Shown piece after piece: positions 1-64,000 of a DNA stretch of 64,000 nucleotides. Source of the DNA: an uncultured archaeon (lineage in GTDB: Archaea > Nanobdellota > Nanobdellia > Pacearchaeales > GW2011-AR1); assembly GCA_902386025.1 (NCBI GenBank), contig CABMHR010000001.1, positions 35,741-99,740 of the forward strand, read 5' to 3'. The translations under genes and the position numbers were made by a program. Positions within the stretch are counted from its first letter, which is position 1. Each line of letters starts with the position of its first letter. The notes below the pieces were generated by a model. It worked only from the letters and a program-made list of their open reading frames with translations. It was not told the origin of the DNA and did no database searches.

Positions 1-1
1 C

Positions 2-298
2 AAAGATTCAAAGGAAGTTTCCTTGCTTGCAAAAGATATTTCAAAAAAGATAAAAAAGAAATTCAAGCCAAAAGAAGTTATTAGTTCTGCTTCAAGATTA
101 TTCGGGCACGAAGCAATAAATCTTCTCCCTGTTTATTCAGAAGAGAATTTTAATTCAGAAAGAAAATCAGCATCAATGGAAGAATTAGAAAAGATTAAAA
201 CAGAATTGGAAAACAATATAAAACTTAAAGCAGAAAAGCCAAAAAGCACAGTAGAAAAAGCAAAAGAAATTCTCTGGCTACCAAAGAGGATTCCATAA
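2..298 (+). CDS. hypothetical Lys/Glu-rich protein, 5'-partial
   Basis: The reading frame stays open to the window edge. No recognisable motif. The 3' end overlaps the tail of the convergent peptidase gene. Confidence 0.3.
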   Translation, partial: KDSKEVSLLAKDISKKIKKKFKPKEVISSASRLFGHEAINLLPVYSEENFNSERKSASMEELEKIKTELENNIKLKAEKPKSTVEKAKEILWLPKRIP

Positions 299-1123
299 AT
301 TCAAATTGAAGATTTTGAAAGAAGCAAAAATAATAAAGCTCACAAGGAAGTTGGGGGAAAAGGGAATTCCCTGCCTTATCTTGACTTGCTTGTATTTTTT
401 TCTTATTGATTTTATTTCTTCATTAGTAAGCCCGTTCCAGTTTGATTTTATAATCTTATTTCCAACTTTTAGGTTTGTGTAAAGCCAGTCTCCTTCTCTA
501 AGATGTATTGCCTGTATTTTTCTTACCATACAGACTTCATCAATCGCTCTTGAATACATATACAAATAAGAAATAAAAATAATTGACAAGCCAATAATTG
601 AAAAGATTATTTCAAAAAATCCAAGAAGAATAAGAACTGCTCCAAGCAGAGTAAGAGAAATCATAAGTTTTTTCTTTTTCTCTAATTGTCTGGCAAATTC
701 TTTTTTGAATGCCTTGAAATGCCTAATGCAAAGAACAGTGCTTGTTGCAAATATATATGCAAATCCAGAAAATAGGAAAATCAGAAGGAAAGTCAGCAGA
801 GACTGGATGTTCAAAATAAAAAATGAAGAAGTTGGAAGTATTGCTCCAAAAGAAATCATAAGCTTCGCATCTCCGCCGGCAAAAACTCTGCTGTAATAAA
901 ATAAATTCCCCAATAGGAAAAATACCCCAAGCCCGATTAACCCCTGATAAAAGAAAGAAAATCCGTCATTGTTAAAAAGAGAATAAAAAAACCTGAATTC
1001 AAGTGCAAATATTACTAAAGAGAAATTAAGCCAGTTTGCGATTTCTCTTGTCTTCAAATCCTGAATTACAGCAAAAATAATCCACGCCAAAGCAAGAGCC
1101 CATAGGAATATCACCTCATACAT
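278..1123 (-). CDS. type IV prepilin/preflagellin peptidase (peptidase A24, GxGD aspartyl protease)
   Basis: Polytopic membrane ORF with both A24 Asp motifs: VIQDLKTREIANW near the N-terminus and AGGDAKLM. It has an extra soluble C-terminal tail and sits next to nine prepilin-like genes. Confidence 0.8.
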   Translation of the reverse strand: MYEVIFLWALALAWIIFAVIQDLKTREIANWLNFSLVIFALEFRFFYSLFNNDGFSFFYQGLIGLGVFFLLGNLFYYSRVFAGGDAKLMISFGAILPTSSFFILNIQSLLTFLLIFLFSGFAYIFATSTVLCIRHFKAFKKEFARQLEKKKKLMISLTLLGAVLILLGFFEIIFSIIGLSIIFISYLYMYSRAIDEVCMVRKIQAIHLREGDWLYTNLKVGNKIIKSNWNGLTNEEIKSIRKKYKQVKIRQGIPFSPNFLVSFIIFASFKIFNLNLWNPLW

Positions 1124-1268
1124 AATAAGAAAAATATTTTATTGTTAATAAAGGTTTAGAAATCAGGAAAGAAAGTTAAGTTAATGTAAAATCCAATCAT
1201 CGTTAAAGTCGTGTATCTGTAAAAAAGAGATGATAATTCAATCCGTTAAAAAATGTGATAACAAAATA

Positions 1269-1388
1269 TTATTTTGCCCTTATTTCCAAGCTTCTCTGAA
1301 TTCCGCCTTTCTTGTAAGGATGCTTTTTCTTGTTTCTTCTTTTGTCTTTCCCCTTGTTTCTTCTTTCAGAAAAACCATAATCACTCAT
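1269..1388 (-). CDS. possible 39-aa highly basic micro-protein
   Basis: Hand-translated ORF below the track cutoff: MSDYGFSERRNKGKDKRRNKKKHPYKKGGIQRSLEIRAK. No family recognised. Confidence 0.2.
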   Translation of the reverse strand: MSDYGFSERRNKGKDKRRNKKKHPYKKGGIQRSLEIRAK

Positions 1389-1435
1389 TATGTTTATTAG
1401 TTAATAAGACATTTAAATTTTGCTAAAATTAAAAA

Positions 1436-1951
1436 TTATTTGCTGACGAAACACTTTCCGTCAGTTCCTGAAACGTCAGTTGTCAATAAATGAACATCAT
1501 ATCCTGCAGTTGCTGTTAATGAACCTGCCTTGCTGTTAATCTTTATGTCAGCGCATTTCAATTCACAAGTAATTGAAGGGCAGGTTGCAATGCTGTATTT
1601 AGCAAAGTCAGAAACTCCTGCAAGAACAGCACAGCTTGTCTTTACAACAAGATTATCTTCATTAACTCTTAATGTTCTTTCAGCAGAGCAAAAGCTGAAT
1701 TTTTGATTTAATCCGCAGGCAGAGTTGCAGTCATCTTTTAGAGAGTCAACATTTGTTGGGCTAAGAAGATTCTTGAAAGCGCTCCATCCAGTAGCAAAGC
1801 CAAATATTAATACGATTAATATAACTAATCCAAGTATAAGCAGAATAATTGTGCTTGTAGGCAGTCCTTGCCCCCTACTATTTTTTGCAGAAAAATTGTA
1901 TTGCGAAAAATTCCTGTTTTCAGCTCTTTTATTTTCTCTTTTGTTAAGCAT
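1436..1951 (-). CDS. prepilin-like secreted protein, Cys-rich
   Basis: Class III-type signal: basic N-terminus, SRG|QGLPTSTIILLILGLVILIV hydrophobic helix. About 10 Cys in the mature part. Last gene of the pilin operon. Confidence 0.6.
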   Translation of the reverse strand: MLNKRENKRAENRNFSQYNFSAKNSRGQGLPTSTIILLILGLVILIVLIFGFATGWSAFKNLLSPTNVDSLKDDCNSACGLNQKFSFCSAERTLRVNEDNLVVKTSCAVLAGVSDFAKYSIATCPSITCELKCADIKINSKAGSLTATAGYDVHLLTTDVSGTDGKCFVSK

Positions 1952-1988
1952 ATCTAAATAAGAATTGTTTTGTTTAAAAATGTTTTTA

Positions 1989-2792
1989 TTACGATGCTGT
2001 ATATTGAACAGAAAAAGAAGTTATTTCTTTAGCCCACCACAAAATTCCTTCTACTTCTTTTTTCTCAAGGTAAAATCCTGTTTTTTTCAAGGCAGTATAT
2101 CTATCCCAAGTTTCTTCCACATAATTGTCATTCCCTCCGCAGCTCCATCCGTTATACGCCCTTAATGCTGCTTCCCATTCAGTATATTTTGCATTTTTCC
2201 CAGAACATTGGAAATCTTTTCCTTCTTTGTAGTTATCATAATCTTCTTTTAAAAGCTGAGCTCCAAAATTAATATTAGTTTTAATATCCAATAAATTATT
2301 TTTGCATTGTTCTATTTCAGTTGGAGAGCCACTGCAATGTGCATCAATATTTATCTGCATTAATCCTATTGATTTTCCATTATCCCCTATTTTGTCATTC
2401 CTGCATCCAGATTCCTGCATTATAACTGAAAGCAAAAGAACAGGGTCAATTCCTTTGGAAGAAGCAGAATTAATAATGCCTGCTAAAAGAGAGTCGCAAT
2501 AATCGCCGCAGCTGCAGATTCTGTCTTTTATTGTATGTGTTTTGGCGTATTCAAATATTTTATTAATATCTTCTTTAGGAGTTCCTCCTCCCAAATTGTT
2601 AAAATGATTCTGTTCTATATTTGCATTAAGCTGTTCAATCAATTCAATTCCTGCAAAATGATTCTTTATTGTTATTGTAGAGGAAAAAAAGGTGAATATT
2701 GCAATGCAGCATACCAGAACAACTCCGATTACTAAAAGCGTTATCGGCAAATCTCCTCTTTTGTTATTTATTATTTTGCGCATCATTTTCAT
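1989..2792 (-). CDS. lytic transglycosylase (SLT/family-1) domain protein with prepilin-like N-terminus
   Basis: N-terminus NNKRG|DLPITLLVIGVVLV. C-terminal domain has SLT motifs SVIMQESG (catalytic Glu), GLMQIN and ALRAYNGW. It overlaps the upstream pilin gene by 29 nt. Confidence 0.8.
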   Translation of the reverse strand: MKMMRKIINNKRGDLPITLLVIGVVLVCCIAIFTFFSSTITIKNHFAGIELIEQLNANIEQNHFNNLGGGTPKEDINKIFEYAKTHTIKDRICSCGDYCDSLLAGIINSASSKGIDPVLLLSVIMQESGCRNDKIGDNGKSIGLMQINIDAHCSGSPTEIEQCKNNLLDIKTNINFGAQLLKEDYDNYKEGKDFQCSGKNAKYTEWEAALRAYNGWSCGGNDNYVEETWDRYTALKKTGFYLEKKEVEGILWWAKEITSFSVQYTAS

Positions 2793-3078
2793 TTATTATT
2801 TTGTTTATTTTCACTCTTTCATCATTGCTGTTGCCTGCAAGTTCATTGGCAAGAAAAGTTTTTTCAGCAAGCACCTTTGATTCCTGCGATAAATCTGTCT
2901 GCACCCCCTCCAAGCTTATTACTTTTGTTTTTGACATCAGGACAGTAATAACAATTGAAAGAATAAGAATCCCCACTATGATTAAAGTTGCAATTATCCA
3001 TGCAACAGTTTCTCCTGTTTGTCCATACTTGTCAGAAATTAATTTACATCTTGACATTTTTTTCTGATTTTGCCACAA
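2764..3078 (-). CDS. small prepilin-like protein
   Basis: KYG|QTGETVAWIIATLIIVGILILSIV signal-anchor. The start may be the internal Met at 3057. It overlaps both neighbouring genes. Confidence 0.5.
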   Translation of the reverse strand: MWQNQKKMSRCKLISDKYGQTGETVAWIIATLIIVGILILSIVITVLMSKTKVISLEGVQTDLSQESKVLAEKTFLANELAGNSNDERVKINKIINENDAQNNK

Positions 3079-3580
3079 CTCCTAAAATTTTTATTAGATA
3101 TTGATTCCCAAGAGCATCAAGAGAGTAAAAACTTCTTTCAACGCACTGGGCTAAATTTGAAATTTTTTTTTCTGCTTGAACAGAGCATCCTGGAAGCCAG
3201 TTGTTATTTCCATCCTTCAAAGTTGAAATAGGATTGCTTAAATCGCTGATTTTGTAGAATTTAACTTCCATATAATATTGTTCATTATTTTTCCAAGCTT
3301 CCAAATCTCCAGAATTAAGGGTTAAATGGCATTTTGAGAGATAATTTTCTGAAGGATTAAGAGTTCCTCCTGAAAATAAATCAGAGTTTATCTGTCCGTC
3401 ATAAGAAACGCAGTCTGCGAGATTATTGATTAATAATCTTGCTTCAACTTGTCTTGTATCATAAGGAGTGCTGTAAAAAACATAAACCATTCCGAATATT
3501 CCCCCTGCTACAATTATTATTATTGCAAACCAGTATACAGAAAGAATCTTGTCTCCTCTTTTGTTTTTTGTTATTTTCAT
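3044..3580 (-). CDS. prepilin-like protein
   Basis: MKITKNKRG|DKILSVYWFAIIIIVAGGIFGMV, a class III-like signal followed by a soluble domain with Cys pairs. Confidence 0.55.
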   Translation of the reverse strand: MKITKNKRGDKILSVYWFAIIIIVAGGIFGMVYVFYSTPYDTRQVEARLLINNLADCVSYDGQINSDLFSGGTLNPSENYLSKCHLTLNSGDLEAWKNNEQYYMEVKFYKISDLSNPISTLKDGNNNWLPGCSVQAEKKISNLAQCVERSFYSLDALGNQYLIKILGVVAKSEKNVKM

Positions 3581-3581
3581 A

Positions 3582-3998
3582 TTAATTGTATTTGTTTATT
3601 TTGATTATGTAATTATCTTTTGTGTCTTCTGCCTGAACATCAGGATAAGCAGAAGCATCTACATTATTGAAAAAAGAATATGAATAGCTGCTTTTGTCGC
3701 TTAATTTTACCGTCACAACATTCCCATTTATTTTTATTATATTCTCCTTGCTTATTCCGTTTCCTGCAGCAATGGCTATTGCATCTGCCATATTTAGTTT
3801 CATCAGCATTCCCGGCTTTCCTGCATCAATAAGAAGAACTGCATTTTTTGCATATGCCTGTTCCATCATAACTGCTCCGCTTCCCTGCTTGTATAAAAAC
3901 AAAACCAAAATTGCAAGAAAAATTAAATCAAGAACAATAAAAACAATATTATCAATTAAAATTACTCCGTTCTTATCTCTTACAGCCCTCTTTTTCAT
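3582..3998 (-). CDS. prepilin-like protein
   Basis: Basic N-terminus then KNG|VILIDNIVFIVLDLIFLAILVLFL. Its stop is 1 nt from the next gene's start. Confidence 0.5.
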   Translation of the reverse strand: MKKRAVRDKNGVILIDNIVFIVLDLIFLAILVLFLYKQGSGAVMMEQAYAKNAVLLIDAGKPGMLMKLNMADAIAIAAGNGISKENIIKINGNVVTVKLSDKSSYSYSFFNNVDASAYPDVQAEDTKDNYIIKINKYN

Positions 3999-4048
3999 TA
4001 TAAAAATAAAATCCCCAAATTAATAAACCTTATCCAACGCACAGGAAA

Positions 4049-5008
4049 TTATGCTAAAGATTTTATCTGTTCGCATTTTAAATCATTAAGAAGAGTTGGT
4101 GTTGCTTCAACTATTGTTGGAGACAAATAATCGTGTCCAGATGCTCCCTTGACTGTTGTTCCAACAAAATATCCTGCTGTTCCTCCAACACCAATTCCCC
4201 CTAAAATTGCAACTGTTGCAGGGATAGATGCTCCCCCAGTTATAGCTGCTAATGCAATCCCTGTTCCTACTGCTACTCCCCCCGCAATCCAAGTCAAAAC
4301 TCCAACTTCATTAAACATCCCAGTCATAACATAATAATCTTTATTCAGATAGATTTTCCCAAAATTTTTGGAATTGCTTGCTAAAGCTTCTGTAATTGCT
4401 CCTGAACTTTTTACTCCAATCATATAATCCAGATAACTTGTGTCTTTTCCTGGAAGTTTTGTTGCTGAAAGATAATTATAAAACTGATTTTCATCTATTT
4501 CTCCATTTTTGAATTCTTCAATATTCTGAACACTTTTGTCAAAAGAAACCTGCGAGCATATTGAACAATAAAGATGAGCTCCAAAATCTTCTCCAAGATA
4601 ATTTAATTTTCCTTCTCCAAACATCCACCAGCAGTCAGCCATCTGTTCTGCCAAAAATTGATAAACATCTGTTGCAGTTTTCACTTTCTGAATCTGGGCA
4701 TTAGGCATAGTTTTGCAAGTCCCGTCTTTTGTCAAGCATGCATACTGCGTCTTGCAGTTTAAGGGAATTGATTCTTTTGGAACCACTCCAGAACCTCGTG
4801 TAACAACAGAATTATGGCAATTCTGCTGTTCTGTTGTTTTTCCAAGATTTAATCTGAACAGAAAAAATAATATAACTGCAAAACTTACAATTAAAATTAT
4901 TATCAGCACTATCTGTTCTGTTGTTATATCCCCTCTGTGATTCTTTGCAGGAAAAATGCACTTCTTTTTTTTATTGGTTATTTTTCTCATAAAATTATAC
5001 CACTCCAA
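4049..5008 (-). CDS. prepilin-like protein with C-terminal glycine-zipper hydrophobic domain
   Basis: NHRG|DITTEQIVLIIILIVSFAVILFF signal; the likely true start is MRKITNKKKK at 4990. C-terminal segment: GVLTWIAGGVAVGTGIALAAITGGASIPATVAILGGIGVGGTAGYFVG. Confidence 0.55.
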   Translation of the reverse strand: MEWYNFMRKITNKKKKCIFPAKNHRGDITTEQIVLIIILIVSFAVILFFLFRLNLGKTTEQQNCHNSVVTRGSGVVPKESIPLNCKTQYACLTKDGTCKTMPNAQIQKVKTATDVYQFLAEQMADCWWMFGEGKLNYLGEDFGAHLYCSICSQVSFDKSVQNIEEFKNGEIDENQFYNYLSATKLPGKDTSYLDYMIGVKSSGAITEALASNSKNFGKIYLNKDYYVMTGMFNEVGVLTWIAGGVAVGTGIALAAITGGASIPATVAILGGIGVGGTAGYFVGTTVKGASGHDYLSPTIVEATPTLLNDLKCEQIKSLA

Positions 5009-5092
5009 TTTGCTTAAGCAGGAAATACAATCCTGCAGATGCCATTATAAAAAAAGCAATCCAAATTATATATTTTATCAATTCATCAAGAT

Positions 5093-5599
5093 TCATTTTT
5101 TTTCAGCAGGGCTTATTTCAATTCCCCCGTTTACATTTTTTATTAAAATAGAAATTCCTGTTGTTCCAATCTGGATTGTTTCAAAATGCTTGATTGTGTT
5201 TAAAGAATAGCACGAGCCCTTGTCATCGCACTGGTCTATCTGCGCATTTTTGTTGAAAAAATTGGAAATGTCGCTTGTCTTCATGCAAATGCAGACGCAG
5301 TTTGTTTTTAAGCACGAACTTGGTTTTTTGTCTCCCTCTGTAAAGCTAAAAAGATGCCAGAGCTGAGGGTTTGGAATTGTTATTTCTTTTGAACTTAATT
5401 CTACTTCTCCAGAATTAACTTGATTTATTGCAGGCTTGACTAAATTTTCCATGCTTGCTGCTGCCTGTTTCACTCCTTCTTCTCCTGAAAGGGAAAAATA
5501 TATTGAAACAAGAAGAAGAACAAGAAAGCCTATGCAGATTACAGCAACAACAATTTTTATTGTTTCCTCGCCTAATAAAAATCCTTTTTTATTTTTCAT
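5093..5599 (-). CDS. prepilin-like protein
   Basis: MKNKKG|FLLGEETIKIVVAVICIGFLVLLLV. Cys-rich mature domain. The start overlaps the upstream micro-ORF stop (ATGA). Confidence 0.55.
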   Translation of the reverse strand: MKNKKGFLLGEETIKIVVAVICIGFLVLLLVSIYFSLSGEEGVKQAAASMENLVKPAINQVNSGEVELSSKEITIPNPQLWHLFSFTEGDKKPSSCLKTNCVCICMKTSDISNFFNKNAQIDQCDDKGSCYSLNTIKHFETIQIGTTGISILIKNVNGGIEISPAEKK

Positions 5600-5763
5600 T
5601 TTCCCAAAGCCATGAAGATTTTGTTGGGATTTGCTGGAGAAAGCCCGTTAAAAAATTCTATAATCTGAGTTTTGAAGAAAAAATAAAGTCCTGCTACAAC
5701 TGCAACAACCACAAGAATGCCCAAAATTATTTTTATAAGCTGTTCTGTTGTTAATTCCGACAT
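5596..5763 (-). CDS. 55-aa pilin-like micro-protein (not in ORF track)
   Basis: Hand translation: MSELTTEQLIKIILGILVVVAVVAGLYFFFKTQIIEFFNGLSPANPNKIFMALGK. The TTEQ+hydrophobic helix matches the mature N-terminus of ORF 4049..5008. Its stop overlaps the next start. Confidence 0.4.
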   Translation of the reverse strand: MSELTTEQLIKIILGILVVVAVVAGLYFFFKTQIIEFFNGLSPANPNKIFMALGK

Positions 5764-5764
5764 C

Positions 5765-5923
5765 TTATCTCCCTTTGAAAATATTTTTAATTTGGTCTAT
5801 CAAGTCAAATCCTTTTCCCTTCATTACAAAAATGCTTATCATAACTATTGCAAGCAGGGCAAGCCCGATTAACAGCCAAGGAAGATATTCTGTAATCACT
5901 CCTTCTTTTTCTTTTCTCTTCAT
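5765..5923 (-). CDS. 52-aa pilin-like micro-protein (not in ORF track)
   Basis: Hand translation: MKRKEKEG|VITEYLPWLLIGLALLAIVMISIFVMKGKGFDLIDQIKNIFKGR. First gene of the operon, 1 nt from the next start. Confidence 0.4.
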   Translation of the reverse strand: MKRKEKEGVITEYLPWLLIGLALLAIVMISIFVMKGKGFDLIDQIKNIFKGR

Positions 5924-6021
5924 AAAATAAAAATGAGAAAAGAATTAATAAACTTTCCTAAAAATATTTTTTCCCTTTCAGAGATAGAAAGTTATTTAAA
6001 TAATATTAAATAACTTTATTT

Positions 6022-6243
6022 ATGGTATTAAAAACATTTAACATTGACAAACAGGCATATGATTTATTTTCAAAATTTTGCAGGGAAAATGGAATAAGCA
6101 TGAGCAAGCAGATAGAGATTTTCATAAAATGTCAGATTGAAGAAGAGCCAAAAATAAGAAAAGAATACTTGGATAGATTAGACAAGATAAGAAAAGGAAA
6201 TTTTGTAAAAGTAGCAGATTTTAAAAAAAGATATTTAAGTTAA
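6022..6243 (+). CDS. RHH/CopG-like antitoxin
   Basis: 73 aa. The N-terminal beta-strand/helix pattern KTFNIDKQAYDLFSKFCRENGISMSKQIEIFI is typical of ribbon-helix-helix antitoxins. It lies 17 nt upstream of a RelE-like gene. Confidence 0.55.
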   Translation: MVLKTFNIDKQAYDLFSKFCRENGISMSKQIEIFIKCQIEEEPKIRKEYLDRLDKIRKGNFVKVADFKKRYLS

Positions 6244-6260
6244 TTAATTCTTATGAATAA

Positions 6261-6524
6261 ATGTATGGGCTGGAGGTTTCTGATTTAGCAGACAGGAAAT
6301 TCTACAAGATTGCAAGGAAGAATAAAATTCTTTTTGAAGCAATAAGCAAAAAGATTGAAGAGATTAAAACAAATCCTGAACATTTTAAGCCGTTAAGAAG
6401 AGGGATGAAAGGGCAGAGAAGAATTCACTTTGGACATTTTGTATTAACTTTTGAGATTATTTATGAAAGAAATGTAGTAAGAATTCTTGATTTTGATAAT
6501 CATGATAAAATCTATGAAAAATAA
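6261..6524 (+). CDS. RelE/ParE-family type II toxin
   Basis: 87 aa with the pattern KKIEEIKTNPEHFKPLRRGMKGQRRIHFGHFVLTFEI...VVRILDFDNHDKIY, characteristic of RelE/StbE toxins. Confidence 0.7.
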   Translation: MYGLEVSDLADRKFYKIARKNKILFEAISKKIEEIKTNPEHFKPLRRGMKGQRRIHFGHFVLTFEIIYERNVVRILDFDNHDKIYEK

Positions 6525-6533
6525 AGGATTTAA

Positions 6534-8711
6534 TCACGTTAAATTGCCTAATACAATTGAAGTCAAAAGAGACAATGAAGTAATTGCTATGACTGCAGTT
6601 ATGACATAAAGCCCTATTGCTTTCTTCAGGTTAATTCCTGTCTTGTTTGTCTGCTCAAGCTTGTCTTCTCCAGAATCAATGACAGTCAAAGTTCCTGTTA
6701 GTATAAATACGATTTCAATTAAATATATTCCCACAATTATCTGAAGAATATAAGGAGGAATCATTTTTGTCATATCAAATATGGAAAGGATAGTGTTCAG
6801 ATTTCCAAATCCTGAAATAGCAGTGGAATCTCCGCTTAACTTGGCAATATCAAGTTTTGTTAATATGCTTGTTATCATCGCTGCTAATCCAATAACAATT
6901 CCAGAAAGAAGAGGGGCAAGGAAAGTCATATTGCTCTTCATATCAGAAATTATTTCTGCAAGCAAATCTCTCAATCTTTCTGTAATCTTGTTCATATTTT
7001 TCACATATTCTGACAGGCTTATCAAACTCAAGGCAGCAATGTTCAATCCTTTTTTCGCAGATTCAACAAGAATTTTCATGCTTGTTGCAATCAAGCTTGA
7101 AGGATAATAAACCAATACTCCTCTTTTCTTGTCAAATATTGCACTTTCAACACTCATCCCCATCTGCATAATATTATAGCTTACTCTTCTGAAAAAATCC
7201 TCTGTCTTAAGCCCTTTAGTTGATTCTGCAACTTTGCTGAATGCAAGTTCAGGAGGAACACCGTCTCCAATTCTGTTTCCAAGCTGGAACAAAGAATTGT
7301 TAAACTCAACTTCAAGCTGTTTTGTTTTTTCCCTTTCTTTGATTAATTTTTCTGTTTTTCTCTTGAATGCAATTGAAAAGAACAAAGCTGTTCCTAAAGT
7401 AAAAGAAACGCCCATTAATATTGCTCCTATCCCAAATGGCCCGACTGTCCTGTCTCCTATTGCCCTAAAATCAAAGATGGAATTGTCTCCAAGAAATCCC
7501 AACCCTATTTCAGAAAATGTATAATCTGATTTTAATCCCAAAAATCCAGGTATTGGGGTATATTGAAAAATAAGAGGAAGCAAGCCTATTATAAAAAAAG
7601 GAAGGCAGATTAAGAATGCCTTTGCATAAGGTTTCCTGCTTTTGTAAACAGGATATAGCGGATTTCTTTCTAAAAGTTCTGTTTCTCCATACCCCCCAGG
7701 ACGCAGGAACATAACCTTGTCAGTCAAATAAAAAACAAAAAATGGAATTATAATATTAAATAAAATTAAGACATGATACCATTTGATTATATCTCCAACC
7801 ATTGCAGAAGCAAGAGGAAGAAGAGCCAGCCCCAAAGTTGGAAGAACAACCCCAAGCATATAAACATTTGTCAGCGGACTTCTGACTTCGTGCGTAAATT
7901 TCAGCATCTTTTCATAAACGCCGTCAAGAACAACCTGAAGGGCTTTTTCAAGTGTGGAAATTCTTTTTGCATCTTCCGGCTCAAACAAGCTACTTTCAAT
8001 TAAATGAAAAGCTTCAATAAATTCTATTGAATAATCTTTCCAAGTATTGAGATAGTTATCCAAACTTTCTTTTATTGTTGAAAATTTTCCAACCTGGACA
8101 TTATAAAAAATCTTTTTGAAATCCAGAGCAAGAGGATATTGCAGATGTTCCGAAGCAAATGCAATCGCTTTTTCCAAATTTGGAGTGTGCCTCATATAAA
8201 CAACAATGTACAAAATAGCAGGCATCATTTGGGATGATGCTTTTAATCTCCATTTGTTCGCCAGTCTTGCAGGATATCCGTTGATAAAATAAAAGAGAAA
8301 CATTCCTGCAAACATAACAAGAATAAAAAAGAAAAATGGGAAATTTTCAAATCCTCCCTTGAATAAGGCAATTGCAACAGAAATTAACAGTCCTGCAATA
8401 AAGACTCCCATAAAAGAAACAACTCCAAGAGTAATTGGCTGCCACGGCTCCAAATCAAGATGGGCAATTTCTAAAGACTTTCTTATTTTGTCTTCGTCTT
8501 TTTGTGCAACTTTTAATTTAACAACACTCCCAAGACTTCTGCACAATCTTTCAAATCTTGTAAGTTCAGGAGCCATTTCCTGCTTGAATGTAGTGTATGT
8601 CTGGCTGTAATTTGTTTTTTCAGAAACAGAATCAGATTTTATCGTATCTTCAATCTTTGCTGCGTGTTTTTTAAGAATTTCTTCTATGGTTGGCTTTCGA
8701 GTTGGTTCCAT
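6534..8711 (-). CDS. FlaJ/TadC/PilC-like type IV filament platform membrane protein
   Basis: 725-aa polytopic membrane protein with cytoplasmic helical domains. It lies between the pilin genes and the secretion ATPase. The call rests on architecture and context. Confidence 0.6.
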   Translation of the reverse strand: MEPTRKPTIEEILKKHAAKIEDTIKSDSVSEKTNYSQTYTTFKQEMAPELTRFERLCRSLGSVVKLKVAQKDEDKIRKSLEIAHLDLEPWQPITLGVVSFMGVFIAGLLISVAIALFKGGFENFPFFFFILVMFAGMFLFYFINGYPARLANKWRLKASSQMMPAILYIVVYMRHTPNLEKAIAFASEHLQYPLALDFKKIFYNVQVGKFSTIKESLDNYLNTWKDYSIEFIEAFHLIESSLFEPEDAKRISTLEKALQVVLDGVYEKMLKFTHEVRSPLTNVYMLGVVLPTLGLALLPLASAMVGDIIKWYHVLILFNIIIPFFVFYLTDKVMFLRPGGYGETELLERNPLYPVYKSRKPYAKAFLICLPFFIIGLLPLIFQYTPIPGFLGLKSDYTFSEIGLGFLGDNSIFDFRAIGDRTVGPFGIGAILMGVSFTLGTALFFSIAFKRKTEKLIKEREKTKQLEVEFNNSLFQLGNRIGDGVPPELAFSKVAESTKGLKTEDFFRRVSYNIMQMGMSVESAIFDKKRGVLVYYPSSLIATSMKILVESAKKGLNIAALSLISLSEYVKNMNKITERLRDLLAEIISDMKSNMTFLAPLLSGIVIGLAAMITSILTKLDIAKLSGDSTAISGFGNLNTILSIFDMTKMIPPYILQIIVGIYLIEIVFILTGTLTVIDSGEDKLEQTNKTGINLKKAIGLYVITAVIAITSLSLLTSIVLGNLT

Positions 8712-8783
8712 CTTCTCTTTTTTAAGTAAAAAATAAAAGAGAATTTAACTTATAAATATTTGCGATTTTCGTCGGACAAAAAA

Positions 8784-9278
8784 TTATTTCTTTTTCCCCT
8801 TGAGATAAAGGAAAGTGAAAACTAATCCGCAGATAAAGAAGCAGATGCCAATCCAGCGCGAATCATTCTGGCTTAATTCTGTTATGACATTTCCAGTTAA
8901 GCTTGAGGATACAAAAACAAGAGCAGCCAAAAAAGAGGATATTGAAAGCACAGCAGAAAGCCTTTTTCCCAATCCTGTTGGGGAAACATAATTCTCGAAT
9001 CTTTTTCTTGTTGCATTCAATCCCTTGAGATATTTTTTAATATCTTTCATATCTTCATCATTTTCATCCTTGCCCATTCTTTTAGCATAACTCAAGGCAG
9101 AATAATAATCTCTTTCTGCATTCTTAACTGCTTCGCTCCCAGGAACCTTATTCCACATATCTCCTGCGTTCTTATATCCTGAAAAGACACGAGAAAAAGA
9201 AGGAAGTTTTTTCATTAATTCTCTTTGAGCTTCTAATTCATAATCAATTGCCTTCTTCTCTGCAGGATGTTTTATCAT
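8784..9278 (-). CDS. hypothetical membrane-anchored protein, filament-locus accessory
   Basis: Soluble helical N-terminal part plus two C-terminal TM helices. It is wedged between the platform and ATPase genes. No family recognised. Confidence 0.35.
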   Translation of the reverse strand: MIKHPAEKKAIDYELEAQRELMKKLPSFSRVFSGYKNAGDMWNKVPGSEAVKNAERDYYSALSYAKRMGKDENDEDMKDIKKYLKGLNATRKRFENYVSPTGLGKRLSAVLSISSFLAALVFVSSSLTGNVITELSQNDSRWIGICFFICGLVFTFLYLKGKKK

Positions 9279-9313
9279 ATCTAATAAGAATAAATCAGCT
9301 TTAAATATTTTAT

Positions 9314-11602
9314 TTAAAAGAACTTTTTCTTTATTTCCCCATTAAGCCATTTCTGCCAAGCAGGGAAAACTCTTTCTCCGATAGGAAGTCCTACTTCCTG
9401 CCTGATATTATCAGAAATTTCATGGAATGCGTGATTTGAAAGAGTGTTGAATTCTGCTTCAAGAATTTTGTTGTTTCCTGTCTTGTTTGCTGTATTTACT
9501 ATTTCTTGTTTTATGTTTGCTCTTAAAAGAATATTATCATAAATCCCGTCCCAGTTTCCAGCCCATCCCTTTACATTTGATGCAATGTCTTTGAGAACTT
9601 CGCTGTCTCCGTTGATTAAATCATCGCTCGGCTTTAATTCATCTTTTTCTATGTCATAATTAAGCAAATCAACAAATCCTTTTTCTAAGAGAGGGTCATC
9701 TTTCCAGTGTTTTCTTATTTCAGAAAGCTGAACAACTCTTCTCAACGAATGCAGTCCGTCTGGTGTTTTAATTGGATTGCAGACAGCAATTATGTCTGTT
9801 GCCTTAAAGCTTGTTTTCGGAACTTCCAAGTCATTTACAACTCTGTCAAAAACTCCGTATGGACTTGCTCCGTGAATTGTTCCTGCAACAACATTGGCCA
9901 AAGCACCGACTCTCATTGCTTCATAAAGTGCTTTTGCTTCAACGCTTCTCACTTCACCTATTATCAAGCAGGAATCCCCTAATCTTAAGCTGGTTCTTAT
10001 TCCATCGTCAGCAGAAACTTCTGTTGTCGTTCTTAATAAAGCAGAACGGACTTTCATTCTTAACAAGTCATAATCTAATTTCCTTAAAGATTCAACAGGC
10101 AGTTCCAGAGAATCTTCAATTACAATAATTCTGTGCTTGGGAATAATTTCCAGCATCAAGCTTCCAAGCAGGGAAGTTTTTCCAGAGCCTCTTGTTCCTG
10201 CAACTAAAAGCGTTCTTGCTCCGTCAATTAAAAAACTCATCAGTCCTGCAGTAAAAGAATTAAGCATTTTATTCTGCACAAATAACGGCAGAGTCCAAGG
10301 CTCTTCTCTATGCCTTCTTATTGCATATGCCAGCCCGTCGGGAGAAAGAGGATTCTGAATCACTGCAATTCTCGCTCTGATTTTTCCAATTTCCAATTGA
10401 GTGTCTAATATTGGATTTGCTTCATCCAAAGGACGCCCTGAAATCATTCTGAATTTAGCAGCCCACGAATCAATATCTGCTTGGCTTGGAAGAATATTTG
10501 TCAGGCACTCGTCATATTCCTGATGATTCACAAAAATATTTGTCATAGGTATTGGAGAATTCAGAAATATATCCTGCAGATTTTTATCCTGAAGCAAAAC
10601 TTCCACAATTCCAAAACCAATAGTCTGCCTGACTAAAATCGTAGCGAGTTTGTTTAAATCAGGATAATTTATATTTATCCTCTGGGATTGCGCCAAATCC
10701 TGAAGCAAATCTTTTGAAATATTAAAAAAAACCTGCCTGACTCTTTCAACATCTGTAAATTCCTCTGCTTTTGGCTGATGTTCTACTAAAACTCCGCGGG
10801 CAAGATTCAGAAGAACATTATAATCTTCATCAAGGGAATTTTCAGGAGGATTGAGATGATAAATTAATTTGGATTCATTTTTCTGCTTTAGTATTGTCAC
10901 AGTGGAAGTATCATAGTCTTCCCCAATTTCATACTGGTTTATAATTTCAGCCCCTTCAGGCAAATCAGAAATCAGCCTCGTAAAAGTAAAATTGGGAATT
11001 ACATCTGGACTGAATATTTTGTGGTATATTTCTCTGTCTCCCTTTTTATAATTGTCAAGATAAGGCAGAACTTCTCTGATTAGCCTTGTATTTTCCAGCA
11101 GAGCCAGAATTTTCTCCAGGAGATGAGTATAATTATCCTGTTCATTTCTGGAAGAAAGAGAAATTTTTTCAGATAAAATTTTTGACTGAAGAATTATTTT
11201 TTTGAGTTCAAAATATGCAGAAACAGGGTCCTGCCTTAAAAGAAGAAGAAATGAAAAGACTTCATTATATCTTTGGGAAAAGAACTGCCCGTTTGAAGAA
11301 GCAAGCTTGTCCTGCGAAAGAATTTTCTCCTGTTTCATAAAATAAACATAAAGCTGTGCAATTTCCAAAAGCGTAGCAGTTTCCTTGAAGTCATAATTAT
11401 AGTTTTTCTGCTGGCTTAAGATTATTCTTGAAACATTCGGATTTTCTATAAGTGCATCAACAGTTTTTCCCATAACCTCGGCATATTCTGCAATATTCGG
11501 AACAAAAGGAGCGCCAAGATAATTAATGTAAAGAATGTCTTCCCCCCCTTCTCTGCGGACTTCATATGCGTATAATTTATTCTCCTCTTTTTCGTCTGGC
11601 AT
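9314..11602 (-). CDS. type II/IV secretion-family ATPase (FlaI/PilB/VirB11-like) with long N-terminal extension
   Basis: Walker A VAGTRGSGKTSLLGSL, Walker B/Asp box RIIVIEDSLEL, IIGEVRSVEA and His box AGTIHG. Several hundred residues precede the ATPase core. Confidence 0.9.
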   Translation of the reverse strand: MPDEKEENKLYAYEVRREGGEDILYINYLGAPFVPNIAEYAEVMGKTVDALIENPNVSRIILSQQKNYNYDFKETATLLEIAQLYVYFMKQEKILSQDKLASSNGQFFSQRYNEVFSFLLLLRQDPVSAYFELKKIILQSKILSEKISLSSRNEQDNYTHLLEKILALLENTRLIREVLPYLDNYKKGDREIYHKIFSPDVIPNFTFTRLISDLPEGAEIINQYEIGEDYDTSTVTILKQKNESKLIYHLNPPENSLDEDYNVLLNLARGVLVEHQPKAEEFTDVERVRQVFFNISKDLLQDLAQSQRININYPDLNKLATILVRQTIGFGIVEVLLQDKNLQDIFLNSPIPMTNIFVNHQEYDECLTNILPSQADIDSWAAKFRMISGRPLDEANPILDTQLEIGKIRARIAVIQNPLSPDGLAYAIRRHREEPWTLPLFVQNKMLNSFTAGLMSFLIDGARTLLVAGTRGSGKTSLLGSLMLEIIPKHRIIVIEDSLELPVESLRKLDYDLLRMKVRSALLRTTTEVSADDGIRTSLRLGDSCLIIGEVRSVEAKALYEAMRVGALANVVAGTIHGASPYGVFDRVVNDLEVPKTSFKATDIIAVCNPIKTPDGLHSLRRVVQLSEIRKHWKDDPLLEKGFVDLLNYDIEKDELKPSDDLINGDSEVLKDIASNVKGWAGNWDGIYDNILLRANIKQEIVNTANKTGNNKILEAEFNTLSNHAFHEISDNIRQEVGLPIGERVFPAWQKWLNGEIKKKFF

Positions 11603-11748
11603 CTTATATAGTTTTTTCTACCAAGGTAGTCTCTTTTTTTCTAAAAAAGAAACCCCTGTTTAAATTATTTTGTATATTTAGGAAATGAATCAGAGAACTT
11701 TGGATTGTCAAACACAACAAATTTAAACTTGTTTAATGTTAATGTTGC

Positions 11749-12093
11749 ATGGTGATGCAGGAAGATTATGCTGGACAATTATCAGGAGACATTAGCACAA
11801 AAATAAGAAATATAGAAGAGAAGCAGAGAATTTTGAAAGAACAGATTTTATTGATTGGGCAGAATCTTTTGGAAATAAAAGAAAAAACAAATCAGAAAAT
11901 ATTAGAGATTAAAAAAGAGGAAGGGGAAATGAGGCAGGCTGTTGAAAGATTATCCTCTTTCCTTGAAACAGTTTCGGGTGAATTTTCCAAATTTGCAAAG
12001 AAAGAAGATTTGGAAATACTGGCTAAGCAGGCAAAAATGTTTCAGCCGATGGAATTTGTAAGAAAAAAAGATTTAGAATCTTTAAGAAGATAA
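11749..12093 (+). CDS. coiled-coil protein, unknown function
   Basis: 114 aa with heptad-rich Glu/Lys sequence. It is divergent from the ATPase gene. Confidence 0.35.
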   Translation: MVMQEDYAGQLSGDISTKIRNIEEKQRILKEQILLIGQNLLEIKEKTNQKILEIKKEEGEMRQAVERLSSFLETVSGEFSKFAKKEDLEILAKQAKMFQPMEFVRKKDLESLRR

Positions 12094-12202
12094 TTAGAAA
12101 AATTAAAAAACAAATTAAAACTAATATAAGAAAAATGAAAATCAGCCGTGAGCACAAATTTGGTGGGAAGTTGACGCACAAGAAACCGGAGGTGTCTTAG
12201 CA

Positions 12203-12961
12203 ATGGGAGCATTAGAACAAGTGACTAAAATGAGAAATCAAGGAGTTCCTGACAGCGATATAATCAGGAGTTTAACCCAGCAGAAAATTTCTCCAAGGGA
12301 AATAAATGACGCGATGAAGCAGGCGCAGATTAAAGATGCAGTTTCTGATTTTGATAATGAAGATTTAGAGCAGTCTGAAATGCCTGAAGAAGCTCCGGCT
12401 CCAATGGAGCAGGAATATGAAACTCCAGAAGAGCAGGATTATGCCCCAGCACCGCAGGAAGAATATCCTCCGCAGGAAAGCGGATATTCTGCCCAAGAGC
12501 AAATTTATCCTCCTCAAAGTTCTGCATATGCAGAATATTCCCAAGGAGGAACAGACACAGACACAGTGATAGAAATTGCAGAGCAGATTTTTTCAGACAA
12601 GATAAGAAAGCCGCAGAACCAGATTGATGCCGTTTCAGAAGCAGCAGCTATGCTCCAGTCAAAATTAGAAAATGTTTCAGAAAGGCTGAAGAAAATAGAA
12701 ACTATAATTGACAAACTGCAGATTGCAATACTTGAAAAAATCGGCTCTTACGGGCAGAATTTAGAAGGAATTAAAAAAGAAATGTCAATGATGCAGGATT
12801 CTTTTTCAAAAATGGTTTCTCCTCAAAAAGAATCAAAAGAATTTCCAAGAGAAAATAAAGCACAGCAGGAATATGCCTCTGCACCGCAGGAAGAATATCC
12901 TGCTAAAAAAGAATTTCCAAGAGAAGTTAAACCGCAAAAAAAGATTTCTGCAAAAAGATAA
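12203..12961 (+). CDS. acidic Pro/Glu/Gln-rich protein with C-terminal coiled coil
   Basis: Strong SD GGAGGTG 8 nt upstream. Internal repeats APQEEYP and KEFPRE are encoded by repeated DNA. No family recognised. Confidence 0.4.
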   Translation: MGALEQVTKMRNQGVPDSDIIRSLTQQKISPREINDAMKQAQIKDAVSDFDNEDLEQSEMPEEAPAPMEQEYETPEEQDYAPAPQEEYPPQESGYSAQEQIYPPQSSAYAEYSQGGTDTDTVIEIAEQIFSDKIRKPQNQIDAVSEAAAMLQSKLENVSERLKKIETIIDKLQIAILEKIGSYGQNLEGIKKEMSMMQDSFSKMVSPQKESKEFPRENKAQQEYASAPQEEYPAKKEFPREVKPQKKISAKR

Positions 12962-13013
12962 AAAAATTAATAAAAAAGGGAGAAAAATAATTTTTGAAAA
13001 TTTTTAATTAAAA

Positions 13014-13577
13014 TTAGTTAAAAGCAACAGACTTATATGTGGGGGCAGATGAATTTTTGTTTCCGCCAGATGAGCCGATTATTACCACAACAAGTATGAT
13101 TAAGAAAAGAGCTCCTATGATTGTCTGCCAGTTGTCTTCCCACCATTGTCCTGACTGCCATCCTACTGCTCCTGCAGATTGTATTAAAACCATTCCGAAT
13201 ACAATAACCCCGATTGCAAGAAGAACATAATTTATTGCATTGTTATTTTTGTCAATAAAAAGCCCGACTAAAATTAGTATTGCTAAAATTATTGCAAGCC
13301 CAACGCCAAGTCTTGGAAATATCTGCGAGAAGAACTGGGGAACAAAGCTAAACTGCAAAGACATAAGAGAAACAGCCAATGCAATAATGCCATTAACAAC
13401 TTTGTTGTCCTTGAATATGTTTACTTTTGTAAGAATTCCAAAAACCAATGCAAATATCAAAAGAAATGGAAGAAGATAGCTGAAAAATCCAGATTCTTCC
13501 CATTTGTTAAGCAAGTCTCCAATTGCCCCGCTCGGAAATGCACTACTAGTCTGCAGAACAATCATCTCTTTTAACAT
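13014..13577 (-). CDS. polytopic membrane protein (paralog of 13623..14117)
   Basis: Shares the motif YLLPFLLIFALVFGILTKVNIF with YLLPFLLVFFIIFAILEKTKLF of its neighbour. Confidence 0.45.
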   Translation of the reverse strand: MLKEMIVLQTSSAFPSGAIGDLLNKWEESGFFSYLLPFLLIFALVFGILTKVNIFKDNKVVNGIIALAVSLMSLQFSFVPQFFSQIFPRLGVGLAIILAILILVGLFIDKNNNAINYVLLAIGVIVFGMVLIQSAGAVGWQSGQWWEDNWQTIIGALFLIILVVVIIGSSGGNKNSSAPTYKSVAFN

Positions 13578-13622
13578 ATAGAGAAATGTATGAAAATATA
13601 TTTAAATATGTTTCTAAAATTT

Positions 13623-14117
13623 TTACTTTTTCTGGCTTTTCAAAACTAATGCTAATGCAACTGCAATTACAATAATGAAGATTATGTTTGTGAATAATGT
13701 TCCGCTTGTTCCTTCCTTGCTTGATAGAAAGTTTTGTATCTGAACATTAAACCCGGTAGCAAAGATGATTGCAGCAATAAATGCAATTCCAGCAAGAACA
13801 ATTAATATCCATTTCAAAGTTTCATTTAATTTAAATCCCTTTTCATCTGCTGAAATAAATCCCCATACAAGAAGGATGACAAATACGCAGACAATTGCTA
13901 CAGTCAAAAAAAGAGTCATATTTTGGATTATATGAGTATAAGAAACTGCACCGACAAAAATCAAGCCGATTACAAAAGAGATAAGTGCATTTACCTGCTT
14001 CTTCCCTTCTCCAAAGAGCTTTGTCTTTTCAAGAATTGCAAAAATTATAAAGAAAACCAGCAAAAATGGCAAAAGATACTGTGAAATGATAGGTGCCTGC
14101 AAAAATGTGTCTGCCAT
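13623..14117 (-). CDS. polytopic membrane protein (paralog of 13014..13577)
   Basis: Same N-terminal motif and TM layout as the neighbour. Follows the PRC-barrel gene. Confidence 0.45.
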   Translation of the reverse strand: MADTFLQAPIISQYLLPFLLVFFIIFAILEKTKLFGEGKKQVNALISFVIGLIFVGAVSYTHIIQNMTLFLTVAIVCVFVILLVWGFISADEKGFKLNETLKWILIVLAGIAFIAAIIFATGFNVQIQNFLSSKEGTSGTLFTNIIFIIVIAVALALVLKSQKK

Positions 14118-14125
14118 ATGTTTGT

Positions 14126-14404
14126 TTATAATTGGTCTTCAGGAACTTCTTCCATAGCCGAATCTGGATTTGGTAAAGCAGATTTATTGATTACGAAAAC
14201 ATCCCCGATTGCTTTGACAAATTGATGAGGAATAATAACGCCTTTTGCCCCCCCAATCATAGAACCGATGCTTCCGCCAACTTTTATTCTCCAGCCGTCA
14301 ACTCTATTGTCAGATAAATTAGCTTCTTCAATCTCGCCAAAAAAATCTCCAGAATCAGTATAAACCCTGTTTCCTAAAACTTCACTGACTTTTTTTATTC
14401 TCAT
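14126..14404 (-). CDS. PRC-barrel domain protein (CdpB-like)
   Basis: 92 aa with the PRC-barrel pattern EVLGNRVYTDSGDFFGEIEEANLSDNRVDGWRIKV...VIIPHQFVKAIGDVFVI. Confidence 0.6.
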   Translation of the reverse strand: MRIKKVSEVLGNRVYTDSGDFFGEIEEANLSDNRVDGWRIKVGGSIGSMIGGAKGVIIPHQFVKAIGDVFVINKSALPNPDSAMEEVPEDQL

Positions 14405-14501
14405 AAGATAAATTCATTAATTCTTATTTAAATAGTTTTCCATAATTAAAAATACGATAAATTATAATAAGCTTTATAAAAAAACTATTCTTATAAAAAG
14501 T

Positions 14502-15146
14502 ATGATAAACAAAAAAGAGGCATTCATTATCCCAATTATAATCATTATAATAGCTTTGTCTCTTAGTTTGTCTTTGGATTTTTCAGACGGATGGAGATTA
14601 TTTTTTGGAACTCTTTTAGCTGTATCAATTATCGTTCTTTCAAACATATTTGTAAAGAAGTTTATCGCATATCGCTTGGATTCAGAAATAGAAATGAAAA
14701 TCTGGGAAGCAGGAAAGTACGGATTTAATAAAGATAAAAATTCAAAAAAACCATTCCCTATTGGTGCAGTTCTTCCAGTAGTTTCAAAAATAATTTTATT
14801 TCCATTTAAGAGCTTTGTATGGATGGCTTGCCTCGTCTTTGATATAAAGCCAAGAGTTTACCGCGGAGCAAAAAGATTCGGGCTGTATACTTTTTCAGAT
14901 GTGACAGAATATCATGTTGGATTGATTGCTGCCTCTGGAATTTTGATAAATCTTATTCTTGCAGTTGTCGGCTATCTGCTTGGATTCCAGCTTTTTGCAA
15001 GATTAAATGTGTATTACGCTTTTTTTAATATGCTCCCAATTTCAGAATTGGACGGCAACAAAATATTCTTTGGCAGTTTGATAATGTGGAGTTTCTTGGC
15101 AGCATTAATTTTAATAGGCATGCTGTTTGCAATATTCATTGTATAA
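14502..15146 (+). CDS. membrane protein with S2P/M50-like C-terminal motif, HExxH not evident
   Basis: FFNMLPISELDGNKIFFGS resembles the NxxPxxxLDG motif of site-2 proteases. No clean HExxH was seen, only TEYHVG. Confidence 0.35.
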   Translation: MINKKEAFIIPIIIIIIALSLSLSLDFSDGWRLFFGTLLAVSIIVLSNIFVKKFIAYRLDSEIEMKIWEAGKYGFNKDKNSKKPFPIGAVLPVVSKIILFPFKSFVWMACLVFDIKPRVYRGAKRFGLYTFSDVTEYHVGLIAASGILINLILAVVGYLLGFQLFARLNVYYAFFNMLPISELDGNKIFFGSLIMWSFLAALILIGMLFAIFIV

Positions 15147-15155
15147 ATTAATAAA

Positions 15156-16715
15156 ATGGAATTTTTAGACGGAATTAATCCCAGAGAATACCAGCAAAAA
15201 ATATTTGAAAGCTGTGTTAATAAAAACTGCTTAGTTGTTCTCCCGACAGGGCTAGGAAAAACTTTGATTGCGCTGATGCTTGCAATAGAAAGAATGAAGA
15301 CTTTTCCTGGAGAGAAAGTGGTATTTCTTGCTCCAACCCGCCCCCTTATAGAACAGCATCTGAATTTTTTTAAAAAGCATCTCCCTGAATTATTTGCAGA
15401 GATGACTTTGTTTACAGGGCAGGTAAATTCTGGGGAGAGGAAAAAACTCTGGCAGAATTCAGACATTATTTTTTCAACACCCCAATGCATTGCAAATGAT
15501 TTGAAAAAAAATTTATACAATCTGGAGGATGTGTGCCTTCTGATTGAAGATGAAGCTCATAGATGCATAAAAAATTATGATTATAACTTTGTTGCAAGAA
15601 ATTATCACGAAAATTCAGAGCATCCGAGATTAATCGGCTTGACTGCTTCTCCTGGAAGCGAACACTCAAGAATAAGGGAAATATGCAGAAATCTTTCAAT
15701 CGAGGAAATTGAATTAAAAACCCGCGATTCTCCTGATGTGAAAGAATATCTTCAGGAATTAAAATTTGAAAAAAAGATTATAGATTTTCCGCAGGAGCTT
15801 GAAGAATTAAGAAATATTCTGAAAAAACTTTTTGATTCTTATATTCAGGAGCTGAAAAACAGAAAAGTTCTTTGGGGAAGCTCTTCAAAAACAGGGCTTA
15901 TTGAACTGCAGAAAAAATTAATGGCTCAGATTTCAAAAGGGCAGAGAGATTTCAACTCTCTTCTTTCTGTAGCAGCTTGTTCGCAGGCAATAAAACTTCA
16001 GCATGCAATGGAACTGATTGAAACACAGACGCTTTCAAGCTTTAATGAATATTTAAAAGACTTGTTCAAGCAGGCATCTGAAAAAAAGAGCAAAGGCGTT
16101 GTTCGTTTGGTAAGCAAGCCTGAATTTAATCTGGTTTATGTCAAATCAAATGAACTGCTCGCAAAAGGGATTGAACATCCAAAGATTGAAGAGCTGATAA
16201 ATTTGGTGAAGGAAGAAAAGTCCAAAAATGAAAAAATAAAAATTCTTGTTTTTACCCAGTTTAGAAATACTGCTTTTGTAATTTCTAAAAGATTGAACCA
16301 GATGGATGGAATAAACTCAAAAGTTTTTCTTGGACAGGCAAAAAAGACAAATTTTGAAGGAAGCACAGGATTAAGCCAGAAAGAGCAGAAGAAAATGATA
16401 ACAGAATTTTCATCAGGGGAAATAAATGTTCTTTGTGCAACTTCAATAGGCGAGGAGGGGCTTGACATTCCAGAAGTTAATCTGGTTGTTTTTTATGAAG
16501 CTGTTCCTTCGGCAATAAGAAAAATTCAAAGAGGGGGAAGAACAGCAAGATTAATGGCAGGCAAGTTGATAATGCTTATAGCAAAAGGAACAAGAGATGA
16601 AGCATTTTATTATGTTGCAAATGCAAGGGAAAAAAAGATGCATAAGACAATTCAAGATATAAAAGAAGAAATGCAGAATGGAAAATTAAAATCAGAGAGG
16701 CAGAAAACTTTATGA
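15156..16715 (+). CDS. hef: Hef/FANCM-type helicase (helicase half of split Hef)
   Basis: REYQ, VLPTGLGKT (motif I), IEDEAHR (DEAH), ATSIGEEGLDIP and QRGGRTAR. The stop overlaps the next start (ATGA). Confidence 0.85.
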   Translation: MEFLDGINPREYQQKIFESCVNKNCLVVLPTGLGKTLIALMLAIERMKTFPGEKVVFLAPTRPLIEQHLNFFKKHLPELFAEMTLFTGQVNSGERKKLWQNSDIIFSTPQCIANDLKKNLYNLEDVCLLIEDEAHRCIKNYDYNFVARNYHENSEHPRLIGLTASPGSEHSRIREICRNLSIEEIELKTRDSPDVKEYLQELKFEKKIIDFPQELEELRNILKKLFDSYIQELKNRKVLWGSSSKTGLIELQKKLMAQISKGQRDFNSLLSVAACSQAIKLQHAMELIETQTLSSFNEYLKDLFKQASEKKSKGVVRLVSKPEFNLVYVKSNELLAKGIEHPKIEELINLVKEEKSKNEKIKILVFTQFRNTAFVISKRLNQMDGINSKVFLGQAKKTNFEGSTGLSQKEQKKMITEFSSGEINVLCATSIGEEGLDIPEVNLVVFYEAVPSAIRKIQRGGRTARLMAGKLIMLIAKGTRDEAFYYVANAREKKMHKTIQDIKEEMQNGKLKSERQKTL

Positions 16716-17404
16716 ATCAGACAAAGCCGATTCTGGAAATTTTTTCAAAATCAAAAAAACCAGAAGCTAAAAACAAGATTAAAAGAAAAATATTTGTTGA
16801 TTATCGGGAGAAAAGCTCGCTTGTAGCATCAGAGTTAATTCATCTTGGAATGGATGTTGAATTCCGAGAATTAAAAGTGGCAGATTATGTCATAAACAAT
16901 ATTGCAATAGAAAGAAAAACAATTTCAGATTTTATTTCTTCAATGATAAACAAGAGAATTATCGGGCAGATGAATGATTTGCAGCAGTATGAGAATAAAC
17001 TGCTTCTGATAGAGGGGATAGAAGAGCAGGAGCTTTATTCTGATGATTCTGAAAGAGGAGTTTCTGCAAATGCAATTCGGGGATTTCTTCTTTCAATTGC
17101 ATTGAAGCATAAGATTCCAGTTATTTTTACAAAAAATTATGAAGATACTGCAAAATTCATCTATCTTCTTGCAGTAAAAAAAGAAACAGAATCCTCTTTG
17201 AATGTAAGCAAAAAAAGCCTGAATAAAAAAGAGAGACTGCAATTTATTCTTGAAGGCTTTCCGGGAATTGGGCCAAAAACAGCAAAAAAGCTTTTATCTC
17301 ATTTTGGAACAATGAAAGATATCTTTTCTGCTTCTCAAGAAGAATTAAAAAAAATTATAGGAATAAAGGCAGATATTTTCAGATTAATTGAAGAGAAATA
17401 TTGA
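16712..17404 (+). CDS. ERCC4/XPF-type nuclease with (HhH)2 (nuclease half of split Hef)
   Basis: VDYREKSS...VADYVI...IERKTISDF (ERCC4 motif GDxnERKxxxD) and C-terminal GFPGIGPKTAKKLLSHFG HhH. Confidence 0.85.
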   Translation: MNQTKPILEIFSKSKKPEAKNKIKRKIFVDYREKSSLVASELIHLGMDVEFRELKVADYVINNIAIERKTISDFISSMINKRIIGQMNDLQQYENKLLLIEGIEEQELYSDDSERGVSANAIRGFLLSIALKHKIPVIFTKNYEDTAKFIYLLAVKKETESSLNVSKKSLNKKERLQFILEGFPGIGPKTAKKLLSHFGTMKDIFSASQEELKKIIGIKADIFRLIEEKY

Positions 17405-17424
17405 TTATTAATCATTTAGTTTGA

Positions 17425-18231
17425 TTACAGCAATTCTGCAAGTATCTTTGCTCCAAGTTTGATTGTTAAGTTATTATTCTGCTTGTCCATTTTTTCATTA
17501 ATCTCAACAATATCAATCGCTCTCAAGTTTTTTATTTTTTTTATTCTCTGAACTAAATAAATAAATTGTCTGCTAGTCAATCCACCTGCTTCTGGGTATC
17601 CTGTTGAAGGGGCAAAGACTGAGTCTATTACATCAATATCAATTGAGACATATAATTCCTTCCCGCTTGAAAATTCCATTATTGTATCGCACATATCCCG
17701 CAAATCTTCAGTTAGATTGCTTATTGAAAGGTTTTTTATTTTATTTTCCTTCATAAATTTTATTTCGTCTTTATGGGAATTTCTGATTCCAACAAGCAAA
17801 ATGTTCTCTTTCGGAAACCCCTCTTCAATAAGTTTTCTCAGCCATTCTTCGTGAGTAGGTTCTTTCATAGGCTGCATGCAGTCAGGATGAGCATCAAAAA
17901 CAATAAGACAGGGGATTTTTTTTGCAGATTTGCAGTATTTCAGAAACGCTTTTGCAGTGGAATAGCTGATTGAATGGTCTCCGCCAAGAAAAATTGTTTG
18001 GGGTTTAGTTTCAAATATTTCAAGTGAATTTTTGCAGATTAATTGGTTGCTTAACTCAATATTATGATTATCAAGATGAATTTCTTCCAAGTCTAAAATA
18101 GAAGGCTCTATAATTTTTCCTTCCTCGCTGCTGTAAATTTCCTTGAGAGATTCCAAAATAGCATTTCCTGCCATTTGGCATCCTTCTGTTTTTCCAAGCC
18201 CGTTAATTCCAGGTATTTTTACTATAAACAT
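17425..18231 (-). CDS. speB: agmatinase/arginase-family ureohydrolase
   Basis: Mn-binding motifs GGDHSISY, FDAHPD and SIDIDVIDSVFAPSTG. Confidence 0.8.
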   Translation of the reverse strand: MFIVKIPGINGLGKTEGCQMAGNAILESLKEIYSSEEGKIIEPSILDLEEIHLDNHNIELSNQLICKNSLEIFETKPQTIFLGGDHSISYSTAKAFLKYCKSAKKIPCLIVFDAHPDCMQPMKEPTHEEWLRKLIEEGFPKENILLVGIRNSHKDEIKFMKENKIKNLSISNLTEDLRDMCDTIMEFSSGKELYVSIDIDVIDSVFAPSTGYPEAGGLTSRQFIYLVQRIKKIKNLRAIDIVEINEKMDKQNNNLTIKLGAKILAELL

Positions 18232-18282
18232 AAAAATATCAAAAGAAGATAGTTTTTAAGATTATTCTATCAAGAATTTGCA

Positions 18283-19683
18283 TTACACGCAGATTTTTCT
18301 TTTGGGAGACAGAAGAGAAGGGGCAGGTTTAGCTCTAAGACTGCAGCAGTCTATTGCATTCAATACATATTTGGAAGAGCAGGTAGCTCTTGCATAAATT
18401 GAAGCGCTGGTAGTTGTATTTGTTTTGTCTGAAGATACAACAGTTATGTAAATGTCATTTACTTTGGCGCTAGTTCCTTCTGAAATATTTTTTGAATAAA
18501 CATTTCCCAAGTTGTTTGTTATTTGCAGTTTTGCTCCGTAGTCAGAAACAGAGATTAGCTTAAAGGTATATGTTCTGCCGCTGAAAATTACCCCTTTGGT
18601 AAAATTAGCAGTTAATTTTGCAGAAGATTTGGATTCATTAACATAAATATTGACTGTATTTTTTTTCTTGTCAGGAGAAGTCAGTTTGACAGTTAATCCA
18701 TAATCAAGAGTATAAAACTGATTTATTCCTAAAGAAATAATCATGCTAGATTTGTTAAGATTAGCAACCATTATCTCGGAAGAATCATTTGAGCCTGAAA
18801 GCAGCTTAATCAAAAATGGAAAAGTGCCAATCTTGATTTGGGTTTGTGAGTTAAGGGGTGATTTTTTTGTATAAGAAAGAGTTGTAAGAGTTATGTCTGA
18901 AGTAATTTTTTTTGGAGTTGAACTTGGTTGGGGATTGCAGATTCCAGATTGACATACTAATCCGGAACAGCATTCATTTCCAAATGGACAAGATTGAATT
19001 GAATATCTGCAGGACTGAACTGCGTTTGAAGCAGAAGTGCTTAGGTATCTTTTTCCAGGAGTTGTATCAATAAGGTATTTCTTTCCGGCAGTAGTCTCAA
19101 CAAAATTTGTTGTTAAAAAATTAACTGCGTTTGTAAGTGCATTAGAATCATATCCTATGACTAGCAAATAGGTGTTTCCAATAGAACCTTGAACGCTTTG
19201 AATTATAAATTGCCCTTTAGAAAGCCCCAATTTGTCAGTTAAGACATTGCAATCGGGTTCATTTGCTATTTTTAAAAGAACATTGTTGCTACAGGGCGTT
19301 CCAATAACAATCAAATTACCTGCAAAGGGAATCCATTTAGCAGAATCGGGCAGAACAGAATCCCAAGCCATTGCCCATTTCCCAAGAAATGTTCTAAGAT
19401 TATCTTTTATTAGATTTGCCTGCGTTAAGCCATTTGTTGAATTTTTTCCATAGATAATAGTAACATCTCTTGAACCAGTTATTTTAGATTCTGAAGTAAT
19501 GAATGGATCCGGATAAGCCCGTATTATTTTTTGCTCCGAATTAATATTTGAAGTTACAACATTTCCTGTAAAAAATAATTTAATAACCACCATTAAGATT
19601 GCTAAAATTACCAGCCCAAAAAATAGCCACTTAATAAGATTTATTTTTTTCTTTTCCTTCTTCCCCTTTTTTCTGTTCATCAA
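18283..19683 (-). CDS. membrane-anchored surface protein with Cys-knot-like insert
   Basis: N-terminal TM anchor. An S-layer-like segment IVIGTPCSNNVLL, the motif CPFGNECCSGLVCQSGICNP, then Ser/Thr/Asn-rich beta-rich repeats. Confidence 0.4.
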   Translation of the reverse strand: MMNRKKGKKEKKKINLIKWLFFGLVILAILMVVIKLFFTGNVVTSNINSEQKIIRAYPDPFITSESKITGSRDVTIIYGKNSTNGLTQANLIKDNLRTFLGKWAMAWDSVLPDSAKWIPFAGNLIVIGTPCSNNVLLKIANEPDCNVLTDKLGLSKGQFIIQSVQGSIGNTYLLVIGYDSNALTNAVNFLTTNFVETTAGKKYLIDTTPGKRYLSTSASNAVQSCRYSIQSCPFGNECCSGLVCQSGICNPQPSSTPKKITSDITLTTLSYTKKSPLNSQTQIKIGTFPFLIKLLSGSNDSSEIMVANLNKSSMIISLGINQFYTLDYGLTVKLTSPDKKKNTVNIYVNESKSSAKLTANFTKGVIFSGRTYTFKLISVSDYGAKLQITNNLGNVYSKNISEGTSAKVNDIYITVVSSDKTNTTTSASIYARATCSSKYVLNAIDCCSLRAKPAPSLLSPKRKICV

Positions 19684-19713
19684 AATAATTATGAATTAAT
19701 CCTTATAAATATT

Positions 19714-20913
19714 TCAGTCAGGGATTAAAGCCAAAAAGCTGTATTTTTTAAGTTGAGCCATTTTTTTTACATCGTTAAGTTTCACAGAACGTATCTTTTT
19801 TTCAAATTTATAAAATTCCTTGGCATTTCCATCAATTTCATTTAATAAAAGATTGATTAATTGCAGTTGGGAATCTTCCATAGAGATGTTATAATTTCCA
19901 ATTAGCTGTTCTTTTACCTGATTAAACTCTTTCTCTGAAAGTTCGTTTGCAATTTTTTTAAATTCATCCAGAATTAATTTTTTGATTAAGCTTACATTTT
20001 CTTTTTTTGTTCCTGCATAAATAGTATTATAAGCAAAATGCTTTGTGATGTTTGAATCCCCCCTTATTGAATAAGCAAGATTTCTTTTATCTCTTACCTC
20101 ATGGAACAATCGTGAGGACATTCCTCCCGCCATTAAGGTATTCAGAACTTCTGCAGTATAGCTTTGAGGATTATTTGAAAGAGGGACATGGTAGGCAAAA
20201 ATAAGATTTGCTTGATCAATTCCTTTTCTCTTTTCTATCCTAGAGCCGTTTTTTAGCCCAAATTTTATTTTTGGAACTTTCCCGCGGGAATTAGAAAAAT
20301 TTTTTTCTGCGAATTTTACAATGTCCTCAAATTTTGCATCTCCTACAACTCCAAGAATCATATTATTCGGCTGGTAAATTTGCCTGAATTTTGCAATTAT
20401 TTTTTTTCTGTCAATAGCCCCCATTGTTTTGGTATCTCCTATAAGATTTTTTCCCAAAGTTCCGCTGTATAATTCATTTTGAATAGTATCCATAATATAA
20501 ATATGGGGATTGTCTTTCCTCATTTTAATTTCTTCAAAGATGACTTTCCTTTCTTTCTCCAGTTCTTTTTCATCAAAGAGGGGATTTTTAACCATGTCTG
20601 TAAGGACATTTAATGCAATATTAAGATGATGAGAAGGCATTTTGCACCAAAATGCAGTTATTGTTTCATCTGTAAAGCCATTAAGCTCTCCTCCGTTTTT
20701 TTCTATTTCTTCTGCAATTTTTTTGGAATTTCTATCAGGAGTTCCTTTGTAAAGCATATGTTCAATAAAATGAGAAATTCCTTTTTCAGACGGATTTTCG
20801 TTTATTCCTCCGCTTCTTACGGCAATAACCACAGAAGCAACAGGAAGTTCTCTCTTTTCAAAAATTAAAGTCATTCCATTTGACAAAATTTTTCTGTAGA
20901 ATTTTGGTTCCAT
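19714..20913 (-). CDS. M16 (pitrilysin/insulinase) family zinc peptidase
   Basis: Inverted zinc motif HFIEHMLYKGT (HxxEH) and a downstream E in FEEIKMR. Confidence 0.85.
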   Translation of the reverse strand: MEPKFYRKILSNGMTLIFEKRELPVASVVIAVRSGGINENPSEKGISHFIEHMLYKGTPDRNSKKIAEEIEKNGGELNGFTDETITAFWCKMPSHHLNIALNVLTDMVKNPLFDEKELEKERKVIFEEIKMRKDNPHIYIMDTIQNELYSGTLGKNLIGDTKTMGAIDRKKIIAKFRQIYQPNNMILGVVGDAKFEDIVKFAEKNFSNSRGKVPKIKFGLKNGSRIEKRKGIDQANLIFAYHVPLSNNPQSYTAEVLNTLMAGGMSSRLFHEVRDKRNLAYSIRGDSNITKHFAYNTIYAGTKKENVSLIKKLILDEFKKIANELSEKEFNQVKEQLIGNYNISMEDSQLQLINLLLNEIDGNAKEFYKFEKKIRSVKLNDVKKMAQLKKYSFLALIPD

Positions 20914-20942
20914 AAAGTATAAAGGAAAAAATCCTATTTAAA

Positions 20943-21701
20943 CTATTTTATGCGGAAAATGAGGTATCTTTCCCCCCCAAGCTCAAAATCATCCAAGATT
21001 TCAAATTTTTCTTCTATAAACTCAACAATCCAGTTTCTTTTTGCTTTGAAAGACTGCCTGTTCCCCAAGCTCTTTGTAGGAAAACTTACAGCAAATCTGT
21101 CTGCATAGGGGGCAAGTTCTGAAATTAATTCCTTGGAATAATCTTTTTTTATAGCTTCAAGAGCATCAATTACCTTGAACAGAAAAATAATTCTTGGTTC
21201 TTTCTGCTTTTTGATTATTTCAATTACTTTTTCTTTTTCAAAAAGGCTCAAATGAACTGCCTGCCCAGTTAGTTTATTCTTCTTAAAATAAAAATTCATC
21301 AATTCATCAAGCTGCCCTACAGATTCAATTGAAGTATAAGAAGTATTTTTAGGAAGAAAGTTATAGCTAAACCCATTAATTCCAGCACCCAAATCAATGA
21401 CGCTTGCTTTTTTATAATTCTTAAAAATTCTTTTGTAAATTTCTTGATAATAAGGCAGTCTTTCCTTTGTAGAAATGTGCTTTCTTAAAATCCATTCGGG
21501 TTCTTTATCTTTTGGGGAAAGAAGTTTCTTGCTGATAAAAACACTAAAGATTTTTCGCAGCAGTTCTTTTGCAAGTTTTATTTTCTCTTCTTCGCTTGCC
21601 TGCCTTTGTTGAAATTTTGCATAAGCCATTTCAATATCTTTTTCTGAAAGCTGTGAAAATTCGCGCTTTTCTCTGATTTTTTTCAGTATATTTTGATTCA
21701 T
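20943..21701 (-). CDS. FmrO/Rmt-ArmA-like 16S rRNA (m7G1405-type) methyltransferase homolog
   Basis: HISTKERL, SAM motif VIDLGAGINGFSY, IFLFKVIDALE, RFAVSFPTKSLGNR and C-terminal ERYLIFRIK. These parallel RmtB/ArmA blocks as recalled from memory. Confidence 0.55.
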   Translation of the reverse strand: MNQNILKKIREKREFSQLSEKDIEMAYAKFQQRQASEEEKIKLAKELLRKIFSVFISKKLLSPKDKEPEWILRKHISTKERLPYYQEIYKRIFKNYKKASVIDLGAGINGFSYNFLPKNTSYTSIESVGQLDELMNFYFKKNKLTGQAVHLSLFEKEKVIEIIKKQKEPRIIFLFKVIDALEAIKKDYSKELISELAPYADRFAVSFPTKSLGNRQSFKAKRNWIVEFIEEKFEILDDFELGGERYLIFRIK

Positions 21702-21763
21702 AAGTTTTTTAATTAATCAAAGTTTAAAAGGCATATGATAAATAAAATCGTTGGTGTCGTCGC

Positions 21764-22675
21764 ATGCCTGTAAACGCTCATCCAGAATATACCTACGCAG
21801 AAAAAGAGTATGACTTAGCAGAGACAGATGAAGACAGATTGATTGCCCTTGAAAAAATGATTTCTTTTCTGCCAGGACATAAGGGAGCAGAAAAATTAAG
21901 AGCCCAGATAAAACTCCGCTATAAGAAATTAAAGGAAAAATTAGCAAGAGAGAAAAAATCAAAGAAAGGAAATTCAAAAACAGGAATAAAAAAAGAAGAT
22001 ATGCAGGCGGTTATAATTGGAAAAACCAAATCAGGAAAATCTTCTCTTTTATCTTTACTCACAAATGCAAAGCCTGAAATAGCAGAATATGAATTTGCAA
22101 CACGCTTTCCTGCTGTGGGGATTATGGATTATAACGGGGCAGGAATTCAGCTGATTGAAGTTCCGGCAGTTGAATCAGAATATTATGACAAGGGGATTGT
22201 AAATAGTGCAGACAGCATAATAATCTTAATCGCAAATCTGGAAGAGGCAAAAGAAATTGAAAAAGTTGTAGAGCGTTCTCAAGGGAAAAAGATTTTTGCT
22301 CTCAATAAAATAGACTTGCTTTCAGAAAATGAAAAAAGAAAAATGTCCGCAACATTGCAGAGCAAAAAATATAATTTTGTTTTGATTTCTGCAAAAACAG
22401 GAGAAGGCATTGAAGAATTTAAGGAAAGATTATTCAAAAGTTTTGAAAGGATAAGAATTTATACAAAAGAGCCTGGAAAAGAAAAGACGCATAAGCCGAT
22501 AATACTTTCTCCGAACAGCAATGTAAAAGATGTTGCTGAAAAGATATTAAAGGGATTTGCATCCCGCGTCCAGCAGACAAGAATCTGGGGCCCAAGTTCA
22601 AAATACCCTGGACAGATAGTCGGATTAAATCACGAGCTTAAGGATTTGGATGCGGTGGAATTTAAGACAAAATAA
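21764..22675 (+). CDS. DRG/Obg-family GTPase with C-terminal TGS domain
   Basis: G1 GKTKSGKSSLLS, G3 LIEVP, G4 NKIDL. N-terminal HKGAEKLRAQIKLRYKKLKEKL helix as in DRG. TGS-like RIYTKEPGK...PIIL. Confidence 0.75.
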   Translation: MPVNAHPEYTYAEKEYDLAETDEDRLIALEKMISFLPGHKGAEKLRAQIKLRYKKLKEKLAREKKSKKGNSKTGIKKEDMQAVIIGKTKSGKSSLLSLLTNAKPEIAEYEFATRFPAVGIMDYNGAGIQLIEVPAVESEYYDKGIVNSADSIIILIANLEEAKEIEKVVERSQGKKIFALNKIDLLSENEKRKMSATLQSKKYNFVLISAKTGEGIEEFKERLFKSFERIRIYTKEPGKEKTHKPIILSPNSNVKDVAEKILKGFASRVQQTRIWGPSSKYPGQIVGLNHELKDLDAVEFKTK

Positions 22676-22729
22676 AGTTATAGTTCTAAAGAGAATAATT
22701 AATTTAAAGGAAAAAAGATAGTTAAACAA

Positions 22730-23008
22730 ATGGTAAAAAATGAAAATTTATTGAAGAGGATAAGCAGTTCTATATGGGGCATAATAACCTTATTAGGAAG
22801 TTTCTTAGCGTTTATAAGCATTTATCCAAATATAAAAATTTCAATAATCGAAATATTAACTTTAACAGGGATTCTTTTATTTATCGTTTTTATTGTGTTA
22901 ATAGCCACTCATATATCACACTTAGAAGAAAAAATTAATAAATTAGAGAATATTCTTAATATAGAAAATAGGTTTACAAAAATAGAAAATAGATTGGGGA
23001 TACAATGA
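22730..23008 (+). CDS. small membrane/coiled-coil protein
   Basis: Two TM helices then a coiled tail. A further 35-aa TM micro-ORF (23005..23112) overlaps its stop. Confidence 0.3.
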   Translation: MVKNENLLKRISSSIWGIITLLGSFLAFISIYPNIKISIIEILTLTGILLFIVFIVLIATHISHLEEKINKLENILNIENRFTKIENRLGIQ

Positions 23009-23114
23009 GTAAGATAAACTTTACACATAACGATGTTTTAGAATGGATTAAAATAGGGGTAGCATTAATAATTGGATTTATTATTATTAAAGCTCTTTTA
23101 AAAGTAGCTTAATT

Positions 23115-24074
23115 TTATCTGTATCTTTTTCTTATTGGAGAAATTATATTTTCTAAATATTCAATAACAGAATTTTTCAAGTCAAGGGGGTGCAGTTTTC
23201 CAGAAACAAAATCTTTTTCCAGTTCAAGGTAAGTACGATAATGAACTTGTCCTCCGAATTTTTCTGGCCTTAAAATTTCCATCAAGCCGAAAGTAGGAAA
23301 GATGATAAGTTCAGAAATCTGAAGAAGAGGATTATCCTGTGCAATCTTTTCTGGGCAGTAGGCTCCCTGAATTGTTTTCTTTATTTCCTCATATGAATCA
23401 GTGACGCTTATTCCGCTTCCAGGAATTGATTTTGACATTTTCTGCCCCGGCCCTTTCAGCGAAGTAATTAAAGGAGTATGCATCGCAATAAAATCATAAT
23501 CTAAAACTTTTTTCATATCTTTTCCTATCATATGAACTTTTCTCTGTTCCATCCCCCCAAGAGCAACATCTGCTTTCAGATGTTTTATATCTGCAACCTG
23601 CATAAGCGGATACCACATTTGAGAGATAGTTGCATTTTCTACATCTCTTGCAATTTCCTGCATACTTCTCAGCCCCCTCTGCAAAGTGGATGCTTGTGCA
23701 AGCTTCATAACATCAAATTGATATTCTTTCTTAAATTCAAAACTGCTTCCCAAAACAACATCTGCCTTTATCCCTATTGCCTTGAGAGTTTTCTTCCAGC
23801 TGTCAACCTCTTTCCTTATATCTGCTTCGCTTCCTTTTTTGTTGAGCAAAGCATGAACATCTGCAAGAAGTATTATCACTTTAAATCCTGCTCTCTGCAA
23901 ATCCAGAAGTTTTGTAATCGTTACAAAATGTCCAAGATGCATAGGCCCGTTTGGTTCATATCCGCAGTAAACAACAGGTTTTTTCTTTTTTCTTATGAGT
24001 TCATCAAGCTCTTCAGAAGTAATTATTTCCTGCACATTTCTTTTGATTAGCTTAAATTTCTCTTCATTATTCAT
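23115..24074 (-). CDS. tyrS: tyrosyl-tRNA synthetase (archaeal type)
   Basis: Class I motifs PMHLGH (HIGH) and KMSKS. Length is about 320 aa. Confidence 0.9.
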   Translation of the reverse strand: MNNEEKFKLIKRNVQEIITSEELDELIRKKKKPVVYCGYEPNGPMHLGHFVTITKLLDLQRAGFKVIILLADVHALLNKKGSEADIRKEVDSWKKTLKAIGIKADVVLGSSFEFKKEYQFDVMKLAQASTLQRGLRSMQEIARDVENATISQMWYPLMQVADIKHLKADVALGGMEQRKVHMIGKDMKKVLDYDFIAMHTPLITSLKGPGQKMSKSIPGSGISVTDSYEEIKKTIQGAYCPEKIAQDNPLLQISELIIFPTFGLMEILRPEKFGGQVHYRTYLELEKDFVSGKLHPLDLKNSVIEYLENIISPIRKRYR

Positions 24075-24115
24075 TCAAATAAGAAAAATTAGCAATTATT
24101 AAATCTTTTCTAAAA

Positions 24116-24562
24116 CTATTTCTTGCCCCAGGCAGCAATTCCCAAAAGCACTAAGAACACAAGAGTTCCAATTAAAGGAATAAAGTTCAGCAATGCCCAC
24201 CAGCCGGGTTTTTTGACTGCTTCAAAAGTTTTCCACATCCATATTGTGGAAAAAACGCAAAGAACAATAGCTGACAATCCCCCTATAAAAGGAATGAATA
24301 TTCCAAATAATAAAAGAATAGGCCACCACGGCATCTTTGCAATTTGGGAAGTGACAAGATATTGCCCAACAACAGGAATCCAAACTAATCCTGGATGGCG
24401 ATGCTTGGCTTTCTTTGCAATAGCCATCATAGCAAGAGAAGTATAAACATAAACTGCAACAGCTAATGTTAAAATAAAAAAGAATAATCCTATAAAAAGA
24501 AAAAATAACTGGGAATAATCTCCTCTTAAAACTGCCTCTTTTATTCCTGTAACATCAAACAT
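24116..24562 (-). CDS. small polytopic membrane protein
   Basis: Four predicted TM helices. No family recognised. Confidence 0.35.
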   Translation of the reverse strand: MFDVTGIKEAVLRGDYSQLFFLFIGLFFFILTLAVAVYVYTSLAMMAIAKKAKHRHPGLVWIPVVGQYLVTSQIAKMPWWPILLLFGIFIPFIGGLSAIVLCVFSTIWMWKTFEAVKKPGWWALLNFIPLIGTLVFLVLLGIAAWGKK

Positions 24563-24605
24563 ATTGAAACAAATAATTTATTATTTATAAATTCTTTCTT
24601 AAGTA

Positions 24606-25799
24606 ATGCTGCTGGAAATTCTGATTTCAGTATTTATAGGAATTCTTGCAGGGGCATTTACAGGCTTGATGCCTGGAATTCATATAAACCTTGTAGGAAC
24701 AATTTTAGTCGGATTGTCAGCAACATTATTTTCAGCGATAAATCTGGTTTATCTTGTTATTTTTATTTCTGCAATGGCGATAAGCCACACATTTATAGAT
24801 TTCATTCCTTCAATTTTCCTCGGATGTCCTGATACAGACACACAGCTTTCAATTCTCCCAGGACACGAAATGCTGAAAGAGGGAAAAGGATATGAAGCAG
24901 TAATGCTGACTGCTTATGGTGGGTTAATTGCAGTATTTGTTTTAATAATAATTTCATTCCCATTATCTGCATTTTTCTTTAAGGTATATGAAGCACTTCA
25001 TTCAATAATGTTTTGGATTTTGCTTGCAGTTTCATTAATTTTAATTTTTACAGAGAAGAATAAAATAAAGGCGTTGTTTGTTTTTGCTGCTTCTGGAATT
25101 TTTGGTTTATGTGTGTTAAATTCTAATGTGAAAGAGCCTCTTCTTCCCCTTTTGACAGGGCTTTTCGGAACTTCAATGCTGATTGCAAGCATAAAAAATA
25201 AAATTCAAATTCCAAAACAAGAAATTACAAAACCAGAATGCAGATTGTTCAAGCCTGTTTTAGGTTCCTTGATTGCTTCCCCTTTATGCGGTTTTCTTCC
25301 TGGGCTGGGGAGCGGACAGGCAGCAATCTTGGGGAATGCAGTTTCCAGAACAGACAGAAAAGGATTTCTTGTTTTAGTTGGAGCAACAAATGTTTTGGTT
25401 ATGGGATTGTCTTTTGTTTCCTTGTATGCAATTTCAAAAACAAGAACAGGAGCCGCAGCAGCAATACAGGAAATAATCGGAGCTCTTTCATGGAAAATAC
25501 TGCTGATAATTCTCTTCGCTGTTTTAATCAGCGGGGTAGTTTCCTTCATTCTTGCAAAAATTCTTGCAAAATTTTTCTCAGACAAGATTAACAAAATAAA
25601 TTATGCAAAACTTTCAATTGCAGTTTTAATCCTTCTTGCAGTAATTGTATTTATCTTTTCTGGATTTTTTGGATTGCTAATTCTTGCTGCTTCCACATTT
25701 ACAGGAATATATTGCAATTCTCTCCCTGTAAAAAAGACGCATATGATGGGATGTCTGTTAATTCCTACAATGATTTATTATGCTGGAATGATTTTTTAA
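24606..25799 (+). CDS. TctA/DUF112-family membrane protein
   Basis: About 10 TM helices. The N-terminal GAFTGLMPGIHINLV and later LPGLGSGQAAILG are typical of archaeal TctA-like proteins. Confidence 0.55.
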   Translation: MLLEILISVFIGILAGAFTGLMPGIHINLVGTILVGLSATLFSAINLVYLVIFISAMAISHTFIDFIPSIFLGCPDTDTQLSILPGHEMLKEGKGYEAVMLTAYGGLIAVFVLIIISFPLSAFFFKVYEALHSIMFWILLAVSLILIFTEKNKIKALFVFAASGIFGLCVLNSNVKEPLLPLLTGLFGTSMLIASIKNKIQIPKQEITKPECRLFKPVLGSLIASPLCGFLPGLGSGQAAILGNAVSRTDRKGFLVLVGATNVLVMGLSFVSLYAISKTRTGAAAAIQEIIGALSWKILLIILFAVLISGVVSFILAKILAKFFSDKINKINYAKLSIAVLILLAVIVFIFSGFFGLLILAASTFTGIYCNSLPVKKTHMMGCLLIPTMIYYAGMIF

Positions 25800-26681
25800 T
25801 TAGACAATAATTTTCGGTTCTAAAGTTTGAAAACTACATAAAGAAATATTTTCTTTGAAAACATTTACGGTCAAAACATTATCTACTTTTTTTGTTCCAT
25901 ATTTAATATGATATTTTATACTATTTAATTTACAAAATTTCTCCACTATTTTAGCACAGGTGTCATAAAATTCTTCACTTTTTGGGAAGTTAGTGGAGTT
26001 GCAGTTATAATTCAATTTTCCGAAGATAATATTATCTACGAAAGAGATTTCATTTAATATGTTTAAAAGATTAACAATTCCATTACCTTTTGTAAGATTT
26101 GGTGTTGGATAAGGCTCCATACTAACCCAAGTCTTTAAACCAGCATCATGTAATTTCCTTAACGCTTTTATTCTTCTTAAGTAAGGTGCGCTTCCCGGTT
26201 CAAATTTTTTCTTAAAATCATTGTCTAAAGAAACAAGGGTAATTCCATATTCATTATCTAAGCTATATTTTTTAGAATCAACTAATTCTTTGGGATAAAT
26301 CCCTTTAGTTAATATTGTGCATTTTATCCCATTAGAATTTAATTTGTTTATTATTTTTAGAGTCATATCTGCAATTTCGGGATAAGTATACATGAAGGGG
26401 TCGGTAGTAAAACATAAATGGACAAAGTTTATTTCATTCCTGTATTTAGGAATTTCTTTATCCAAGAGTTCTAAGGCATTTTTAACAAGTTTTGGTTTTA
26501 ACCATTCTTCGTAAGTTTTAACTTTTCCAAACCTTTTCGCCATATTAAAAGCATAACAAGGAAAATTACAACCATGAGCGCAACCTTCAACATGATTGAT
26601 ACAAAAATCAGCATATTCAACCTTACTTTTGTATAAAAGAGAACTACGAGTTATATAAGCAATCTTTCCTCCCTTATCCAT
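25800..26681 (-). CDS. radical-SAM-like (SplB/COG1533-type TIM barrel) protein with C-x3-C-x3-C cluster motif
   Basis: VEGCAHGCNFPCYAF near the N-terminus, one residue longer than the canonical CxxxCxxC. Later blocks FTTDPF and SMEPYP resemble those of DNA-repair-photolyase-like radical SAM proteins. Confidence 0.5.
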   Translation of the reverse strand: MDKGGKIAYITRSSLLYKSKVEYADFCINHVEGCAHGCNFPCYAFNMAKRFGKVKTYEEWLKPKLVKNALELLDKEIPKYRNEINFVHLCFTTDPFMYTYPEIADMTLKIINKLNSNGIKCTILTKGIYPKELVDSKKYSLDNEYGITLVSLDNDFKKKFEPGSAPYLRRIKALRKLHDAGLKTWVSMEPYPTPNLTKGNGIVNLLNILNEISFVDNIIFGKLNYNCNSTNFPKSEEFYDTCAKIVEKFCKLNSIKYHIKYGTKKVDNVLTVNVFKENISLCSFQTLEPKIIV

Positions 26682-26716
26682 AATAGAACAAGATAAAAAG
26701 ATTATATAAATTTACC

Positions 26717-27646
26717 TCAAAATAAAGTATTTTGTCTTTTCTTTATTATATCTAAAGAAATTTCTACCGCTTTATCAGAATGTTTCTCTATTTCGTGGCC
26801 AGCGTTAATAATCGGTTTCATCCAAGGATTCCCAGTTCCAGTTTTATGGGTGATAAAAAGAAGATTATAAGCAAATCCTTTAACAGAATTTATGTGAACG
26901 CTATAAAAAACAGCATCCGACCTCTCCTTTAAAATATTTTTTTTATAAATTTCAAGAATGTCTCTTTCACATTTTGCTTGTTTCCAAGAATCATCTCCAA
27001 AAAAAGTAGTTAATGCTTTATACCCATGCCCAGTTACCTCATTTGTACAAACCGCTCTCCAAGATGCACGACTCATAAACGTAAGAAGGATATCGCTTCG
27101 TATATTAAGAAGTTTTTTCATAGATTGCCAAGAGAAATCTAAATCAAAAGGATCGACAAAGAAAAAGTTATAAGGAAATTTATCTTTTTTTATCTCATCT
27201 AAAATTTTATCTAAGCAAGAATTGCAATCTAAATTAAATAAAGAAAAATTTTTAAAATTTAGTTTATTTATCCTTTTTTCAAGGGTTTTAAAAGATTCTT
27301 TTTCTTTTTCACAAAAAAAGAATTTTGTAAATTTAGTATTATGGTTTAGTAAAGCAATAAAAGGTGAACCAATTAAGATATCTTCATATTTAGTTTTTAT
27401 CTTATTTAAACCAGAACCAGCAAAAACGTCTATATAATTTTTTTTGGAATAATTATTATTTGCTACAATAGCACAAACATCCAATAAATAATTTAGAAAA
27501 ACTAATTTTAATGGAGTCCATGGATGAAATTCATTACAGATATAAGGATCAGTCTCTTTTATTTTGTTTATTTCTTCTTTGAAAGAAGAATTTGTTTCTT
27601 CAATTTTCTTTAATTGTTTTTTAAGCCAAGTTAAATCCGTTGTCAT
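26717..27646 (-). CDS. TcmP-like (three-Cys-motif partner) methyltransferase-fold protein
   Basis: HPWTPLKLVFLNYL, motif I-like YIDVFAGSGLN and motif IV-like FFFVDPFD. The start is 3 nt after the PolD DP2 stop. Confidence 0.45.
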   Translation of the reverse strand: MTTDLTWLKKQLKKIEETNSSFKEEINKIKETDPYICNEFHPWTPLKLVFLNYLLDVCAIVANNNYSKKNYIDVFAGSGLNKIKTKYEDILIGSPFIALLNHNTKFTKFFFCEKEKESFKTLEKRINKLNFKNFSLFNLDCNSCLDKILDEIKKDKFPYNFFFVDPFDLDFSWQSMKKLLNIRSDILLTFMSRASWRAVCTNEVTGHGYKALTTFFGDDSWKQAKCERDILEIYKKNILKERSDAVFYSVHINSVKGFAYNLLFITHKTGTGNPWMKPIINAGHEIEKHSDKAVEISLDIIKKRQNTLF

Positions 27647-27649
27647 TTT

Positions 27650-37559: not shown

Positions 37560-37808
37560 ATGTCAAAAAATATTGAAGAAAATATAATGGAAAAACCAGA
37601 AGATTTTAATGACAGACATGGGAATCCTTTAGAAAAAGATTCTCTTTATGTTCTTCCCCATCTTCTTTCTCCATTGCAATTTGAAGGTTATGACTATCTT
37701 CAAGAAGGAGATTTCAAAAACTTGAGAGCAGTTTTCACAAATTCAAAAGGTTGCAATTTATACTTTAACAAAAACCAAGTTGCTGCCTTTGTAATAAAAG
37801 TAAACTAA
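37560..37808 (+). CDS. hypothetical protein
   Basis: 82-aa ORF in the island. No motif recognised. Confidence 0.3.
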   Translation: MSKNIEENIMEKPEDFNDRHGNPLEKDSLYVLPHLLSPLQFEGYDYLQEGDFKNLRAVFTNSKGCNLYFNKNQVAAFVIKVN

Positions 37809-37870
37809 CCTTATCTAAGTGCACATTTCAAGATATAAATTCTTAAAAACATCACCAAATCAATTCTTTT

Positions 37871-38215
37871 ATGAAAAATGAATTCATAGAAAAGCCGTGG
37901 GTTGTTTATGGCTGGTTTCATGGCTTATGGGATATTGGTAGAGTAATAAATGAATCATTAGACATACAGCACGATGAAGAGAGAGAATATGTTTTAAAAC
38001 ATTCTTCCAACCGCATCATCAAAACATTTCAAACTTCTGAAGAAGCAATAAACTATTGTTTTGAAACTCAACTTCACAAATCAGGATGTTTTGATTCAAC
38101 AGATGCAATATTTCAAAGAGTTTTATCCTATTTTCCTAAAGCAACTAAACTGGAAGCAATCCAATTTTTCTATAATACATTAATAGCTCATCAGAAAAAA
38201 AGAGGCAGTTCATAA
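37871..38215 (+). CDS. hypothetical protein (paralog of 38243..38668)
   Basis: Shares the N-terminal block KPWVVYGWFHGLWDIGRVINES with NPWGVYGWFLGSGDIGKIVEDS. Confidence 0.4.
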   Translation: MKNEFIEKPWVVYGWFHGLWDIGRVINESLDIQHDEEREYVLKHSSNRIIKTFQTSEEAINYCFETQLHKSGCFDSTDAIFQRVLSYFPKATKLEAIQFFYNTLIAHQKKRGSS

Positions 38216-38242
38216 AGGCAATCTTAGTGCACAAATATAAAA

Positions 38243-38668
38243 ATGACAGAAGAAAAAACACAAATAGAAAATCCATGGGGAGTTTATGGCTGGTTTCTTG
38301 GTTCAGGGGATATTGGAAAAATTGTTGAAGATTCTAAATGTAGTTGTTATATTCAATATTGTGAAGGACAAAGATATCCTGCAGAATGTTGGGATTCAGA
38401 ATGGGTTCATAAATTTGATAATCCCTTAAAAGCAATTGAATATTTTCTTTTGCATAATCATGATGGGTTTAGTAAGGAACAAGTAATAGAGCACTTCTTG
38501 AGAGACTTCCCCAGTGAGAAAAAGACACTTAAACGACTCTTAGAACAAAGCCCGCCTAAGTGCACACAAGCAGATATAGATTCTGGAAAAGTTGAAGAAA
38601 GCCATGATGGAAGTCTTCACGAAACACACACTAAAGACAGATTTCCTCATCCAAATAAAAAATATTAA
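38243..38668 (+). CDS. hypothetical protein (paralog of 37871..38215)
   Basis: Same N-terminal W-rich block and a shared AIEYF/AINYCF segment. Confidence 0.4.
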   Translation: MTEEKTQIENPWGVYGWFLGSGDIGKIVEDSKCSCYIQYCEGQRYPAECWDSEWVHKFDNPLKAIEYFLLHNHDGFSKEQVIEHFLRDFPSEKKTLKRLLEQSPPKCTQADIDSGKVEESHDGSLHETHTKDRFPHPNKKY

Positions 38669-38683
38669 TCTTCCTTCATAAAA

Positions 38684-38709
38684 CTTCGTACAACCTATAT
38701 TGTGCGAAC
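38684..38709. promoter_or_regulatory. candidate tyrosine-recombinase core site (inverted arms, 6-bp spacer)
   Basis: CTTCGTACAA-CCTATA-TTGTGCGAAC. The arms are 8/10 inverted repeats. A third arm copy GTTCGTACAA lies at 38740-38749. The site starts 74 nt upstream of the Xer-like gene start (38758). Confidence 0.35.
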
Positions 38710-38757
38710 TACCAAATTACAACACTTTTTTATAAATAAGTTCGTACAATCTTTTTT

Positions 38758-39588
38758 ATGAAAAAAGAAGAATTTCTTGAAAAATTAAACGTAGAATTGA
38801 CTATCTCCAAGAACTCTAAATACACCTTAAGGAATTACTTAAATGCAAATTTAGAGCTGCTTGAATTTTTTAAAAAAGAGCCATCTGAAATTACAGAAGA
38901 TGATGTTAAGATGTTCATGGCCAAAAAATTAACAGATTCCTCCTCTTCCTCCATCATAGTATTTTTGTCTGCACTAAGATTTGCCTACTCCAATATTTTG
39001 AAAAAAGATGTAACTTTGGGAATAAAACGTCCAAAGAGAGAAAAGCGAATTCCAGCAGTTTTAACAAAAGAAGAAGTAAAACGTTTGTTTGCTAATCTTC
39101 CAAATAAAAAGAGCAAACTTATGATAAGCTTAATCTATGCCTGTGGGTTTAGGGTTTCAGAGCTTCTTAATCTTAAACTGAATGATTTAAACTTTGAAGA
39201 AATGATTTGTCATGTAAGGCAGGCAAAAGGCAAAAAGGATAGAATTGTTAACATTCCCCATTTTTTATTAAAAGACTTGAAGAAACAGGCAGTAAAACAA
39301 CAGGAATCAAGACAAGATTATCTCTTTACTGGGCTAAAGGGGAGATTAACAGAGAGAAATATTCAAAAGATAGTTCAAAAGACAGCAAAAAAAGCAGGAA
39401 TTGACAAAGAAGTTCATCCTCACACTTTAAGACACAGCTTTGCAACACATTTACTTGAAAATGGAACAGACATAAGGAAAATTCAGGAACTCTTAGGACA
39501 TGCAGATTTATCAACAACTCAAATTTATACTCATATCTCAACAGAGGAATTAAAAAAGATAAAATCTCCTTTAGATGATTTAATGTAA
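38758..39588 (+). CDS. XerA/XerC/D-like tyrosine recombinase
   Basis: N-terminal SAM-like domain. Catalytic blocks GFRVSELLNL, HPHTLRHSFATHLLENG and LLGHADLSTTQIYTH (R..HxxR..H..Y). Confidence 0.85.
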   Translation: MKKEEFLEKLNVELTISKNSKYTLRNYLNANLELLEFFKKEPSEITEDDVKMFMAKKLTDSSSSSIIVFLSALRFAYSNILKKDVTLGIKRPKREKRIPAVLTKEEVKRLFANLPNKKSKLMISLIYACGFRVSELLNLKLNDLNFEEMICHVRQAKGKKDRIVNIPHFLLKDLKKQAVKQQESRQDYLFTGLKGRLTERNIQKIVQKTAKKAGIDKEVHPHTLRHSFATHLLENGTDIRKIQELLGHADLSTTQIYTHISTEELKKIKSPLDDLM

Positions 39589-39891
39589 ATGGAAGAAAGA
39601 GATAAGACATTAAGAAGAAAGGCATTTGAGAGAAATAAGTTTACTTGTCAGAAATGCAAGATTCAGGATAAAACAGGAAAAATTTTAGAAGCACATCATA
39701 TAACTCCCATTTATTCTGGAGGAAAAGATATATTAGACAATGTTATTACTTTATGCAATGATTGTCACCATTTTGCCTCAAACAGCAAACAAGAGTTTGA
39801 TGAATATTTGAAAGAAGAAATGGACGGAACATTAACTACTTTAATGAAGGCATGGGAAAAAGTGATATCTGAGAATCCAGATTTAAAATGA
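39589..39891 (+). CDS. HNH endonuclease
   Basis: CQKC...EAHHITPIYSGGKDILDNVITLCNDCHH. The start directly follows the recombinase stop. Confidence 0.75.
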   Translation: MEERDKTLRRKAFERNKFTCQKCKIQDKTGKILEAHHITPIYSGGKDILDNVITLCNDCHHFASNSKQEFDEYLKEEMDGTLTTLMKAWEKVISENPDLK

Positions 39892-40310
39892 CAAGCGAAA
39901 TTGAAAATTTAAGAAAAGAGAATGAAGAACTGAAAAAAGAAATTGAAAGATTAAAGTCGGTAAAAGCAAATCAGAAGGCAGGAATGATTAAGAAAGCAAC
40001 ACAGGGAAATTTAATGTCCCGTGCCCCTTTTGGCTACAATATTGAAAACGGAAAGCTTGTTCCAGCACAAAATTCAAAAGAAATAGAAGAAATCTTTGAA
40101 GAATTTTTAAACAGCAGCATAAGCCTTCATCAGCTTTCAGAGAAGCATCATCTTTCTGTAAATGGATTAAAGAAAATCCTGAAGAATTTTACTTATATAG
40201 GGAAAATAAAATTTAACAATCAGATTCACGAAGGCACACATCAGCCGATTGTTTCATCAACTTTGTTTAATCATGTTCAGAATAAGCTGGAGAAGATGGG
40301 GATAAAATAA
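39888..40310 (+). CDS. serine-recombinase 'Recombinase' domain protein lacking the catalytic resolvase domain
   Basis: N-terminal coiled coil, then RAPFGYNIENGKLVPAQNSKEIEEIFEEFL...LKKILKNFTYIGKIKFN...HQPIVSSTLFNHVQ, typical of the large-serine-recombinase middle domain. ATGA overlap with the HNH gene. Confidence 0.5.
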   Translation: MTSEIENLRKENEELKKEIERLKSVKANQKAGMIKKATQGNLMSRAPFGYNIENGKLVPAQNSKEIEEIFEEFLNSSISLHQLSEKHHLSVNGLKKILKNFTYIGKIKFNNQIHEGTHQPIVSSTLFNHVQNKLEKMGIK

Positions 40311-40399
40311 TTCTCTCATTAGGAAAATTATTAATGATAAACCCTGACGCGTGTGATTAATTGATGACGTTCTTCTTAAAAAGAAGTGATAACTTAACT

Positions 40400-40651
40400 T
40401 TATCTTCTCTTCTTTCCAAAAGGAAATGGCTTTTTTTCAGACAAGAATGAAATGTATTTGAAGAAAATATAAATTTGGCTGCTGAACATTGCATTGATGC
40501 GAAGAAGTTCTTTTTCTTTCTTTTTTCCTGCAAGCATAAGTATCATCTGAACTAATGCAAATATGCAGGCAAAAAATCCCCAGATATGCAATATTGCTCC
40601 AGATACAATAAAAATTGGGATTCTCATCCATACACTCTTTTTTCGCTTCAT
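40400..40651 (-). CDS. small two-TM membrane protein
   Basis: 83-aa hydrophobic ORF downstream of rps9. No family recognised. Confidence 0.3.
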   Translation of the reverse strand: MKRKKSVWMRIPIFIVSGAILHIWGFFACIFALVQMILMLAGKKKEKELLRINAMFSSQIYIFFKYISFLSEKKPFPFGKKRR

Positions 40652-40680
40652 ATTATTTTTAATAGAATATTATTTATAAA

Positions 40681-41085
40681 TTATCTGTAACTCTTCTGTC
40701 TTCTTGTTCTCGCCTTTCCTGCTCCAGGCTTTCTGACTTCTTTTCTTCTGACATCTGCAACAAGAAGGTTTCTGTCATATTCAAGCAATGATTTTTCCAG
40801 TTCATCTGATTTTGTGAATACAACCATCCCTTTTGCAAGTGCAACTCTTGCAGCTTCTATCTGCCCCTTTGAACCTCCGCCAATAACGTTTATATCTGCA
40901 TTAAAATTCAATTTTCCCAAAACCTTTTCTGCAATTCTTAATGGCTCTTCAATTTTTAACTTGTCAAAGATATGAAATAATTTGTAATCTTTCTGGTTTA
41001 TCCAGACTTTTCCTGTTCCCTCTTCAAAAACAGCTCTTGCTACTGCTCTTTTTCTTTTTCCAGAACTTATTATTTTGTTTACCAT
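40681..41085 (-). CDS. rps9: 30S ribosomal protein S9 (uS9)
   Basis: GKRKRAVARA...GGGSKGQIEAARVALAKG...RRKEVRKPG..KARTRRQKSYR. Confidence 0.95.
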   Translation of the reverse strand: MVNKIISSGKRKRAVARAVFEEGTGKVWINQKDYKLFHIFDKLKIEEPLRIAEKVLGKLNFNADINVIGGGSKGQIEAARVALAKGMVVFTKSDELEKSLLEYDRNLLVADVRRKEVRKPGAGKARTRRQKSYR

Positions 41086-41486
41086 TTTGAAATCTCCTTA
41101 ACTCTTACCATTTTGCTCTTGCTTTGGAATTTTGATTTTTCTGCAACAATAATTTTCTTTCCTGCTTCAAGTTCTTTTGGAACTCCAACATAGCATTTTA
41201 TTTTTTTTAATGCAACTCTTCCTCTTCCTGTTCTGTAATTAGGAAGCATGCCCCTTATTACTCTCTTGACTCTCTTCTCGCTTATTCTTGAAACTTTCGG
41301 CCCTTTCTGCGTGCTTCCAACTCTCTTCCTCTTTGCTTCAAGCTCTTCTTCAATATTTTTTTTGTTTCCTGTTATAATTATCTGTTCGCAGTTTACTATT
41401 GCAATTTCTTCTCCTTTAAGCGCTTCTTTTGCTGCATAGCTGGCAATTCTTCCCAAAACTGCATCTTTTCCTTCTAAAATTTTCAT
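41079..41486 (-). CDS. rpl13: 50S ribosomal protein L13 (uL13)
   Basis: DAVLGRIASYAAKEAL.GEEI.IVN...ITG and IRGMLP motifs. Located in the operon upstream of S9. Confidence 0.9.
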   Translation of the reverse strand: MKILEGKDAVLGRIASYAAKEALKGEEIAIVNCEQIIITGNKKNIEEELEAKRKRVGSTQKGPKVSRISEKRVKRVIRGMLPNYRTGRGRVALKKIKCYVGVPKELEAGKKIIVAEKSKFQSKSKMVRVKEISKW

Positions 41487-41770
41487 TCTATTCCCCCCAT
41501 AATTTCTCTTTCATATAAATCAGTGCACAGCTCGTCTAATATTCTTTTTGTTATTTCTCCCTGCGAGTTTCTTCCAGCAGTTAATTCTTCAATGCAATTT
41601 CTTCCCAGCCCCCATATTACAAATGCTTTTAATTCAAAATACTCTTTAGAATTTGTTGGAAGATTATATAATTTTTGGGCGTCTAAAACAAGCTCTTCTC
41701 TTGATGGAGCTGCAGTCCAGCATCTTGCATAAGATTGTCTTATGCTATTAATTATTCTTTCTCTGCTCAT
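41483..41770 (-). CDS. hypothetical 95-aa protein embedded in the r-protein operon
   Basis: The start overlaps the L18e stop and the stop overlaps the L13 start, 4 nt each. No family recognised. Confidence 0.5.
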   Translation of the reverse strand: MSRERIINSIRQSYARCWTAAPSREELVLDAQKLYNLPTNSKEYFELKAFVIWGLGRNCIEELTAGRNSQGEITKRILDELCTDLYEREIMGGIE

Positions 41771-42135
41771 TTTATTATCCTCACATTTTTTGCATCTGGA
41801 TTTTTTCTTATCTCTTCTGCTATTGTAGAAATTTCTCCTTTTGCCTTTAATATTTTTTCTTTTGCCTTGTTTGAAAAACTTAATGCAGCTACTTTAATCT
41901 TTTTGTTCAAATCTCCCTGCGAAAGAACTTTCCCAGGAATAAGGATTGTTTCGCCTTCCTTTGCTTCTTTGTCAAGTTCGTCGATATTTATTATTTTCAT
42001 ATTTGCTCTCGGGCTTGAAAGCAATCCTGCAACTTCAACCCATTTGTCTTTTTTCTTTGCAAGAAGAATGGTTTCAACTAATTCCGGATTATTTTTTCTT
42101 TCTGCCTGTTTTCCTATAAGTGTTTTTGATTTCAT
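41767..42135 (-). CDS. rpl18e: 50S ribosomal protein L18e
   Basis: NPELVETILLAKKK...LIPGKVLSQGDL..KIKVAALSFS..A.EKI pattern. Canonical position between RpoD and L13. Confidence 0.85.
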   Translation of the reverse strand: MKSKTLIGKQAERKNNPELVETILLAKKKDKWVEVAGLLSSPRANMKIINIDELDKEAKEGETILIPGKVLSQGDLNKKIKVAALSFSNKAKEKILKAKGEISTIAEEIRKNPDAKNVRIIK

Positions 42136-42218
42136 GTTTGAAATATCTGCAATAAATAGAGAAATTTTCTCTACTCAAATCGCTTTCGCTCGCAGATAAA
42201 AACCTGACATTTCAGAGG

Positions 42219-42256
42219 TTTATAAAACTTTTTATAGGCATATTTTATGGTATTAT
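42219..42256 (+). promoter_or_regulatory. conserved tRNA promoter module (double TATA)
   Basis: TTTATAAAACTTTTTATAGGCATATTTTATGGTATTAT matches 50837-50874 at 35/38. The second TATA centre is about 27 nt upstream of the tRNA 5' end. Confidence 0.6.
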
Positions 42257-42260
42257 ATAA

Positions 42261-42344
42261 GCGGGATTGCCAGAGCGGTCAAATGGGACAGACTCAAAAT
42301 CTGTTGGCTCAGTGCCTACAAAGGTTCGAATCCTTTATCCCGCA
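42261..42344 (+). tRNA. tRNA-Leu(CAA), type II
   Basis: Hand fold: acceptor GCGGGAT/ATCCCGC, anticodon arm ACAGA-CTCAAAA-TCTGT, long variable arm, T arm AAAGG-TTCGAAT-CCTTT. CCA is not encoded. Confidence 0.9.
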
Positions 42345-42348
42345 CTTT

Positions 42349-43071
42349 TTATTTAGAAATCTTCTTTGCGAATTCTTTCAAGTCATCTTTAAGGACAGCA
42401 ATTGCTCTCTTGAATATTTCATCTTCGCTTATCTGTCCGAATGATTCTACAGTTATAATAAGCTCTTTTGAGGGAATTAATTCTATTGAATCTTTTCCAA
42501 CTTTCTTGCAGAAATCCACACACGCTTCGCACATATCGCACTTTTCCTCGTCAATAACTGCAACTTTTCCGTTGTCAAGAACTAATATTTTCTGCGGGCA
42601 GACATTCACAACTTCTTTTGGACAATCTTTGTCTATCTTAACTTTTACTGAATTTCTGTAAAACATTAATCCTGGGGAAAATTTTGAATGTGTGCTTCCC
42701 TTTCCAACTTTTGCAGTTGCAAGAATCTCAAGTTCCTGCCCTTTTTTCAGAACAGTAATCGGTATCTTGTCATAAACAGGAGAAACTCTTCCCTTAAGCT
42801 CTTCAGAATAAATAACCCCGTCCTTTTTAGCGACTAATGTCAATTGTTCAACACTTTTTTCATCAATTGTCTTGTCCATCTTAAGAGGAATCATTCCTAT
42901 TCTGTGGGCAACTGTTTCGTCATATAATGGAGAATCGTTTTTTGATATCTCAACTTCATCAACTGCAAGAATTGGGATTTGATCTACATATCTTCTTATT
43001 GCATTTGCCAAACTTTCATCTGCTTCTAATGTGAATGTTATCTGATTGTTTTTTTTGTTTATTGTTTTCAT
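42349..43071 (-). CDS. rpoD: DNA-directed RNA polymerase subunit D (Rpo3) with 4Fe-4S-type Cys cluster
   Basis: LANAIRR, HRIGMIPL and the ferredoxin-like CPQK...C.MCEACVDFC insert. Follows S11 in the operon. Confidence 0.9.
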   Translation of the reverse strand: MKTINKKNNQITFTLEADESLANAIRRYVDQIPILAVDEVEISKNDSPLYDETVAHRIGMIPLKMDKTIDEKSVEQLTLVAKKDGVIYSEELKGRVSPVYDKIPITVLKKGQELEILATAKVGKGSTHSKFSPGLMFYRNSVKVKIDKDCPKEVVNVCPQKILVLDNGKVAVIDEEKCDMCEACVDFCKKVGKDSIELIPSKELIITVESFGQISEDEIFKRAIAVLKDDLKEFAKKISK

Positions 43072-43108
43072 GGGATTATTTTATAAAGCTGATTTTTAAA
43101 TTTATGTT

Positions 43109-43558
43109 TTAAGGACGTCTGCCTCTTCTTCCGCCCTTGACTTTTGGCCCACCTCTTGGGAATCTTGTAGTGTCTAATATGTTTAATATTTTAAATCCCT
43201 CTCTTGTCAAACTCTTGATTATTGCATTTGCACCAGGCCCCAATGCAGGGCTTCTTGTCTTTGCTCTTATTCTTACATAAAGAGATTTAATTCCAAGTTC
43301 ATTCATTGTTTCTGCAATCCTTTTTGCTATAAATATAGCGATAGTGGGATTTGCTTTCAATCTTCCGTGCTTTGTAACCATTCCCCCTGTAACCTTGGCA
43401 ATTGTTTTCCCAGACATATCTGTAACATGGGCAATTGTGTTATTGAAAGAAGTATAAACATTTAAGATTGCTTCAAGCTCTTTTCCATCTTTCTTTTCTG
43501 TTTTTTCAATCTTCTTCTCTTCTGTTTCAATTGGTATTTCTTCAATTGGGCGCTTCAT
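43109..43558 (-). CDS. rps11: 30S ribosomal protein S11 (uS11)
   Basis: NNTIAHVTD.SG...GGM...TRSPALGPGA..AI..L...G.KI..I.DTT..P..G. Confidence 0.95.
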   Translation of the reverse strand: MKRPIEEIPIETEEKKIEKTEKKDGKELEAILNVYTSFNNTIAHVTDMSGKTIAKVTGGMVTKHGRLKANPTIAIFIAKRIAETMNELGIKSLYVRIRAKTRSPALGPGANAIIKSLTREGFKILNILDTTRFPRGGPKVKGGRRGRRP

Positions 43559-44049
43559 TCTTCTGCTCCTTCACTTTCAATCTTGCTCTTTTTAGTTTTT
43601 ATTTTATTTGCTTTTATAGAAATTTTATTTTCCAACTCTACTGGAACAATAAATGAAGGCGCATTTATGCTGTTTCCACTGATTAAAACTTTTTTGTGTG
43701 TTATAAGCTGTCTTGCACTTTTTTGTGTTGTAGCCATTCCTTTTTGAACAAGCACTGTCTGAAGCCTTCTTCTTAGATAATCTTTCTTGTCCAGTGAAAG
43801 AACATCCCCGATTGTGTTTACATTAAGCCCTATTTTTTTCAGTCTTTCAAAGAAAGCATTTTTCTCGTCCTCGCTTGCAGAAATTAATTTTTTTGCTTTT
43901 TCCCTGATTAGTTTTATCTTTGCGTCTGCTTTCCATATCTCTCTCTTGTTTTTTAACCCAAACTCTTCTTTTATCTTTGCTTCTTCATCTATCCTTGCTT
44001 TGTCGAATGGTCTTTTTGGACGTGAATATGTTTTATGTTTTCTTTTCAT
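43555..44049 (-). CDS. rps4: 30S ribosomal protein S4 (uS4)
   Basis: KRPFDKARIDEE..I..EFGLKNKREIWK and the S4 domain RRLQTVL...G.A.T...ARQLI.H. Confidence 0.95.
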   Translation of the reverse strand: MKRKHKTYSRPKRPFDKARIDEEAKIKEEFGLKNKREIWKADAKIKLIREKAKKLISASEDEKNAFFERLKKIGLNVNTIGDVLSLDKKDYLRRRLQTVLVQKGMATTQKSARQLITHKKVLISGNSINAPSFIVPVELENKISIKANKIKTKKSKIESEGAEE

Positions 44050-44561
44050 TTTTTAACTGCTTTCTTTTTAATTCCGACGCTCTTTCTCTTGTTTCTTCTG
44101 AAGTGGCTTCTTGTCCTCTGTCCTCTTAATGGTAACCCGATTGAATGCCTTAATCCTTTGTAGCTCTTTATCTTCTTTAATCTTCCAATATCCATTTCTT
44201 TCTGCAATTCAAGATTGCTTCCAATAAGATGCTTGTCTTCTCCTGTTTCAAAATCAGATTTTCTATTCAGCAAAAATGAGGGTATATTTGGGTTTTTTAC
44301 AAAATCATTTATCTTGTTGATTTCTGCAGGAGTTAATGAACTGATTTTTCTTTTCTTGTCCAAATTCAAGGATTTGCAGATTGCATTTGACAAACTCCAA
44401 GATATCCCTTTGATTTTTGTCAGTCCAACATAAACATTAAGCCCGCCTTCAATATCTTTGGATAGGATTCTGATTAATTTTTCGTCATATTTCTTTTCTT
44501 CCGGCTTTGGCTTGTGAGTGTGTTCCGGTTTAGCTTTTTCTTCTGTTTTTTGTTCTGCCAT
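44046..44561 (-). CDS. rps13: 30S ribosomal protein S13 (uS13)
   Basis: L..IKGI....A.AIC..L and SYKGLRH..GLP.RGQRT..H motifs. It has an extended basic N-terminus. Confidence 0.9.
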   Translation of the reverse strand: MAEQKTEEKAKPEHTHKPKPEEKKYDEKLIRILSKDIEGGLNVYVGLTKIKGISWSLSNAICKSLNLDKKRKISSLTPAEINKINDFVKNPNIPSFLLNRKSDFETGEDKHLIGSNLELQKEMDIGRLKKIKSYKGLRHSIGLPLRGQRTRSHFRRNKRKSVGIKKKAVKK

Positions 44562-44563
44562 TT

Positions 44564-45106
44564 TTATTTTACAAACAAATTGTATCTTTCAACATTTATT
44601 AGTTCACTTAATATTCTTTTCTGTACTGCTTTTTCTGGGTCTGGAAGATTTTGTATTCTTTTTTTCATGTCCTCAAATGATTCAAATTCATTTTCTTTTC
44701 TTTGTTTTAATATTTCCTGCATATGTTTTTTTCCAAATCCTGGAAGCAGTTCTATTTGATGAATCCTTTTATTGATTGCTTCTGATTTGTTGAAAAACTC
44801 AACAAATTCCTTTTCATTTTCCTTGACTATTCTCTCAACAAATTCCTGTAGCTGATTTTTTGCAGATTCTGTGAGTTTTTCTCTGTGCAATCTTCCAAGA
44901 ATGTAATATATCTCGTCTCGCTTCCCCTCTCCGATATAAACTTCTTTTCCGGCTTCTAAAGATACCCCTCGTCTTGGAACTAACTCCAATAATATTAAAT
45001 TTCTTTTACCAATTGCCTGGGCTATTGGCATCATTTTCTTCTCTAAGGGATAACCATTCGGCAGATAATCTAATATGATTGCATTTTCTTCTTTTTCCAT
45101 TTTCAT
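44564..45106 (-). CDS. DUF655/COG1491 predicted nucleic-acid-binding protein (OB + HhH)
   Basis: AIILDYLPNGYP...IAQAIG...LLELVP and LLPGFGKKHMQEIL. Canonical neighbour of rpoF/L21e. Confidence 0.7.
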   Translation of the reverse strand: MKMEKEENAIILDYLPNGYPLEKKMMPIAQAIGKRNLILLELVPRRGVSLEAGKEVYIGEGKRDEIYYILGRLHREKLTESAKNQLQEFVERIVKENEKEFVEFFNKSEAINKRIHQIELLPGFGKKHMQEILKQRKENEFESFEDMKKRIQNLPDPEKAVQKRILSELINVERYNLFVK

Positions 45107-45411
45107 TATGCAAACTTTTTAATTGCGTCAAGTATTTTTTTTGATTCATCTTCATCTAAGCTTGCATCAGCAAAAACTTTGTTTAATTCTTCGGCTGTTT
45201 CAGGCAGAATGTCTATTATTTTTACAATATGCTCGGGTTTTACTTTAATAATCCCAAAAGATTCTATTTCCTGCTTTAATTCTTTAGCTTCCTTTGCTTT
45301 AATTTTGTTGAATTTTTTTATAAATTCAATTATTTCTGTATCGCTTTCTTCATCTTTCTTGGCATATTCTATAACTTCTGCCATGCTCAATGGTTCGCTG
45401 TTTAATATCAT
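45106..45411 (-). CDS. rpoF: RNA polymerase subunit F (Rpo4)
   Basis: About 100 aa, acidic. Conserved position between L21e and DUF655. Pattern PLSMAEV...KPEHIVKIIDILPETAEEL. Confidence 0.65.
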   Translation of the reverse strand: MILNSEPLSMAEVIEYAKKDEESDTEIIEFIKKFNKIKAKEAKELKQEIESFGIIKVKPEHIVKIIDILPETAEELNKVFADASLDEDESKKILDAIKKFA

Positions 45412-45412
45412 T

Positions 45413-45676
45413 TTATTTTTTAATCTGCTTTATTTTTTTTAAATGTATTGGTTCTATTAAGATTCTTTTTTCCTTGTTTCCGTCCTTAATCTTTATCATA
45501 TAAGACTTCCCCCTTCTTCCTTCCACAATTCCAGTTATTCCCTGCAGTCTCTTTGGAAAGCTGGATTGCACTGTTCTTTCTCTTGTAATAGCAACAAAAT
45601 CGCCTTCCTTCAGCTCCTGAAAGTATCTACTAAGCTGTAATTTTCCGCGGGTTCTTACTGGTTTTCTTTCTGCCAT
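45413..45676 (-). CDS. rpl21e: 50S ribosomal protein L21e
   Basis: RTRGKL.LSRY.QE.K.GD.V.I....VQ...P.R.QG.TG.V.G.RG..Y. Confidence 0.9.
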   Translation of the reverse strand: MAERKPVRTRGKLQLSRYFQELKEGDFVAITRERTVQSSFPKRLQGITGIVEGRRGKSYMIKIKDGNKEKRILIEPIHLKKIKQIKK

Positions 45677-45741
45677 AGATTACCCAAAATTATTTCATTT
45701 AAAAAACTATCTTTTATTTAAATAAAAGAGTTAACGTCGCA

Positions 45742-45933
45742 TTATGCTGCTCTTTTTCTTTCCAAACATTCTCCAGAATTAAAATTCAAATCTCCCTTGT
45801 CTTGAGCTTCATCGGTTGTTTTCTTTATATGTTCCCATTGTTTCTTGCCCCATACACCAACCCCGCATTTATCACAAATTTGCATAGCTCTTTCTGCAGG
45901 AACTTCTGAACTGCAATAAACACATTTCCTCAT
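45742..45933 (-). CDS. small zinc-ribbon protein
   Basis: 63 aa with CVYC...CDKC. Confidence 0.45.
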   Translation of the reverse strand: MRKCVYCSSEVPAERAMQICDKCGVGVWGKKQWEHIKKTTDEAQDKGDLNFNSGECLERKRAA

Positions 45934-46030
45934 TTTTTCTTACCTCTACCTTGAGGAAATAAAATTAGTTTTTAAATATTCTTGTTATGATTCATTCATA
46001 TTTTTTTATAAGATAAAAATTAAATAATTT

Positions 46031-47236
46031 TTATTCATATCTCAAAGCATCAACAGGTTTGAGCTTTGATGCAGTTAATGCAGGAATTGTTCCGGATAAT
46101 GCCCCGATTAAAAATGCAAAACCCAAGCATCCTGCAATTAAGTACCACGGAACAGCTGCTTTCAATAAATTTGTGTTTAAGGCAGTTATTGCAATAATCT
46201 CTACTGTCTTTGAGATGCTGTATCCAAGAATAATTCCGATAATTCCGCCGATTAATCCAAGCATCCCAGATTCAGACAGGAATATGTAAAGAATATCTCT
46301 GTTCTTTGCCCCAACAGCTTTCATTGTTCCAATTTCTTTTGTTCTTTCCAAAACAGAAGTATACATTGTATTTGCAATTCCTATCCCTCCGATAAGAAGA
46401 GAGATAGCAGCAACGCCAACAAGAAAAGCAGTCACTATATTTAATATCACATCAAAACTTGCTAAAAGTTCTTGGGGGGTTGAGATGTAAAAATCTTTTG
46501 TATTCTTATTCTGATTTTTTGATTTCATTAATTTGTCGGCAATTCTGTCTGCAATTTCCTGTATGTTCTTTTCATTGTCAACCTGCACAATTATTGAATC
46601 AATCCTATTTCCAGAATTAAACAGAGCTTTGAAATCGTCCCAAGACAGATAAATATTTTTGTCGTCAGAAGGATTTCCTATTGTTCCGACAATTCCTGAA
46701 ACCTTGAATTCTTTTCCGTTGATTATTATTTTATCCCCTATCTTTACCTGCTTGTCAAAGACTTTATTGTATTTGTAGTCGTATCCTAACATTACTTCCC
46801 CGCTTTCTCCTTTTTGTATAATATTTCCTTCGTCCATTTTTATGCTTGCACTATCAATATACAATCCAATTCTATCCAAAGGCAAGCCAATCACAATAAA
46901 ATATTTTGTCTGCTTGTTGAATTTCATTTCTGCATTCCCAATAGTTGCGTAAGATATATCTTTCACTCCCTGAACTTTTTCTATTGTATCAACATCATAA
47001 ATTGTAAATTCCGCAGCCCCTGCTCCTATTCCTGTTGAACCCTTTAGGTTGATAAACAGCTTGTCTGTTCCGAGAATTTTAAACTGCTCATCTATTGCTT
47101 CTCTCAATCCAAGAGACAGGCTTATCAGCGTGAATATTACTGCAATGGAAATAATAATTCCTACAATTGTAAGTCCGCTTCTAAGTTTTCTTTTTCTTAT
47201 ATTTTTTAATGCAAGTTTTGAATAATCTCTTATCAT
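46031..47236 (-). CDS. ABC transporter permease, MacB/FtsX family
   Basis: N-terminal TM, a large extracytoplasmic MacB-PCD-like domain, and a C-terminal FtsX block LLIGGIGIANTMYTSVLERTKEIGTMKAVGA. Confidence 0.85.
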   Translation of the reverse strand: MIRDYSKLALKNIRKRKLRSGLTIVGIIISIAVIFTLISLSLGLREAIDEQFKILGTDKLFINLKGSTGIGAGAAEFTIYDVDTIEKVQGVKDISYATIGNAEMKFNKQTKYFIVIGLPLDRIGLYIDSASIKMDEGNIIQKGESGEVMLGYDYKYNKVFDKQVKIGDKIIINGKEFKVSGIVGTIGNPSDDKNIYLSWDDFKALFNSGNRIDSIIVQVDNEKNIQEIADRIADKLMKSKNQNKNTKDFYISTPQELLASFDVILNIVTAFLVGVAAISLLIGGIGIANTMYTSVLERTKEIGTMKAVGAKNRDILYIFLSESGMLGLIGGIIGIILGYSISKTVEIIAITALNTNLLKAAVPWYLIAGCLGFAFLIGALSGTIPALTASKLKPVDALRYE

Positions 47237-48450
47237 TTTCTCAATGCTTCTACTGGTTTTAATTTGCTCGCCTGCAAAGCAGGGATTAACCCAGAAATCA
47301 GCCCTATGACAAATGCAAAAGCGATTGAACCAAATATTAAGAGATAAGATAATTGAACACTCAAAATCTCAGAGCCAAAAGCAGAATTAGCAATTCCAGC
47401 CACTCCAAACGCCAAGCTAATTCCCAATACTGCTCCAATAATTCCCCCAATTAATCCAAGCAGCCCAGATTCAATTATAAAAATATACATAATCTCTTTG
47501 TTTTTTGCACCAATTGCTTTCATTGTTCCAATTTCTTTTGTTCTTTCCAGGACAGAAGTATACATTGTATTTGCAATTCCTATTCCTCCGATAAGAAGAG
47601 AGATGGCTGCAATTCCCTCAATAATTAAATTTATTATATCCAAAATGGTGTTAACACTTGAGATTGCCTGCATAGGAGTTTGAACAGAAAAATCTTCTTC
47701 CCCGATTTTTTCATTTCTATCTTTCCTTAAATCTTCTTTTATTTTTTCTGCAACATTTTCTGTTTCTTTTGAATCAGAAACCTGAACTACAATCATGTCA
47801 TATTCATCTTCAATATTCAGCAGTTTTTTCATATCTTTCTCATTCATAAATATCATTAAATTAATCTGAAAAGAACTTGCAGGCTTTAGAATCCCAATTA
47901 CTTCAAAACTTTCTCCTTGGATTAAAATTTTATCTCCAACAGATATCTCTTTGCCGAAGGAATCTTCCTTGGCTATTTCAGAACCAATAAAGACTTTTCC
48001 GCTGTCTTCTGTTTTTAAGAATCTTCCCCCAGCTAACTTTACATTCATTGAATTGTAAATTTCTTTTGCCTCATCTGCATTATTTGGGATGCTTTCAATA
48101 TAATCAAAATTCGCATTTTTATTGAATTCAACTTTAGCCATTCTTAACAATCTTGAAGCAACTTCTTTTACTCCTGCAACCTTGCTTATAACATCTGCAT
48201 CGTGCTGATTCAATTTTCTTATAGATGTGCTTCCTGGTGGGCCAAATCCTGTTCCTGCATTTTCTATTAACAGCTTGTCGGTAGACAGGCTTGAGAATTG
48301 TTCAGTTATAGCCGTTTTAAGTCCGTTGCCCATAGTCATTAACGCAACAACTGCTGCTATCCCGATAAAAACTCCTAAAATTGTGAGCCACGAACGCAAT
48401 CCTCTGTGCTTAAGATTACCAAAAGCGAGAATAAAATAATCTTTTTTCAT
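47233..48450 (-). CDS. ABC transporter permease, MacB/FtsX family (paralog)
   Basis: Same architecture as the neighbour. Overlaps the downstream paralog by 4 nt. Confidence 0.85.
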   Translation of the reverse strand: MKKDYFILAFGNLKHRGLRSWLTILGVFIGIAAVVALMTMGNGLKTAITEQFSSLSTDKLLIENAGTGFGPPGSTSIRKLNQHDADVISKVAGVKEVASRLLRMAKVEFNKNANFDYIESIPNNADEAKEIYNSMNVKLAGGRFLKTEDSGKVFIGSEIAKEDSFGKEISVGDKILIQGESFEVIGILKPASSFQINLMIFMNEKDMKKLLNIEDEYDMIVVQVSDSKETENVAEKIKEDLRKDRNEKIGEEDFSVQTPMQAISSVNTILDIINLIIEGIAAISLLIGGIGIANTMYTSVLERTKEIGTMKAIGAKNKEIMYIFIIESGLLGLIGGIIGAVLGISLAFGVAGIANSAFGSEILSVQLSYLLIFGSIAFAFVIGLISGLIPALQASKLKPVEALRK

Positions 48451-48456
48451 CAGGGA

Positions 48457-49311
48457 TTATCTCCCTTGTGCTTTATTCAATCTCTTTTTCTTTCTTACTT
48501 TTTTAACAATCATCCAGGCAACAAAAATCAACCCCAAAACAATAACATAGCCTATTGTATTATTCTTTTTTGTAAGTCCAAGTTTTAATGCCTGCTCCTG
48601 TGAATAAACTGTAACTGGAAGATTAATTGTTTTTGTTGTTAGCTTATTATTAAAATCTCTGTATTCAATCTGTGCTGTTAATGTGGGGGTTTGTTCATTA
48701 AAAATAACATCAAAACTTGTTGTTTCAGAATCGTCTGAGTTTATTGTTCCAATATAAGCATTATCATCTGACAATAAAGTATATCCCTGCGGAATGATTG
48801 TTACGCTGACAAATTTTGCATCTCCAAAACCTTTATTCACAATGTTTAATGTTATTTTCCCCTGACTTCCAATTATCGGGGTTTCTGTGCTTAAGCTGTA
48901 AACAAGATTTGGATTTGCTTCAACAGTTAAGCTAAACACTCCGGTTATTGGTGATTGCGAATCTCCGCTTGAATTGCTGTAAGTTAAAGTATAAGGAATA
49001 GTATAATCTCCTGCCTTTGCATCATTTGATGTTTTTATTGCGAAATCTAAACTTTCTGTGTCATCACTTTCAATCTCACTTACATCTTCAGAGTTTATTA
49101 CTGTGAACGGCACTTTTGACATGTCTAAATTCAAAGAAACATCTTCTGCATTGAAGTCAAGAGTATTCTTTATTTTGATAGTTATATCCTGCTCGCTTCC
49201 TGGCTGGAAATTAACCGCATCAACTGATTTGACAGCCATAGCAGATGTCAATCCTAAAGTAAAGACTAGCACAAATAATACACTTATCAAAATTTTTGCT
49301 TGTTTGTTCAT
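48457..49311 (-). CDS. secreted beta-rich protein with C-terminal TM anchor (COG1361/CARDB-like ABC partner)
   Basis: Signal peptide, two Ig-like repeat-type segments and a C-terminal anchor VIVLGLIFVAWMIV+KKVRKKKR. Located between the ATPase and permease genes. Confidence 0.45.
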   Translation of the reverse strand: MNKQAKILISVLFVLVFTLGLTSAMAVKSVDAVNFQPGSEQDITIKIKNTLDFNAEDVSLNLDMSKVPFTVINSEDVSEIESDDTESLDFAIKTSNDAKAGDYTIPYTLTYSNSSGDSQSPITGVFSLTVEANPNLVYSLSTETPIIGSQGKITLNIVNKGFGDAKFVSVTIIPQGYTLLSDDNAYIGTINSDDSETTSFDVIFNEQTPTLTAQIEYRDFNNKLTTKTINLPVTVYSQEQALKLGLTKKNNTIGYVIVLGLIFVAWMIVKKVRKKKRLNKAQGR

Positions 49312-49355
49312 ATTCTTTCTTTAAGCTCTTTGCTTATAAACTTTATGTTGTTAGA

Positions 49356-50090
49356 CTACTGAATTTTAGTTGCAGAAATTCTTTTCCATTTGCCTTTGCT
49401 TCTCTTTTCAACATATTCTATTCTCCCATCTTTAACTGAATAAATTGTTTTTGCATGTTCTTTTGCTAATTCCGGATTGTGTGTTACAATGATGATTGTC
49501 TTTCCTTCCTCATTCAGCTTATTCAGGAATTTCATTACCATTTCTCCTGTCTTGGTGTCAAGATTCCCTGTAGGTTCATCTGCAAGAATTACTTCTGGAT
49601 TATTTGCCAAAGCTCTTGCAATCGCAACTCTCTGCTGCTGCCCTCCGGAAAGCTGATTTGGATAATGATTCATTCTGTCATTTAATTCAACCAGTCTCAG
49701 CAATTCCTCTGCCCTTGATTCTCTTTCAATTTCATCTTTTTCCTGAAACAGCATAGGAAGCATTACATTTTCCTTCGCAGTAAGGTTTGGAATAAGATTA
49801 AACTGCTGAAATATAAATCCTATTTTTCTCCCCCTTATTTGCGCCAGTTCAGATTCTTCTAAAAATTCAATGTCGTGCCCGTCAAGATAAATATTTCCTT
49901 CTGTTGCTAAATCCAAGCTCCCTATAAGGTTCATGCTTGTTGATTTGCCGCTCCCGCTTGGGCCCATGATAGCAACAAAATCTCCACTCTCTATTGCAAT
50001 ATTGATGCAGTCAAGAGCCTTGATTATATTATCCCCCATTTCATAATATCTTGCGACATTTTTCAATTCAATAATATTCCTGTTTTCCAT
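49356..50090 (-). CDS. ABC transporter ATP-binding protein (MacB/LolD-type)
   Basis: Walker [11 protein letters not shown]-loop, signature [15 protein letters not shown] and Walker [12 protein letters not shown]. Confidence 0.95.
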
Positions 50091-50174
50091 ATATATTCCC
50101 TTTCGGTTTCTTATTTAAATCTATCTGCAAAACTCATTCATAAGTTTTATAAACCAAGAATAAGAGATAATAAT

Positions 50175-50372
50175 ATGATAATTCCTGTTAGATGTTTTTC
50201 CTGCGGGAAACCTATTGGACACCTTTGGGATGAATATAAGAAAAAAGTAGCCAGCGGAGAGAATTCCAAGAAAGTATTGGATGAGCTGGGGTTGGAAAGA
50301 GCGTGTTGCAGGGCTATGTTCTTGGGGCAAACTGATTTGATAGAATTGGTTGGTAAATTTAAGAAGTCTTAA
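50175..50372 (+). CDS. rpoN: RNA polymerase subunit N (Rpo10)
   Basis: MIIPVRCFSCGKPIG..W..Y...............LG..R.CCR.M. Confidence 0.9.
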   Translation: MIIPVRCFSCGKPIGHLWDEYKKKVASGENSKKVLDELGLERACCRAMFLGQTDLIELVGKFKKS

Positions 50373-50673
50373 TTTTCCATCTATTCACTTTCCCGCAATT
50401 TTTGCACTCTATTGTTTTAATTCCTTTTTTTATTCTTATTTTTGAATCCCATAGGGGAAAATAACATCTTTTGCAGAATTTTTTTCTAAGTTCATTTAAC
50501 TGCACATTGCAGTTCATTGCAAGTTTTTTCATCTTCCTTATGTCAAGTATTGTCTTATTCTCAAGATCATCAAAGAATTCTTTTATCTGCTTTCCAGCAT
50601 CTGTTTTTGATGGTTTTTTCATAAAATAAGCAATATCCAAATCTTTAAATATTTCTTGGTATGAAAAAATCAA
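50359..50673 (-). CDS. rnp4: RNase P protein component 4 (Rpp21/Rpr2)
   Basis: Zinc ribbon CKRCYFPL...IRIKKG.....C.NCG preceded by a helical N-terminal part. Confidence 0.75.
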   Translation of the reverse strand: MIFSYQEIFKDLDIAYFMKKPSKTDAGKQIKEFFDDLENKTILDIRKMKKLAMNCNVQLNELRKKFCKRCYFPLWDSKIRIKKGIKTIECKNCGKVNRWKIKTS

Positions 50674-50701
50674 AAGGAAATATTAATTCTAAAAAAATAA
50701 A

Positions 50702-50815
<114 letters not shown>

Positions 50816-50836
50816 AAAACTTCAAGAATTGGCGTA

Positions 50837-50874
50837 TTTATAAAGCTTTTTATAGACATATTTTATGATATTAT
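50837..50874 (+). promoter_or_regulatory. conserved promoter module (second copy), likely bidirectional
   Basis: 35/38 identical to 42219-42256. The palindromic TTTATAAA (50837-50844) lies 22-29 nt from the predicted 5S 5' end (50815, uncertain by a few nt) on the minus strand. Confidence 0.55.
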
Positions 50875-50990
50875 CAGCCCTGAGCGGTATTCAAATAGAA
50901 TTCAAGCCGAGCATTTGCACGAATGCCCGAAATATTAAATGCAATGAATGCAGGTGCGAGTTTAAGAAACCGAGAAGGTGTCGTCGCTAC

Positions 50991-51074
50991 GCGGAATTGC
51001 CAGAGCGGTCAAATGGGCGAGATTAAGGCTCTCGTGGCTTAGTGCCTGCAAAGGTTCGAATCCTTTATTCCGCA
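50991..51074 (+). tRNA. tRNA-Leu, type II; hand-folded anticodon loop UUAAGGC gives anticodon AAG
   Basis: Acceptor GCGGAAT/ATTCCGC, D arm identical to tRNA-Leu(CAA), perfect 5-bp anticodon stem CGAGA/TCTCG, T arm AAAGG-TTCGAAT-CCTTT. Confidence 0.8.
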
Positions 51075-51078
51075 TTTA

Positions 51079-51351
51079 TTACAAGAAACTGAAAATTCCT
51101 TTTTGAATTAATAATAATCCAACAATTATGCAGATTATCATCGGAATATGAAAAAATATGGAAAGAATAAAGACTATTCCTGCAGAAAAATCCATCCAGC
51201 TTGCAGGATTTTTCAAGAAGCCAAATGCAGATTTAATCAAATGAAATGCTCCAAAAAAAATTAAAATAAAACTTGGAAGAATGAATCCAGGACTAAACAT
51301 TAATATCAGCCCTCCGATAAAATCTATTGTTCCAAGTATTTTAACCAGCAT
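51079..51351 (-). CDS. small three-TM membrane protein
   Basis: 90-aa hydrophobic ORF. No family recognised. Confidence 0.35.
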   Translation of the reverse strand: MLVKILGTIDFIGGLILMFSPGFILPSFILIFFGAFHLIKSAFGFLKNPASWMDFSAGIVFILSIFFHIPMIICIIVGLLLIQKGIFSFL

Positions 51352-51445
51352 ATTTTTTAAATCATCATTCTATTTAAAAATGTATCAGCCTTGAGAATAA
51401 CTCGGGGGAAAGTTTGATAAAGAAAATAGATTAAATCGTCTTATT

Positions 51446-51533
51446 GCGCCTGTAACTCAGTTTGGATTAGAGTGCCACCCCCCTAAACAATAGGGTAAGG
51501 TGGAAGTCGAAGGTTCGAATCCTTCCAGGCGCG
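51446..51533 (+). tRNA. intron-containing tRNA, probable tRNA-Arg(CCU), about 12-nt intron at 37/38
   Basis: Acceptor GCGCCTG/CAGGCGC, D arm ACTC/GAGT, anticodon stem CCACC/GGTGG enclosing 19 nt (CCCCTAAACAATAGGGTAA), T arm GAAGG-TTCGAAT-CCTTC. Predicted intron is about 51486-51497. Confidence 0.7.
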
Positions 51534-51593
51534 TTGTTTGCAGTTTCATTCAAGCAATAACCTTTAAAATGCAATAATTTTAATATTATCAAT

Positions 51594-51664
51594 GCGCTGA
51601 TAGTTCAGTGGCAGAATATTTGCCTTCCAAGCAAATGACTCGGGTTCGAATCCCGATCGGCGCA
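51594..51664 (+). tRNA. tRNA-Gly(UCC)
   Basis: Acceptor GCGCTGA/TCGGCGC, anticodon arm TTTGC-CTTCCAA-GCAAA, T arm TCGGG-TTCGAAT-CCCGA. Confidence 0.9.
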
Positions 51665-51674
51665 CTCATAAAAA

Positions 51675-52586
51675 ATGAACAAAGAAAACTTCAAGCAAAA
51701 ATTTATATCATTCCACGACAAAAACTACAAGCTCCTGCTTTTAATTCCGTTAATAATGATTATCTTTGGTTTTGTCTATATGGGTTCTTTTTACTCGCAG
51801 AATCATGATTTTTTCAAGAAAGATATTTCTCTGGCAGGAGGAACTTCTGTCACAATAAATGGCGGAACTTTAAATTCAGCCAATCTTGAAAAAGCCATTT
51901 CTGATAAATTAGAAGATGTTAATATACGCGAAATTTCTGATTTGGCGACAAAAAAACAGCTTGCAGTTATAGTAGAGACAAGAAGCGACGAACAGCAGAC
52001 AAGAACTGTTCTTGAAAGTTACTTGGGTTATTCGCTTAATGAAGACAACAGCAGCTTTGAATTCACAGGCTCAAGTCTTAGCAATTCTTTTTACAAACAG
52101 CTTTTATTTGCACTATTGGTTGCATTTGTCTTGATGGCAGTAGTAATCTTCATACAATTTAAAACTCTTGTTCCTTCTATGGCAGTTATTCTTTCTGCAT
52201 TTGCAGACATCTTTATGTCGCTGGTTTTGGTTAATCTGCTGGGGATAAGAATTTCAAGCGCAGGCATTGTTGCATTCCTTATGCTTATTGGTTATTCTGT
52301 TGATACAGACATTCTTCTTACAAACAAAGTATTGAGGAGAGAAGGAAAATCTGTGAACAGAAAAATTATAGAATCTTTCAAAACAGGAATAACAATGACT
52401 TTAACTGCTGTTGCTTCTGTTGTTGCAGCTTTGCTTATTGCCGGCCCCTATTCTTCTACTCTTTATCAGATTTTTTTAATTATGGCTCTTGGGCTGGTTT
52501 TTGATATCTTTAATACTTGGCTGACAAATGTTTCAATAATTAAATGGTATGCATTGCATCTGCAGAAAAAGAAAAATGAAAATTAG
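51675..52586 (+). CDS. secF: protein-export membrane protein SecF
   Basis: N-terminal TM, a periplasmic-type domain, then six TM with the LIGYSVDTDILL motif. Starts 10 nt after tRNA-Gly. Confidence 0.85.
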   Translation: MNKENFKQKFISFHDKNYKLLLLIPLIMIIFGFVYMGSFYSQNHDFFKKDISLAGGTSVTINGGTLNSANLEKAISDKLEDVNIREISDLATKKQLAVIVETRSDEQQTRTVLESYLGYSLNEDNSSFEFTGSSLSNSFYKQLLFALLVAFVLMAVVIFIQFKTLVPSMAVILSAFADIFMSLVLVNLLGIRISSAGIVAFLMLIGYSVDTDILLTNKVLRREGKSVNRKIIESFKTGITMTLTAVASVVAALLIAGPYSSTLYQIFLIMALGLVFDIFNTWLTNVSIIKWYALHLQKKKNEN

Positions 52587-54111
52587 ATTTACTTGGAAAA
52601 TCTGGCTTTGGATAATCTTGTTAATTCTTTCATTAGTCTCAATCTTCATCACTCCAACTTTTCTTCAGAAAGGAGTTTTAATTACAAATGTTGAGCAAAA
52701 TTCCTCAGCATTTGAACAGGGATTAAGGGCAGGGCAGGTGATTACAGCAATAGACGGAAAAGCAGTTCAAAATGTAGAAGATTATTCTAAAATTATTCAA
52801 GCTAAATTTCCATCTGCAGAAAAAGTAAAAACAACAATTACAACAAAAGATGCAGAGTATGTCATTTATTCAGAAATTTCTCCCCAGATGGCAGTTTCTA
52901 ATCTGCCTCAAACAAATCTAAAAATGGGATTGGATTTAGCAGGAGGTTCAAGAGCATTAGTGCAGGCACAGGACCATAAATTAACTTCTTCAGAAGTAAA
53001 TGATTTAGTCAGCATAGTCAGCAACAGGTTTAATGTATACGGGCTTTCTGATGTGACAGTTAAATCAGTTTCAGATTTGTCAGGAAATAATTTTATGCTT
53101 GTTGAAATAGCAGGAGCGACTCCTGAAGACTTGGAAAATTTAATCTCTGAACAGGGTAAATTTGAAGCCAAGATAGGAAATGATACTGTTTTTATGGGGG
53201 AGAAGAAAGATATTACTAACGTTGCAAGAGGGGGGCAAGAAGCAGGGATTACTAATTGTCAGCAGAGTTCAAATGGATACGCCTGTCAGTTCAGGTTTAC
53301 TATTTATTTGAGCCAAACAGCTGCAGAAAAGCAGGCTAATCTAACAAATGCATTAGGTATTAATTCTACTTCTTCAGGAGATTATCTGTCAAAAACACTT
53401 GATCTTTATGTTGACGGAAATTTGCAGGATAGTTTGAATATAGGCTCTGATTTGAAGGGGCAGATAACGACACAGGTTGCTATCAGCGGTTCTGGAACAG
53501 GCCCAACTCAAGATGATGCAATTACTTCTGCATTGGAGAATATGAATAAACTGCAGACAATTTTGATTACAGGAAGTCTGCCGTTTAAATTGCAGATTGT
53601 AAAACTGGATACTGTTTCTCCTACTCTTGGAAATGATTTCTTAAAATATATCCTTATAGCTGCATTTGTTTCTATATTCTTAGTTGCAGTAATTGTTCTT
53701 TTAAGATATCGTTCAAAATCAGCAATAGCTCCTTTAGTGGTTTGCACTTCTGAAATAATCATAACTCTCGGAATTGCTGCTCTGATAAAATGGAATCTTG
53801 ATTTGCCGAGCATTGCTGGTATTCTTGCAGCAATTGGTACTGGTGTAGATGATCAGATTGTTATACTTGATGAAACAAAACACAAAGAAGAATCACTTGG
53901 AATAAAGCAGAGAATAAAAAGAGCTTTTGTAATTATATTAGGAGCATATTTCACTGTAGTTGCTTCATTGCTTCCATTATTCTGGGCAGGAGCAGGGTTG
54001 CTTACAGGATTTGCATTGACAACAATTATCGGAATAACTATTGGGGTTTTAATAACTCGTCCTGCATTCGCAGATATGATTAGATTAATGGAAAAAGAAA
54101 ATGCATCCTAA
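52576..54111 (+). CDS. secD: protein-export membrane protein SecD (with PDZ-like N-terminal insert)
   Basis: Start chosen at MKIRFTWKIW (the track ORF starts at 52549). LKMGLDLAGGSRALVQ and GTGVDDQIVILDE SecD blocks. GLRAGQVITAIDGKAVQNVEDY is PDZ-like. Confidence 0.85.
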   Translation: MKIRFTWKIWLWIILLILSLVSIFITPTFLQKGVLITNVEQNSSAFEQGLRAGQVITAIDGKAVQNVEDYSKIIQAKFPSAEKVKTTITTKDAEYVIYSEISPQMAVSNLPQTNLKMGLDLAGGSRALVQAQDHKLTSSEVNDLVSIVSNRFNVYGLSDVTVKSVSDLSGNNFMLVEIAGATPEDLENLISEQGKFEAKIGNDTVFMGEKKDITNVARGGQEAGITNCQQSSNGYACQFRFTIYLSQTAAEKQANLTNALGINSTSSGDYLSKTLDLYVDGNLQDSLNIGSDLKGQITTQVAISGSGTGPTQDDAITSALENMNKLQTILITGSLPFKLQIVKLDTVSPTLGNDFLKYILIAAFVSIFLVAVIVLLRYRSKSAIAPLVVCTSEIIITLGIAALIKWNLDLPSIAGILAAIGTGVDDQIVILDETKHKEESLGIKQRIKRAFVIILGAYFTVVASLLPLFWAGAGLLTGFALTTIIGITIGVLITRPAFADMIRLMEKENAS

Positions 54112-54556
54112 AATTCATTTAATCATAGGAATTATTTTTGTTATTATTCTTCATATCTTTTTTTCGCAAATAACTTTAGCCGAACTTTCAATTATTTTTT
54201 TGTCAAGTTTTTTGATAGACGGAGACCATTATCTTTATTATTTTATAAGAGAAAAAAATATCAATCCCTTCAAATGTTATAATTGGTATAAAGAACACCT
54301 TAAGAAAACTCTTACTCTCTCTATGGCTGAAAGAAAAAAAGAATACACTGGGTTTTATTTATTTCACGGAATTGAGCCATTAACAGCCATTTTTCTTCTT
54401 GGAACTTATGTTTTCCCATTTCTAATCTTTGTTTTTATAGGATTATCCTTGCATATGATTGTGGATGTCCCTCACGAATATTATATTAAAAGAACAATTC
54501 AAAAAAGCTCCCTGATTTATAATTATACGCAATGGAAGAAACTATTTAGAAAATAA
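54101..54556 (+). CDS. small membrane protein, possibly YdjM/DUF457-like
   Basis: Four TM helices with His/Asp-containing segments (IDGDHYLYY, HMIVDVPHE). Weak call. Confidence 0.3.
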   Translation: MHPKIHLIIGIIFVIILHIFFSQITLAELSIIFLSSFLIDGDHYLYYFIREKNINPFKCYNWYKEHLKKTLTLSMAERKKEYTGFYLFHGIEPLTAIFLLGTYVFPFLIFVFIGLSLHMIVDVPHEYYIKRTIQKSSLIYNYTQWKKLFRK

Positions 54557-54557
54557 T

Positions 54558-55217
54558 TTATTCCTCAAAGAAATTTTTTACCAAATCAACAAAATTGTTT
54601 TTTATCTTCAAGGGAAGTTTGAAATAATTTCCAATGTATTTGGATAAATCTGGGCTTAAATCATCTCCTCGATGCGGCATTTCCACAATTTTTGAAGTTA
54701 TAGAAGAAGTTCCATTATAACCTATATCACTCTGAACAGCAAAAAGGTTTTCTAATGATTTTAATTTAGTGTAATGATAAACTTGATGAGCCAATTGCAT
54801 ACATCTTGAAATATGGTCTGGGTTAGATACAATAATCGCTTTTTCAATGTTATAGTCACAAAATATTTCTCCAGCAAATTTTATCTCTTCAAGAGTATTT
54901 TGGGATTTCTTTTCAGGAATTGAAAAAGAAAGAATATGCCTCTTCAAATCTTTTAAGTTTATATTATCAAACGGGTTAAATAAAGACATTTCATCAAAAT
55001 GTTCAAACATATATTTAATTGTATATTCTGATTCTTTTAACCCGTCTCTTTCAGAAGCACCAGTCCCAAAAACAATAACCTCTGCTTTTTCTTGATAAGC
55101 TAAAAGACAAGTTTTCAAAATTTGCCCCAATAAGCCTTCTTTCCTATCTCCCCATTGATGCAATTCCCAATTCTTTGCAAGAACATGCCTCCCATGACAA
55201 AGTATTCCCGTTTTCAT
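54558..55217 (-). CDS. DUF218/YdcF-like protein
   Basis: EVIVFGTGAS and IIVSNPDHISRCMQLA resemble the DUF218 blocks. Weak call. Confidence 0.35.
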   Translation of the reverse strand: MKTGILCHGRHVLAKNWELHQWGDRKEGLLGQILKTCLLAYQEKAEVIVFGTGASERDGLKESEYTIKYMFEHFDEMSLFNPFDNINLKDLKRHILSFSIPEKKSQNTLEEIKFAGEIFCDYNIEKAIIVSNPDHISRCMQLAHQVYHYTKLKSLENLFAVQSDIGYNGTSSITSKIVEMPHRGDDLSPDLSKYIGNYFKLPLKIKNNFVDLVKNFFEE

Positions 55218-55257
55218 AAAATTTTATTTAATACGCTTTATTTAAGAGTTATGGTAT

Positions 55258-56202
55258 TTAACTCGTGTTTGATTTTAATAGCCATTTAAAATAATCTGCT
55301 GTTTTTTTTAATCCTTCATCTAAATGTATTTTTGGCTGCCATTTTAAAAGAGTCTTTGCAAGAGTTATATCTGGTTTTCTCTGCTTTGGATCATCTTTTG
55401 GGAGTTCTTTATATTCTAATCTGCTTCTTGAATTTGTTAATTTTATGATCTTTTTAGCTAATTCGAACATTGTAAACTCTCCGGGATTTCCAAGATTAAT
55501 AGGTCCGACATTTTCAGATTCCATCATTTTATAAAGCCCTTCTACTAAGTCTGAAACATAACAAAAACTTCTTGTTTGATTTCCTTTTCCATAAATTGTG
55601 ATTGCTTCATTATTTAATGCCTGCATAATAAAATTACTAATCACTCTTCCGTCGTTTTTGTCCATACTCGGTCCGTAAGTATTAAAAATTCTTACAATTC
55701 TTACTGGCAGGTTGTATTTTCTATGATAGTCCATAAATAAAGTCTCTGCAACTCTTTTCCCTTCATCATAACAAGCTCTTGGCCCAAGAGTATTTACATT
55801 TCCCCGATAGGTTTCTTTTTGCGGATGTTCTAATGGGTCTCCATAAATTTCAGAAGTTGATGCTTGTAAAACTCTTGCTCCGTTTAATCTAGCAAATTCT
55901 AATACATTAATTACCCCAAGCGTATTTGCTTTAATTGTTTCAATTGAATCAAATTGATATGCAATCGGAGAAGCAGGACAGGCTAAATTATAAATTCGGT
56001 CAAAATGCTCTTCAATCTCAATTGGTTCTGTGATATCATGAAGAATTACTTTAAATTTAATATTTTTTTTCAAATCTATTATGTTCATATTTTTTCCAGT
56101 AAAAAAATTATCTAAACAAACCACTTCATATCCTCGTTGAAGAAGATATCTGCATAAATGGCTTCCAACAAATCCGGCACCCCCTGTAACCAATATTTTC
56201 AT
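55258..56202 (-). CDS. uxs: UDP-glucuronate decarboxylase (UDP-xylose synthase), extended SDR
   Basis: [51 protein letters not shown] and DGRVISNF. Confidence 0.85.
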
Positions 56203-56204
56203 TT

Positions 56205-57065
56205 TTACAAATAATTATTTTTAGAAGTAGCTCCTGTTATATTTAACCAATCTTTATTCTTTCTCACTTTCTCATTTGTTCTCCAGACTTCTTGGAGAAG
56301 ATAAGAGTCATATTCATGTTCCTGCGACAATCTTATAAGTGCTTTCAAATCTTTTGGAAAGCATTTTCCTCCAAAACCAAAATCTTCATCTGGGCCTGGG
56401 ACTTCTGTATTACTCCCTATCCTCTTATCTAATAATATCGCATTTCTAACATTACTATAATTGACTCCTGTTGCTTGACATATTTGATAAATTTCATTAG
56501 CAATCATTATTTGTGAAGCAAGAGTTACATTTGCAGCATACTTTATCATTTCTGCTTCTTTTCTTGTAACAAGGATATATTTTGCACTTGGAAAAATTGG
56601 CAGGTAAACTTCCTGCAATTGATGTGTGCTTTTTTCATCATTCGCACCGATTACAACCCTGTCTGTATTTTCCATGTCTTCAATCGCATGCTTCTCTCTT
56701 AAAAATTCAGGATTAAATGCAAATCTGAACGGATATTTATATGTAAGTCTGTCTGTTGAACCAGAAACAGCTGTGGATCTTATAACAATTAAAATATCCT
56801 GAGGGTTTCTCTCTATTTTTATCAACTCTTCAATAATTTGTTCAAGGGAATTATAGATAGAAGAATAATCTATTTCTCCTGTTATTTTCATGGGGGTTGG
56901 GACGCAAATAAAAATAACTTCTGCATTAACAACAAGATTTTTTAAATTCTGTCCGGAGTTATATTCTGGTTTGAATTTATCATATAAAAAAACTTCGTGT
57001 TTTTTTTCCAAAACCTTTGCAGTAGCCCCCCCAACAATTCCAACGCCGATTACACCAATTTTCAT
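56205..57065 (-). CDS. UDP-glucose/GDP-mannose dehydrogenase-family protein (short form)
   Basis: N-terminal [10 protein letters not shown] Rossmann motif and catalytic-Cys block [11 protein letters not shown]. It lacks a full C-terminal domain at 286 aa. Confidence 0.7.
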
Positions 57066-57125
57066 AAAAAACCAATATAATTTTTACTTTTAAGGTTTTA
57101 TGTATCTCAATTATATTGTTATAAT

Positions 57126-58043
57126 CTACCTTCTTTTCTTCAAAGTTTTTTCCAAATGCCCCCAAATTCTCCCAATTCCATAGCTTAAATGTATTGTAAG
57201 AAATATGAACGGAAGAAGAAAAATCCCGTTTATATCTTGATTTTTCATCGATTCATAAATTGAAAACAATAAACCCAGAATTCCATAAAGAATCAATGGA
57301 AAAGACAGGATTATATTATTAATTCCGAATAATGTCAGTTCTAAAATGAATAGTAGATACATTGCAAACAAAGAAGGAATTAGAAAGAATGGTTTTTTTA
57401 GAGTTTCTGAAAATTTTTCCCCCAATGGCCCCACACGCCCGTAATTAAAAATCTGCTTGATTAATGCTTTTATTGTCGGCCTTCTTCTATGGTAAATAAT
57501 TAAATCGGGGCTGTAGGCAACTTTAAATCCTGCGTTTTTTGATTCCCTTATAAATTTTGGATCTTCTCCAGGCCACAAGTTAGTATCAAATTTAATCTTG
57601 TCCATTACTTCTCTTCTGCAAAACATAATTGCCGTTGTCAAATAAGTTTCATCTGCATTTAAGTTCAATTTCTTTTTTTCATATCTGTTTGAAGTATTCC
57701 ACCCTCCAAATTTTGAGCTTAATGCATAGCCGGAGATTTTTGCAAATCCTTTTTCATCCAAGGGGGTTAATTGCGGCCCACCAACAATGTCTATTTCCGG
57801 ATGTTCTTTAAAGAATTTTTCAGCATTGTTTAATAAATCATTATTAATAATTCCGTCATCATCAAGAAAAACAAGAATCTTCCCCCTGCTTTTTTCAAAA
57901 CCCCTGTTCCTATTTTCAGATGCATTTGTACCGTTTTCAACAATTATTTCATATTCTTTTTTTGGAAAATCCAGCTTGTTAATGCTCTCTAATATCTCTG
58001 CATTTCTATACGGGGCAACAGGGATGATTAATGAAAATTTCAT
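57126..58043 (-). CDS. family 2 glycosyltransferase with C-terminal TM helices
   Basis: SLIIPV...NRNRG......ILVFLDDDG (DxD) and a later GEDP. Confidence 0.8.
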   Translation of the reverse strand: MKFSLIIPVAPYRNAEILESINKLDFPKKEYEIIVENGTNASENRNRGFEKSRGKILVFLDDDGIINNDLLNNAEKFFKEHPEIDIVGGPQLTPLDEKGFAKISGYALSSKFGGWNTSNRYEKKKLNLNADETYLTTAIMFCRREVMDKIKFDTNLWPGEDPKFIRESKNAGFKVAYSPDLIIYHRRRPTIKALIKQIFNYGRVGPLGEKFSETLKKPFFLIPSLFAMYLLFILELTLFGINNIILSFPLILYGILGLLFSIYESMKNQDINGIFLLPFIFLTIHLSYGIGRIWGHLEKTLKKRR

Positions 58044-58123
58044 ATTTTAATCCATTTATCCTCATTTAAAAAGTTACTGAAACATTCCTTCATTAATTTT
58101 AAAAGTCAGCCAAATTTAATAGT

Positions 58124-59641
58124 TTGATGGATAACATTTCAAATTCTTCCGAGATAAAAGGGCAGATTATTCAAAATAGTTTTTGGAATGTTACAGGCAG
58201 CATTATAAATCGAGTTGGTGGGTTTATTTTAATAATTCTTCTTTCTAGAATTTTAATGCCAGAGGGTTTTGGAAGATATTCAATCGCAATGACTATCTCG
58301 TTGTTTTTTATAACATTTTCAGATATGGGGATTAATCAGACTTTGATAAGATATGTCTCTCTTGGAATTAATAAAAAAAACAGCAAATCTTCTGCTTATT
58401 TTAAATATTTGTTCAAAATAAAATTCATTGTAACTATTTTACTTTCTGGATTTTTAATCCTTGTTTCTTATCCTCTGTCTGTTTATATCTTTAGAGACTT
58501 TAATCTTTTTATCCCTTTGCTGATAATGGGATTTTATGTCTTTCTTATCTCTTTAATAAGTTTTTTAGAAGCATTATTTTTTATAGGGAGAAATATCAAG
58601 TACGTATCGATAAAAGAATTTGTATCCCTAATTATAAAAACGGGAATTGTCCTTGCAATTGGGTACATAGCCAGTTCAGATTATGAATTAATTGGATTAT
58701 TCCTGCTGTTCGTTCTCCTTTCAATATTAGTATTATTCTTTTATTTTTATCTTACAAAACGCATTTACCCCCAGTTATTTGAAGATAAATTAAATAAGAT
58801 TGATAAGAAAGAAATCAAGAAGTCTATTCTCTCTCTTAATGTCCAAAACATATCTGTGATGATTATTTATCAAGCAGGCATTATCCTTCTAGGAGCATTC
58901 TTGGCAGAAAAGTATGTTGGTTATTATAACTCTTATCTAGTTCTTGTTACAAGTATCTCTGGTTTATTTTCCTTTTCTTATGTATTTCTCCCGATAATGA
59001 CAAATCTTAAAAAAGAAAAATTTAAGAGCTTTCTAAAGAAGATTTTTAGACTATTTTTTATAATTCTGCTTCCTTTATCTTTCGGTTTGTCTGTTTTGTC
59101 TAGATATTTTATTACTACTCTTTATGGGGAAGGTTATCTTTCTGCATGGGTTTCACTGAGTATACTTGCTTTTTTAATCCCCTGTCTTTTTGGGATAGAC
59201 CTCTCATTATCTATTTTTTCTTCAAGAAACAAACAGAAAATCTTTTCTAAAATTATGGTATTTTCTGCAGGATTATTTTTAGTATTAAGTTTTATAATCA
59301 TAAAAATTTTACTGAAATTTTCAGGAGAAGCTGCAGTAATAGGAATATCTGGGTTAACCTTAATCATCTGGATTTTTTGTTTTATCTCTTCAATACGATT
59401 GATGAAGAAAGAATTCAATGTGAACATTCTATCTTCTTGGATATTCAAGCCTTTATTTTCTTGTATCATTATGTCTATTTTCCTGCATCTCTTCTTAAAC
59501 TACCTTGGACACATGGATTTAACAAAAGGGCTTTTAGTTATCCTATTTGGAGCATTAGTTTACTTTTTCTTGATGGTTTTAACAAAGGGAATAAATAAGG
59601 AGGATTTTTTTCTTCTAAAAAGAATTTGTAAATTAAAGTGA
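58124..59641 (+). CDS. Wzx/MOP-family oligosaccharide flippase
   Basis: 505 aa with about 12-14 TM helices. The N-terminal N..WN..G.I..R..GF pattern is typical of polysaccharide biosynthesis (Wzx) proteins. Confidence 0.7.
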   Translation: MMDNISNSSEIKGQIIQNSFWNVTGSIINRVGGFILIILLSRILMPEGFGRYSIAMTISLFFITFSDMGINQTLIRYVSLGINKKNSKSSAYFKYLFKIKFIVTILLSGFLILVSYPLSVYIFRDFNLFIPLLIMGFYVFLISLISFLEALFFIGRNIKYVSIKEFVSLIIKTGIVLAIGYIASSDYELIGLFLLFVLLSILVLFFYFYLTKRIYPQLFEDKLNKIDKKEIKKSILSLNVQNISVMIIYQAGIILLGAFLAEKYVGYYNSYLVLVTSISGLFSFSYVFLPIMTNLKKEKFKSFLKKIFRLFFIILLPLSFGLSVLSRYFITTLYGEGYLSAWVSLSILAFLIPCLFGIDLSLSIFSSRNKQKIFSKIMVFSAGLFLVLSFIIIKILLKFSGEAAVIGISGLTLIIWIFCFISSIRLMKKEFNVNILSSWIFKPLFSCIIMSIFLHLFLNYLGHMDLTKGLLVILFGALVYFFLMVLTKGINKEDFFLLKRICKLK

Positions 59642-59650
59642 TTTTATCTT

Positions 59651-60691
59651 TTAGATAAAATTATCATGGGGGTGAGGATTTTTTATTCTATAAAGATATT
59701 TGTTGCACACATCCAGCTTGCATCCTTTTCCGCATTCAGAAAGCTTTATCTTTGCCGAAACTTCTTTTCTTTTATCTCCCTGCCAGATATCACTAAAACT
59801 TTGCTGGTGTATGTTCCCGTAAATGAATTCTTCACTATTATAAAATCTATTGCAAGGGAGAACATTTCCTCTTGAATCAATTAAACTAAAAAATGAAAGT
59901 CCATAACATCGGGGATATGTAATCCCCTCTTCTAATCTTTCTATTGTTTCTTTTCTGAACAATACTTCAAAGGTATCTGAATTAAGTTTCTTTATTTCTT
60001 CAAGTTTATCATATTCTTTTTTATCTAATTCAAAAAAGTTTTTAGTCTTGGGGTGATGTGAATAAGGTTTAAGTTGCAAATTATCTGCTCCTATATTTTT
60101 TAGAATCTCTGCAAGTTTAAGTATCTCGTCTATATTATCTGGGAGCATTACTATTTGTACGCCTATTGTAGTTTTTAACCCATTTTCATTTCTAAACCTA
60201 ACCGCTTGCTTTATATTATCAATGACTTTTTCAAAATCAGTCAGATTTGTCTGATGAAGAAATGAATAAGTCTCTGGACTTCCGGCATTAACGCTAAATC
60301 TTATCCACGAGAGATTTGGGAGGCATTGTTCCATCTTTTCTTTTGTAAATGCAACTCCATTTGTTGTAATTGAAACGTCTAGCCCATATTCTTTTGCTTT
60401 CTGGACAAAAAGCCCAATATCCTTATGTAATAATGATTCTCCTTCTCCTGCAAACATCACAGATTTAACCCCATGCTCTGCCATATCTTTTAAGGTAGAT
60501 ATCATTACATCTCGATCTATTTCTTGGATGCCGTGTTTTAACCAATCAAGAGCACAAAATTTACACCGATGATTACAATTATTTGTAGGGCCTATTTCAA
60601 CATAAATAGGAAAACAATCCCCTTTTTCTGACCATTCATCAACCCTTTTTGGATGATACATCAACTTGTGATTATCTACATTGATTTTCAT
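59651..60691 (-). CDS. radical SAM enzyme (possible SPASM-type C-terminus)
   Basis: Canonical CNHRCKFC (CxxxCxxC), GEGESLL glycine motif and additional C-terminal Cys (CGKGCKLDVC). Confidence 0.8.
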   Translation of the reverse strand: MKINVDNHKLMYHPKRVDEWSEKGDCFPIYVEIGPTNNCNHRCKFCALDWLKHGIQEIDRDVMISTLKDMAEHGVKSVMFAGEGESLLHKDIGLFVQKAKEYGLDVSITTNGVAFTKEKMEQCLPNLSWIRFSVNAGSPETYSFLHQTNLTDFEKVIDNIKQAVRFRNENGLKTTIGVQIVMLPDNIDEILKLAEILKNIGADNLQLKPYSHHPKTKNFFELDKKEYDKLEEIKKLNSDTFEVLFRKETIERLEEGITYPRCYGLSFFSLIDSRGNVLPCNRFYNSEEFIYGNIHQQSFSDIWQGDKRKEVSAKIKLSECGKGCKLDVCNKYLYRIKNPHPHDNFI

Positions 60692-60767
60692 ATTATACCC
60701 TAAAAGAAGAAGCTTAAAAAGATTTATGTATTTAAAGTAAGTAACATCTTGGAATAAATTGAATAGA

Positions 60768-61280
60768 TTATTTAATCTTATTTTTTATATATTTAATTAT
60801 CTCCGTAGTTGAGAGTTTTTCAGCGGAGGTGTAATATATTTTCCCTCCGTAAGATTTCATTATTTCTATCTGTTGATTCAGGACAGAATCGTTCTTATAA
60901 ATATAATCTGGCCCCTTAAAATAAAAATCGGGTTTAATAATTTCGATTATGTTTGCAGAGCCGTCATGCAAAATAACATAATCAACTGATTTTAATCTGC
61001 TTATCATAAATGCTCTTAATTGTTCGGAAAAGATGGGTCTGCCGGAATTAGGTTTTTTTTTGGAACTGAAACTATCCAAGGCTATTGCAACAACGAGAAT
61101 ATCACAATTTTTTTTGGCTTCTTCTAAATGCGTTATGTGCCCCGGATGAAGGAGGTCAAAACTCCCAGTGCACAATCCAATTTTTTTACTTTCTTTTCTT
61201 AACCTTTCCAATCTTGTAAGGAGTTCCTTTTCAGAGAGGATATTTTCTGAAATATATCCTGATGATTTTGATTCTATCAT
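60768..61280 (-). CDS. cytidylyl/adenylyltransferase (RfaE domain II/TagD-like)
   Basis: GSFDLLHPGHITHLEEAKK (HxGH nucleotidyltransferase motif) and a C-terminal ST.EII segment. Confidence 0.8.
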   Translation of the reverse strand: MIESKSSGYISENILSEKELLTRLERLRKESKKIGLCTGSFDLLHPGHITHLEEAKKNCDILVVAIALDSFSSKKKPNSGRPIFSEQLRAFMISRLKSVDYVILHDGSANIIEIIKPDFYFKGPDYIYKNDSVLNQQIEIMKSYGGKIYYTSAEKLSTTEIIKYIKNKIK

Positions 61281-61342
61281 CTTTTTGAGAAATAATTAGA
61301 ATTTAAAAAACTTATTCTGTCGCAATATTTATAAAAGGTAGG

Positions 61343-62239
61343 ATGTACTTAAAAAAAATGAATAAAAAAGATTTTTTGGAGAGATGGTTCAATGCTCTTG
61401 AAGCTTATGACACCCCTAGAGAATTTGTATCTTCAACTTATTCTAAAAAAGGAGATATCTTTTTTGGAGGAATCAATTACCCTGTAATATACACTATTGC
61501 TCCAAATAATGAACAGAGAAGAGAACTTATGAATAAACAAATACCCTATACTCCCAAAAAAAGTGTGGCAGATTATGGATTGAGGCTTGATATCAAAGAA
61601 TGTTTTCTATGTCATAATATTGTTCAAGCAATAGATGCTCAAGAATTTCCAAGTGAAATAAAAAATAATCTTATCTTAAAATCTGGAGAGAATTTTGTTA
61701 TGCCAAATAGATATCCTTCTCAAGCAGGACATTCATTATTAATCCCAAAGAATCACGACGACTTCTCAAATAGGGTAATCCCTAAAATAGATAATAATAG
61801 AAGAAAAATTTACATTCCAGAATATGGAAAAACAAGAGGGGAGATCATTACAGAAAGTTCATTAGCAGAGATTTTGGAATGCTTTGATAAATATAATTTT
61901 AAAGCATTAAAAAATCATGTTTTAGATAGTATGAGCATACCTGGACACGATCACTGGCATATATTTTTAGATGATTCCCCTTCTTTATCCCTATTAAAAA
62001 AGCTTACTAAAGATGCCAAAAAAACCTCTTTTGGACAATCAATTTATCTTTTAAGAAATACTCCCTTTGATACCCTTTTGATTAAAGAAGAAAATCCAGA
62101 AAATATAATCCATCCCGCTGTAAAAATTTTAGAAAAAATGGAAAAATCAGATGAAATCTTTACATTAGCATATTATAAGGGGCATCTTTTAATCTCTCCT
62201 AGGAATTCTAAAAATTTGACAATACTTTCCATCAAATAG
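61343..62239 (+). CDS. HIT-superfamily (GalT/Ap4A-phosphorylase-like) nucleotidyltransferase
   Basis: CFLCH, PNRYPSQAGHSLLIPKNH and histidine triad-like GHDHWHIF. Confidence 0.45.
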   Translation: MYLKKMNKKDFLERWFNALEAYDTPREFVSSTYSKKGDIFFGGINYPVIYTIAPNNEQRRELMNKQIPYTPKKSVADYGLRLDIKECFLCHNIVQAIDAQEFPSEIKNNLILKSGENFVMPNRYPSQAGHSLLIPKNHDDFSNRVIPKIDNNRRKIYIPEYGKTRGEIITESSLAEILECFDKYNFKALKNHVLDSMSIPGHDHWHIFLDDSPSLSLLKKLTKDAKKTSFGQSIYLLRNTPFDTLLIKEENPENIIHPAVKILEKMEKSDEIFTLAYYKGHLLISPRNSKNLTILSIK

Positions 62240-62362
62240 GAGCATCAAGCCCAATACACTATTTTTCTAAAGAAGATGGTTCAGATATAAAATTAGCAAA
62301 AGAATTTATACCTTTAAAGAGCCAATTTAATTGGGGAAAATTTATTGATTAATGCAACTTTC

Positions 62363-63352
62363 TTATTCCTTGTGAATATACTCTAATGGCTGAGTTTTAA
62401 TTACTTCCCAATTTTTATTAACCCATTCAATGCATTCATCAATCCCATCATCGAGTCTTATTCTCGGATTCCAATTCAATTTTTCTCTAATTTTTTTTGA
62501 GTTTATTAAATATTCTTTGTCTTGCCCCCCTACTCTTTCTTCAGTGATTTCAACTGCATCTTCAAAGGAAATATTCATTTTTTTGCAGATTATTCTAACT
62601 ATTGATTCAATACTATATGTAATCTCTGAAGAAAGATGATAAACTTCCCCAACTTCCCCCCTTTCCATAACCTTTAAGGTTCCATCACAATTGTCTTTTA
62701 TATTTATAAAAGATCTTATTGCTTTTCCTCCCCCCTGTAATTGAATTTTTTCACCTTTTTTTATCTTTATTATGGATATAGGAATTATTCTATACAACTG
62801 CTGCCCTGGCCCATAAACATTTGCGGATCTTGTGAAAACTGCAGGAAAGTTAAATTGTTTTACAATTGATTGTATAAACATATCTGCAGATAACTTTGAA
62901 GTTGCATAGGGGGAAGTTGGATTGTAGGGGGCATCTTCAGAAACATTTTTGCATGAACCATAAATCTCTGGGGTAGAGACTTGAACATATTTTTTTATTT
63001 GAGGCATTCTTCTTAATTTGTCAATCAATGCAACTATAGCTAAAGTATTTGTTTTAAACCATTGAACAGGATTTCCCCAGCTTTGTCCAACCATTCCCTG
63101 AGCAGCATAATTTACAACATAGCTTATTTTCTCTTTCTCTAATAGTTCTGTTATCTCTCCTAAATTATTATTTAAATCAAACTGGTAAAATTTAAATCTT
63201 TCAGATTTTCTCTCTTTGTATGGAAGAAAGATTGAATTTGGTTCGGGGGAACGACTTATCCCAATTACCCCATAATCTGTTTTTTCCAAAAGATAATCAA
63301 CAAAATGGCTTCCTGAAAAAGAATTACTTCCAATTACTGCAACTTTTTCCAT
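62363..63352 (-). CDS. NAD-dependent sugar-nucleotide epimerase/dehydratase (extended SDR)
   Basis: VIGSNSFSGSHF Rossmann variant and catalytic YATSK. Confidence 0.8.
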   Translation of the reverse strand: MEKVAVIGSNSFSGSHFVDYLLEKTDYGVIGISRSPEPNSIFLPYKERKSERFKFYQFDLNNNLGEITELLEKEKISYVVNYAAQGMVGQSWGNPVQWFKTNTLAIVALIDKLRRMPQIKKYVQVSTPEIYGSCKNVSEDAPYNPTSPYATSKLSADMFIQSIVKQFNFPAVFTRSANVYGPGQQLYRIIPISIIKIKKGEKIQLQGGGKAIRSFINIKDNCDGTLKVMERGEVGEVYHLSSEITYSIESIVRIICKKMNISFEDAVEITEERVGGQDKEYLINSKKIREKLNWNPRIRLDDGIDECIEWVNKNWEVIKTQPLEYIHKE

Positions 63353-63384
63353 AGGGGTTAATCGCCTGTATTCTTTTTAAAGAT

Positions 63385-64000
63385 TTATCTTCTCTTCTTA
63401 TTTTTTGATACTTTTTCCATAAATTCTTCAAATCGATTTACATTCTTTTCCATTAGAAAATCTTTCCTTGCGTTAATTATATTTTTTTCTATCTTTTTCA
63501 TATCCAATTTAGATATTATCTTTTTAATATTCTTCATCTGTTCTTTATCTTCGAGATTATAACTGACTGCAATGCCATAATCGTGCCCAAGTTTGTTAAC
63601 AAATTTGTAGGAACTATTGGAAATAAGAGGTATCCCTGCTTCAAGATAACTTGCTAATCTATTTCCTGTAGCCATGTCTGGTTCAATATTTCCTTCTCTT
63701 TTCTCTGGGGAAGTCCACATGCCAAAGTCATACTTAGAAATTTCTTTACTTAACATATTCGGTTCAACAGGATCGTGATAATGAAAGAATTTAGATGTTA
63801 TAAGTTCTTTATAGTCCCTAGTAAAAGCGGAATCTTCTGTGAAAAATTTCCTTACCTGTTCATTTGAACCAGAATTTGGTATAGAATAAAGATGTATGTG
63901 GATTCCTGCTTTAACAAACGGAACAAAATTATCAAATACCGAAGTTTCTCCCCCAGGACCAACTGCCCCCATAGAGTTTACAAAAACAATGTGTATTCCT
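63385..64000 (-). CDS. glycosyltransferase-like protein, 5'-partial (runs off window)
   Basis: The frame stays open beyond 63972 to the window edge. The C-terminal half resembles a GT-B (group 1) fold: E.G.P...S and a basic tail. Weak call. Confidence 0.35.
   Translation of the reverse strand, partial: GIHIVFVNSMGAVGPGGETSVFDNFVPFVKAGIHIHLYSIPNSGSNEQVRKFFTEDSAFTRDYKELITSKFFHYHDPVEPNMLSKEISKYDFGMWTSPEKREGNIEPDMATGNRLASYLEAGIPLISNSSYKFVNKLGHDYGIAVSYNLEDKEQMKNIKKIISKLDMKKIEKNIINARKDFLMEKNVNRFEEFMEKVSKNKKRR

What the first reader, a model, noticed from the sequence alone, without database searches (positions are those of the whole stretch)
1989..2792. Peptidoglycan lytic transglycosylase fused to a prepilin-type N-terminus inside an archaeal type IV filament operon
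The ORF shows the three hallmark family-1 SLT blocks: SVIMQESG with the catalytic Glu, GLMQIN and ALRAYNGW. They sit behind a class III-like signal (NNKRG|DLPITLLVIGVVLV) of the same type as its eight neighbours. The gene overlaps the upstream pilin gene by 29 nt, so it is expressed as part of the filament operon. The replicon is archaeal (PolD, Orc1/Cdc6, L18e/L21e) and no murein synthesis genes are seen in this window, so a self-wall substrate appears unlikely. One hypothesis is that the enzyme is processed by the adjacent A24 peptidase and displayed on or delivered by the filament to breach the murein of a bacterial partner or prey. That would be an interdomain analogue of VirB1-type transglycosylases. 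Alternatives are a horizontally acquired relic, or activity on another glycan.
Basis: partly seen in the sequence, partly recalled or inferred. Interest (0 to 1): 0.8.

Follow-up and report, generated by a model that had tools for sequence, protein, structure and literature searches.

The report
Archaeal pilin carrying a wall-cutting enzyme
A tiny uncultured DPANN archaeon encodes, inside its pilus gene cluster, a small pilin-like protein with a bacterial-cell-wall-cutting (lytic transglycosylase) domain inserted into it, which suggests that these archaea present a murein-degrading enzyme on or beside a surface filament to attack or feed on bacteria.

Summary
ORF 1989..2792 (minus strand, 267 aa) has a real SLT/GH23 domain (Pfam 1.7e-13). 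Glu127 aligns with the catalytic Glu of MltC. The domain follows an N-terminus (NNKRG|DLPITLLVIG...) shared with eight neighbouring small proteins. The operon also holds a FlaI/TadA-like ATPase and an A24 prepilin peptidase, on an archaeal replicon (PolD, Orc1/Cdc6).

SLT-less orthologues of 97-99 aa occupy the same operon slot in relatives. The two that were aligned match residues 1-66 and 238-267 with one clean gap. The SLT module (about residues 67-237) is therefore an insertion into a minimal pilin-like carrier. It was present in 3 of 6 operons sampled without regard to SLT.

In other Woese-/Pacearchaeota the same module sits in at least four other pilin-like proteins of this operon type. 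It also sits at the end of the known giant (2,000-3,200 aa) DPANN proteins.

Best reading: a modular minor pilin displaying a peptidoglycan lytic transglycosylase aimed at foreign bacterial murein.

Not shown: cleavage by the peptidase, incorporation into a filament, enzyme activity, substrate, and the identity of the platform protein.

SLT domains in DPANN and modular pilins in bacteria are both known. Their combination in an archaeal pilus operon appears undescribed. I rate it a new variant of a known kind.

The parts
1989..2792 (-). Modular pilin-like protein 'X' with an inserted SLT/GH23 lytic transglycosylase module (267 aa)
   Evidence: ORF and translation. Pfam SLT 1.7e-13. Orthologues and conserved columns. 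Insertion shown by SLT-less orthologues.
2754..2792 (-). Residues 1-13: short basic leader ending in NNKRG, the putative class III (prepilin) signal, with predicted cleavage after Gly13
   Evidence: Gly13 is invariant and Asp14 nearly invariant in 10 homologues. The same [ND]K[KR]G motif occurs in most small proteins of the operon in 10 loci. Cleavage itself was not tested.
2595..2753 (-). Residues 14-66: hydrophobic alpha-1 helix (15-37) plus a second helix (47-66). This is the N-terminal part of the carrier pilin module.
   Evidence: Single hydrophobic segment at 15-33. AF2 helices at 15-37 and 47-66. Aligns at about 50% identity to the SLT-less 98-99-aa orthologues.
2082..2594 (-). Residues about 67-237: inserted effector module, a Cys-rich lead-in (C93, C95, C99) plus the SLT catalytic domain. 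The catalytic Glu127 codon is at 2412-2414.
   Evidence: Clean gap in the SLT-less orthologues. AF2 pLDDT is 74-94 over 71-239. The leading Foldseek PDB matches are all GH23 proteins. Glu127 aligns with the MltC catalytic Glu; the 4cfo mutant chain has Q at that column.
1989..2081 (-). Residues 238-267: C-terminal beta-hairpin of the carrier module (GFYLEK..GILWWAKEITSFSVQYT) plus the stop codon
   Evidence: Conserved in orthologues and in the SLT-less 98-99-aa proteins. AF2 strands at 251-255 and 258-262, at low pLDDT.
278..1123 (-). A24 prepilin-type peptidase (281 aa), the candidate processing enzyme
   Evidence: PF01478 7.7e-11. D22 and GGD85 are visible in the translation. It sits at the conserved operon end in L001, L065, L068-L072.
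1436..1951 (-). Pilin-like protein p171 (..NSRG|QGLPTSTIILLILG..)
   Evidence: SLT-bearing versions of this carrier exist elsewhere, e.g. P0090 and P0096.
2764..3078 (-). Pilin-like protein p104. It overlaps the start of the SLT gene by 29 nt.
   Evidence: Homologues carry KKA|Q.(G/A)ET.. The overlap with the next gene is conserved in L001 and L065.
3044..3580 (-). Pilin-like protein p178 (KNKRG|DKILSVYWFAIII..). It is a carrier of the SLT module in other genomes.
   Evidence: 294 homologue clusters. SLT inserted between residues about 65 and 84 in L015, L033 and L012. AF2 gives alpha-1 plus a 4-stranded sheet at pLDDT 76, but there is no pilin match in the PDB.
3582..3998 (-). Pilin-like protein p138 (..KNG|VILIDNIVFIVL..). 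It carries a C-terminal SLT module in other genomes.
   Evidence: L011 6127-7056 is p138 plus SLT, 309 aa.
4049..5008 (-). Pilin-like protein p319 (..HRG|DITTEQIVLIIIL..), Cys-rich
5093..5599 (-). Pilin-like protein p168 (MKNKKG|FLLGEETIK..). It carries the SLT module in other genomes.
   Evidence: P0034, P0049, P0052, P0060, P0062 and L023 are p168-type plus SLT.
5596..5763 (-). Very small pilin-like protein p55
5765..5923 (-). Very small pilin-like protein p52 (MKRKEKEG VITEYLPWLLIG..). It has an Flp-like G-xxx-EY motif and is a candidate major subunit.
   Evidence: for the motif and its conservation. There is no Pfam Flp hit, so the resemblance is at motif level only.
6534..8711 (-). 725-aa polytopic membrane protein in the position of a TadC/FlaJ-type platform
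   Evidence: About 9 hydrophobic segments. 38-81% conserved next to the ATPase in relatives. No Pfam, NCBIfam or PDB match, so its identity as a platform is unproven.
8784..9278 (-). 164-aa protein with two C-terminal TM segments, conserved between the ATPase and the membrane protein
9314..11602 (-). Secretion/assembly ATPase of the FlaI/TadA/VirB11 superfamily (762 aa)
   Evidence: Pfam T2SSE 4.4e-15. NCBIfam FlaI 2e-37, TadA 3.3e-36 and BasE 4.2e-20, all below the family cut-offs. 64-87% identical in related loci.

Best explanation
The gene encodes a modular minor pilin of a Tad/Epd-like type IV filament system in a Woese-/Pacearchaeota-type DPANN archaeon.

The carrier is a minimal pilin-like protein of about 98 aa. 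It has a class III-type leader, a hydrophobic alpha-1 helix and a C-terminal beta-hairpin. A 170-residue Cys-rich GH23/SLT lytic transglycosylase module is inserted in the loop between the helix and the hairpin.

Proposed mechanism:
1. The precursor inserts into the membrane.
2. The operon's A24 peptidase cuts after Gly13.
3. The FlaI/TadA-like ATPase and its membrane partner assemble alpha-1 into the filament. The protein is probably a low-abundance or tip subunit together with the other minor pilins. Alternatively it is held on a short pseudopilus.
4. The disulfide-stabilised SLT domain is thereby exposed outside the cell.
5. There it cleaves MurNAc-beta-1,4-GlcNAc bonds using Glu127. No murein-synthesis gene was found in this window. 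Murein is reported as absent from archaea (PMC12352652), which was not tested for this genome. The substrate is therefore taken to be the peptidoglycan of bacteria that the filament touches. The result would be local thinning of the wall, for attachment, access to the bacterial membrane, or release of muropeptides.

What is shown:
- domain identity and an intact active site;
- the shared N-terminal motif;
- operon membership and synteny;
- the insertion architecture;
- re-use of the module in several pilin-like carriers.

What is inferred:
- cleavage by the peptidase;
- polymerisation and tip location;
- catalytic activity and reaction chemistry;
- bacterial murein as the target.
For: **Enzyme**
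- Pfam SLT at 1.7e-13.
- E127, S128, GLMQI and A.R.YNG are invariant in 10 homologues of 39-53% identity.
- A profile against the PDB finds MltC (3.6e-5), MltE and EtgA. E127 falls on the catalytic Glu column.
- The AF2 core has pLDDT 74-94. The leading Foldseek matches are all GH23 proteins.

**Pilin-type N-terminus**
- G13 and T18 are invariant and D14 nearly so.
- The same [ND]K[KR]G motif followed by a hydrophobic helix is found in 7-9 small proteins per operon in 10 loci.

**Operon**
- The order ATPase, 725-aa membrane protein, pilin block, SLT gene, A24 peptidase is conserved at 40-51% SLT identity.
- The overlap with the upstream gene is conserved.

**Modularity**
- SLT-less orthologues of 98-99 aa in the same slot align to residues 1-66 and 238-267 with one clean gap.
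- 3 of 6 operons sampled without regard to SLT carry the insert.
- The same module is inserted into p178-type proteins, with both carrier halves retained.
- It is appended to p138-type proteins and present on p168- and p171-type N-termini.

**Surface exposure and fast evolution**
- Seven Cys residues are invariant and an eighth nearly so.
- The SLT protein is 40-51% identical between loci where the ATPase is 80-87% identical.

**Context from the literature**
- DPANN SLT proteins are already interpreted as anti-bacterial (PMC8204110, PMC9723730).
- Archaeal peptidoglycan hydrolases have been shown experimentally to kill bacteria (PMC12352652).
- Modular pilins present effector modules on bacterial type IV pili (PMC8179133).
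Against: - There is no experimental or proteomic evidence for cleavage, polymerisation or activity.
- The N-terminal helix could be only a membrane anchor.
- The carrier parts of the AF2 model have low confidence: pLDDT below 50 for residues 35-70 and 240-267.
- The better-modelled carrier p178 finds no pilin in the PDB by Foldseek (best E 0.098).
- The expected platform protein has no detectable similarity to T2SSF, TadC or FlaJ.
- GH23 also contains g-type lysozymes and a chitinase, which are among the structural hits. Neither the substrate nor the chemistry (lytic versus hydrolytic) is settled.
- Half of the sampled operons lack the SLT insert, so it is dispensable for the filament.
- No bacterial host of any Woese- or Pacearchaeote has been demonstrated in the papers I read.
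- Absence of murein synthesis was checked only in this 64-kb window.
Confidence: 0.5

Rival explanations
1. A surface-tethered scavenging enzyme rather than a filament subunit. The class III-type N-terminus serves only to export the SLT domain and anchor it at the cell surface, possibly on a short pseudopilus. This would resemble the Sulfolobus bindosome, whose sugar-binding proteins use class III signals. The enzyme would digest free peptidoglycan debris or nearby dead bacteria for amino sugars and peptides. It would not pierce a live partner.
For: - The ATPase also resembles the bindosome ATPase BasE (4.2e-20).
- PibD-type peptidases process non-pilin substrates such as substrate-binding proteins (PMC4858521).
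- Pacearchaeota are reported to carry muropeptide-processing enzymes suggestive of scavenging (PMC11537232).
- The insert is dispensable: 3 of 6 operons lack it.
- No pilin fold was confirmed.
Against: - The module is inserted inside carrier proteins that keep both their N- and C-terminal parts. That would be unnecessary for a simple anchor.
- It recurs specifically on proteins of the filament operon, in at least five carrier families.
- DPANN already have Sec-dependent giant SLT proteins for plain secretion.
Confidence: 0.25
2. The module acts on a non-murein glycan. Candidates are chitin or chito-oligosaccharides (as for the GH23 chitinase of Ralstonia), the pseudomurein of methanogen partners, or another beta-1,4-GlcNAc-containing surface polymer. 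The filament would then target an archaeal or eukaryotic surface, or a detrital polymer.
For: - The best TM-scores normalised to the target are to the Ralstonia GH23 chitinase catalytic domain (TMt 0.58-0.62).
- Sequence cannot separate the substrate classes within GH23.
- Known DPANN hosts are archaea (PMC8204110 abstract).
Against: - By sequence profile the nearest solved proteins are murein lytic transglycosylases: MltC, MltE and EtgA.
- The E-S / GLMQ / AYNxG motif set is that of family 1 lytic transglycosylases (established knowledge).
- From my own knowledge, not tested here: pseudomurein has beta-1,3 links to N-acetyltalosaminuronic acid and resists lysozymes.
Confidence: 0.1
3. An assembly-helper transglycosylase for the producer's own wall, like VirB1, EtgA, IagB or PleA. 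The archaeon would have a murein-like layer, and the enzyme would open it locally so that the filament can pass.
For: - It is a small SLT protein encoded inside the machine's operon, as for the bacterial specialised lytic transglycosylases.
- EtgA and IagB are among the weak profile hits.
Against: - No murein-synthesis family was found in the window.
- Murein is described as absent from archaea (PMC12352652).
- Half of the otherwise equivalent operons lack any SLT, so it cannot be needed for assembly.
- The enzyme is built into a pilin-like protein instead of being a soluble periplasmic protein.
- Giant extracellular paralogues carry the same module.
Confidence: 0.07
4. A decaying or non-functional horizontally acquired bacterial gene that happens to lie in the operon.
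For: SLT is a typically bacterial domain. The protein has only about ten close homologue clusters in a 5.8-billion-protein database.
Against: - The active-site motifs and seven Cys residues are invariant across divergent orthologues.
- Position and overlap in the operon are conserved.
- The module has 1,407 representative clusters at E<=1e-3, and the leading ones have DPANN-style architectures.
- No close bacterial or phage relative was found.
Confidence: 0.03

Closest known systems
Modular type IV pilins of bacteria (e.g. Streptococcus sanguinis PilB with a vWA module and PilC with a lectin module; Raynaud et al. 2021, PMC8179133)
   Same: A small pilin carrier module with a class III signal has a functional effector module grafted on for presentation by the filament, probably at the tip. 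Many different effector modules exist, including a peptidase. In the T2SS minor pilin GspK, an extra domain is likewise inserted inside the pilin module.
   Different: - Here the host is an archaeon.
- The effector is a GH23 lytic transglycosylase. This was not found in the main text or the held supplements of that survey, and the survey covered only bacterial IPR012902 pilins.
- The module is inserted in the loop between the helix and the hairpin, not appended.
- The same module moves among at least five carriers of one operon type.
- The pilin fold of the carriers is not confirmed.
Specialised lytic transglycosylases of bacterial envelope-spanning machines (VirB1 of T4SS, EtgA/IagB of T3SS, PleA, FlgJ)
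   Same: A small family 1 SLT enzyme encoded within the operon of a filament or secretion machine. EtgA and IagB are among the nearest profile hits.
   Different: Those enzymes are Sec-exported soluble or rod-associated periplasmic proteins. They open the producer's own sacculus and are needed for efficient assembly. This one has a pilin-type N-terminus, is optional (3 of 6 operons), and no murein-synthesis gene was found in the producer's 64-kb window, so a foreign wall is the likely target.
Giant extracellular SLT-domain proteins of Woese-/Pacearchaeota (fam00969, Castelle et al. 2021, PMC8204110; 'large lytic murein transglycosylase', Vigneron et al. 2022, PMC9723730)
   Same: The same DPANN-specific SLT module, including the Cys-rich lead-in. 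For example, the module of the 1,713-aa protein at L013 is 45% identical to residues 75-235. The taxa and the proposed target (bacterial murein) are also the same.
   Different: Those proteins are 2,000-3,200 aa with Sec-type signal peptides, and no filament genes were detected within 10 kb in the loci held. This one is 267 aa, has a prepilin-like N-terminus and lies inside the filament operon.
Sulfolobus bindosome (class III signal peptides on sugar-binding proteins, assembled by BasEF)
   Same: An archaeal precedent for functional, non-structural proteins that use class III signals, PibD-type processing and a dedicated FlaI-like ATPase. The ATPase here has a weak BasE match (PMC4858521).
   Different: The cargo there is a solute-binding protein for uptake, not a glycan-cleaving enzyme. 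There is no homology of the carriers.
Secreted archaeal peptidoglycan hydrolases that kill bacteria (Strock et al. 2025, PMC12352652)
   Same: Archaeal enzymes aimed at bacterial murein. This gives experimental proof of principle for archaeon-versus-bacterium wall attack.
   Different: Those are secreted hydrolases of haloarchaea found in culture supernatant. They have no pilin-type N-terminus and no link to a filament operon (no mention of pili).

Membership tests
SLT / GH23 family 1 lytic transglycosylase (Pfam PF01464) | Profile match above the curated threshold | tested here: met
   50.6 bits against a 21.3-bit cut-off, E=1.7e-13, residues 107-215.
SLT / GH23 family 1 lytic transglycosylase (Pfam PF01464) | Catalytic Glu in an E-S motif, plus the G-L-M-Q and A-Y-N-x-G motifs | tested here: met
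   E127, S128, G143-L-M-Q-I147 and A209/R211/Y213/N214/G215 are invariant in 10 homologues. E127 aligns with the MltC catalytic Glu; the inactive-mutant chain 4cfo has Q there.
SLT / GH23 family 1 lytic transglycosylase (Pfam PF01464) | Goose-lysozyme-like all-alpha fold | tested here: met
   The AF2 core at 71-239 has pLDDT 74-94. The leading Foldseek PDB hits are all GH23: MltC at 8.6e-4, then MltF, MltE, Slt70, g-lysozymes and a GH23 chitinase, with TMt up to 0.62. E-values are modest because the full-length model includes disordered parts.
SLT / GH23 family 1 lytic transglycosylase (Pfam PF01464) | Non-hydrolytic cleavage of MurNAc-GlcNAc giving 1,6-anhydro-MurNAc | not testable with these tools
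   This needs an enzyme assay. GH23 also contains hydrolytic g-type lysozymes and a chitinase.
Archaeal type IV pilin / class III signal peptide substrate | Short basic leader, small residue at -1 and basic residue at -2, followed by a hydrophobic helix of about 20 residues at the extreme N-terminus | tested here: met
   MKMMRKIINNKRG|DLPITLLVIGVVLVCCIAIFTFF. The motif is conserved. There is a single hydrophobic segment at 15-33. The motif is shared with the operon's other small proteins.
Archaeal type IV pilin / class III signal peptide substrate | Cleavage by an A24 (PibD/FlaK/EppA-type) peptidase | not testable with these tools
   The peptidase gene is present in the operon with both Asp motifs. 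No cleavage data exist.
Archaeal type IV pilin / class III signal peptide substrate | Pilin fold: an extended alpha-1 packed on a beta-sheet domain | tested here: inconclusive
   X: helices 15-37 and 47-66 plus a C-terminal hairpin, at low pLDDT. The carrier p178 has alpha-1 plus a 4-stranded sheet at pLDDT 76, but no pilin is among the Foldseek PDB hits (best E 0.098).
Archaeal type IV pilin / class III signal peptide substrate | Incorporation into a filament | not testable with these tools
   This needs purified filaments, cryo-EM or immunolabelling.
Type IV filament (TFF) gene cluster | [quoted passage not shown] | tested here: inconclusive
   The ATPase is met (T2SSE 4.4e-15; FlaI 2e-37 and TadA 3e-36, both below cut-offs). 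The peptidase is met. Pilin-like proteins are met at motif level. The platform is not shown: the 725-aa protein with about 9 TM segments lies in the right place and is conserved, but has no T2SSF, TadC or FlaJ match.
Modular pilins (carrier pilin module plus grafted effector module; PMC8179133) | A recognisable carrier that also exists without the module, plus an independent functional domain | tested here: met
   SLT-less 98-99-aa orthologues align to residues 1-66 and 238-267. The p178 family is mostly SLT-less, but L015, L033 and L012 have the module inserted. The module also occurs on other carriers and alone in giant proteins.
Specialised machine-associated lytic transglycosylases (VirB1/EtgA/IagB type) | Acts on the producer's own sacculus and is required for efficient assembly | tested here: not met
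   Three of six equivalent operons lack any SLT. No murein-synthesis family was found in the window. The whole genome was not examined.
Giant DPANN SLT proteins (fam00969, PMC8204110) | Very large (up to about 3,000 aa) extracellular protein with a Sec-type signal and an SLT domain | tested here: not met
   This protein is 267 aa with a prepilin-like N-terminus. It shares only the SLT module, at about 30-45% identity.
Flp/Tad pilins (for the operon's 52-aa subunit) | G/xxxxEY processing motif and a Pfam Flp_Fap match | tested here: inconclusive
   The motif KEG-VITEY-LPW is conserved across loci, with Glu at +4 rather than +5 if cleavage follows Gly. There is no Pfam hit.

The most novel reading that the evidence does not exclude
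Woese-/Pacearchaeota use a Tad-like pilus as a wall-breaching device against bacteria. A lytic transglycosylase cassette can be slotted into any of several minor pilins. It is carried to the filament tip, where it drills locally through the murein of a bacterial host or prey on contact. This would be the first molecular apparatus for archaeon-on-bacterium episymbiosis or predation. The presence or absence of the cassette would mark lineages with bacterial rather than archaeal partners.
Probability: 0.3. Interest if true: 0.85.

Novelty: new variant of a known kind. Interest (0 to 1): 0.62.

Why it matters
The hosts and lifestyle of most Woese- and Pacearchaeota are unknown. That some live on bacteria has rested mainly on the presence of SLT domains in giant proteins.

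This finding ties the same enzyme module physically to the cell's contact organelle: it sits inside pilin-like subunits of a conserved filament operon. It turns a vague 'may degrade murein' into a testable mechanism:
- a cleavage site (Gly13|Asp14);
- a catalytic residue (Glu127);
- natural variants with and without the insert;
- a defined set of partner minor pilins.

It also extends the modular-pilin principle from bacteria to archaea and to a wall-degrading effector. The SLT cassette becomes a genomic marker that could help predict which DPANN lineages interact with bacteria.

Tried and rejected
- **Phage origin.** tblastn of the protein against 50,697 phage records gave no match.
- **Recent bacterial donor.** The genome scan returned only archaeal MAGs, nearly all DPANN, but its patterns came from this family and so are biased. 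The nearest solved bacterial enzymes match only at E 1e-5 to 1e-3. No donor could be named, and the representative library carries no taxonomy.
- **Second word-indexed protein search.** Searching with the alignment added only three proteins, which was of little use.
- **Pilin fold of the carrier.** The AF2 model of p178 from 64 sequences was decent (pLDDT 76). Foldseek against the PDB gave only chance-level hits and no pilins, so this is inconclusive.
- **Platform protein.** Pfam, NCBIfam and a 9-sequence profile against the PDB all failed to link the 725-aa protein to T2SSF, TadC or FlaJ.
- **Flp identity of the 52-aa subunit.** No Pfam hit. I keep it only as a motif-level resemblance.
- **Nearest-neighbour analysis of 184 SLT cores.** Window-type cores cluster together (25 of 27). 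Cores from other carriers are interleaved with giant-protein cores. The alignment was gappy (579 columns), so I draw no tree-level conclusion.
- **Chimeric or bacterial contig.** Rejected, given uniform GC and archaeal core genes on both sides in relatives.
- **Rinke et al. 2013.** I wanted to check whether a DPANN transglycosylase was assayed there, but the paper is not held.
- **Prior description of a pilin-SLT fusion.** I searched for one in DPANN papers and in two archaeal type IV filament surveys and found none. The modular-pilin survey's main text and held supplements have no transglycosylase or lysozyme entry, but its full dataset may not be held.
Full report

Yes. ORF 1989..2792 lies on the minus strand and encodes 267 aa. 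It contains the quoted strings NNKRG-DLPITLLVIGVVLV, SVIMQESG, GLMQIN and ALRAYNGW. The Glu127 codon is at 2412-2414.

Pfam SLT (PF01464) matches residues 107-215 with E=1.7e-13, 50.6 bits against a 21.3-bit cut-off. The start overlaps the stop of the upstream gene (2764..3078) by 29 nt. NCBI already holds this protein as 'Transglycosylase SLT domain protein [uncultured archaeon]' on a 241-kb contig.

The window is archaeal:
- PolD DP2 and DP1, and Orc1/Cdc6;
- archaeal/eukaryal-type RNA polymerase subunits and ribosomal proteins;
- uniform GC of 0.28-0.35, with no break at the operon.

No murein-synthesis family appeared in any scanned ORF of the window. A 64-kb sample cannot speak for the genome.

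**2. The enzyme module.**

In ten homologues of 39-53% identity, these columns are invariant: E127-S128, G143-L-M-Q-I147, A209/R211/Y213-N-G215 and seven cysteines (C93, C95, C99, C130, C153, C196, C218). C163 is nearly invariant.

A profile of these sequences finds E. coli MltC (3.6e-5), MltE and the type III secretion transglycosylase EtgA in the PDB. E127 falls on the catalytic-Glu column, where the inactive MltC chain of 4cfo carries Gln.

An AlphaFold model (10 sequences) has pLDDT 74-94 over residues 71-239. Its leading Foldseek PDB matches are all GH23 proteins: MltC, MltF, MltE, Slt70, g-type lysozymes and the Ralstonia GH23 chitinase.

The domain is therefore an intact GH23/SLT enzyme. 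Whether it is lytic or hydrolytic, and its exact substrate, cannot be read from sequence.

**3. The operon.**

On the minus strand, in order:
- a FlaI/TadA/VirB11-type ATPase, 9314-11602 (T2SSE 4.4e-15; NCBIfam FlaI 2e-37, TadA 3e-36, BasE 4e-20, all below the family cut-offs);
- a 164-aa membrane protein;
- a 725-aa protein with about nine hydrophobic segments, 6534-8711;
- nine small proteins, each with a single N-terminal hydrophobic helix. In most of them it follows a [ND]K[KR]G-type motif;
- an A24 prepilin peptidase, 278-1123 (PF01478, 7.7e-11). It has D22 and GGD85.

The SLT protein is the eighth of the nine small proteins. The motif is rare outside this block: 2 of 84 other ORFs of at least 80 aa.

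The 52-aa subunit (..KEG-VITEY-LPWLLIG..) resembles Flp pilins at motif level, but has no Pfam match.

One weak point: the 725-aa protein lies where a TadC/FlaJ platform is expected and is 38-81% conserved in relatives. Yet it has no Pfam, NCBIfam or PDB similarity to any platform family.

**4. Relatives.**

Close homologues are few: ten clusters in 5.8 billion proteins. All keep N[KR][KR]G|D[IL]P[IV]T[IL]LV.G, with G13 and T18 invariant.

Contigs carrying homologues of 46-51% identity show the same gene order from ATPase to peptidase. They are flanked by archaeal core genes: EF-1-beta, an OB-fold protein, RadA and NDK. A scan of one genome per species returned 61 loci. All are archaeal MAGs, nearly all labelled Woesearchaeota, Pacearchaeota, Nanoarchaeota or Iainarchaeum.

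Between the same loci the ATPase is 80-87% identical, while the SLT protein is only 40-51% identical. That is what one expects of an exposed, fast-evolving protein.

**5. The key new result: the SLT domain is a movable module inside pilin-like carriers.**

(a) I picked six operons without regard to SLT, using p178 homologues on long contigs.
- Three have a 273-291-aa SLT protein in the slot after the p104 homologue.
- Three have a 97-99-aa protein there, with no SLT in the genes shown for the locus.
- Two of the short proteins were aligned. They match window residues 1-66 and 238-267 at about 50% identity, with one clean gap spanning residues about 67-237.
- The window protein is therefore a minimal pilin-like protein (leader, alpha-1, short helix, C-terminal hairpin) with the SLT module inserted between helix and hairpin.

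(b) In L015, L033 and L012 the same module is inserted into the p178-type protein. Both p178 halves are retained. In L015 and L033 the window-type carrier is present without SLT, at 133-135 aa.

(c) In L011 the module is appended to a p138-type protein.

(d) I compared 227 SLT homologues against the window's operon proteins. Short SLT proteins carry these N-terminal parts:

| Carrier | Approximate count |
|---|---|
| Window type | 36 |
| p178 | 11 |
| p138 | 10 |
| p168 | 8 |
| p171 | 4-6 |

Modules on other carriers and in a giant protein are as similar to the window's as those of true orthologues: 45-46% for L011, L012 and L013.

(e) The remaining homologues are the known giant DPANN proteins of 2,000-3,200 aa. 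They have Sec-type signal peptides and a C-terminal SLT, and no filament genes were detected within 10 kb.

A full-library profile search found 1,407 representative clusters at E<=1e-3 and 126 at E<=1e-30.

**6. Mechanism.**

The most economical reading is a modular minor pilin. The carrier supplies export, processing by the A24 peptidase after Gly13, and docking into the filament through alpha-1. The inserted, disulfide-rich SLT module is thereby displayed outside the cell. With Glu127 it cuts MurNAc-GlcNAc bonds of foreign, bacterial peptidoglycan.

Three observations argue that selection favours having this enzyme on a filament subunit, not merely near the operon:
- the same module recurs in several carriers of one operon type;
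- both halves of the carrier are kept around the insert;
- the insert is optional among otherwise equivalent operons.

Tip location is an inference from bacterial modular pilins (PMC8179133). Cleavage, polymerisation, activity and target are all untested.

Rivals:
- a surface-tethered scavenging enzyme in bindosome style (0.25);
- a non-murein substrate such as chitin or pseudomurein (0.10);
- a VirB1-like helper for a self wall (0.07). This is weakened by the SLT-less operons and by the lack of murein-synthesis genes in the window;
- a relic gene (0.03), contradicted by conservation.

**7. Comparison with what is known.**

- SLT/GH23 domains in Woese- and Pacearchaeota have been reported since 2013-2015. 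They are interpreted as tools against bacterial walls, but as very large extracellular proteins (PMC8204110; PMC9723730; PMC10936187; PMC11537232).
- Archaeal peptidoglycan hydrolases that kill bacteria have been demonstrated in haloarchaea (PMC12352652).
- Modular pilins are established in bacteria, with 264 architectures, including a peptidase module and the inserted domain of GspK (PMC8179133).
- I found no description of a pilin-embedded transglycosylase in the DPANN papers. The two archaeal type IV filament surveys do not mention one (PMC4858521 and bioRxiv 10.64898/2026.04.22.720090), and targeted full-text searches found none.
- The main text and held supplements of the modular-pilin survey have no transglycosylase or lysozyme entry.

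The finding therefore combines two known ideas in a new setting. I rate it a new variant of a known kind.

**8. Verdict.**

The structural interpretation is supported and refined: insertion, modularity and presence/absence polymorphism. The functional interpretation is plausible but unproven.

Interest is moderate to high. The finding gives a concrete, testable apparatus for the long-suspected interaction of these archaea with bacteria. The anti-bacterial role of DPANN SLT domains is already in the literature, and every mechanistic step beyond sequence remains inferred.

Noticed in passing
window 6022-6524 (+): A ParE-family toxin (6261-6524, PF05016 3.4e-10) with a likely antitoxin (6022-6243). 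The pair lies on the opposite strand, inserted between the 725-aa membrane-protein gene and the pilin block. No genes are called on the opposite strand at this spot in L001, L065, L068, L070 and L072, but L069 and the DNA-less locus each have an unrelated minus-strand gene there.
   Followed up: partly
window 5765-5923 (-): A 52-aa subunit 'MKRKEKEG VITEYLPWLLIGLALL..' with an Flp/Tad-like G-xxx-EY motif. The motif is conserved in at least five related loci. It is a candidate major pilin, but there is no Pfam Flp hit.
   Followed up: partly
window 6534-8711 (-): A 725-aa protein with about 9 TM segments, conserved next to the ATPase (38-81% identity in 8 loci). It has no detectable similarity to any platform family (T2SSF, TadC, FlaJ) or to any PDB chain. 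It may be a highly divergent or novel platform protein.
   Followed up: partly
L055 8228-12058, L059 7547-12118, L060 8177-12019, L062 7916-11857: Proteins of 1,276-1,523 aa with prepilin-like N-termini (e.g. NKKKGQ|VYIVAVVITIIF) and an SLT domain in the middle of the protein. They may be very large modular pilin-like proteins, intermediate between the small SLT-pilins and the giant Sec-type proteins.
   Followed up: no
L058 8426-10618: A 730-aa membrane protein with a C-terminal SLT-like domain (27% identity) in a MAG labelled Methanosarcinales. It is the only non-DPANN label among the 61 loci. It could be a binning error or a separate acquisition.
   Followed up: no
protein P0116 (263 aa, representative library): The N-terminal half of the A24 peptidase (residues 1-131, 3e-52) is joined directly to the SLT core. 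This looks like a deletion, misassembly or gene-call chimera across the end of the operon.
   Followed up: no
window 51446-51533 (+): Rfam calls an 88-nt tRNA (52.3 bits) that ARAGORN does not report. It may be an intron-containing archaeal tRNA. It sits beside tRNA-Leu, tRNA-Gly and a 5S rRNA (50701-50815).
   Followed up: no
window 18283-19683 (-): A 466-aa Cys-rich protein with an N-terminus 'MNRKKG|KKEKKKINLIKWLFFGLVILAILMV' and no Pfam family. It may be another class III-type or membrane-anchored surface protein outside the operon.
   Followed up: no
window about 34800-40310: A likely integrated element: a tyrosine integrase (38758-39588, 1e-47), an HNH endonuclease (39589-39891), a recombinase fragment (39888-40310) and an HTH protein (35674-36366). 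Several ORFs have no family. It lies in and just beyond the lowest-GC stretch of the window (0.284 over 32-36 kb), next to Orc1/Cdc6.
   Followed up: no
L070 1-3752; L068 1-1107; locus (no DNA) 43-2730: In relatives, large surface-type proteins lie upstream of the platform-like gene or the ATPase: Peptidase_S8 of 1,115 aa plus Peptidase_S74, Laminin_G_3, and beta-propeller/beta-helix proteins. This hints that other effector proteins are associated with this filament system.
   Followed up: no
window 55258-63352: A surface-glycan biosynthesis cluster: two NDP-sugar epimerase/dehydratases, UDP-glucose dehydrogenase, a GT2 glycosyltransferase, a Polysacc_synt flippase, a radical SAM/SPASM protein and a cytidylyltransferase. 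It has no murein-specific genes.
   Followed up: no

Follow-up and report, generated by a model that had tools for sequence, protein, structure and literature searches.

Phages, prophages and defence islands commonly carry gene pairs in which a TcmP protein accompanies a three-cysteine partner, and such pairs have been flagged as defence candidates in PADLOC. The original prediction for the DNA described here held that such pairs have no established function, and the literature that we searched bears this out: it yielded no functional study of the TcmP/DUF5131 pairs or of PDC-M41 and PDC-M30. A further point of reference is a module of a radical-SAM gene and DUF483 in the Thermus phages Cumys and phiMa, for which the authors infer a role in DNA modification (PMC11437467).

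Here, we take up one such pair, genes A and B, which lies directly beside the genes of PolD in an uncultured archaeon. What is the pair doing there, and what might it do anywhere? We worked from a stretch of 64,000 nucleotides, the whole of which we call the window, and from related loci (numbered L001 and so on). We argue that the two genes are, with high probability, a mobile, restriction-associated TcmP/radical-SAM module whose adjacency to polD is incidental.

The site beside polD

Direct reading of the window upheld the gene positions and both gaps of the original prediction (Table 1): the DP2 stop codon (27650-27652) is followed after 3 nt by the start codon of gene A, 35 nt separate the stop codon of gene A from the start codon of gene B, and the stop of gene B abuts, with 0 nt between, the stop of a convergent TctA gene. 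Also borne out were the co-directional string cdc6-DP1-DP2-A-B (Cdc6, DP1 and DP2 by Pfam, on the same strand as A and B); the motifs quoted for the two proteins (WTPLKLVFLNYLL, DVFAGSG, FFFVDPF and GCAHGCNFPCYAF), all of which are in the sequence; and the claim of an oriC, in that the region upstream of cdc6, by its composition and repeats, looks like an origin candidate.

Table 1. Features of the locus, in window coordinates
Feature	Position	Strand	Description
Origin-like region upstream of cdc6	33997-34876		22% GC; ATACT tandem array; inverted ORB-like repeats
Cdc6	32761-33996	minus, same direction as A/B	Pfam
DP1	31108-32703	minus, same direction as A/B	Pfam
DP2 (PolD large subunit)	27650-31111	minus	PolC_DP2_N, PolC_DP2_central, PolC_DP2_cat; upstream flanking core gene
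DP2-gene A junction	27647-27649	minus	3 nt; upstream boundary of the apparently inserted cassette; read directly
Gene A	26717-27646	minus	309 aa; TcmP family, class-I SAM-methyltransferase fold
A-B spacer	26682-26716	minus	35 nt; BRE/TATA-like element inside
BRE/TATA-like element TTTATATA	26703-26710	minus	its end lies 21 nt before the start codon of gene B
Gene B	25800-26681	minus	293 aa; SPL/COG1533/DUF5131-type radical-SAM enzyme; C34-x3-C38-x3-C42
TctA-family membrane protein	24606-25799	plus	PF01970 at 4.1e-52; downstream flanking core gene

From this physical coupling, the original prediction drew a replication-linked role. That is, the pair would extend the oriC-cdc6-polD operon and would act together with PolD to modify newly made DNA or to repair it. 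Three observations favor the idea—the very tight DP2-gene A junctions of three genomes (a gap of 3 nt in the window and overlaps of 1 nt in L179 and 17 nt on a 392-kb JGI contig), the want of a TATA-like box of its own before the window's gene A and the persistence of the cassette at the polD site despite replacement of the A allele—and the tight junctions may reflect some selective benefit of co-expression with polD. The wider comparison, however, goes the other way. In 72 loci from DP2 relatives, the pair is absent throughout; 45 other TcmP-bearing loci have no match to the DP2, DP1 or Cdc6 of the window; and, L179 and the JGI contig aside, none of the other pair-bearing loci compared, about 20 DPANN loci among them, has DP2, DP1 or this Cdc6 near the pair. 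Relatives closer to the window than L179 have the slot empty or filled with unrelated genes, the composition of the cassette is atypical, and bacterial proviruses, which are without PolD, carry the same A-B pair. By these comparative data, the replication-linked reading appears largely refuted, and we consider it very improbable.

We prefer to see the polD neighborhood as a place where the pair has landed. In 43 of the 72 loci, TctA is convergent to DP2 and downstream of it; nine sites at this DP2-TctA junction are empty among the relatives, with 6-36 nt from the stop codon of DP2 to that of TctA, and elsewhere the junction is filled by unrelated genes. The junction is thus best described, from this comparison, as a variable insertion spot between convergent core genes. 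Two related genomes (L179 and the JGI contig) hold a cassette at the same polD-adjacent site, and the linkage is therefore recurrent within the lineage; synteny of the pair with polD is found in these two genomes and nowhere among the DP2-relative loci. The cassette is also compositionally foreign: gene A, at 26.8% GC (z = -2.6), is the lowest of the 59 genes in the window, and gene B stands at 28.6% (z = -1.9), with DP2 typical of the window. Around the cassette, we found no convincing flanking direct or inverted repeats (the candidates look like AT-rich chance matches), no tRNA gene within 14 kb and no integrase among the genes scanned. Because proviruses and defence islands, in the company of restriction-modification genes, are the usual setting of the mobile pair, its position beside polD looks like a lineage-specific insertion and not like evidence of a part in replication. 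Annotators should bear in mind that a gene may abut the polD operon and yet have no place in the replication apparatus.

How, then, would the two genes be transcribed? The window's gene A has no TATA-like box about 26 nt upstream, unlike the genes of the stand-alone loci L001, L003, L004, L005 and L009. The spacer between A and B, on the other hand, has a sequence, GGTAAATTTATATAAT, that hardly differs between the window, L002 and L010 (whose A proteins are just 44-58% identical), and L179 has TTTTATATAAT at the equivalent position. The spacer element is a putative internal promoter giving a leaderless or near-leaderless gene B transcript, a case that is weak because the DNA is AT-rich. Gene A would then probably be transcribed by read-through from polD and gene B from its own spacer promoter. 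A scan for sigma-70 promoters and intrinsic terminators returned the counts expected from shuffled sequence and is uninformative for an archaeon.

The two proteins

Gene A had been assigned to the TcmP family in the original prediction, and the curated model agrees: it scores 101.5 bits against TIGR04474 (cutoff 53) over profile positions 1-249 of 263. It also matches the PADLOC models PDC-M41A (4.7e-19) and M30A (2.7e-7). The same TIGR04474 model is passed by the divergent protein in the A position of L179 (104 bits) and by viral long forms (112-168 bits). In the alignment of gene A, D73, F75 and G77 are invariant, E113 is near-invariant, and D165 and P166 are invariant. A second TcmP clade does not keep the aromatic residue after the invariant motif IV D-P, having mostly DPT, and for this reason, it seems doubtful that A methylates by classical amino-methyltransferase catalysis.

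The AlphaFold2 model of gene A (pLDDT 89.7) has its best PDB matches in Trm1 (a tRNA m2,2G enzyme; 7e-7) and RlmJ (rRNA m6A; 1.3e-5), with modest TM-scores of about 0.45, and since both are RNA methyltransferases, the target of the pair could be RNA. One might imagine a tRNA- or rRNA-modifying pair carried by mobile elements, a picture into which the weak match of A to the Pfam family Cons_hypoth95 (RsmD-like) would also fit. The fold matches, however, are generic at such TM-scores, the nearest characterized relative of B acts on DNA, and operons shared with Type III mod-res, Type IIG and McrBC genes point to DNA; we regard a dedicated RNA-modifying pair as improbable. Further searches with gene A found no match in GenBank phages by tblastn and generic methyltransferases only in a fold search of BFVD; against PDB sequences, A, B and their family profiles gave chance matches only.

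Gene B is a radical-SAM protein by PF04055, where it reaches 48.2 bits (gathering threshold 29.5). With PF07505/DUF5131, the other family suggested for B, the outcome was mixed: there is a match, but it covers only profile positions 1-113 of 243 and, at 22.8 bits, falls just below the gathering threshold of 28.9.

The unusual cluster motif noticed in gene B is real. Its spacing is C-x3-C-x3-C (GC.HGC.[FY]PCY) and departs from the C-x3-C-x2-C that is canonical for the radical-SAM superfamily; it is invariant across 48 aligned relatives and occurs in 84 of the 106 B-family representatives that have the N-terminus. Because the other 22 keep the canonical C-x3-C-x2-C, the B-type loop is a one-residue proline insertion. 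Among the motif variants of RadicalSAM.org, only the first spacer is varied, and C-x3-C-x3-C is not listed; a distinct partner subfamily with this spacing is one of the handles that the present work offers. One paper does print ‘CX3CX3C’ for NifB (PMC9692996), which looks like a slip, given that the same passage has the NifB motif as CX3CX2C.

The description of gene B as SplB/photolyase-like also held up. Its AlphaFold2 model (pLDDT 84.5) finds its best PDB fold in spore photoproduct lyase (SPL; 1.2e-7, TM-score 0.60), and radical-SAM enzymes, with their partial TIM-barrel fold, account for 35 of its 37 PDB fold matches at E <= 0.001. Could B, then, act as SPL does, as a lyase undoing one particular lesion or cross-link in DNA, with A as an accessory? 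Besides the fold, B and SPL have in common a FEPG...R...AG motif, and several annotation sources call B relatives “DNA repair photolyase.” Yet the distribution of B is patchy and mobile, proviruses included, its gene context is one of restriction-modification and not of repair, an obligatory and hypervariable TcmP partner would be hard to explain, and B lies far below the SPL-family and COG1533-family cutoffs. The spore photoproduct lyase models TIGR04070 and TIGR03886 do not match it. In hhalign, B and SPL align over residues 158-216 only (E = 0.0018, probability 15%), and the catalytic cysteine and tyrosines of SPL could be placed at no alignable counterpart in B. (Conservation of that cysteine as C90 of gene B was entertained and dropped, the profile comparison having aligned one motif only.) To judge from the models, the likeness of B to SPL is at the level of the fold only, and a repair lyase strikes us as quite improbable. 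As for where else B occurs, tblastn against GenBank phages found distant radical-SAM genes only, except on two unannotated gut “Bacteriophage sp.” scaffolds, and PLSDB plasmids gave no match at E <= 1e-10.

A conserved core, a changing partner and restriction neighbors

The pairing of A with B recurs well beyond the window. TcmP is expected to have an adjacent protein with an N-terminal three-cysteine motif, and gene B, 35 nt downstream with C34, C38 and C42, is such a protein; A precedes B in every examined locus that has a close gene A relative and downstream sequence. This adjacency is seen in 20 DPANN loci, the window included (L001-L004, L008-L011, L013-L016, L018-L022, L177 and L179; A-B gaps of -14 to +59 nt). 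On 59 IMG/VR viral contigs, a match to the TcmP model stands directly upstream, on the same strand, of a B-type gene or remnant in 46, with both genes present in 44 of those 46. There are also A-B fusions, P0179 (634 aa) and P0182 (592 aa), in which a TcmP-like N-terminal half (172.5 and 111.9 bits, respectively, against TIGR04474) is joined to a B-type C-terminal half, and since some organisms make A and B as a single polypeptide, the two very probably function as one complex.

The evolution of the two partners is decoupled. Over 190 locus pairs, mean identity is 46.9% for A (range 23-77) and 68.4% for B (60-87), with a Spearman coefficient of 0.29. Between the window and L179, the B proteins are 86% identical and the A proteins only 24%; in DNA, identity is 62-70% for DP2, 35-47% for A and 73-92% for B. 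The second TcmP clade sits on contigs with the same B clade, and at least two TcmP clades, about 24% identical, precede near-identical B genes. The window and L179 together thus argue that B (60-87% identical across DPANN archaea) is the conserved core and that A is an exchangeable, swappable partner. Exchange is seen from the other side as well: L005 and L008 have TcmP proteins that share 71.5% identity, yet the partner is a canonical DUF5131 in one locus and a B-type enzyme in the other.

Most neighbors of the pair belong to restriction-modification systems. In L002 and L010, the pair is coupled directly to upstream Type IIG genes, and in L003, L009 and L011, such genes lie close by; L018 has Type I genes, L020 has Type III genes with a SNF2 helicase, L001 has GmrSD and HEPN genes, and L121 has McrBC upstream of the pair. 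Type II genes (MvaI/BcnI and HindIII endonucleases), integrases and resolvases are found as well. On viral contigs, an operon of the form [long TcmP]-[TcmP]-[B]-[Type III Mod]-[Res] recurs, and a Type III Mod gene comes directly after the pair in 16 of the 59 viral loci; neighbors are of the housekeeping kind only in about 6 of about 19 DPANN pair loci. By its company, the A/B module appears to be part of the restriction/defence mobilome that proviruses and genomic islands carry. The original prediction had offered “DNA modification, repair or self/non-self marking,” linked to replication; it is self/non-self marking that fits these restriction-rich neighborhoods much better, and the link to replication is not supported.

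Perhaps the pair is itself a stand-alone antiviral system, with A as a sensor or self-protecting methylase and B as an effector that does radical damage to unmarked invader DNA or makes a toxic nucleotide. Both proteins match PADLOC's defence candidates PDC-M41 and PDC-M30, defence islands and proviruses are where the pair is located, the contrast between a variable A and a conserved B is the one usual for sensor and effector, and the fusions resemble Type IIG enzymes in uniting restriction and modification in one protein. However, B is too conserved for a matching sequence specificity, the pair contains no nuclease or other known effector domain, and it is usually embedded with complete restriction systems rather than replacing them. 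B is also distant from viperin (fold match of about 1e-3, against 1e-7 for SPL), and the literature searched offered no validated phenotype. We think an antiviral system of this kind unlikely.

A possible role and the closest known systems

We lean, instead, toward a self-contained, horizontally mobile, restriction-associated nucleic-acid modification module, a variant of PDC-M41/PDC-M30. In such a module, A would bind SAM, select the target and possibly methylate it, and B would then attack the same nucleotide by 5'-deoxyadenosyl-radical chemistry. The nucleotide would most likely be one of DNA, and the outcome a complex base modification that serves self-marking or restriction evasion. Adjacency to polD would amount to use of an insertion hotspot, perhaps with convenient co-expression, and would entail no function in replication. 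That the module specifically makes a DNA modification is a conjecture that we would stop somewhat short of calling probable. More tentative still, and in our view rather unlikely, is the boldest version: a new radical-SAM-dependent DNA-marking system, in which an exchangeable, methyltransferase-like A confers specificity on a conserved, SPL-like B, and B puts a complex base modification in place or takes it away. In proviruses and DPANN archaea, such a system would operate beside restriction enzymes of Types I, IIG, III and IV, with the polD-adjacent locus a polymorphic “allele-swapping” site for A, like the shuffling of hsdS.

If the pair does make or erase a DNA mark, there would be new restriction-modification enzymology and a new epigenetic mark to consider in DPANN archaea and gut proviruses. 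The A-B fusions, the architecture of conserved core and swappable partner and the compact Type III mod-res operons, which are testable in bacteria, are new handles on the problem.

How does the pair compare with what has been described before? It resembles the Thermus phage modules (PMC11437467) in that a phage or prophage radical-SAM gene is linked to an accessory protein, with fusions that support the coupling; the accessory protein there, however, is DUF483 and not TcmP, and the likeness noted here is one of gene arrangement. The radical SAM mobile pair (TIGR04471 for protein A, TIGR04470 for protein B) is likewise a mobile two-gene unit from the same radical-SAM branch, and there are weak resemblances of gene B-type proteins to its protein B (44-50 bits) and of DUF5131 to its protein A (98.7 bits). 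All of these scores are far under the cutoffs of 410 and 355 bits, and that pair consists of two radical-SAM enzymes, whereas ours joins one such enzyme to a methyltransferase-fold protein.

SplB/COG1533 proteins (the PA0069 and Rv2578c families) share with gene B its best fold, the FEPG...R...AG motif and weak profile matches (1.8e-14 for the Rv2578c model and 4.5e-11 for PA0069). Gene B scores 53.5 bits against a family cutoff of 430, however, and differs in the spacing of its cluster loop, in its obligatory TcmP partner and in being mobile and restriction-linked, unlike a sporulation or repair gene. In RadicalSAM.org, B falls in the same megacluster as DUF5131.

The TcmP/DUF5131 pairs (PDC-M41 and PDC-M30) bring us back to where we began. 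Gene B is not itself a DUF5131 protein: PF07505 stays below threshold, and the PADLOC models M41B (1.4e-5) and M30B (3.2e-5) match it weakly, over about 85 N-terminal residues only, where a canonical DUF5131 protein matches M41B at 1.9e-108. It is some 45 residues longer than DUF5131, it passes PF04055, and it has C-x3-C-x3-C where the true DUF5131 partners (in L005 and L045) have C-x6-C-x2-C. The systems are alike, nonetheless, in their two-gene layout, with A followed by a three-cysteine radical-SAM partner, in a gene A that is TcmP by the curated model, in the mobile and defence-island context common to both and in the partners of closely related TcmP proteins, which may be of the DUF5131 or of the B type.

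The gene pair and its operon

Does a gene pair that follows a polymerase operon belong to replication, or does it only lodge there? The open reading frames of gene A (a TcmP-family protein) and gene B (its radical-SAM partner) lie, on re-reading the sequence, exactly where the original prediction placed them and with the same spacings, the motifs it quoted are all found in them, and Pfam agrees with its string cdc6-DP1-DP2, the last two being the genes of PolD (collectively, polD). The DP2 stop codon stands 3 nt from the gene A start codon, 35 nt separate gene A from gene B, and the stop codon of gene B abuts that of a convergent gene for a TctA-family protein.

Features of the window, with strand and extent where assigned
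Feature	Position	Strand	Remarks
725-aa ORF	6534-8711	minus	no Pfam match
762-aa protein	9314-11602	minus	T2SSE (type II/IV secretion ATPase) domain
TctA-family membrane protein gene	24606-25799	convergent to gene B	Pfam
Gene B	25800-26681	minus	293 aa ORF
Gene A	26717-27646	minus	309 aa ORF
DP2	27650-31111		Pfam
DP1	31108-32703		Pfam
Cdc6	32761-33996		Pfam
Origin-like intergenic region beyond cdc6	33997-34876		22% GC
ATACT tandem array	34266-34360		~95 nt, inside origin-like region
Inverted ORB-like repeats	34095-34117, 34404-34426		with TTCAAGTGGAAAT, inside origin-like region
HTH_36 / DnaD_N-like protein	35674-36366	plus	~230 aa, just past the origin

The region beyond cdc6, with its low GC content, ATACT array and inverted ORB-like repeats, looks as an archaeal origin would be expected to look. 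The comparison locus L002 encodes, ~1.8 kb away from Cdc6, a protein (14364-15059) that is about as large as the HTH_36 / DnaD_N-like one and matches two of its Pfam families only faintly; the TcmP/B cassette of that locus, together with a Type IIG enzyme and resolvases, is ~7 kb from Cdc6, so it may likewise be near an origin. A 164-aa ORF separates the two large minus-strand genes that head the table.

The spacer between genes A and B holds GGTAAATTTATATAAT, with a TATA-like box ending 21 nt ahead of the gene B start codon. This element is near-identical in the window, L002 and L010, where the A proteins are only 44-58% identical, and a promoter-like element is also found in the spacer of L179, a relative carrying the cassette at the same site. 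Gene A has its own TATA-like box at stand-alone loci and none in the window, L002 and L010, where it abuts the upstream gene. Transcription of gene A is likely to continue from polD, and that of gene B to start at a putative promoter of its own, such boxes being weak evidence in AT-rich DNA.

Two enzymes, one conserved and one exchangeable

The finding was real and its family assignments were right. Gene A passes the curated TcmP model TIGR04474 (101.5 bits; cutoff 53), and its AlphaFold2 model confidently predicts a class-I SAM-methyltransferase fold (pLDDT 89.7, pTM 0.90). The closest solved structures are Trm1 and RlmJ, with TM-scores only moderate; an RNA-modification role for the pair is a less likely alternative. 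The conserved parts of gene A are motif I (D-x-F-x-G-S-G), an acidic residue in motif II and, without exception, D-P in motif IV, and in a second TcmP clade, to which the A protein of L179 belongs, the residue following D-P is mostly threonine rather than aromatic, which weakens the classical amino-methyltransferase reading.

Gene B passes PF04055 (Radical_SAM) and falls just under the threshold of PF07505, the model of DUF5131, the canonical TcmP partner; its matches to the Rv2578c, PA0069 and "mobile pair B" radical-SAM models are all far below cutoffs. The best fold match to its predicted structure (pLDDT 84.5) is spore photoproduct lyase (SPL; E = 1.2e-7, TM-score 0.60), with other radical-SAM enzymes clearly behind, in keeping with the SplB/DNA-photolyase-like character first ascribed to it. 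The sequence alignment with SPL is limited to one motif, FEPG...R...AG, so we speak of resemblance rather than membership; a repair role is a less likely alternative. In RadicalSAM.org, DUF5131, SPL and an MJ0683-like group share a megacluster.

The unusual C-x3-C-x3-C cluster motif has stood up well: as GC[AS]H[GD]C.[FY]PCY it is invariant in 48 close gene B relatives, and every DPANN partner examined keeps it. The RadicalSAM.org motif list holds first-spacer variants only (e.g., C-x6-C-x2-C for DUF5131), a three-residue second spacer being absent from it. An exhaustive profile search with the B family returned 3,113 related cluster representatives (194 at E <= 1e-30); among the best 150 of these, 106 keep the N-terminus, 84 of them with C-x3-C-x3-C and 22 with the canonical C-x3-C-x2-C. 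Given this split, the B loop is a one-residue proline insertion in an otherwise ordinary radical-SAM family.

The pairing itself recurs elsewhere. A B-type (gene-B-like) gene adjoins, on the same strand, every close gene A relative whose contig continues downstream (gaps of -14 to +59 nt), and a TcmP-model match lies immediately upstream of the B-type gene in 46 of the 59 IMG/VR viral contigs that carry one. The two are even fused, in the representatives P0179 (634 aa) and P0182 (592 aa), where TIGR04474 scores the N-terminal halves at 172.5 and 111.9 bits, and in three more that are truncated forms of this architecture.

Partners can also change. L005 and L008 encode TcmP proteins of 71.5% identity that use a canonical DUF5131 and a B-type enzyme, respectively, so the two partner types are interchangeable. 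At L041 (5372-7639; Methanomethylicota), a 403-aa TcmP-like gene is followed after 33 nt by a 340-aa SPL-like radical-SAM gene, whose product has the canonical C-x3-C-x2-C and a weak match to the SPL model TIGR04070 (55.7 bits); this enzyme is a third partner type from the same megacluster. The DUF5131 protein at L005:8984-9730 resembles "radical SAM mobile pair protein A" (TIGR04471, 98.7 bits) and B-type enzymes, including gene B, resemble "mobile pair protein B" (TIGR04470, 44-50 bits), a hint that the two partner types may themselves be paired in another mobile system. P0180 (1002 aa) is another fusion: its B-type domain (residues ~745-996) follows 745 N-terminal residues that match no NCBIfam model and carry methyltransferase-like motifs (e.g., DVINLDYQG), possibly a third sort of partner. 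At L026-L037, loci mainly of Bathyarchaeia with others of Thermococcus and Desulfurococcales, the 250 nt downstream of TcmP-like genes (26-30% identity to gene A) contain no radical-SAM gene with a three-cysteine motif; known from that side alone, these TcmP-like genes may be orphans or differently arranged.

Between the window and L179, protein identity is 86% for B, 83% for Cdc6, 74% for TyrRS, 70% for both DP1 and DP2 and 67% for TctA, and 24% over 192 residues for the A-position gene, whose L179 product passes TIGR04474 (104 bits). DNA identity runs from 62-70% at the DP2 3' end to 35-47% in gene A, climbs again at the spacer and reaches 73-92% in gene B. Across 190 locus pairs, mean identity is 47% for A and 68% for B, with weak correlation (rho = 0.29). 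The L179 protein founds the second DPANN TcmP clade (34 proteins), whose contigs agree in length with those of earlier B-family matches. On the best-supported reading, B is the conserved radical-SAM core of the module and A its exchangeable, SAM-binding targeting partner.

The junction between DP2 and TctA

Neither A nor B is found in 72 metagenomic loci chosen as DP2 relatives (41-91% identical across the C-terminal 399 residues), where the conserved order is Cdc6-DP1-DP2, convergent TctA and TyrRS. The DP2-TctA junction (25800-27649 in the window) is empty in nine relatives, with gaps of 6-36 nt; at 11 loci a family of ~134-aa proteins unmatched in Pfam fills it, and elsewhere it is taken up by unrelated genes, those for Schlafen AlbA_2 / HATPase_c_4, GATase / PRTase-CE, alcohol dehydrogenase with DeoC aldolase, or CARDB surface proteins. 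To judge from these gene orders (L046-L108), the convergent junction is a variable insertion hotspot in this lineage.

Synteny with polD thus fails across that set and holds in two related genomes, a 392-kb contig (JGI 3300075153) and L179, where the closest B relatives (86% identical) occupy the same slot. The JGI contig reads Cdc6-DP1-HD-DP2-[335 aa]-B-TctA-TyrRS, with a 190-aa HD-domain gene between DP1 and DP2; its 335-aa A-position gene overlaps the DP2 end by 17 nt, has no Pfam match and falls in neither TcmP clade recovered. L179 is not the sister genome of the window; each has closer DP2 relatives without the cassette, and the cassette is therefore a polymorphic occupant of the hotspot.

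Composition sets the pair apart as well: of the 59 genes in the window, none is poorer in GC than gene A (26.8%, z = -2.6; GC3 z = -2.5), and gene B is low (28.6%, z = -1.9), the polD genes being typical. Comparison with 45 other loci that encode TcmP gave no match to the DP2, DP1, Cdc6 or TctA protein of the window. Absence of polD elsewhere, a variable junction and atypical GC all argue against the replication-linked role that the original prediction drew from physical coupling; the module would instead have been inserted in a hotspot where the polD operon ends.

Restriction and defence neighbours

What company does the pair keep? In ~11 of ~19 distinct DPANN loci, restriction or defence genes lie within ~6 kb, the remainder having housekeeping neighbours. 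Type IIG enzymes (MmeI/Eco57I-type) are directly coupled upstream of the pair in L002 and L010 and nearby in L003, L009 and L011, the last also with a WYL-domain protein; other loci have a complete Type I system (L018), Type III res and mod with an SNF2/SWIM helicase (L020), GmrSD and HEPN genes (L001) or a Schlafen-like helicase (L021). At L022 (11209-13824), an eRF1 gene is split by an intein with LAGLIDADG and HTH domains.

In viral contigs, genes on one strand repeatedly form a tight operon, [long TcmP]-[TcmP]-[B]-[Type III Mod]-[Type III Res], at L123, L125, L132, L138, L144-L147, L152, L155 and L161 (~3950-12080 in locus coordinates). Its long TcmP-like protein is PDC-M30A-type (~375-400 aa), the second, short TcmP is present only sometimes, and gaps are tiny; in 16 of 59 loci, the very next gene after the pair is Type III Mod. 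Other viral loci have McrBC directly upstream, a T5orf172-helicase with DUF3644/PDC-S19, or MvaI/BcnI or HindIII endonucleases, and further neighbours include Xre/M78 regulators, integrases, resolvases and terminase.

The best-supported reading is that the pair is a mobile, restriction-associated two-enzyme module, most likely acting as a complex on DNA, a putative function; that it is instead a stand-alone defence effector is less likely. The literature searched contains no functional study of the pair, and the Type III-linked operon in bacterial proviruses is seemingly a ready-made experimental system. Among the defence candidates in PADLOC, the PDC-M41 and PDC-M30 models represent TcmP with canonical DUF5131; the M41B model scores a true DUF5131 at 1.9e-108, whereas B-type proteins reach ~1e-5, which places the B-type variant outside existing PADLOC models.
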